A stretch of DNA of 64,000 nucleotides. Source: Chrysomallon squamiferum. Its lineage: Eukaryota > Animalia > Mollusca. The notes under the pieces are model-generated. The model saw nothing but the letters and a program-made list of their open reading frames with translations. It was not told the DNA's origin and searched no databases. The first letter of the stretch is position 1; the number at the start of each line of letters is the position of its first letter. This document shows, piece after piece, positions 1 to 64,000 of this stretch. A program made the translations under genes and the position numbers. The DNA lies in contig CM022665.1 of assembly GCA_012295275.1 (NCBI GenBank), forward strand, positions 9,362,001 to 9,426,000. Reading direction: 5' to 3'.

Positions 1-762
1 GATAATCAATTTTAGTGAATAATAAAAATAAATTTATAAGTAATATTAAACCATTTATCAGCAGCAAAGAATTATAATGAGTTTTGTCACATAACTTTTG
101 CTTAATAAGATGACAAACATGTTTTTATTTATTGGAAAAATGTATTCAGAACTTCCTGGCAGAGCTGGTGAAAGATATATGAAATCCATAATATACCATC
201 CCACCCAATTCTTTCATAATATTAGCGTGTTTTATGTGAAACTTATTCATTACTTATTGTATAAACAGAGTTTGTGTGAATGCATATTTCAGAATCTTTT
301 GTACATACACGTACATATCCATATGTATAATTCTTTTGCATGTACTGATGACAATTTGTATAGCATTTTCAAAGTGTTACAGAATAAAATCCTTTACTGT
401 TCATTTTTTTTTTTTTATGTCTTTCACTAAATTATATGTATGTATGTATGAGTTTCCATTTGGCTCAATACCCCTACACTTCTTTTCTTATTATTCTTAA
501 TGTAAAGAATAATAATCGTAATATTTCTAACAGACGGTAATAGATCTATAACCCTCCTTGAAGCACTTTTTTTGCAACCTAGTATTTTGATAATTATTAA
601 TAAATTACAGACTAAAAAATAAATAGAAGTTACTTCTATTTTTAGTATTACTATGTTCTGATAAATAGGTGCCAAATGGGGATACAGAAATTCATATATA
701 TATATATATATATATAAAGATGAAATTAGATACGACAGAAGGTAGCCTTGATTATAATATTA

Positions 763-814
763 TAATAATAATAATAATAATAATAATAATTATTATTATT
801 ATTATTATTATTAT
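763..814. repeat. (AAT)n directly followed by (ATT)n, an inverted microsatellite
   Basis: Read directly from the sequence. Confidence 0.9.
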
Positions 815-971
815 TTCAAATTTTACATTAACTAAGCAAAGTAAATGATAATTTTATAATTATAATTATTATTTTCCCATCCCCGGAGATAACGGAAATA
901 GTTTCAACAAAACACTGTAGAACTTGGATTATTCTGTACGTGAAACATTTCCGAATTTTCTGTAGTTTTAA

Positions 972-1005
972 AATCACGTGACACAGTTGCTATTAAGCGC
1001 ATGCG
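972..1005 (+). promoter_or_regulatory. Putative CLIC proximal promoter (E-box TCACGTGAC and NRF1-like GCGCATGCG)
   Basis: TCACGTGAC at 974-982 and GCGCATGCG at 997-1005, about 80-115 nt upstream of the ATG, in a locally CpG-richer patch. Motif match only. Confidence 0.4.
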
Positions 1006-1087
1006 TATTTTGGATGTTATTTTGGGCGAGGCTAATGCGTCATTGATAGTTTATAAAATTGTTTCGTGTTGCATTTATTTTGTAAAA

Positions 1088-1992
1088 ATGAGCGCAGATA
1101 CTGAGCAAATATATCAGAATGACCAAACGGCCGAAAAGGACAATGATGACCCTAACCAATGTAATTTTGATCTCTATATAAAGGTAAGTTAATTGCAGTG
1201 TTTTCAATCTCGCTTTGATGGCGGACTACTGGGTATTGTTGCCGACGGATATCCGATACTATCTTAGTTCATGGCCAGCATTCAATGGCGGATTTTTTTC
1301 AAAGCGTATGATCACCGATTTTGATGATGCGGGATTGTTGCGATTTACAAACGTGAAACGATTAAGGACATTTTGCTAAAATAATCTGAAAATAAAGTGC
1401 CATTTCGTACTATTATCAACCACTATAAAGTATAATAACACTTTTTAACAGTATAACGACTATTTTTAATATTTAGAACAAGACTAAATCTAATTACATA
1501 ATTTAAAACTACCGTAATGCAATATCATTAACTCGGAATAATGCATTTATGTTATGTCAGGTATATACACTCGTGTTTTTTGTTCATATTTTCATAATTT
1601 TTTTCAAATAATTCAGAGTTCATCCTACAATAACAATTTACAGATTTCATTTACAGGGGTGTGGTCAGAAATTTTTAATGTTTCCTTAAATAATTTTTTG
1701 TGGAGTTCCATCATAATGATAATCGGTAATTATATATGAAGGGAATACAGAACCTAAGATTATAATTTAAACTATTTTGTCGTAATTATAGAGTAAATAA
1801 TGTTATCCATAGTAACAAAAATGTGAATTCAATGTATTGATTTATTCAATTTTTATTTTTTAAAACAATTTATTGAATAATAAAATAAGGAATACGGTAA
1901 TATAATAACACTTTACAATCCCCATAAAATTAAAAGTTTTTATTATTATGATTATTATTATTATTTTTTTTTTTGTTTTAAAGATTTAAAGT

Positions 1993-2029
<37 letters not shown>

Positions 2030-4525
2030 TAAGAGTTGTTACACTGAAGTAAAATAAAACTGCTATTTATTGATGATGGTTTTGTGCAGTTTATGAATTT
2101 ATCATGAATTAAAAATGTTACACCTACATGGTTCATATGCAAATAAAATAAGTATTTAGTCTGAATACACCGGCTGTTTTGTTAGGTCAAATTCTAGGTA
2201 TGTAGAAATTAAGTAAAATTGTAATCAGTATAAACCATGTAGGAATATAGTAATAGTTCATACTTGAATTGGGCTTGAAAATGGTATAGCATCAGACACA
2301 ACTTTCTATTCTGAAATATTGCACCTGGTTAATCTAATAAACTTCCATCATCCAAGATAGCAAACATGTTTTTCCTCTTGGAAAATACATACCTTAAATT
2401 TTGAGGTCCATTAACATAAGCACTGCACATAGAGAACATTTATTTTATTAACATTCTTATATTACATTTTGTAAATATTCTAAAATTAATCCTAATTATA
2501 TAAGGATAGCTCTCAGTAATAAAGGCGGTGTTATCTTTCATAGACTAATTACATAATAAATAGTTGATTGTTACATTTTATTTGGAACTTGTTTTTTTCC
2601 ATATTTTGTTATAAGCTGTCTAGAAATGTTTGTATCATAAATATATACAAATATTTTGAATGGTATTGTGCTAAACTTTTCTTTTTCTTTTTAATTATTA
2701 TTTGTATTTTCAGGCATCACCCATTGACAAAGAGACAAGAGGACCATGTCCACTGTGTCAGCAATGGTTTATGATAGCCTACCTTATGGCTGAAAACCAG
2801 GAAGGGGTCGTCTTCAAGGTTTTTACTGTCCAGGCTGACTGTCCTCCAAAGCTTTTTGTGGACAAAGGTTGGAGCAAGACATTTCCGGTAGTCATTGCAA
2901 AAAAGCCTTGTCGCAACAAAGCAGGACATGACTTGGCAGATGAGATGTTTGACACATTTGAAGAACTGGAGAAATTCTTTGAGGGCATTAATCGATCATG
3001 TCCTGAGTTGAAACGCCACAATGCTCCCAATGCCAATGCTGTTCTTGAAGTAGCAGATATTTATGCTGTGAGTATCTTTTATCTAATGTGTAAAATGTTA
3101 TTCAGGTTACAAAATTCATTTGGCATAGTTATGAACATGGTTCATTACCAAATGTTTAAAATACATATAATTGCATATATCACTTACGCTACATGGATTA
3201 GATTGGTTATGCTTATACAAAACTAATAAACTTATTTATGTTCATGTTGAACAAAAAAACATTAAAAATTATTTTCTTCAGCCACCCCTCTATATTTCTT
3301 CAGCAGTGATAAAAAGCCTGATTATATAGGTAAACATGATTGAGTTAAATAAAACAATTATTGACATATAGATATTATGAACTGTAATGTTATACTTAAA
3401 ATTCATATTTTTGACACCAGCCATTTTCTTTGCCAGTTTCACAAAGAATAAAAAAAAAATGTTCATATGAAGCACATCAGTCCCACATAGTTGTCACTAA
3501 ATCTTGGTATTTCAGTGTTCTACAGCTATTAATTACATTTAAACAATTTGATAATGTCATTCAGTATAAAAATGTATATTAATAATAAGGTACATAGTGC
3601 TTATAAAAGTAGTAGTAAAGCTTTAGGTTAAAAAATTTCAGGAAGAATTATTTTCAAAGTCATTTCCAGGTTGGAAATGGAAACTGTTTTGGATTTCAGT
3701 TTTTCTGAATTTCGTTTCTTCTATTTTTAAAAACAGGTTTTCTGTGGTTTCCTGAAGGGATCCAAGAAACTAACTCAGCTGGAAAGGAAACTTGAAGAAT
3801 TGAATGATTACTTAGAATCAAATGAAGGCAAATTTCTTGTAGATGATGTCTTGAGTTTTGCCGACTGTCACCTTTTACCACGACTGCAGCATCTCAGAGT
3901 GGCTGCTGAAGTGAGCAATATAATTCTGAATTTCCTTTTTTTATTATTTCTTTTTTATTTATATATATATTTATATATACAATCAAAATTATAAAAATTA
4001 TGCTAGTTATATTTGTTTTTTATTGTTTATAGTACAACATTGGGGGGGGTTATCATTTGCTTTGGTATAAAAATACTAATTTTAAAAATAGTTTACCTGA
4101 ATTTATTGGTTAAACAGTCTGTGGCTCTTGTGCCTGTTGTACTTTTGTAAGTATAGTAGATTTTAAGCTAATTGTATTTTTTTTTTTCCTAGAAATACTG
4201 CAACTATCAAATTCCATCCAAGTTCACTGCCTTGTGGAAATATTTGGATGATGCCTACCATCAGCCAGCCTTTATTAACACATTGCCATCAGATCAGGAT
4301 ATTGTGTACAATTATGAAAAGAAAACTGCTTTTCCTCTTCCAAAGCGTGGCAACCCAACACTACAAGCTTTCACTTACACAAAAGATATCCCAGAGGAAG
4401 TCAAAGCAGTTTTAAATAAGAAGACTGATGATCAAGAAGTAATGGAAAGTAATGGAGAGTCTGCATTAAATGAAAATGAAAGTAGCATAAATGAAGATTC
4501 CACAGTTAATGATAGCCCAGAGTAA
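1088..4525 (+). CDS. CLIC: Chloride intracellular channel (CLIC/EXC-4 family, GST fold), 4 coding exons, ~318 aa
   Basis: Exons 1088-1183, 2714-3067, 3737-3910 and 4193-4525, all with GT-AG phase-0 junctions. The joined protein has the CLIC-type N-terminus (FDLYIKASPID..RGPCPLCQQWFM), the GST C-terminal motif FLVDDVLSFADCHLLPRLQHLRVA, and WKYLDDAYHQPAF..TLPSDQDI. Confidence 0.9.
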
Positions 4526-7500
4526 AAGTGAAATTTCACTTTCTAACAACCACTATATTCAGGTTGAACTATTGCTGCATCAGTTGTTAGCCAGTATAGG
4601 GGTGTGACTGTTGCATGCAAAATTACAGTGATGGCATCTGACAGACAGATTTCCTGTATGTATTCAATATCTATCCAGAGAAAATAAGTATTTTATGAAT
4701 GTTTAATGGACAAAAATTGTCAGTGTAATTTGAATAACATGTATAGATTTTATTTGATATTATGCTTAAGATATTGTGATCACGAATATCATTGACATGT
4801 AATTCAAATATAAAACATTGGTGTAAAATCAAGAATACCATAATGCATAAATTGAGGACAGTAATGTTTCTCAAATCTGAATTAGCCAAAATACAATATT
4901 AAAAATCATATTTTTTTCTTCATGTTTATATTGTCTTTATTTTAGACAGGAATCTTTGTTTTTTTTAAAAACATTTGTACATGGGACCAGATCTAATGCC
5001 AGATACAAATTGGCAGAACCAGAAACTTCTGAAATGTAATTTATGCAACAGACATTTACAGACACAATTAATAATAGTCATAATAAAGTTTAAAAATATT
5101 AATTTATTTTAATTCTGTTTTCTCATATTTTTAAACCTGGTAGGCAAAAACCACAAATTTGAGTTAGACTGAGTAGGGTGTTTACTGCTGTGCGGCAGTT
5201 AATTCTCTGATGTTTTGTAGATAAAGGAATGGGGTCAGGCAGGTTTGTTCGTCATGCATTTGGATAAGACCTATTTAATGATGGCAAAATATATTTAATT
5301 TTAAAATGTTTGGAAAACCACTTTCATTAAACAGTTTGTCATGCATGTCATTATTAATTAATGGTTGTCATAAATCAGAATGTAAATAATAAAGGATCTT
5401 TAAAATAAGCATTATTGTACTTAGGCTTTTGATAGTGAATTACTTACCATGCTGAATGTTCCTTTAATTTAAAGCGACAAAAAACCAGAAATGTTTTCTT
5501 TTGGATACGTTTAAATAATATCTACACAAGTACATAATGCATACTAATTGCCGTTTCTTCTGTTAGATGTTCTCATATGGGAAATTTATTTTTAATTTTA
5601 TATATATATATATATATAGTTTTTTTTTTTTCAAACTTGCAGAATACAGATTTTAACTAACTCATATAAAGTACAAGTTAAATCGTTCAGGATTATTTTT
5701 CCAAATTATATGTATATTGATGAAAATAGATAATTGCTGAAGAAACATTGCTTTGTGAAAAGAAAAAGAAAAAATCTATGCATTATGGAACCACAAACAG
5801 TTGGCATCAAATTCTTCCTTTCCCCTCAGATAAATAAATAAATATGATTTGCATAAACTTAGCACTTACCCTTCTGGTGTATATTAAAATTAGAAAAATG
5901 CATTTTTCTGTGGCATATTTTTGGTTAGTTCATATATTAGTTAATGTTTGGTTTTTCTACTCCTTGCTTTTCCAACAGTAGGCAAGGCCTTTGGCTTGTA
6001 GCATTATATCAAAACATTAGTGCATATATAAATATATATCTTTGTATGTATAATTATATATCTATACATGTATTACAATAGTTAGAGAATGAATGTCTTG
6101 GCAGATTTTGATTGTCTAGAGACAAAACTTTCTTTGGTGTATAGCCAAATACTTCTTTTTTTTTAAAAATGTTTTAAATTTTTAATACTGAAGTTAATTT
6201 GAAAAGGTTCTGAAAAACATTTTTGAGGTTTTGTTACCATGTTTTCATGTTTCAGTGTTTTTTTTTTGTTTTTTTTTTATAAAAGATCTCAGTTGATGTT
6301 CAGAGGGTTCATATTCTGATGGAGTGAATAACATTACGACGTTTAATATGATGAGCACACATATTTTTCCTGTGCATGTTACATTGTTTTTTTAAATTAT
6401 TTTTTGTAAATTGGGAATTCACCAGTTAACTTCAGTACATTTCCATTTTTTTTATATTTTTTTTTATTTTTTATGTGTACTTCACATAAAAATAATTTGA
6501 TTACCTGGTGCAGTATAATACTGCTTTTAGTTTTAATTAAACTGTTTTGATATACTGAAGCAAAAACAACAATAGTGGGTCTTTAGTCAATCTGCTGTCA
6601 GTACATGATTTAAAGTAAGTGGATAAATCTTGACAAAAGCAGTAATTTGAATCAAATAATTATTATCAGGAAGGCTTGTACACATAAGCACATTTATTGC
6701 AATAAAAATAATTAAAACTGGGAAATTTGTTGGTTTTTTTTACTAACCTGACTGGAATGAAATTACTAATATTTGAAGGCAAGGTTATGTCATGGATATA
6801 CTATATTTTGGTTTTTTAAAATGTCTGTAATTCACACCTGTTTATATAACTGGAGCAAGACAAACTACAAAATTCTGAAATTGGTATTTATTAATATAAT
6901 AAATAGCACATGTTAACTATTTATAAACTTGCATCGTGATCCAGCACATTTAAGAAGTTAATGACAATAATAATTTAAAATTTTGGTACAAAATTAAAAA
7001 AAAAAAAAAAAAAATTCAGCTGAACTCTAAGAAAACGCTGTTTATGCTTTAGAAAGTAGCATTATAAAAACCAGCACTATAACTTTAATGGAAAATATTA
7101 AAAATGACATTTGAGAAAAAAAAAAAAAAAAAAAAAAATGGAAATCATAATTATTTTCAAAGGACAAATGTACTGGATATAGCTCAACATCAGAACAGAC
7201 TACATACATCCTCAATTTCTTAATGCTAGTGAATTGGACTTCGACTGTAGCATTTGTTTTTCTTCTATCCAGTAGAATAATGTATGTTTTTATTATGTTC
7301 ACTGATTTCTGCATTGATTTGATTTTTTAATTACATTTTTGTTTTGATGCTAAGCAATAACAATAATCGGTAGCATATCAAGAACAGAAACAGAGTGCCT
7401 TAAGATAAATGCATTTCATTATAAAGAAAGAAGAAGTCATTTGGGAAAATACATCTGTATATGATAAGTTTAGCTGAACTGATAATTTCTTGCAAAATGA

Positions 7501-7863
7501 AGATCAAATCTAGAATGTGTAGTAATATAAAGAAAATATATTTTTACAAACCCATCCAAAGATGAAACATGCTTATAATTATTAAAAAAATTGTCATATT
7601 AGAATATGGGAAAATTAATACTGCCCCACAAAATCACTAATTAGTAATTTTATGAAATATTTGTCTTTTTTAAAACTTTCACATAACAAAAATGGTTTTA
7701 AACCTGTGTTCTGCAAAGAAAACTGGAGAGAAGTTTAAAAAAAGAAAGTTGGATTATAAAGAAGGGAGGTAACTCAAAACAATGAATCTAAAGGATGAAA
7801 AAACGTAACAAATTGTTAGCTGTAGTTTTGTTGAATGTACTGAGTTGTCCAAAATCTTGTGCT

Positions 7864-9884
7864 TCATTTTCCTTTTTCCTTAAAATAATCAGCTAAAAAG
7901 AACCAAAAAAAAAGAGAGAACATTCAGTTAAGTATCTATTAAACAATTTTGTTAACTGCAAAATAATGAACATGAAAATTGAAGAAAGAAATGCATGAAA
8001 CACAGAAAAAAGAAAACTAAGATCAAGATAAAAATATTAATTTCACACTGAAAAAAAAAGAAAATAGATTACAAATCATATTTCTGAGACAGTCTTCAAA
8101 GAAAAGAGTAAGTTATCTTTTATGCTGGTTAATAATGCTGGTTGACAACCAGAGAAGGATTATGGCTGTAATGGAAAATAATGCAATAGACAATCTGAAA
8201 ACTACTGATCCTGCAGCTTATCATGACCAACACCATTCTTTTAACCAAAGGACTACTGTTTTCATTTTGTCTTATAAAATAATGTTAAAAGTGTATTTTC
8301 TGGTATGGAAGTTACTGATATGAAAACAAAAATAATATATATATATATATATATATACCTAATTTTTCAACTGCCTCAACACATATACCAGCAAACATGT
8401 TTTCCGTATATGTAGCAACAAGAAGCAGAGTATTGGTTTTAACTAGCACTAGGCCATTCTTGTTCTGAAAAATATAAAATGGAATTAGAACAATAACTTA
8501 TGTCAAACTAACAGAATAACCAGTCAGATATTGCACAATGTAATTTTGAGTTACAGCCTATTATGCAGTCCGGTGCATCAATAGATCAATTTTTTTTCCA
8601 CCATAAATAGGTTTGAAAACATCTTGACCCTCATGTCTATATATATATTTTGCTGAAATCGGTCAATAAAACATGTCAAAATCTTAATGAAATTATGCTA
8701 CACACTTATTTTCCTAAGATTCATCTAAAATCTCTGACATCACACCCCTATACATTACATATCACTGATCTCTAGAATGTGGTTTATCTTATTCCAACAA
8801 AACTTGAGTTTTGATAATTTTCACCATGTGACTGGTTATCCTATGTTGCTACACAATTACAGTAATTTGTTATGACCTAAAATAAATAAGAACAGCATGA
8901 AATAAAAAAACAGCTTCATCTAATTATTACAGTAAACTTTGGTAAACTGTCAGCTCTTAAGGCATTCTGATATGTAAATATTATAATAAAGTTATATTTT
9001 TCACCCTGACAAAGCTAACAAAAAGCTTTTTAATTCCATGTAGTTGTAATGAAAAACATTTGATCTCATGAAACTGGTATTAACAGTTAAAAACAGAAAT
9101 TATTGTTAATAATAATATGATTCATTGGTGCTGAACATCCTATTATTTGTATAAGTTAATATAACACTGACAGTTATGCTTACACATTTTGCATATATTG
9201 AATTCCTGTCAGCTCGTACACATTTGTACTGTTGGTCTGAAAAATAGATTCCTTCCTCACGTGTCTGTGGAGGATTTCTAAAAGCATCCAATAACATCTG
9301 GACTTGATCTGGATACAACTGAAAATGTAAATAATAAAGCATGTTCACATAAGAAATTAGTGATAATAATCATCAAAAGAAGGCCCAAACTAATATTATT
9401 ACCAGCTTATTTAATTCTGATTACATCACTGTGTATAATAGTATTTTTTAAAAATCATCTTATCTTTTTTCATATTCAATGTGTCTAACATTTATAGTCA
9501 TTGTAAAATTAAGCAGGGTAGTTAAGGTGTTTAAGAAAACAACATGAAGCAGATGCAATGTTTATCATTCACAGAATCATGGTTTTTTTTGCTAAAGTTT
9601 TTTAGAGTACACAGATACATCTTAATGTTACCCAACACTATCAAAATTAAATAATCTGGATTCAAATGTTTGATTTCAGATTTTAATATTTAGTGCCTGA
9701 ATAAAAATAAAAATAAAATATATATTGCTGTTTTAGAGGACAAGATCAAATATTCAAAATAACATACAGTAAAACCTAGAGAACTGGCTCTAATGCTGCA
9801 GTCTTTGCAGTAGATGATGGCACACTGCTGTACATGGTCAGTGGAAATCAAAGCATCGTGCAGCAAATTTTGAAGCTGGTTCAT
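7864..9884 (-). CDS. PFN4: Profilin-4-like protein, 4 coding exons, 128 aa from the conserved Met
   Basis: Exons 9884-9768 ([31 protein letters not shown]), 9318-9184 ([45 protein letters not shown]), 8464-8359 ([35 protein letters not shown]) and 7892-7864 (ADYFKEKGK*), phases 0,0,1. Sequence resembles vertebrate PFN4 as recalled (REGLYF..YRCVRAD..SLYAK; [15 protein letters not shown]). Confidence 0.9.
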
Positions 9885-9920
9885 TTTGACAGCATCCTGT
9901 GGGGGGGGAACACAAATAAA

Positions 9921-9969
<49 letters not shown>

Positions 9970-10820
9970 TATTTGCAGATCTGTGTGGATTAAATTATGT
10001 TTCCAGTTAGTAGTAATCTCAACATGTCCAACTAAATTTAGATTAAATGTGTATTCTAAATAAATAATTTTAGTTTGTTAAATAAATTACATGTATATGA
10101 TCTCTAATATTTTGTATGTATGTTTTGTGCTGGGTTGAACTGCAGCATCTTTGACCTTTAAAAGGAAGTTTAAGAAAGTCCCTAGCTTCTAATCATTGCA
10201 TTTTTGGAGACGAACATGCTTAGTATGGAAAAGGTGCTATATAAATATAGTACAATGTATAAATACTGAAATCAGTAGACATCTGGTTTGTGATTATGTA
10301 AAACCCTTTGCTCTTAATCATAAATAACTGATTTGTCATTGATATACTTATATAATGAAATTAATATACAACACTGGGACTATGCCATGATTTCTGGATT
10401 TGTATTAACAACATTACAAAATTTGTCTGCTTTTTTTTTTTATTTATAGTTATTTTTAGATCTGGATAGAATATTCCAAATTCATGTTAGTATTCTAGTG
10501 GTAACAAAAATATTTAACATATTTTAACTGAGTTCCATAGCTATAAATTACATAAAATGCTAAGAATTTTCCATTGTCACAACTTGAAATAAAAATGAAA
10601 TGCTGATATTAATATAAAGTTTTAATCATAATAGTCTTATCAGTAACAAGAAACAAACCAGAATTTCAGAAGAGTCAGTATAAAGTTTCAAACAAGTTCA
10701 TTATATAAGCAAATGCTTATGAATAATAATATTAATAATAATGAAAATAATTTTAAAAACCCTATAATAATAATAATAATATAAAAAAAATAATAATAAA
10801 TAATAATAATTTTATAAACC

Positions 10821-10866
<46 letters not shown>

Positions 10867-10934
10867 CAAACAATTAAATTAAATAAATAAATAAAATGAT
10901 TAAGGCACATGATTGTTGTTAATATAAAACTCAC

Positions 10935-10988
10935 CGGAACTCCCTGAATTTTATAATTGGGATTGTTCTGAAGATCTAAATCTGCCAT
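10935..10988 (-). CDS. Candidate upstream coding exon of the profilin-4-like gene (MADLDLQNNPNYKIQGVP)
   Basis: AAAAATGG start context at 10988, 18 open codons, then a strong donor CCG|GTGAGT. It joins in phase 0 to the profilin acceptor at 9896 (DAVK-MNQLQ..). Confidence 0.5.
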
Positions 10989-11927
10989 TTTTATACAATA
11001 TTTCAGTTTGAAAATTAAAATAAAGGAATTGACTTCTCTGTATATGTAAGTACAGAAATTTTATATATACTGATATATCTGTCAGTATAACAAGTAGTTC
11101 ACTACATACAGTATGATAACACTGATCAAGTCTTTTCAGTAGCTCGGTAACACAAAACTGCAGACTGGGAAACACAGAGTTCAACAGAGGTAAACCAATT
11201 CAAAGAATTATTCAATAGATTTTGGTAAATCAAGCATATTGTGTGAACACCAGCTGACATTAAAACTGTTGCCAAACCTAAACTGTGATTAAAGATACTT
11301 AACATCCAATATCCATTACAGTAACACAATGCTGTCTAAATAGCTGATTGAATGCCTATTGTTATCTGCATGATTGCACTTTGATAACTTTCATGCACAC
11401 TGATTATGGATAATATACTGAGGAGTGATTAAACGAAAAAATATTTTCTCAGTCTTTTTAAAATCAGAAGACATTACTATAAATAACAGCAACAAAAAAT
11501 AATAATAATAAAAAAAAAAATTAAAAAATGATAATAATAATAGAATAAAAAAAAAAAAAAAAAAACCCAACAAAATAACACAAATAATTAGTTACAGTCA
11601 GAACTTGAAAATAACATACCAAATCCTAATTAGTATTTATTATAAAATTTTATATACTGAAAAAAAAATAACCCAGAAAGAAATAGAACCTCTAAAAGAA
11701 AATAAATTATCTCATACACACCCACAAACACAAAAGAAAAACTTAACAAAATAAAATGGTGTCAAAAGAGCCAAACATAATTATTTCAGTATATTACTGA
11801 ATCAGATCAGTGAAAATAATACTTTTTTCTTCTTTTTTTCTGGTTAATTTTGACTAATATATGATTTTTGAAAATAATCCATCACTGAGGTGGATACAAA
11901 TTTTTGAATCAAATTAGATCTGTTCTA

Positions 11928-11968
<41 letters not shown>

Positions 11969-12941
11969 ATAATAATAAAAAAAAAAATAATAATAAAAAA
12001 AAAAAAAAAAAAAATAATAGAAAATTAAAATATCACTTAATTTATGAAATTAACCAGAAATTTAATTACCAAGTAAAAATGTTAGAACCAACTAACAGAA
12101 ACAACAGTCAAACTTTTTTGCAAACAACACTAAATATCATGCTTGGTGTTCTTTGCAAACTCATATTTAAAGTTTTCAAATTCAGTTAAACTATACCTAC
12201 ATTTTTTATATACAGATTGATTCTACCACAACTAGAACACATGTTTTTGCTTCTATCAAACTTCAAAATTAGTCAGAAAAGTGTCTGGAATCTTTAGTCT
12301 GTCATAAATTTAAAAAACACAGGCAACTAATATTTTGTAGTATAGACAAGGAAATATAAACAATGTCAAACAGAACAAAACTTTACAAAGTTGTTTACAA
12401 ACAAAAGGTTGATGTGACACAATAATCAACACAATCACACACACACACACATGCACGCATGCGCATGCACACACACACACACACACAAAAACCCCAAAAA
12501 TATCCCAAAATAAATGAAACAGATGAAAAACAGATTTAAAGCAGACATAGAATTATGACACTAACTGATGAGAGTTTTTGGGGTTTTTTAAATAATGAAT
12601 TTGTATTGTGGCATTACTGTTAGTGATGTGTTTTTTTAATTACACTGAAATGATAATAAACATATCACTTTATACAATGATGTGAACCAAAAACACTTTT
12701 TCCTAAACTGAAAATAATTTTCATTTCACAATCATGCCTTTGAAAGATTGCCCAGAAATCAAAACAAAATTTACTTTTATTAGTTTAACATTTATTGTTT
12801 GAATTCTTCTTAATCTAGAAAATGTAATGGAGATACAAAGCAAGAAACCCATTAACTAAACTACATGACAACAGATATATACTTGGTAATAATTATTAAA
12901 ACTAATATTGGAAAAGACAAAGTTTTTGTAAAAATACTTAC

Positions 12942-13866
12942 GTCAGAAAATGTCTCACTATGGGCCTCAGGTAAAGCCTTGGTTCTTGAATTAGGCTGGA
13001 AAATCATTTACAGATAATATTTATTCACATAAATTAATTTTTTGAAGTTGTCTGAAAGTTTAACTTTGTGATGCTGAAAACTATACATTTCTGAATAATG
13101 ATACATATTATTATTACTCTGTACAAGAAGTTAAACAAAAACAAAAAAAGAAAAAATGATGATAATAATAAAAAATATATATATAAATAAATAAACTAAT
13201 TAATAATAATAATATAAAAAAATTTTTAAACATTTTTTGTAATTTTTTATTATTATTATTATTTTTTTTAAATTATACATTCAACAGTTTTGTTAATTTA
13301 TACACTAAAAATTTCTAACACTGAAAAATATAACTGTCTAATAGTAAAAAATTATAAGTTATATTTTCTGTCATAAAATGTCCTGCTAAGGTGATCAAAG
13401 AATAAAACCAGACAAAATTGGATCCAAAACCAATGTACTTATGAACCATAACAGCACTGAAACCAGTGACATTAACACTTTATATTTTATTATAAAAAAT
13501 ACTTACTTTAGCTCTACTCTTAGTTGTTTCAGGCTGAACTGTGGTATCTAAAGTATCCTTTAATTGTAAAATAACATTTTAATATTAGATTTATTAAGTA
13601 GATCATGTGTTAAATCCTATCATTCTGTAAAATAATTATTTCTTAATAAAGTATTTGATTTTTATTATTTAATATCAGTTTTATTAAATGTATCATATGC
13701 ATTCAAAATATAATCATAACTAGAGATCAGACAGGTATAATACTTGAAAAGACACCTTGGACCATTTTAGAAAATTTGTATTGACTGAAAAATTATAAAT
13801 TAATTGCATGAATTCATCTATGTCAAATTAATAAATAAAAATTAATATTGTTTTCATACTTTAATT

Positions 13867-13921
<55 letters not shown>

Positions 13922-16900
13922 AAGCAAAAGTAATTAATTTGAACATTTGTTGTATATGACCAGTTACAAAAAAAAAAAAAAAAAAAAATCATGAACATAG
14001 AATAACATGAATTTTTGGCATGGAACACTTACTGATGATTTGTCACTATTAAGTTCAGATGAATCAGGCTGAAAAGTAACATTTTAATAATCATAGCTGT
14101 GTTTATTAATATGAGCCAACTAAAATCTTGCTTTGTTGTAAAATAAATACTGTGCAAGTACACATTAAGACATAGGCTACTTTCCAACATTTAATTATGA
14201 CTTTATTATTAATATTTTAAGTTAAACTAGTGTTCAGATCCACGAAAAATTAGGTCACTTGAATAATTTTGGATGAAAAGTATTGTGATTGTTTTACTTA
14301 AGAATATTCCTATCTTACTGAAAATATAAAATCAAATAAACAAGATTCAGCTTTTGAAATCCACTGATTCCTAGAGAGAGTAACAAAATAATTGACTTAA
14401 AGCTGCTGAGATAGAGTTATAAAAACAAAAATAGAACTGTTTGTAAGAAATACTTACTATTGATGTGGGAGGAGCCTCAGATATTGAAGTAGCCTGAAAA
14501 GTAACATTTCATTAATAATTGTATAGAGTCTTCATGCCACTTTATCCATTATTTGTCATTTTTAATTGCATTAAAAAAAGAAGAAGAACGAACTAAAGAA
14601 ATTAACTTTTAAAAATATTTGTGTATGCTTGAGTGACTAGAAATACTTTTGTAAAATCTTCTTTAATATTAAATTCATTACAAAGGATTCTTGATGAATG
14701 TTTGTGTCATGTGTGTGGGTGGGTGGGTGTCTGTGTGCATACATGCAAACTTACTGCAGATCGAGAATAAGACTTGATAAGTGATTCAGTCTGAAAAACA
14801 ATATTTTAATAACAACTATGCAGATTTATACAATAAATTATAAAAATTTCAAGACTGTGTAACATTAGAACACACCAAAGTAAAGTTTTATTTATTGTTA
14901 CATATATATATAATTCTCCATATAATTCTCCAATCTTTTAAAAATTATATACTTTATAAAATCAAATACTTGACAATATTTACAACAACTAATGTTTAAT
15001 GAAAGCCCAAGTCCTTAATTAACTAATAGAATTTGTGAATCAAAGCACTTACTATAGCTTTTGTGGAAACATTGGCTCCTAAACCAGACTGAAAAACAAC
15101 ATTTCAGTAAGAACACATAAGTTTTGTAAACAATAAAAATATCTATCCACAATACAAATCAATAAAACATTTCTTAAATTACCATAAATTAGCAAATATT
15201 TTTATTATTGTAAGAAGGACAAATAATATAAAATGAAGTTAATGAAAATATTCAGTTAAAACAAATAGTTTTAAAAAGCAATATAAATATGTTACAATAT
15301 TTGTTTGATTATTAACACAGGCAGAACATTACAGAAATACATGCACTTACTTTAGTGATTGAGTGAGACTTTGATCTTAACCCAGTCTGAAAAATAACAT
15401 TTCAGTTTTATTTCTCCGCACTGATAATAACTAAACAGACCCATCAATTTTATAAATTAAAAAAAAAAAAAAAATCTATATATTATAAATAATAAAATAT
15501 CTATATAACCACATATACAAATACATTTATACAGATCAATTAGGTATTTCTTACATTATCTCGTTAGCTTTTGAAGGAACTGCCTGTAGATATAAACAAT
15601 TATTTTTATTATTATAAACTTTGAAGGACCACCAAAACAAAACAATAAAGAAATAAAGAAAGAAAGAAAGAAAGAAAGAAAAAAATGTTACTCTAAAATG
15701 TACAATCATTAACAATAATGTGATTACAAGTATGTCATAATATTTTCAGTAATCAGTGATTAATTTAAATATTTCTTTATTAACTGAGGTTGAACTTGTT
15801 TATCAAAATGCTTACTTTAGGTTGAGAGTGGGCCTTGATACCTGATCCAGCCTGAAAAATATTTCATTAATAACTAAAGCAAACAAACACAACAACAAAA
15901 ATCTCTTCAGTTTTATAAATAATAAAATATCTATCAACATGCATATACAAACACCTGAATGAGTAAGACATTGCTTGAGGATATTTACAAATATTTACAT
16001 TGTTATAAATTTAACAAAAACCAAGAAACAAACAAATAATAATAATAAAAAAAAACATAATTTAAGTATGACACAATATTTTCAGTAATCAATGATTAAA
16101 TTAAGTATAATATGCCATGACCTACTGAGGTGGAACTTGTGTATCAGAATACTTACTTTAATGTTTGAATGAAACCTGATACCCGAAACAGCCTGAAAAA
16201 TATTCAATATTATTATTTTTGTTTTTTGTTAAAAAAAAGCATCAATTTTATAAATAACAAAATATCTACACCTATATAAACCAATCAGGTATTTGTAAAG
16301 TTAAACTGAGCATATTTACAAATGTTTGTGTTATTAAAAGGTTAATAAAGACCACAATAAATAAATAAATAAATAAATAATAAAAATAAAAAGAAAGAAA
16401 ACCAAAAAATAAAAATATATTGAAACAGTTTACAAAAATAACATGCTGATAATTAAAACTATTTAATAATATTTTTTGTAATCAATGATTAAGTAATAAT
16501 TTTATGATTAACAAAAACTGAACATATGAAAGCACTTACTGTGGTTTGAGGGTGAACCTTTGTACCTGGTCCAGACTGGAAAAAAAAGAAAAGAAAAAGA
16601 AAGATCAAGGAAAAGTACTAAATTAAAATATACTATTAAAAAATGATAATAATAATAATAATAATAAAAAAATAACAATAATGAAATTATGAACAGGTAA
16701 TTAAACTCTCATGATATTTGCATAAATAAATCTAAATTTCTTGATTAATTTAGTGGAATTTGTGTGGAATCAAAGCACCTACTTTAATATGAGAAGGAGT
16801 CTTGGCACTTGAACCAGGCTGAAAAATAACATTTCAATAATAACCCCACACACCTAATTTTTGAATGTAAAAAACCAAAAACAAAACAAAAAACAAATTA

Positions 16901-18063
16901 AAAAGTATAAACATTTGACAAATTAATAAATATTTTGTACAAGAGTATAAACAAATTATTTCGTCAAATACTTTATTAAAAGATCTGAAATTATACCTAC
17001 CTCTCATTTTTATTGATATTAATTATTATTAATTTGGACACAAAAGGGGATAAAAAAAAAAAAAGAAAGGCAAAGAGAATGATCAAGAAAAAGAACTAAA
17101 TTAAAAATATGCTATCAAAAAAAAAAAAATATATATATATATATAATAATAATAATGAAATTATGAACAGTAATTAAACTGTCATGTTTCGTTAAATAAA
17201 TATAAATTTCTTGATTAATTTAGATTGAATATCTATGGAATAAAAGCACTTACTTTAATATGAGGATGAACCTTGATTCCCGAACCAGTCTGAAAAATAA
17301 CATTTCAATAATAATCCTACAGACCTTATTTTCTTTAGTTCTTTCTAAGTTTCTGGATGTAAAATAAACAATTTAAAAATAATAAAAAACAAAATTTAAA
17401 AATTTAAAAAAATTAAAACATTAATAGAAATTAATAAATATTTTGTACAAGAATATAAACAAATTATTTTGACAAATACTTTATTAAAATACCTGAAATT
17501 ATACTTGACTACTTTTTATTGATATAATTTATTATTAATTTGGACAAACAAAAAGAACAGAAAAATGATGTTTCAGAAATATTCTTCTCTAAATATATAT
17601 ATGCATGTGATTAGAACTACTTATTAATAGTACTTACAAAATTCAGTCAAGGAGTATTTTTTAATTAGTGAAAATTCAATATATATTTTACTGTATTACC
17701 AGTCTTTTAACTTGATTTAATTTTTAATTAATGGCAATATAACATTATTGTACTTTATCATTAGATTCAAATTAAACTATAACCTGAAAATAAAAAAAAA
17801 TTAATTTTGGTTATTTGTTTGTACAACCATAAATAAAGATGTAACCAATAAAATCAGTGGCAATTGCCAGTAGCCTTCATCTTTACTAAAAAAAAAATTA
17901 AAACATGTCTCCAAAGTGATTGTGCTAAATTATTTATTTCAATGTAGAGAATTCCCTTCCTACTCCAACATTATTAATACAACAGTAAAAGAAACAACAG
18001 AAGAGTCTTTAACAAAGAATTACTTACATGGGTTTTATTAACTGGACTCCCAGGTGATTTAGT
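12942..18063 (-). CDS. Array of 13 symmetric (phase 0-0) micro-exons encoding a S/T/G/K/H/P-rich 12-aa repeat region
   Basis: In transcription order: 18063-18028 TKSPGSPVNKTH; 17289-17254 TGSGIKVHPHIK; 16818-16783 PGSSAKTPSHIK; 16575-16540 SGPGTKVHPQTT; 16192-16157 AVSGIRFHSNIK; 15851-15816 AGSGIKAHSQPK; 15386-15351 TGLRSKSHSITK; 15088-15053 SGLGANVSTKAI; 14790-14755 TESLIKSYSRSA; 14493-14458 ATSISEAPPTSI; 14068-14033 PDSSELNSDKSS; 13533(or 13557)-13507 (DTLDTTVQ)PETTKSRAK; 12995-12942 PNSRTKALPEAHSETFSD. All have GTAAGT/GTAAGC/GTAGGT donors, and all but the 13507 exon have a TTTT(C)CAG-type acceptor. None has a stop in phase 0. Confidence 0.8.
13870..13918. repeat. (AC)n microsatellite
   Basis: Read directly. 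Confidence 0.95.
15440..17550. repeat. Tandemly duplicated ~340-480 bp exon+intron units carrying the micro-exons
   Basis: About 16603-17040 aligns by eye with about 17081-17545 (shared GATCAAG..AACTAAATTAAAA, AATGAAATTATGAACAG, AATTAATAAATATTTTGTACAAGA). The blocks TTTTATAAATAATAAAATATCTA and AATATTTTCAGTAATCA recur in the 15.5-16.5 kb introns. Confidence 0.8.
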
Positions 18064-18141
18064 CTGAAAATAAAAATGTGTATTATTATTCAAAGAGCTA
18101 ATAGTGATTTGAATAATCCTGTGCTGCTCAACAGTGACAAA

Positions 18142-18184
<43 letters not shown>

Positions 18185-19604
18185 GGCTTAATTTTTTTTT
18201 TTTTTGGAGTGTGTTATTTTCAAATGATGTAGGAAGATAATTAAATGAAATGTTGTCACTTTTCACTAGCAGATACGGAGCTTGTTCTATGGATCTCTAT
18301 ATCCGGAGTGGTTATCTAAAAACCCCACACTTCTTGGCAGTGCAATGGTAAATATTTTAACATTCTGTATAATACTAAGTAACATACATTTATTCTGGTA
18401 AATGTAACATCATGGATTTTTCAGTAACAAATATCTAATTCAATCCCTATTAAAAGGTTTAATTCTAATTTCTGTGATATTATAAGAAAGGCACTGAAAA
18501 ATGCTGCACTTCGTATACTAACTGCACCACACTTATTAGACTGTATTGGGTTTACACAAATCTGAATTCCATTTGACATGTTTAACCAAGGAAATAGTGG
18601 GAATCTTAAACAAGCTTGTCCTAGAAAATACACTGCCTACATTTTTGCAGTAAGAAACTACTTCTCAGATGATCTCAATAAATGTGACTGTTTTTACATC
18701 TCTGATTTGCTGCATATAGCCAGTGTATATTTTTAATTAGTGTTCATGAAACAACTGAATATGAAATAAAATTTATATTTAATTCTGCAAATACAAAAGT
18801 ATAGTTTCAAGGGTGGCACGAGGCATGATGGTATGGGTGCTATATATGGGCTGATATGTTATGTAATATACTGTTACAGCATTTATGGGATCATGTAATA
18901 TTTATGTCATGAAGCTGTGTACCGCTTAAAAGTTACATGTAATGTACTAATGCAGCTAATTAGTTATAATAACAAATATTTTCATTATTATTATTATTTT
19001 TATTTTATATCATTATACGCTGTTTAATATGTCATTTTAATATTTGTTACATTTTCGTTTTATAAAAAGGCACATATGTGTGTTTACAAATACACGCACA
19101 CATACACACAGTATGAAAGACACAGAGGGTGACGGTGAGAAAGAAAATGAGCGTATAAATAGTTTAACTGAATGTGTATACAAGAACAAGTTTGGAAAGT
19201 TAATAAAATATGAATATATACGATAAGTACTATTAATAAAAATGTATTGGTACATACTAGACACAAAGCTTGCTTTTATTTTACCATCTGTTAATAATCT
19301 TCACATATATATATGTTACATTACATACAAACAAAGTGTGTATTGTTGCAATGCAGTCTGTTATCTTTCGTTTGATTAATTGATCGCCTACTAAGCTACG
19401 TGATTGATTTTGCTGGAGAATAATTTCAATCATTTTAATTTAAAGCCATTTCTCCTAGTATTTGTTTATTATGCTAGCAGTATACGAAAAAAATGCAAAA
19501 TAAAAGCATTTCATTGTCAATACAGTGATATATGTAAGAATTGTAAGGTGCTACGATAAACTGCAATGATAAATGCTTTGTGACACTAATATGAAATGAT
19601 AGAT

Positions 19605-19860
19605 CCCCGTTGTCACGCGGAAGTTTGGCAACAACACCGACTGTGAGTATTTATAGCAAAACTTCAATTATGGACTTAAAAAGTAAAATGATATTTTCTT
19701 GGTGCAGAATAAACGAAGCATTACCTGTCAGTTTTGTGTTTTGTTTTGATTTTTCTCACAAAACCAAACAACTATTTACATCCCAAAATATAAACAAAAT
19801 AATTGTCTTTGTCAGCCATATATTTTGATAATTGGCCTTAAATTTAATCACGTGACACCC
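19605..19860. promoter_or_regulatory. Putative promoter / non-coding first exon region for the minus-strand micro-exon/profilin locus
   Basis: E-box TCACGTGAC 19848-19856, CCAAT on the minus strand 19831-19835, YY1-like ATATGGCTG (minus) near 19813-19821, minus-strand donor ACAG|GTAATG at 19725/19724, Ets core CGGAAGT 19618-19624, plus-strand donor ACT|GTGAGT at 19642/19643. Motifs only. Confidence 0.35.
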
Positions 19861-20820
19861 CCAAATTACAAGCATCAACATTATTTGTGTCAAAAAGAAA
19901 GAAAGAAAGAAAGAAAAGAAAAGAAAAGAAGAGAAAGTTAGAAAAATGAAAGATTAAAGGAAAACAAGTAAATCACTTTATTTACCATTATTCCCAATTT
20001 TTAAAATCTGATAATTTTTAACCTAACAATAATTATATATATACTAAAATAATTGAATTATTAGTAGAAATAATTACTAATAAATTCTTTCTCCACACAC
20101 ACACACACACACACACACACATCCATATGAATTATATCGCATACAAATACAAAGAAAAATAAATTTTTAAAAAGTGAATGCCTTACAAATTTCTGAACAA
20201 TTTATGTTAACATAAAACTGTAATAAATATTCAGGAAGCGATATACATGAATATGTTATGTTTTTAAAATTAAATATTGAACCATAACGTTTTTTAATTA
20301 TTCCAAAATTCAGCATTTCATTTACTGTTAATAAACAAACAAACAAACAAAAAAATAAATATTTTCCAAATAATAATAATAATAATAATAAATAATATAA
20401 CAATAATAATAAGAATTATTACCTTTATTAAAAGAAGGATATGTAATATAAAATGTAATTTATAATATACCAGTTGCAAGAACGAGAAAAATGGTTAGTA
20501 CAGAAAAGTGTGAACAAAACAAATATCGAAAGAAAAATAAACAATCACTTAAAATAATAAAGTATATGATTTATACTGATTTCAGATAATTAGCAATTAA
20601 CTGAAGTAGCTTTTTGAAAAATCTTACCAACACATACTGTACTATTTAAAAATAATGAAAAGAGAATTATTGAAAAGAAACCAATAAAATAAATTAATAT
20701 TAAGCTGTTACCATGTTGCTGGGTTTTTCTTTCAGTCTTTCTTTCTTTCTTTTTTTTTCTTCTAAATAATAATAATTATTTTATGATTATTCTTTTGTTG
20801 TTGTTGTTCAATAATAATTA

Positions 20821-20890
20821 GTCCCGCCCCTTAACAGTTGACCCTTGACCCGTTTCTATGTGACGTTGTTAGTATACAATATGGCGGACA
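20821..20890 (+). promoter_or_regulatory. Putative FAM228 proximal promoter (GC box, X-box-like and YY1-like motifs)
   Basis: CCCGCCCC at 20823-20830, GTTTCTATGTGAC and GTTGTTAGTATAC at 20852-20877, AATATGGCGG at about 20878-20888, all 110-170 nt upstream of the ATG at 20997. Confidence 0.45.
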
Positions 20891-20996
20891 GCTCTGTGTT
20901 ACAAATATGTATAAAATTGTAACCGATAGCTATTTTTCGGATTTTTAAAAAAGAAACTATTAAAGTGGAAATTTGTCAGAATTAAACTGTTTTAAA

Positions 20997-21267
20997 ATGA
21001 CATCCCTGTTATGTGTGAAACATTTAGGAGGTAATGTACAAGTTCATAAGCCAAAGGAAGCTGTGCCAGTCGAAGAAGATGATTCGTACAAACACGTAAG
21101 TGATTCACAGTTGAAACGGTTTACACCCAGGAATATGTTAACTTGAATAAAATTTGTTAGCGTTGATAAAATGCTTCAGAAAGTTTGTTTTCTTCAAATG
21201 AAATGTATCTATCAAACATGAATTATAACAAACATCAGTTGTATACGTTACTTACACATTTATTTAA

Positions 21268-21304
<37 letters not shown>

Positions 21305-24300
21305 AAATAAATAATAAATTAAATAATAAATTATTGTATTTTTCATAACAGTATCCAGTGTGTGTGTGGTGAATGGCTAAACTATCTGCCTTTTGCTGCT
21401 ATTTCATCATACAAGGATATTATATGTCATATATAACATATTATTTTTTAAAAATATCATTCTTCATAAAAGTTTATAAAAATAAGTAAATAGTGAAAAT
21501 CAAGTTATCTTTCAAACTGTATTAAATATTTCATTTGTAAGTTACCAGCATTCTACTTTAGAACTAAGTAAATATTTTGTTTCACAGTATCTGATGACTG
21601 ATCTTTTGGCAAATGTTTCTTTCTTTTTATTAATTTTTTGTTTGCCATATTGTGTGAATCTTCAGTATTTTAATGTTTTCAGTTAATTTTTTATTTTATT
21701 TCTGACCTCTTGAACTTTATCACACAAATTAGGTTACTAAACTGTATACGCTGAAAATACACACACAAACATAATTAAAATTGTTCAATAATTTTTACTT
21801 TAAAATATATTTGTTTCAGTTTATAATCAGAAGTAAAAAGTCTAAAAGTCACCCTGGATCATCTAAATACAGCCTTTCAGAAGCAACAAAAAGTCCGAGT
21901 AGTAATTCCTTTAGAGTGCAAGACTGGTTGAGTGAAAAGTCAATTAAGGATTTGCAGGTTAAAATGCTACTTTTACATCTATTAAGTGAAATTCATGCTA
22001 ATTTTGTATATATTGAGATTTTAATTTATTTTAAAAAAAAAAAAAAAATTTTATTATTCATTTATATATTTTTAAATGTATTATTGTAATTTTTTTTGTT
22101 TGTTACTGTATTGTGGAAAAAAGCTGATGATATATTTTTTTACCTGTTGTTTTATTTAACTTTTTTGATATCATACTTTAGAAATTATAATATTATTTTA
22201 AAAGTACTTTAGAAATTATAATATTATTTTAAAAGTAGGCTACATGTCAGTATGGGTTATTTTTAATTATTAATTTCAGGAAAGATCTGATGACGAATCC
22301 AAATCAGCTAAAAAGCTTTATAATCCCATACTTGAGACAGAAAAAACATTTGTACAGGTAAGATAAAAATACGGGAAAAGATTATTGTATAAATAGATGC
22401 TGCATAATTGGTAAGTAAAATATTGTTTGGATTGTAATATTTTCTTTGAAGGAATGAGAAGTTATTTTGTCTGTGTTACTGGGGGGGGGGGTATTTGGAA
22501 AAAATATAAAGTGCATTTTATTGTTTCATATAATTATTTTTAGAAAATAAACATTTTTACATTTATTTCATATTGTGACATCTTAATGACACAGTGTATT
22601 TGCTAAAGTAGAATAATAATTTTTAAAATTTGTAATATACTATATTGCAGGATTTAGACAATTATGTACAATATGAAGATTTACTAGCTTTAAGAAAAAA
22701 AGAGCTTTTGCACAAACGATGGACAGATAAAGTGTATGAACCTCTAAGAAGGGAGATCATTAAGGTGATGGACAGTTGCAGATGGCAGGATGTAGACAGA
22801 AGAAAACGAATATTGCATAAGCAGTTCTTGGAATTTGTGAATGAAAAGGTGAATATTTATGTACACATATTACTATATACAAATTCTACAACATTAATAT
22901 GTAGAAACGTTTATTTTTCTTTATGCCATTTAAACGATATTTTTAATGTTAGCATTTTAACATTTATTTAGAGATTAAAAAAATAAAAAAATATTGGAAA
23001 CAATTTTAAATGACTGGAAGTTGACTGCTTTCAGTACAGTTATTAGATGCACATAATGTAAACTATTTGTATGTAATTATATTTGATGTTTTTCTTATTG
23101 TCTATTTTAGGGACATATTTTCCTTGAAACATTAAATCCACAAGAGTATTATGCCCAGTCCCTCAATGGTTACAGACCAGCACCTATCAAGGTATATTTT
23201 ATAATATCATAACCATTTTGTTTCAGTATTTTTCTAATAACAATAACTTACCTCCAAATTATTTCATTTGCAAGTCTGAAACTAAAAGAAAAAAAGAATT
23301 ATAAACAGCATATATAATGTTTTATGTAATGTGCTAAAAAGCAAAGGTGACAGCACAGTAATGTTTATCTTTTCTCTGTGTTCACAATTAAATACCATGA
23401 ATAATTACAGGAAATACTGATGATAATATGAAAGTATGTCATCAGGTTTGCTCTCTAACACTCTCTACATTTGTAACTGTTCATATAAAATATGTCAAGG
23501 TAATGATTTACACCATTCATTCATTCTATCTTTAAAACTACAGGTAGAGGTAAACAGACTTCAGGATCCACTCATATCACAGAGTAGAGAGCGATACCAG
23601 GAGGACAGAACCATTCTGCAGTGTCTGACTGGGGAGAGGTTCACTGATGAAGATATTGAACAGGTTCGGATGCCTCTTGAGCCATTAGTTCCCCTGGGAA
23701 GAAAAGATGGAAACAGTCAGTCCTGGTTGTCTATGCCTCTTTGTGACATTGAGAGTCCAGCAAGGCGAGCAAGCAGGTAAAACAGTGTTTGTTTTCTTTC
23801 TCAATTTCCTATAATGATTTTAAAATATGCAAGGAGAAGATTGTGATAACTTTACTTTTAGAATAAGATATTTTATGAAAATATATTTAAGGTAAAAAAA
23901 AAAAAAAAAAAAAAAAGTAAAAAACTATTAAGTGTTTGGAGACTTATGACTACTGGCATTGTTTGCCAAAAATAAATGCTGGAGGAAAGTTTGATCTGCT
24001 TAAAAGTCCTCCAATTAATAAAAAATTGTTTTGCCTTTCTATCTGTCAGTGTCTGTCTGTCTCTCATTGTCTGTCTGTCTCTATCTATCTATCTATCTAT
24101 CTATCTGTCTATCTCTATTTACCTGTCCCTCTATCTATATATGTATCTATCTTTCTTTCTACGTTTCTGTCCTCAAAAAATATTATGCCCATGCTTATGA
24201 CATTAGTTTTTTGCTTTTGATAAGCAGTATATATGTTTTTGATTTTATTTAGTGGTGACAATCAAATTAAAAAATTTTCTGTAATATATTGTGTTGATTC

Positions 24301-26841
24301 TGTTATTGTTTCTATGTATATTCAGAAATATTTTGTTACTATCCATAAAGATAAATTTTGAAAGATAAATTTTGTTTAATTTGTTTAATACAGTTATATT
24401 TCTTAAGAATAAAAATATTCATTTCTATAAGAAAATAGTATGAGAGAATTTTATTTAACACAACGATAATTTCATATTAAAAGATTGATTAATAATGACT
24501 ATTACTCAGTCACTTCTGTTTTTATTGTAGAATATTTTTATTGGATGATGGAAATGTAAGCATAATAAATAAAAACAATCCATCCATGTCATTTAAAATT
24601 ATTTCTGTTCTATTTTTCTTTGCTGTTGCAGTTTGTTTATTAGAATATTTTAATCTTCAATGGTTTCTTTTTCTGAATCTCTTTGAACTCGAAGCACAAC
24701 ATCTTTGCAGGATGCTTGCACATTTATAGATGTTTATTCTTATTATATACCTATTTCAGATCCAAAATTGACAAACAAAATAAGTAAGATGTGCTCTTTA
24801 TTAGAAATAGAAGCTTTTGAGAATGTTAAGCATTAGCAGTACTTGGAAAATGGAGATATACTTACAAATTAGTTGTTTCTGGGATTTGTTTTTTGATTTT
24901 TTTCTCGCTTTTTAGTAATTACAACCAGGGGGTTACATCCAGTGCATAACCCCTAACATTTTTTTCCATAATTATACTCATTTGATATTGAACATTAAAC
25001 CCATGACAATTATGGCATCCCTATTATGTGACATTCTGCATCCATCTCATAAAATGATGGAAACAGAATGGTTGTAGTTCTAATAATCATACTTTTAGAT
25101 GCTATTTTGGAAAATTAAACTAAATAAATATAAACTATATTAATTTCCTCATCAATTTTTAGACCAGCTAGAATGATTCCATTGGAGAAGGTAACAACAG
25201 ATATTTTTGTGTTTAGAATAAGCAGTTGAAGCAAATGTTCGTAAGTCACTTGAATTCCATGTTACTGTATCTTCACATTATTTGTCTGACAGTTGGAAAA
25301 GGTTTATGGGGCTTTGTAATAAGTAAGGCACTATGACAACATCAGGATTGCTTATTAATAACCTATAGTTCTGAAACATTTTACTTTTATCTATTTACTC
25401 TGTTCCAGTTCTGGTAATTTATTAACCAGTTTTAAAACATTTATCTTTTCCTATATTTTTAGATACTGATTAACATTATTTTAGTTTATATTTTTAGGTA
25501 TTTTCTCCATTTAACACACGTCAAAAGTAAATGAAAATATTAATTACATAAAGTATTTTTGATATTTTAATTTCATTTTAATTTTATTTCTATTACTGTT
25601 TGTTTCACTGTGTAATGTTATATTAATAGTTACATTACAGAGGTATTCTGTTGTTGCGTTTCTCTTTATTTTATTAAAATTCACACACTGTCACAAAGTA
25701 TTGCTAAAAGGTACAGGTGTTTTAATTCATGTTAAATAATAAAGATGAAGTTTTATCTTTAAAATAATAACAACAAAATCTGGATAGATTAAAAATAGTC
25801 ATATATAACAAAGAAAGTAATATTAAGTAATCAATTATTTATATATACATAATGTATGAATTGTTCTTTTTAAGAACTTACACATGCTTAACGTACAAAT
25901 AAATATATTTTATACATTTATCTTCCTAGTAATAAATAAAAGCATGTCCTTACCTTCAGTAATTACTTTTATTAAACACTGAGTCACTTTTCTATATTTG
26001 TGGTAAGAAATCATAGTTTTGTGGCACTTTATATAACTCAAAAATTAATATAAAACGTAAAAAGAGAAATACCTAAAGCTAAAAATATTTGCTTTTAATA
26101 AAAATAACTCTTTGAAATTATATCATGTTCAACATAAATATTTATTTATAAATAAAATTTAAACAGAAATAATATGATCATATTTACATTTATCAATATT
26201 TCTTTGCTACACCGTTAAATTCTTATTTCATTTTTAAACTTAAAGCACTTATTTCTTTTTTTCCAAGTTGATTTGGTGACTTTTAATTTAATTTTTATAT
26301 TTTTTAAATGTTATTTCTATAGTTTTAAATTTTTAAATAGTTTATTTGATATTTTATTGACTATCAGTTCATCCTCCTCAATTGCTTTGACTCTTATTTA
26401 GTTTATATTAAAGCTTTTGAACCCATTTGGTTTAATTAATCTTTTTAACATTTTTATTATTTTTATAATTTTTTTTTTTTAAAACGAGAAAAATGAACCA
26501 TTAGTATTAAAATATTAATTTATTGGTTTAATTCTATGGATGCAACAAAAACACAAATTTTGTTTGGGACAGTGAATTTTTAACAGTTAGATCACAACGA
26601 AGCAGATATCTTTATCACTGTTATTGTTAATTTATTATTAATTACTTTGTACTTTATTTACAGACAAAGAATGCGTGGAATTCAAAGTAAAAGTAATATA
26701 GATTTGGAGAGCTGGTCCAAAACTCCAACTGATGCTGAAATTATTAACAAAGAATGGCAAATTCAGAAAAAAAGAATGTATTCCATTACTCCACCTTTCA
26801 ATGCTCCACCAGTGAAGACTGCAGACAAATTACTAGCATAA
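20997..26841 (+). CDS. FAM228B: FAM228 family protein, 7 coding exons, ~334 aa
   Basis: Exons 20997-21095, 21820-21957, 22280-22357, 22651-22848, 23111-23191, 23544-23776 and 26664-26841 (phases 0,0,0,0,0,2; all GT-AG). The core LALRKKELLHKRWTDKVYEPLRREII..EFVNEKGHIFLETLNPQEY..LQDPL matches the FAM228 core as recalled (RRKEMLYKRW..DPLQKKI..VNKKGNAFIEHYDPKEY). A versus B orthology cannot be resolved here. Confidence 0.8.
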
Positions 26842-29800
26842 AACAGGAAGAAATATCTGTAAAATGGTACATATAATTTATTGTTATGATCAGAAAGAAA
26901 TTGCTGTGTGTTTGTGGAAAATTTATAAATTGTGTTTGTATAAAAAGTTTTTAAAAACAATAGTAACAATTATCTAATTAAGTAACAAGAAAGATGCATT
27001 CCGAAAAACATTAAGCTGAACAAAAAGGATAGGTTTATTTGCTGTCTTAAGTTAATTGTTTGTTTAATCTGTTGTGTTGTTTTTTTTGTTGTTTTTTTTA
27101 AATAATAATAATAATAATAAAAAATTAAAAAAAAGTTTAATAAAAGAAAAACCCACAAAAAAACACCCCCACCATGACCTATGTTTCAAGAAAACAATCT
27201 GAGAATACAGAAAAAAAAAGACATTCAGTTATGAAAATGACTTAATGATTTGTGAGGAATTTGTAGTTGCACAGATAACCGTATATGAAAAGAATTGACT
27301 ATTTAATCTGTGATATATACATTTAGTATCAAACTGGCTTCCTTGCTAATAGATAGACTAATTATTGTTTTTTCAAATAAAATATCTTTTAATGTACTGT
27401 GTTGTTGTAATGCATTAAATCCCTGTTTGCCAAAATGATCAATAATTTGACAGTATGACATATGTTTGTACAGTCTCTTTTTCTTTTTAATGTTGGGATT
27501 ATAATTCTTTTAAAAAGAATTTGTTTTTTGTTTTTATTTTTTTTTAAATCTTTTTAAAAAAGATTTTTTGAATGACATTTAGCATATGGATTATTTATCA
27601 AGATTAAATATTGAGAAATTAAAGAGAAAGTACAGCATTTACTCAACTAATGTCACATTATTTTGGGTGTTTAAGTCTTAATGTAAAGCAGCTGGGAATA
27701 AATAAATAAATAAGTGACCAAGTAAAAATTGAATCAAATAAAATAACAAAACATAAAAACTGAAATACATTATATAATTTAAGAAAAAAACAAAACATCT
27801 AAATGTTAATTTTACATTGAAGGATAATTATTTTTGTATTTTAAATCTCTGATTTGTGTCCATGTTATGTCCCATGTTGGTAGAGCAGTGAATTTCATTG
27901 GCTAGTTCTGTTCAGTGAATTATTAATAATTCCAAGTAACCAAACAAAACTTTAGAGACCAGTTTACAACTGGTCATCAAATCGTTTATTTATTTAAATA
28001 TATATTTTTTTAAATGTGCTTTCTGTACAGTTTTTGTTTTCTTTTGTGTTTTTATTTTCATGAAATGTTTGTTTTTTGTTTTTTAATAAAATAAAAAAGA
28101 CATTAATTAAGATGTGTATTTTTTTGTTGTTTTTTTCCTGCATGGCTAAAATGTTATATCTTATATTCATGAAAATCTTTTGAGTGTATTTGTGCATGAA
28201 TGTTTTGAATTTACATGTCTGCAAGTGTCTGTGTAGGTGTGAGTGTGTGATGTGTATGTATGTGTGTGTATTAAAACTCTTGGACCGATATTGCTTCTGG
28301 TTTTACAGCAGTACTTTAATAATGTGTGGAAAGTATTACTCATCTAATAATGACTAAAACATATTTTTTTTCTTAATAAATATAACTTGACACTGTTGGC
28401 AGTAGCCAGTAATTATACACACACCCTAAAGAAAGAAAAATAAAATAAAATAAATAAAAGCATTCAGCCAAACAAAAGAGCACAAACAATAATAGTCTCC
28501 TAATATACCTTACTACCTACACACACACACACAAAATAAAAATAATCATCCTTAAAAAAAACCCAAAGGATTCATCCACATTATTAAATAATAAAGGAAC
28601 TGGAAATAATCTAGCTAATGTATATTATTTATGAGTAATATCTGTGTCCTAAATATGTTGTGCATTTAATTTCCAGCATTGTGAATTAGGCCAGAGCATA
28701 ATTATTATGCAGGGAGGAAATAATTGATTAATTTTCAAGTTCATTATATTTGAATAAAGCTCAGTGTAGCCTTAATGGTCATATGCTGATTTGTGACTCA
28801 TAAGCATGATATTCATCTTTTAAAACATTAATAATTGAGTTTATTGAAAGCTCTGTCTACTAAATAAATATGTCCAAATGAATAAATAAAAACACTACTT
28901 GGAAATGCTTTTAAGAAGATGAAAAACCATATTACAATCATTCTTTTGTTTGCTGTGATCAAATTTGAAATATTTACAGATGTACACATTATAAGTACAT
29001 ATATATGAATGCTGCATGTTTTAACTAAGAGTTCTTTGAAAAGAAATTGTTTTAAAACTGTATTTGGTTTGTTTATTAATGTAGCATTAACATAAAATGT
29101 ACAGTTGACTTGGTATTAATCAGTGAAATAGGTTAATTATATGAACTGATTTTTACTTTTACAGGATGTATGTAAAATTATGTCTAATTCAGATATAAAA
29201 TATAATTTTTTTTTTTTTTTTAAATATATAACATTTTACTTTTATGATTAATTTTTTTCTTTTAATTATTTATTTATTTTTTTTTTTTTTTTTTTTTTTT
29301 TGTGTTGGATTGGGGTAGGCAAAGAGTTGTATAGACAATCAATTTTTGATATAAAAAAAAAAAAAAAAAAAAAAAAACAATAAAAAAAACAATACAAATT
29401 TAAGTGTTACAGAAACCCAATAATTATTAACATGAATTTGCTAATAAATATAGCTCATAGGTTTGTCATCAGTATTTACAATTATGCTTACAAAAGCAAA
29501 ATGCATTATGCATCTATTTATGTAGTGAATGGGGAAAATTTACATTATTTTCATTTTATGTAACACTTGTTAATAATAATCAGTAGATTATGAATAGACT
29601 GATATATCAGTTAATTTCCCATGAATTTAATCCATTTAAACCTAAAAACTGTAAGTGTTAACAAGACCAGAATGTATAATATATATAGCCAGCAATTCAT
29701 TTATTAGTATTATATTTATTTTCAGCATTTCATAGATATTAGCTCATAGTTTATTACTGACCTTTGAATGTCTGCTTTCTTTTCACACGATTTTTAATGA

Positions 29801-31241
29801 CATAGCTGAAAACAAATGAGTCTTGTAACTTAATAAAAATTCAGTCCTGCTCAGCATAAGATTGTATTGTTATCCAGAAATTCTTTGTGATCAGAGTGGG
29901 GCATAAATATCAATTTAAAAATATGTACATAGGGTAGAGATGTCTGCTGAGGTTATTATAATAGTGTGAACAGCAAAAAAAAAAAAAAAAAAAAAAGAAA
30001 CAAAGAAAAAAGAAACAAAAACAAAAACAAAGTAATCATGTTAGCATAATCTAGGATTTTCTTACTTTAGGAATGATATGGCCTACACCAAGGAATATTT
30101 CTCTGGGTTAGATCATGATGGTTCTAAGATCTTCAAATTTACCTCGCCCCAATGTTACAATTATTAATTATCAGTTGTAAGACTGAAAGTATATAGTACA
30201 GATATTTAAGCCAAAAATAAACAAGATCAAATAACAAGTAATTCTTGGTAACATATATGTTTTCATTTTTTTATTACCCATAGTCATGATCAACAATTTC
30301 ACATTAAAATCATACCAGCTGCTTCAAGCAGTTTAACCATTTTTATACAAACAATGTTAAATACATAAATGTTTTAAGAGCATTCAGTTAGATTGTAGAG
30401 TTTCTATTTTTCAGAACTGATTTTCTTTCTTTCATATTTATCTTGTCATTTCCTAATAATATATTAGTACTCTGCAGAATATCTGAAAGTCTGATGTTAA
30501 TGATTCAAGCCATTTTTATTGTGTCATTATAAAATAGTCTTTTTGTTGTGAATTAATATTTATAAACTAACTGTATTTAACTCTTTATGGACTTCATGAA
30601 CTTAAAATATCAATAATAATTTTTGTTATTGGCCACTGAAGTTATAAAATGTATTTTCAACTTTCTAGAATGTAAAACATATGACCATTTCATGTTGTTG
30701 ACAGCTGATCCAATAGTACTATTCAATTTTACCTAATAAAAATAATAAATTTAGTGACTTTTAAAATATACCTTTGAATTTTACACAGAATATAATTTAT
30801 GTTATGTTTGCCTGTATTGTATGTACTGTGTCATCACACTGTTGCAGAAGTTTTTAATAATGAATGTTAAAATGATATCAAATCATACATCACATTATGA
30901 CAAAATTTTATGTTATTAAATGTCTCAGTCACAGGTGGGTAACAGTGTCTGTATCCCTAAAAGAGCCTGCAGAAAACAGAATTTTATTTTGACAGAATAG
31001 ATAAACACTGTCAGCTTTGTTTAGCCATGATTTCACAAGACATTAAACTAAATATAATATTCATTATGTTTCTGCAGCAAATATGAAAATACCTCACAAA
31101 AGGGACTTTAATATTTGTATTGAAGAAGAAAAACACGATTCTTATTCCAGAAAAATAACCATGTTAACAATTTATATTCACTGAATATAAACACACATTT
31201 CTTTTTTCTTATATGAACAGAAAAAAACACAAATTTCATTA

Positions 31242-40549
<9,308 letters not shown>

Positions 40550-42390
40550 TCATTTTGTATCATTTGTCTGCTTCGAAACGATCTCCATAGTTATTTGTTC
40601 CCAACACATAACTCTTTGTTCGTGATGATTTCTGTTTTGATAAATACATATACATACATTCAAATAACTTAACCCAAACAAGAAAGTGCTATCCAATTTA
40701 TACCAGTCTGTTTTCGTCTTGAATGCCTGAAACGTATAACGCTGACCTATTTTCGCACATCACGAAAAATCTGTATCAGGATTCCAGACATTCTAAAAAC
40801 AAAGGAACACTGTGTGCTTGGTGCTTCCTCTTTAAACTGTAAATCAATCGGTCTTGTCTGCAAGTGACTGGCGTATTGCAGACACCAGATGTGCACCAAG
40901 CATACATGTATACGTTCACATGCGATAGCAGACGATGCGCCAGAAGCAGAAACGTAGTAACAGACGATATTTTTCTGTGCACATAGGTCGCTGAGATCTA
41001 CGTATCTTGTATAGAGGTCGCCATTCTCAGCATCCGATGACGTTGGAGTTATCGATCTATTTTTCCTCACATGTCTTCTATTTCGATAACGTTCGCCAGA
41101 CGCTCATTGGTTGTTTTGTGCAGCTACGGCATTGACGTCTGCCTGCCTCACATATTTTACTGTTTTCTGTTTACGGTAATCTACTTGAAACGCAAATGAT
41201 TGTCGTCAGCTTCATTTTCATAGGGCATACCTTATACAGTTTTAATACAATATTTTGTAAACATGCTTCAATCAGTTTGTTCTTGCGGAATTAGAAAAAA
41301 TAATAGAACAATATTTATTGTTTAAATATTTTCTCCTAGTACGTCTATTGACTAAAGTGCACATACATGCATGCGCGTACACATACACACACACACGCAC
41401 ACACACACATTATTTGAGAAATAATAATACGCTCATCTTTCCAGTACATTGTTCTGAAGCAAATAATATTAGAAATACAGTTAATACATAAATATGTTTA
41501 AAGAAAAACAACTTTAATTTATTAAAACACATACAGACCAACATATAGACATATATATATATAGACAGATAGATAGATAGATAATAACGATACAAAATAA
41601 TAGTAATAAATAAAAAAAAAAAATAAAAAAAAATAAAAAAAACCTTAAAAGGAAAAATAAATAAATAAATAAATAAGGAGATGAAAAAAAATAAAATAAA
41701 CAAAGGAACGAAATATACATAAAAACTAGATCTTAAGGGCCATCTCTTGAAATACCACGGCTTCCCGATATAATCATGTAAGAGTAATGATTTCACTATC
41801 GCGTCGAAAGGTAGCAATATGCAAATCGACATCAAAAATTGAACGTCGTCATAGAAGCAATCGCTGTATATACGGACGTCATTCCCTGTCGTTATGGCAA
41901 CGAGACGTGTATTGTGTTTATGCTGATACAATTTTTCTACGCTTTAAACAAGAAGGTAAAAAGAAAAATTAAAGAAAAAAAAAATATTTCTAAAAATACG
42001 AAACGTGCATTATATAAATAACGGACTTTGCCTTATTTCCAAATAAAGTAATAACTCCAGACAGGCATTAGAAGTGTATTTGATACCAAGTATATTGATT
42101 TATTTATGTATTAATTTCATCATCATCATCATCATCATTATTATTATTATAATTATTATTATTATTATTATCATCGTCATTATCATCATCATCATTTTTA
42201 TTATCTTTAACATCTGCCTATATCACGTACTTTATTGTTTTTTTTGTTTACAGTAATCTACTTTTACAATAGAATATGTTGGAAACATTGTTCAGTGAGT
42301 TAGTTCATACTGAAATACTACTATTAGTTTTTGTTAAGCACTTTTTTTTTAAAGTTGTTGTTATTATTATCTAACTAAAATATTTATTTA

Positions 42391-42455
<65 letters not shown>

Positions 42456-42989
42456 GCTTAAAAACATTTTCAAGGATTCATAAGGATCGAGTATAAATAG
42501 TCAAAGTAAATTTGATGGAAATTAGCATTTGTGTTTTTAAATTGATAACCTTTCAGAAAAGATGACCAAAATATGGTTGAAATTAAATGCATGTATTTGA
42601 TTGTTAAATTTCAACAAGACACTGAAATGAACAAAAATTATTACCCAGGGGCTTTCCCTATGACATGTATCTCAATCTTTGCATCCAAGGTCTGTCTCAG
42701 TTTTTCCTTGAACCTTCATATACCTTCAGGCAGAGCATGTCCTTAGTATGCTAAACTGAATTAGCTAATTGCATAAGATCACGTAAATGAGGTTTTCGAG
42801 GTATTTAGGGACTATAGTACTCATGGATCTTCACTCTTCAGCAGTGAAAAAGTACCTCACTTTCTACAGTTTACCGAAGTGGGTTAGGGTACATGTTTTA
42901 CGGAATGTCGTGTATTGATTATGTACTTGTAGCAATGAAATTCAAGAACGATAATCAGCGGATATCTATATACATAACATATATACATA

Positions 42990-43308
42990 CACTCGACCCT
43001 CCATTTAACTGGCACCTTTTGTCGGATTTCGGAAAATCCGGACAACATCTTCGAAATATACAAATATTCTCGAACCTCTACCGACTCGGAATAAATTATT
43101 TTTATTCCTACTATACGTACACTGCAAAATAAGCTCAATCTATTGTTCGACTGGGTATATAAAAACTGAATATAAAGTAAATTTAATTCTGTACATTATT
43201 CTACATTGTTAATATATGTGCTGTTTCTAACAGCCTTCGGAAAATCCGGATTTTAATTTTCCGGACAATTTTTTTCCCTTTTAGACCGTTAAACGGAGGT
43301 CGACTCTG
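42990..43308. mobile_element. Non-autonomous DNA transposon (MITE), Tc1/mariner-pogo-like ends
   Basis: The left end TA-CACTCGACCCTCCATTTAAC and the right end GTTAAACGGAGGTCGACTCTG are imperfect inverted repeats. The subterminal motif TTCGGAAAATCCGGA occurs near both ends (about 43028 and 43236). About 320 bp, no coding capacity. Confidence 0.6.
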
Positions 43309-44954
43309 TGGTACTGTAGATAATAATGATAGCTTTGAGATATAAATAAAGGAAAATCCATATAAACCAGAATATCCTTTTATCTATCTATCTATCTGTC
43401 TATCTATTTTTTTTTTTTTTTCAATTAACCTATAAACGAATATTAATTTTGATAACTGTTACAATTTCTTCTTCACATTGCTTCTAGTAAATACCAAATT
43501 TTATAATTAAAATCACTAAAGATTATAATAAATAAAGCATACTAAAAGATAATATGATTGCAAAATGCATAATTTAAAAAATAAAAAATAAAAACTATTC
43601 CAATTTCCATTTGTGGATTTTCATATGTACATTTATTTGAACACTTTCATGCACAGTAACATAAATATTTTTTATTGAATGTTGATATCATTACCATGCG
43701 AAGTCGACTGTTTATATAAAAGGATGAATACAACAATAAATGCACAAAATATTTTCATTATAAGAGAAACAACGCATTCTTGATACTGTTATTATTGTTG
43801 ATGTTTTTTGTCGCATATTTATTTACTTATTAAAAAAAGAAAAAAGAAAGATGAATAAAATAATTATGTATGCAGTCATTAACATAATCAATAACTATGG
43901 CAAAGGTGAAAGTAATATGAGGAAGATACACAACTATATATTTATTGACCTTGCTTTATGACTTGTTATCTTTATATCTAAACGTATATTCTTCATAATC
44001 TGTTATTAATATTTGTGTACGAAATATACATTTAAAATAAACATTAGTTATAACTATATTAACTATAAAACTATATGTATGTATGTATGTATGTATGTGT
44101 GTGTGTATGTATATGTGTGTGCGTGCAGTTTACATGAAAACAGCTTCTAGTTTATTTATCAAAAACCAAAAGTAATTATTTATAATATATTTATGAGTTA
44201 TAGCCAGCATTTTGTACGTACACTCATCTTTTCTTTATTAACAGATAGATTTCTGTTTCTGTATTATCCGATTTATACTTTCCATTAATTATAACTAAAT
44301 ATATCAATGTACAAAACATCCTTGTGTTTTGACACGAAAACAAATGCAAGTAAATGACGTCAACACATTTTAAAACTATATCTTGGTCGCATCACTTTTT
44401 ATTATTACTTCGAAAGAAAAAACCAAAAAAAAAAAAAACCCATCAAATCCTTCTTTAAAAATAAACGAAATTATATTTCCTGAAGCTTTTAACTGCTTGT
44501 GGCGCGGCCAAACGGCGAGCAGACAATCCTACGTCGTTGTACAGTTCCATACAGTGCACGATGTCGCTCACCGTTATTCAAATTCGTCAGTAAAGCTTTT
44601 CAGAAGATTCCAACTTACAAAAAGATTTTAAAAATAAAAATAAAATCTTTTCTCTCCTAAACAGGTTTTTCTTTTCTTTTTCTTTTAAAAAAAAAAAATA
44701 AATACCAAAAAGATGACAAATAAGTTATTATTTATTTCGTATCCGCGTTTCCTTTAAAAATCAACCTCATTTTTTAAAAGTAATCAGGAAAGACAACTAC
44801 TACAAAGTTAGTTATACTTAGTATTATCGCCCTTCAGCGAGTTTGTTACCTTCTTGAAAATTTGCTTTTTAACGAGTAATTATTATAATAGTAAATGGTT
44901 AATTAGAAAAATATTAATAATCCACATCCACATCCACGTATGGCACCCAATCGT

Positions 44955-45002
44955 GCGCACTCTGAAGGCGGACGTTTTTACCGTTCGGCCATCCAGACAC
45001 CG
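44955..45002 (-). mobile_element. Possible truncated tRNA-derived SINE head
   Basis: The minus strand reads GGTGTCTGGATGGCCGAACGGTAAAAACGTCCGCCTTCAGAG, with a Pol III A-box-like TGGCCGAACGG and a D-arm-like layout. No B box or T arm follows. Confidence 0.3.
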
Positions 45003-45169
45003 TTAAAAAAAAAGCTACTCATTAACCGAGGTTAATTATCACTTCCCACGAAGCACGCCGTTCTTTGTCTTTCATCATTTCTGCGTACATCTGTTTTTTG
45101 AGGGAAAACTGGCATTGGCAAGTATGTATTTTTTAAGGATTTTTATTATTCTCTGTCACTTATACGTCT

Positions 45170-45282
45170 ATATGTATGTATGTGTATATGTATATGTATG
45201 TATGTATTTATATGTGTGTAGAGCAGTCGCCCGGTCGATGTATGCAAGTGTTTGTATATATTTATGTGTGTGTTTATGTATT

Positions 45283-45322
<40 letters not shown>

Positions 45323-45405
45323 TGTATGTATGTATGCATGTATGCATGTATGTATGTATGTATGTATGTATGTATATATATATGTATGTATGTATGTATG
45401 TATAT
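45170..45405. repeat. Compound (GT)n/(TATG)n microsatellite
   Basis: Read directly; explains the overlapping low-complexity ORFs here. Confidence 0.9.
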
Positions 45406-45992
45406 ACACTCATAAATACATAAACACATATTTCGCATTTTCTCTAACATGATTGGGGCTTTGAAGGTTGAAGTGTTAGAGAGCCTTTGCAACCAGAAAC
45501 GAGGGTAACTGTGTCGAAGAACTTTCAACTCTGTTTTCTTTCGCACTGTGTTGTTCCTTTTCAGTCAGTTGTGCTTTACCTCTTCAATGTATTTTTATTA
45601 TTATTTATTTATTTATTTATTTATTTGCAAAACAATATCAAGAAAAAGAACAAGAAGTTAGTACACATCCCGACACTCAACCAGTTCAGTAAGATCTTAA
45701 ACTGTGATGCTACCTGGAATATTACCAGGACATTGAGTTACAATGCAGTAGCTGTTCACTCCTGAGCTTCTGTTTTCTGTGTAGTAACGGTCCGATAATG
45801 ACACTATTTATTAAAGTCGCTTCTGGAGCCCCTGCAGGATTAGTTGCTTTGAAACTTCAGTTTGGTTAGTTTAAAAGTAGTCCGCTTTTGCATTGATTTA
45901 TTTTTTTTTTTTTTTTTAATCTTCATCAGCTACCTTTGTCTTCGTTTTGATAATCTTCATCGTTTTATCATCGTCGTAGTTGTATCATAATT

Positions 45993-46023
<31 letters not shown>

Positions 46024-46669
46024 TAAATATTATTTATTTATTTATTTTTTTTTTTTTTTTAAAATTAATAACTGTATCAAGGACTGGGACAAAGCAGGTG
46101 TAGAGAATTAGCTGGATCAGGATATAACCCAGTGAAAAACTCAAAAACAGTGTACGACATTTACTTTATTATTGCAACATTTAAATGCAGGAAATATGAT
46201 TGTATACAGTTAACCCAAAGGCACATTTTGGCATTTTAAAATTACGAAATTTTATTTATATATTTATTTTTATTTATTATTATTTTTAAAAAGAAGAAGA
46301 AGAAGAAGAATAGAAAAAAAAGAAAAAAATCATTATGCTACAAATATATCTGTTATTAAATATCCGTGATCTTAGTTGGAAATAAAATGAAACATGAGTT
46401 ATAATATGACATAAAAAAAACCTTTATTATAACTTTAATGTCTATTAAAACACGTAAAAAAAACAAAAGAATAAAATAAGAACAAGCAAAACAAATCATT
46501 TAAAAAAAAAAAAAATACTTATTTTTTAAAATTCCTTTCAACGTATTAAAAACAACCATAGCAGGCTGAGTCCCTAGTCACGAAAAATTAAAAAAACGTA
46601 AAAAAAACAAACAAAACAACTATCTTAACTTTTATAATTTTTAATTATTATTTTCATTTATAATTTGAG

Positions 46670-46801
46670 AATTTTACTTGTCCTGCTATTGCTCCTGCAA
46701 TGATTTTGTATTTCATAAATGATTTTCCTGAGATAAGTGTTTAAAATAGAACCAGTGTTCCGAGTAACAGTATCTATTCGTATAAAGTAGAGCTGAATTT
46801 A
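46670..46801. repeat. Local ~130-bp direct duplication, copy 1 (copy 2 at ~49336-49475)
   Basis: Both copies share ATTGCTCCT.CAAT.ATTTTGTATTTCATAAATGATTTTCCTGAGATAAGTG..AAAAT.GAACCAGT.TT.CGAGTAACA.TA.CTATT.GTATAAAG. Confidence 0.85.
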
Positions 46802-47595
46802 TTATAATGGTTAAAATTATACTTACATTAAGTCATAACTTATGTTATGCAATAGAAACAAAATTACCCTAAACAGGTTACCAGAATATCAACAATGTCT
46901 TCAGAGACTGTGGAGCTGATATGATGATTTTAATTGGCCGACAGTTTAATTTGGTTTTATAATTTAATGTAATTTTGTTTCACACCAAACATATCAGAAA
47001 TCATTCATTAAATAGAACTGATAAACATTATTTTATTTTCCGTTCATAACATATGTAACTATGGTTGATTGCTGATGGTTGGAGACTATTAAGACTTTTC
47101 TAAATTAGCTGTTTGTAAAGCATAGTCGTGTTTGTCGGTTTTATGAAATTACATATTTACAGAGCTCGAAAAAAATTCAGTAGCCTAAATTTATTTTTGG
47201 TAGCCCAAACAAAACAAAATTCATATTTCAGCTTTTAAGTGAAGGAAAACGTGTACTTGATCATTAACTTTTTAAGTAAGATTTTTTTAAAATACACTTC
47301 ACAACCAATCAATTGAAGGAGAGAGAGAGAGAAAAAAAAATGAACACCGTGAACCAGACGACAGAAGCTAAGACAGCATTCGGGAAGGTTCGGATTTGTC
47401 TGCGTATTCGGCCGAGATGGTCCGAATGGTCACGTGTCGGCGAGACTCAATGGTTTTGTTTATCAAAGATTAGTTAAATACATGCATATCCGGTTTATAA
47501 AATTAGTGTTTATAAATTAAGGTAAACGGATGCGTCCAATTTACAAGCAAACATTTTATGTGAAATAAAAATTATTAATAGTGGGTATTTCGAAC

Positions 47596-47598
<3 letters not shown>

Positions 47599-47654
<56 letters not shown>
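47599..47654. repeat. (CA)n microsatellite
   Basis: Read directly. Confidence 0.95.
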
Positions 47655-47657
<3 letters not shown>

Positions 47658-48098
47658 GTTAAACTGTTAGAATTATTCTGTTTTCTATCCATTTTTCTAT
47701 ATTTCTTTCTCATTTGTAAATTTTTAAAATTAAATACAATACAAAACAACAACAACAACAAATAAAAAATAAACAAAATAACTATTTAATTGTTTGTTTA
47801 GTGACTGCTTCAAGGATCGAAATCACATTAAAACATGGTATTAAAATGGGAAAATACATAATCTCTTTTTCTGAAATCACATTGTGATTATATTTACCTG
47901 TATATGAAACACACTGTACTTTGTTAACATTGTTGACAAACATGTATTCTGGTTTAGTGGTAGTTCTAGCTTCGTTAGTTTATCACAATTATTGTGATAA
48001 AAAAAAGTCACAAGAACATTAACAACAGTTAAAAAAAAATAATAATAATAAAAAAGATCCTTCTTCCACATATCTACCTAAAATAATAACAACACACC

Positions 48099-48146
<48 letters not shown>

Positions 48147-48148
48147 AA

Positions 48149-48179
<31 letters not shown>

Positions 48180-48190
48180 TAAGTAAGTAA

Positions 48191-48221
<31 letters not shown>

Positions 48222-49335
48222 CCCCAAAACAACTGAAATACAGTTGTTAAAACAATGCCGTACGACCCAAAAGGACAAGGGGATAACAGCCATCCCAAAT
48301 TCGGGAAAAATAGTGGAAAAAAATTTAGAACAAAGCAAAAAAGAAGAAGAAGAAGAGAAAAACAGAAAAGGGACTGTGTGAAATTTCGGGCAAATCAAGC
48401 CTGTTAACCAGACATTCCCCAAACGACCATGGTTAAAACAACACATGTGAGAAAAACAATCGTCCTAAGTTTTAATTAATGAATGACACTGAGCAACTTA
48501 CGCAAATAATTTGGATGATTAAAGAAGCCTTTGAAAGCGTACTCTAGGCTACAAGATGGTTTCTTCAGTCCTACGCAACTATTTTATTTTTCTGCGATAA
48601 TAGGATTATTGCATGAAACAACCTACATTGGAAATAATAGAATGAATTAACTTTTATCCGCTTTAGAAAAAAACCTCAACAAAAACAACTAATTAATAAT
48701 AATTTAAAAAGTAAAAAGTACATCGCACGGAAGAAGATTAACAGTTGAAAATCTTTTGATCCTCTGTTCGTAAAACAGAATGCTTGATTCAGACTTGTTT
48801 GAAAATATGTCTGGAAATGTTGTCTACTGGAACGTGCGATCTCAATAAACGATGTATGAAATGTACCGCATACACTGAAAATACCTTAAATTAATATCTT
48901 AAATTAGTAAAATTTTAAGCGGTCTCACAGTACGGTTCTGTCTCATTGTAAGAATATTTATTCTTTTTATATACATTCCTCAGCCATACGTTGTGGATTT
49001 ACAGGTAATTTAAATTTTAAAAGCTACCAATTTATTCAGGTTTTTTTTTTTTTTTTTTTTTGTTTGTTTGTTTATTTTGTTTAGTTGTTTTTTAAATTAT
49101 TATTATTTTTTTTTTTTTCGGGTAGTTTTTTTTTGTTCTTCATATCTGTAATTTTGTGTTCCTATTTTTATTCTTGTTTTTATTTGTTCGTTTTCATTTT
49201 TTTTCTTCTTCTTTTTTTTTTTTTTTTTTTGTTCGTGTTTTTATTCTAGTTCTTCTTCTTATTATTTTGAATCTGAGAATAATCAAACTATAATAAGATG
49301 TACCATTAATTTCTTTATTTTTTTATCATTTTAAA

Positions 49336-49475
49336 ATTTTATTTGTTCTGTTATTGCTCCTCCAATCATTTTGTATTTCATAAATGATTTTCCTGAGATA
49401 AGTGAAGTCTGCTGTTCAAAATGGAACCAGTCTTTCGAGTAACAATACCTATTTGTATAAAGAAGACCTAAATTT
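49336..49475. repeat. Local direct duplication, copy 2, in the presumed globin 3' UTR
   Basis: Matches 46670-46801 and starts about 80 nt after the globin stop codon. Confidence 0.85.
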
Positions 49476-49553
49476 AAAATGTTAAGGCAAATATATTAAT
49501 GCACCAGTCTTTGTAAAGGTATCTTATACACTGTCAGAGCCCGTGAAAATGTA

Positions 49554-59416
<9,863 letters not shown>

Positions 59417-60949
59417 GTTTGCGAATAGTTCAAGACGAGTTGAAAACAGTTTGCGCGTGTTTGTCTAGAATGCGATCTCTTGCGTGAACCCGTCTAACAT
59501 AAGTGATAGTTTCTTATGTCTTATCTTTTATCAGCATCTCTTCTTGCAAGATGTTCTTTGTTGCCGTATTTTGCTTGTCTCGTATTTTACAAGTGGTTAT
59601 TAAATGTAAAAATGTCTAAACAAAGATACCGATACTGAAATGCCATCGCAGAGAAACTAATATTCTTTATGCATCGACACAGCATATGAGAGAATCAACT
59701 GAAAGCTTAATTAATATAAGAATTATTGCACATAACCTGTAACTGGTCACACGAAATAAAACAATTTTCATTTTCTGTGTAATATTCGAAAACTACTAAC
59801 CAATCAGACGGTTTCGTTTAAGAGACGAGCGAATTATACACCATGAGCTAACCCTCGACAAGATGTTTGTGTTCTTTTGTTGAAGACATGCCTTTCGGTG
59901 GTGATGATCACTGTCCAATCATAATCTTACTGCTGCTCTGATTAACTCCCGCGTCTTTCTCACTGCTACCACTATCTTAGTTCCATGTTAACTCGCTCTC
60001 CAGTCTCACGCTATTTCCCGTGTGTAATCCGCGCAGTCGTCAAGTATGGAATCGATAGTCGCGTTTCAGTAGCAATAATCATTCTATCACTTGTCTAGTA
60101 ATTGTGTAATAATAAAGAATGTAGACTATATTTTATCACTGAAATAAATTTCGTAGTAGTGTCTGATCGTTTTCGCCATCTTAGTGTTACGTAACGAAAT
60201 ATCATAATGTGTTATTTATCATGATTAACGCTTTAACAAACTTTTCGATTCCGATGTCCGATTCTAATAACTGTCAAGTCGTCGGTTTGGAAGTTTCTAG
60301 GAATTCATTCTTAATGATTTTTTTCCCCTTCTGCCTGTGGGAAATGTATAAAACTTCATTGCGACAAACCGATAAACGAAGCCAAATGAGTGTTGACAGC
60401 GGGTTTCCTTTCTCAAGTTAACATTACACAAATACAAATAGTCTCTATTAATGGCCTATATGAATTAAATATGTAGAGATTTCGTTAAACACATATTCTT
60501 CATTCATCGTCATCATTACATTTATTATTACTAGCCTGCGAAATAAAAATTAAATATTAACTCCTTATTACAATACATCTCTGATTATTGACATATTATT
60601 TTTGATTAAGAAGAGGTTATGTGGCCTGTCATTCCAACGTTAATTAGCATGAACATAAAATTCTCTGTGAAAAAGGAGACAGTGTTTCTGTTGCTTCTGG
60701 GACAGTCAATTAGTATTTAGCTAATTAATAATGTTCCTATTGTTAATAATTCAGAACACAATGCGAAACTGGTTTCCATCTAAAGTTGCATAATCGAAAA
60801 TAATTAGAACTGTGTCAACAAACAAGAAGGAAATGGCTTGTTTTCTGTACAGGAAATATAATCCAAGAACTTAAAATTATATATTTTTTAATTATTTTGT
60901 TTTGTTACAGGTTAATTAGGTGATAAAAAAACGATGTCAGACTATATAT

Positions 60950-61540
60950 TTCACTACATTTCACTACATTTCACTTCAGTACACAACCTTATTATACTGC
61001 ACTGCACAACATTATGCTACACTACTCCATATTGCACTATACAACATTAGACTCACTATACACATCTACACTATACACAACATGACTAAACTAACCTGCA
61101 AAGCATTGTCCTGCACTACACAGCACTACACTACACTACACTAGACTGCACTACACTACACTACACTACACTAGACTGCACTACACTACACTACACTACA
61201 CTAGACTGCACTACACTACACTACACTACACTAGACTGCACTACACTACCCTACACTACACTGAACTACACTACCCTACACTACACTGAACTACACTACA
61301 CTACACTACACTAGACTGCACTACACTACGCTGCACTATTCTACACTACCCTACACTACACTGAACTACACTACGGTGCACTATGCTACACGTTGCGACA
61401 CTACACTGCACTACATTATACTACACTACACTACACTACACTACCCAATTCTAAGTTGCACTGAACTATATAATACTACACTAAACTATATTACATTCTA
61501 CTACACTACACTGTACTACGTTAGACCTCTCTAAACTACA
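60950..61540. repeat. (CTACA)n pentanucleotide satellite with a 30-bp higher-order unit
   Basis: Degenerate CTACA array. The unit CTAGACTGCACTACACTACACTACACTACA is repeated exactly three times from 61141, followed by a partial copy. Confidence 0.95.
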
Positions 61541-62632
61541 CAAAATTACACAACCTCCTCCTTTAAAAGACTAACTTAACACTATAATGGGCTGCATGTC
61601 CAAGACAAACGTGCTTAAATATTCTGGGTATATCAGCTCATTCACTGATTAATTGTATTATATATAATAAACTTAAAAAGTTAAATGTTTAAGAATATTG
61701 TTGGTTAAATTTTTAAAATGAAGTATGATATTTATAATGTTTGTAAAAAAAAAAAAAAAAAAAAGAAATCGTGAATAACGAAATACTGCTGCTGCTACTA
61801 CTAATTATTATTTACTTACTTAACTACTTAATATTAGTACTTCTACTACTAATGCTACTACTGCTACTGCTGCTATTAATACTTCTACTACTACTACTAC
61901 TATTACTAATAATAATAACACTGAAAAGGAAACTAATTTCAAAACAACAACAAACAAACAAAAACAAAACAACAACAAACAAAAAAAACAAACAAAAAAA
62001 ACAACAACCAAACAACAAAAACAAATAAGCAAAAAAAAAATTTCAAAACAAAACAATTAATTTATAACATTGATTTCTATCATTACGGTAAACTGAAATC
62101 GGAACATAACATTATTTCCCTGTTCTGTAGTTCATTAACCGGTATAGGGAATCATAGACTTCGTTCGCATCCTGACATTTCACACAACGTGAAATTTAAC
62201 TACAGATCAATTTACGAATAAATATCTGTTAAATTATACATTTACAAATGAAAAAAAACCTGTGCCAATTTGAAGCAGAAGACACGTCTCTTCACTTCCG
62301 GCGGATAATAACGGTCGTATTCAAATGTTAGGCGAATTTCAACAACAGGTTATTATGTTTCTTCATGATTTCGAGTCAAAAAAAAAAAAACATTTTTTTT
62401 TTATAAAACCCCTGCAAAAAACAGCTACATGAAAGAAAAACACATAAGGCGTCAAATTATATAGAAAAATAAATTTGACGAACTGCAATATCTGCCTTCA
62501 GGACACAGTGACGTAATCATATGGTACGATGATTATTTACATAGCACAGACTTCTCGAGCATTCCGGTCCTAAAGTAACGCATAAATTTAAGTGATCTGA
62601 ATCTGCAGTTATTATTTATGTTATGTTTATTA

Positions 62633-62676
<44 letters not shown>

Positions 62677-63121
62677 TATTTATATATATATATATATATA
62701 TTTATTATATTTTTATTTTTTGAAATCTCTAAAGTTCCAAAGTACTGGAGCATTGTGATATAGTCCGATGGTTAGAGTGTATCATTTTTTTTTTTATGGT
62801 GAATTTTTATCAGTGCGCTACTTCGGCTTGAAAATAATTAAGGTGAATGTGTTTCTGGAACTGTACTGCTTAAGGGTAGGTTCAGGTAAATGATCCATAG
62901 ATGCTAAACGGCAGCGGTTTCCACATTATGCTATTGTAATAATAACAATAATGATGACAATGATGACGACAACAACAATAATAATAATGATGATTGTAAT
63001 AGTGATAATAGTAATGATGATGATGGTGGTGGTGGTGATGATGATGATGGTACTTTTGAAAAATAACTGAATACATTGGCCATGAAAAATATAAAAAGGA
63101 ATATATGAGATAAATAAATAA

Positions 63122-63181
<60 letters not shown>

Positions 63182-64000
63182 AAGAAGAAGAAGAAGAATA
63201 TTAAGAATTTTTTTATTATTTATTTATTAATTAATTAATTTATTATTTATTTGTTTGTTTTTTCGTTTGTTTGTTTGTTTGTTGATGTTTTCCTGTTATT
63301 TTATTTTATTTCATTTTGTATAAATATCCAAGAAAAGATGAAACACTTAATTTCCAAAAATTTCGTTACCTGCCTCGTTTTCTTTACATGACTCTTTCGT
63401 TACCTTTGGCCTGCTACCGATTAAGGCGTGTGTTATGTATGATCGAGATCACTGCATGAATGATGTGATTAGCGTCAATGAAAATAATAAAAACAATGAA
63501 GTAAAAAGACAAAAATGAGTCGATTCAGCTGTGTGAATAGAGGAGAGACACTGAAAGCTAACTGAGGTAAATAACCGCGTTGCTAATGAGTACGTTTCTT
63601 ATACCGTCTGTGTATAGCATATTAATGTGTTTACAATGTGAAATTATTGTATTTTATGGTTCTCGTAGTTCATTTCATACTGATAAAAGCTGCAATTATT
63701 TACGTCTTGTCAACATGTTAATATAAGCTAATTTCAGGCAACAATTACATTTGTTTCGTAGATGTTGTCTCTGTAATCTCACATCCTAAGCGAATAACGT
63801 GTGTTTAGTATATACATTTATTAAGGTTTCATTTTCACGTAAGGATAAATCTTCAATATATTCTTCTATGTACGTATGTATGAATCTATGTATGTATGTA
63901 TGTGTGCACTTTGTTCGATGTTCAATAGAAAGGGGAAATACATACTGAAAAAAACAAAACAATTTAGTGATCAGAAATCCCAGTGTTCGAAATTAAATTG

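What the first reader, a model, noticed from the sequence alone, without database searches (positions are those of the whole stretch)
12942..18063. Hidden array of 13 symmetric micro-exons (eleven exactly 36 nt): a micro-exon-gene-like system
Seen: on the plus strand the pattern ACTTAC-(36 nt)-CTGAAAA (with minor variants) recurs 11 times at 240-780 bp spacing. On the minus strand this is TTTTCAG|36-nt exon|GTAAGT. Two more exons of 27/51 nt and 54 nt follow. All lengths are multiples of 3 and all ~160 codons are stop-free in phase 0 despite the very AT-rich background. Length and splice sites are conserved while the peptides are highly diverged (loose consensus x-G-S-G-I-K-x-H-S-x-I-K). The ORF track shows nothing here. 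Established: long runs of symmetric exons of 36 nt or less define Schistosoma micro-exon genes (MEGs), where exon skipping generates protein variants. Inference: any subset of these exons can be skipped without frameshift (2^13 combinations in principle), so this may be an undescribed combinatorial splicing cassette in a different animal lineage.
Basis: partly seen in the sequence, partly recalled or inferred. Interest (0 to 1): 0.92.

Follow-up and report, generated by a model that had tools for sequence, protein, structure and literature searches.

The report
Micro-exon array extends snail profilin-4
Thirteen tiny frame-preserving exons, which likely arose by tandem copying together with their introns, lie next to a profilin-4 gene of a probable snail; eight are seen spliced in order in RNA without skipping, and the whole block likely joins profilin-4, where it is predicted to add a floppy repeat tail of about 170 residues.

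Summary
The array is real. Eleven 36-nt phase-0 exons plus a 51- and a 54-nt exon lie on the minus strand, stop-free over 167 codons. RNA contigs from 4 of 4 runs (one study) join exons 4-11 in order at GT-AG sites; 0 of 21 possible skip joints appear, though contigs drop rare forms. Flanking introns are homologous, so the array grew by exon-plus-intron duplication. Best reading: a coding, Ser/Thr/Lys/Pro/His-rich disordered N-terminal extension, fully included in the main transcript. The start exon was not found, so a non-coding leader stays possible. It fits the structural definition of a micro-exon gene but not the schistosome family (profilin domain, no signal peptide seen, no skipping seen). 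None of 42 profilin-4 records has more than 47 residues before the core. The scan has noted similar arrays in other genomes (unchecked). Verdict: new variant of a known process.

The parts
18028..18063 (-). micro-exon 1, 36 nt, phase 0 (diverged unit)
   Evidence: splice motifs; inclusion inferred from the 246-nt contig = 30 + 6 x 36
17254..17289 (-). micro-exon 2, 36 nt
16783..16818 (-). micro-exon 3, 36 nt, donor GTAGGT
16540..16575 (-). micro-exon 4, 36 nt
   Evidence: RNA joint to exon 5 in 4 of 4 runs
16157..16192 (-). micro-exon 5, 36 nt
   Evidence: RNA joints on both sides in 4 of 4 runs
15816..15851 (-). micro-exon 6, 36 nt
   Evidence: RNA joints on both sides in 4 of 4 runs
15351..15386 (-). 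micro-exon 7, 36 nt
   Evidence: RNA joints on both sides in 4 of 4 runs
15053..15088 (-). micro-exon 8, 36 nt; holds the only ATG of the block, out of frame
   Evidence: RNA joints; ATG position
14755..14790 (-). micro-exon 9, 36 nt
   Evidence: RNA joints on both sides in 4 of 4 runs
14458..14493 (-). micro-exon 10, 36 nt
   Evidence: RNA joints on both sides in 4 of 4 runs
14033..14068 (-). micro-exon 11, 36 nt
   Evidence: RNA joint to exon 10 and loose end into exon 12 in 4 of 4 runs
13507..13557 (-). exon 12, 51 nt, phase 0; diverged unit whose homologous acceptor is lost and replaced
   Evidence: loose-end letters; unit profile E=0.047; intron 12 homologous to introns 3 and 5
12942..12995 (-). 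exon 13, 54 nt, phase 0; 5' part matches the unit
   Evidence: unit profile E=3e-4; 54-nt form fits the 583-nt contig, 37-nt form does not
10935..10988 (-). conserved alternative first coding exon of profilin-4 (18 codons, phase 0); bypassed by the array transcript according to the length sum
   Evidence: 50-83% identity to the N-termini of 11 mollusc records; 637 versus observed 583 nt
9768..9896 (-). profilin-4 shared exon, 129 nt, phase-0 acceptor, holds the core Met
   Evidence: Pfam PF00235; tblastn with Gigantopelta protein
9184..9318 (-). profilin-4 exon, 135 nt
   Evidence: Pfam PF00235 E=8e-9; 87-89% identical to gastropod profilin-4-like proteins
8359..8464 (-). profilin-4 exon, 106 nt
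   Evidence: the 583-nt contig ends at its donor by length sum
19329..19433 (-). one unproven candidate for the start exon: ATG at 19433 in an AAAATG context, open in phase 0 to donors after 19392 or 19329
   Evidence: not tested by RNA
20997..26823 (+). FAM228B-like gene, head to head with the profilin-4 locus (context, not part of the array)
   Evidence: adjacent accession numbers in Gigantopelta aegis

Best explanation
The 13 units are true phase-0 exons, likely made by tandem duplication of one exon-plus-intron unit, that are spliced in order (shown for exons 4-11) and likely continue in frame into the profilin-4 exons, where they are predicted to encode a disordered N-terminal extension of at least 167 residues. 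Steps: (1) mollusc profilin-4 has a phase-0 acceptor that takes several alternative 5' exons, so a symmetric exon can be slotted in without harm (shown in records); (2) one such exon was copied with its intron, about 250-770 nt per step, and then diverged (homology shown, history inferred); (3) the main assembled transcript takes every exon (shown for 4-11, inferred for the rest) and bypasses the conserved short first exon (inferred from a length sum); (4) the product would be a roughly 300-residue profilin-4 with a basic His/Lys/Ser/Gly repeat arm (exons 1-9, net +16) and an acidic spacer (exons 10-13, net -4) (predicted); (5) the arm most likely works as a multivalent, phosphorylatable tether to anionic surfaces, microtubules or phosphoinositide membranes, the structures where mouse PFN4 acts (inferred, untested, about 35% on its own). 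Symmetry is then mainly the condition that let the array grow, and only potentially a switch.
For: Splicing: 7 of 7 neighbour joints with GT-AG ends in 4 of 4 runs. Link: the 583-nt X1 contig starts at exon 9 and its length equals exons 9-13 plus profilin exons of 129+135+106 nt exactly; variants give 559, 566 or 637. The 246-nt X1 contig equals 30 + 6 x 36 and so ends at the acceptor of exon 1. The three long contigs of X2-X4 have 537-853 letters past exon 11, which the same path takes up. Coding: the joined model is open for 299 codons to the profilin stop; neutral divergence of the unit would give about 5.3 stops, P(no stop)=0.004; 0 of 11 units changed length although they differ by at least 69 substitutions while flanks of close units carry 12 gaps per 37 and 6 per 66 substitutions; exons 12 and 13 have other lengths yet keep the frame, with frame-breaking sites next to them unused; GC by codon position 0.42/0.57/0.23. 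Duplication: intron pairs 68-80% alike. Disorder: 61% disorder-promoting residues, GRAVY -0.79.
Against: No in-frame ATG lies in the 13 exons and the start exon was not identified. No protein with this extension is in the databases searched. ATG triplets are fewer than neutral expectation (1 versus 4.5, P=0.06), which suits a leader. pN/pS among the 11 units is 1.02 (0.59-0.74 for closer units), so residue identity is hardly conserved. The codon-position GC pattern is partly inherited from the ancestral unit (neutral run 0.33/0.51/0.25), and a column-resampling control gave P(no stop)=0.32. The profilin link rests on length sums, not on a read joint. All four runs are one study, tissue unknown. 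The tether function has no direct evidence.
Confidence: 0.68

Rival explanations
1. Regulated or combinatorial cassette: the block is coding, but exons are skipped singly or in groups in some tissues or stages, which tunes the length and charge of the arm, as with the P exons of bird fast troponin T.
For: All 13 exons are symmetric, so any skip keeps the frame. Units 2 and 3 differ more in the exon (10 of 36 sites, 6 of 12 residues) than in their flanks (37 of 288 sites; Fisher P=0.024), a hint of diversification. Intron-retaining side contigs in X1 show that splicing here is not always complete. Only one study was seen.
Against: 0 of 21 possible skip joints among exons 4-11 in 4 of 4 runs, while minor intron-retaining contigs of depth 5-10 did survive assembly in X1 beside spliced ones of depth 31-73. 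Donors are near consensus (11 of 13 GTAAGT). The exon-versus-intron excess is not significant for units 5 and 6 (P=0.44) and AT-rich introns inflate identity.
Confidence: 0.2
2. Spliced but non-coding leader: the block is a 5' UTR (or a decayed coding relic) and translation starts at the core Met, giving the usual 128-residue profilin-4; the repeats would tune translation or mRNA handling.
For: No in-frame Met in 167 codons, one ATG in 501 nt. Many mollusc records are 128-residue isoforms that start at the core Met, two such records in Gigantopelta; the transcript-like loci L001 and L002 have stops upstream of the core exon. pN/pS about 1.
Against: A leader needs neither 13 of 13 lengths divisible by three (three different lengths), nor a stop-free frame that is the profilin frame (P about 0.004), nor the absence of length changes in 11 units.
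Confidence: 0.15
3. A separate small micro-exon gene (MEG-like, possibly secreted) that only lies between FAM228B-like and profilin-4 and ends in an exon of its own.
For: The joint from exon 13 to the profilin exon was not seen directly. A Met-less hydrophobic frame ends at a good phase-0 donor at 20638 and could give a membrane anchor.
Against: The 583-nt contig equals the profilin path to the base; no other acceptor between 12941 and 9900 opens more than 26 codons in phase 0; T-rich DNA gives hydrophobic frames by chance.
Confidence: 0.04

Closest known systems
Internal tandem duplication of symmetric exons encoding disordered repeats (Schad et al. 2013, PMC3632108; passages read)
   Same: Consecutive exons of one symmetric phase, homologous to each other, encoding a disorder-type composition; homologous introns show the duplication.
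   Different: Here the block sits in front of a small, very conserved profilin; units are only 12 residues and strongly diverged; none of 42 profilin-4 records has more than 47 residues before the core Met.
P exons of avian fast troponin T (review PMC7581897; passages read)
   Same: Up to seven lineage-specific small exons encoding a His-containing repeat at the N-terminus of a conserved cytoskeletal protein.
   Different: The bird segment is His/Glu-rich and acidic and is spliced in by tissue and age; this one is mostly basic, 13 exons long, and regulation has not been seen.
Micro-exon genes (MEGs) of Schistosoma and tapeworms (review PMC8293314; bioRxiv 10.1101/2020.04.08.031872; passages read; the original paper was not held)
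   Same: Long run of symmetric exons of 36 nt or less; meets the operational rule (7 or more exons, half under 70 nt and divisible by three, run of 4 or more); hint of fast residue change.
   Different: MEG proteins carry signal peptides, lack outside homologues and vary by skipping; this block likely runs into a profilin domain, has no hydrophobic segment in its known part, and showed no skip joint.
Profilin-4 (mouse and human PFN4; PMC2694148 passages; PMC9481974 abstract and outline) and mollusc profilin-4-like proteins
   Same: Core 114 of 128 residues identical to Gigantopelta aegis profilin-4-like; alternative 5' exons joined in phase 0; neighbour of FAM228B-like.
   Different: A 501-nt micro-exon block in the 5' part. 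Binding to phosphoinositides and not to actin, and the role in manchette and acrosome, are mammalian results and untested for this protein.

Membership tests
Micro-exon gene (MEG) | 7 or more exons, at least half under 70 nt and divisible by three, run of 4 or more (operational rule) | tested here: met
   13 such exons in a row out of at least 18 (13 + 4 profilin exons + at least one 5' exon), if the profilin link holds
Micro-exon gene (MEG) | mainly symmetric exons of 36 nt or less | tested here: met
   11 of 13 array exons are 36 nt, all phase 0-0
Micro-exon gene (MEG) | protein variants made by exon skipping | tested here: inconclusive
   0 of 21 skip joints among exons 4-11 in 4 of 4 runs; contigs drop rare forms; one study
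Micro-exon gene (MEG) | signal peptide, secreted or surface protein | tested here: inconclusive
   highest 19-residue hydropathy in the 167 residues is 0.23; the first exon is unknown
Micro-exon gene (MEG) | no homologue outside parasitic flatworms, no common domain | tested here: not met
   the transcript most likely ends in a PF00235 profilin domain of a gastropod-type gene
Micro-exon gene (MEG) | raised dN/dS between orthologues | not testable with these tools
   no orthologous DNA; among paralogous units pN/pS is 0.59-1.02
Profilin-4 | profilin domain closest to profilin-4-like proteins | tested here: met
   (114 of 128 identical to Gigantopelta aegis)
Profilin-4 | neighbour of FAM228B | tested here: met
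   consecutive accession numbers in Gigantopelta; the human arrangement is recalled, not tested
Profilin-4 | binds phosphoinositides, not actin or poly-proline | not testable with these tools
   shown for mammalian PFN4 only
Tandemly duplicated symmetric exons encoding disorder | neighbouring exons homologous and of one symmetric phase | tested here: met
   exon identities 27-75%; profile finds all 13 and no further unit at E<0.1
Tandemly duplicated symmetric exons encoding disorder | flanking introns homologous | tested here: met
   introns 1/2 75% over 266 nt, 2/3 80% over 206 nt, 5/6 78% over 93 nt, 4/6 70% over 204 nt
Tandemly duplicated symmetric exons encoding disorder | translated, disordered product | tested here: inconclusive
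   open frame and composition fit; start codon and protein not shown
Troponin T P-exon type regulated extension | tissue- or stage-specific splice-in | not testable with these tools
   tissue of the runs unknown; one study

The most novel reading that the evidence does not exclude
A free-living snail has built a MEG-like, fast-diverging 13-exon cassette onto an intracellular sperm/cilia protein, and skips exons by tissue or stage to make a ladder of profilin-4 proteins with graded basic arms: a combinatorial micro-exon code that tunes how profilin-4 holds microtubules or membranes, evolved independently of parasitic flatworms.
Probability: 0.2. Interest if true: 0.75.

Novelty: new variant of a known kind. 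Interest (0 to 1): 0.45.

Why it matters
Profilins are small proteins with almost no extra parts. If the reading holds, the main profilin-4 message in these samples encodes a protein more than twice the usual size, built from exons too small for ordinary gene finders. It is a clean, RNA-backed case of a repeat arm growing step by step by exon-plus-intron copying, with the copies still datable from their introns. It also shows that MEG-like architecture alone does not prove combinatorial splicing: here the same layout is read straight through. That makes a useful test case for whether symmetric arrays arise for variation or simply because only symmetric exons survive duplication.

Tried and rejected
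No genome is held for this window, so paralogous arrays elsewhere in the genome and DNA-level checks were not possible. Search for long profilin-4 proteins (225-2000 aa): 3 hits among 747 candidates, an amphioxus model and two bird PIG3-profilin models, none with this arm. Profile search of 1.84 billion representatives: 864 hits, best 150 listed; a Rozella profilin has a Ser/Thr-rich extension of about 166 residues but no similarity to this one; best E of the arm against the 203 proteins held was 0.35. Gene models often miss micro-exons, so these blanks do not show that relatives lack the array. Metagenome scan: 6 loci, none with a run of equal-length units. None of the alternative mollusc N-termini matched the array by tblastn. 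Donor scoring for the start exon: the matrix had five mis-registered plus-strand sites and was dropped; the redone one (163 GT sites) does not single out a site. Trial coordinates for exon 12 and the short first exon were one base off and were corrected. Column-resampling test for stops (P=0.32) is reported but is weak because it draws from already stop-free columns. Gap counts for distant intron pairs equal the shuffled control (0.18 per substitution) and were not used; only the two close pairs were. The sigma-70 scan does not apply to a eukaryote. Artefact or plain minisatellite: rejected, Tandem Repeats Finder reports no array here and the joints are canonical. Literature searches that found no description of this array or of an extended profilin-4, judged from listings only. 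No fold was run: the arm is not one contiguous frame and is predicted to be disordered.
Full report
Observation. On the minus strand eleven segments of exactly 36 nt lie between a T-rich acceptor ending in CAG and a GTAAG or GTAGG donor, from 18063 down to 14033. The same pattern over the whole window and both strands gives 11 hits at 36 nt and 0-2 hits at each other length from 12 to 120. Two further exons follow, 13507-13557 (51 nt) and 12942-12995 (54 nt). Together they give 167 codons without a stop in frame 0, against 4 and 24 stops in the other frames.

Splicing. Five public runs hold part of the stretch, four RNA runs of one study and one run of unknown kind of another. The four RNA runs, all assembled contigs, were laid on 13995-16620, which holds exons 4-11. 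All 7 neighbour joints appear in 4 of 4 runs with canonical intron ends; 0 of the 21 possible non-neighbour joints appear. In runs X2 and X4 one contig is listed across all eight exons, in X3 across seven (7 records were not shown). The loose end after exon 11 reads into the 51-nt form of exon 12 in 4 of 4 runs. Run X1 also kept three intron-covering contigs of depth 5-10 beside spliced contigs of depth 31-73, so some minor paths survived assembly there; still, contigs drop rare forms, so low-level or tissue-limited skipping is not excluded.

Host gene. Downstream on the same strand lie four profilin exons (9768-9896, 9184-9318, 8359-8464, 7864-7892) and a conserved alternative first exon (10935-10988). 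The core is 114 of 128 residues identical to profilin-4-like of the gastropod Gigantopelta aegis and 109 of 128 to Haliotis. Upstream, head to head, lies a FAM228B-like gene; the two genes have consecutive accession numbers in Gigantopelta. The window is therefore probably from a gastropod (inference). Mollusc profilin-4 records show several different N-termini joined in phase 0 to the same exon. The joint from exon 13 to that exon was not read directly, but one X1 contig starts at the first base of exon 9 and is 583 nt long, which equals 3 x 36 + 51 + 54 + 129 + 135 + 106, ending at a donor; the other options give 559, 566 or 637. By my rough count the chance of landing on one of about four exon ends in a range of several hundred bases is about 1 in 200. 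A second X1 contig is 246 nt = 30 + 6 x 36, which takes in exons 6 to 1 and ends at the acceptor of exon 1. The long contigs of X2, X3 and X4 run 537-853 letters past exon 11, which the same path absorbs, and X3 and X4 have 149 and 47 letters upstream of exon 1. Since these contigs do not break at the shared profilin exon, the array form appears to be the main assembled profilin-4 transcript in these samples (inference). The joined model is open for 299 codons to the profilin stop.

Origin. The introns are homologous: 1/2 75% over 266 nt, 2/3 80% over 206 nt, 5/6 78% over 93 nt, 4/6 70% over 204 nt, and intron 12 matches introns 3 and 5. A profile of the unit finds the 11 exons, the 5' part of exon 13 (E=3e-4) and the 3' part of exon 12 (E=0.047), and nothing else at E below 0.1. 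So equal length and shared splice sites are inherited from one duplicated unit and are not by themselves a sign of a splicing code.

Coding or not. For: neutral divergence of the unit to the observed distances gives 5.3-5.4 stops on average and P(no stop)=0.004 (star-tree model); none of 11 units changed length despite at least 69 substitutions, while the flanks of close units carry 12 gaps per 37 and 6 per 66 substitutions (many gaps lie in runs of one base, so this is rough); exon 12 lost its homologous acceptor and uses one that keeps the frame, and exon 13 uses a donor at 54 nt though a donor-like site at 37 nt would break it; GC by codon position is 0.42, 0.57, 0.23 and 0.15 at four-fold sites. 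Against: no in-frame ATG in the block and no identified start exon (candidates at 19433, 20714, 19988, 19287 and 18523-side frames); one ATG against 4.5 expected (P=0.06); pN/pS 1.02 over all units, 0.74 for units 2-8, 0.59 for units 2-6; the GC pattern is partly inherited (neutral 0.33, 0.51, 0.25); a column-resampling control gave P=0.32. I put coding at about 80%. Units 2 and 3 differ more in the exon (0.28) than in the flanks (0.13; P=0.024), units 5 and 6 not significantly (0.36 versus 0.30; P=0.44): a weak hint of diversification.

How it likely works. The predicted arm is 19% Ser, 12% Thr, 11% Lys, 8% Pro, 7% Gly, with nine His, no Cys, Trp or Met; GRAVY is -0.79, no 19-residue window exceeds 0.23, exons 1-9 carry net +16 and exons 10-13 net -4. 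Mammalian PFN4 binds phosphoinositides but not actin or poly-proline (PMC2694148, passages) and is needed for manchette microtubules and the acrosome (PMC9481974, abstract). A basic, phosphorylatable disordered arm would most simply add avidity for anionic surfaces, microtubules or membranes, with the acidic part as a spacer. This step is inference only; I give it about 35%.

Comparison. The process is known: consecutive symmetric exons are enriched for mutual similarity and disorder (PMC3632108, passages). The nearest worked example is the bird fast troponin T, with up to seven P exons for a His/Glu repeat at the N-terminus, spliced in by tissue and age (PMC7581897, passages). The gene meets the operational micro-exon-gene rule of the Hymenolepis paper (bioRxiv 10.1101/2020.04.08.031872, passages), but schistosome MEGs carry signal peptides, lack outside homologues and vary by skipping (PMC8293314, passages; the original paper was not held); the first is not seen in the known part, the second fails, the third was not seen. 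It should not be filed as a MEG. No supplements were read.

Novelty. Among 42 profilin-4 records the stretch before the core Met is 0-47 residues. Searches for long forms found none with this arm, and six literature searches, judged from listings, showed no description. Because gene models miss micro-exons and no relative's DNA could be read, restriction to one lineage is likely but unproven. The scan holds five unchecked notes on similar arrays in other genomes and none on this genome, which suggests that the kind recurs. Verdict: real, spliced, probably coding; new variant of a known kind; interest 0.45. The bold reading, a regulated combinatorial cassette, keeps about 20% and would deserve 0.75.

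Noticed in passing
window 12942-12995 and 13507-13563, minus: Exon 13 has a donor-like GTGAGA after 37 nt that would shift the frame; exon 12's homologous acceptor has lost its AG and nearby AGs would give 27, 32, 43 or 51 nt. The forms that fit the RNA (54 and 51) both keep the frame.
   Followed up: yes
window 14761-15082, 15357-15632, 15691-15842: Runs X1 and X3 hold contigs that cover introns 8 and 6 (unspliced RNA or DNA); one shows a 4-nt deletion at 15015 against the window, probably an allele.
   Followed up: no
window 20590-20775, minus: A Met-less frame with basic residues and about 19 hydrophobic residues ends at a good phase-0 donor after 20638; if used it could anchor the long form in a membrane, but T-rich DNA gives such frames by chance.
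   Followed up: partly
window 19600-19650 and 20820-20880: Two promoter-like spots with CpG clusters: an ETS-like CGGAAG at 19618 with a plus-strand GTGAGT just after it, and a GC box at 20823 before the FAM228B-like start. Motif names are recalled.
   Followed up: partly
window 15053-15088, minus: The only ATG in the 501-nt block is out of frame in exon 8 and would open a six-codon frame.
   Followed up: partly
window about 1040-4525, plus: CLIC-like (GST-fold) gene pieces: weak CLIC-like_N hit and GST_C hit.
   Followed up: no
window about 31240-40550, minus: Major-facilitator transporter gene pieces (MFS_1 E=7e-8 on one piece).
   Followed up: no
window about 49550-59460, minus: Globin gene pieces (PF00042 E=2e-12 on 53905-54207).
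   Followed up: no
window 61114-61444: Tandem array of a CACTA-type five-base unit, about 330 nt.
   Followed up: no
proteins P0107 and P0202: A Rozella allomycis profilin with a Ser/Thr-rich N-terminal extension of about 166 residues and a hydrophobic start, and an unnamed profilin with a Thr/Ala/Gln/Pro repeat extension: unrelated in sequence, but they show that extended profilins occur elsewhere or that models are fused.
   Followed up: partly
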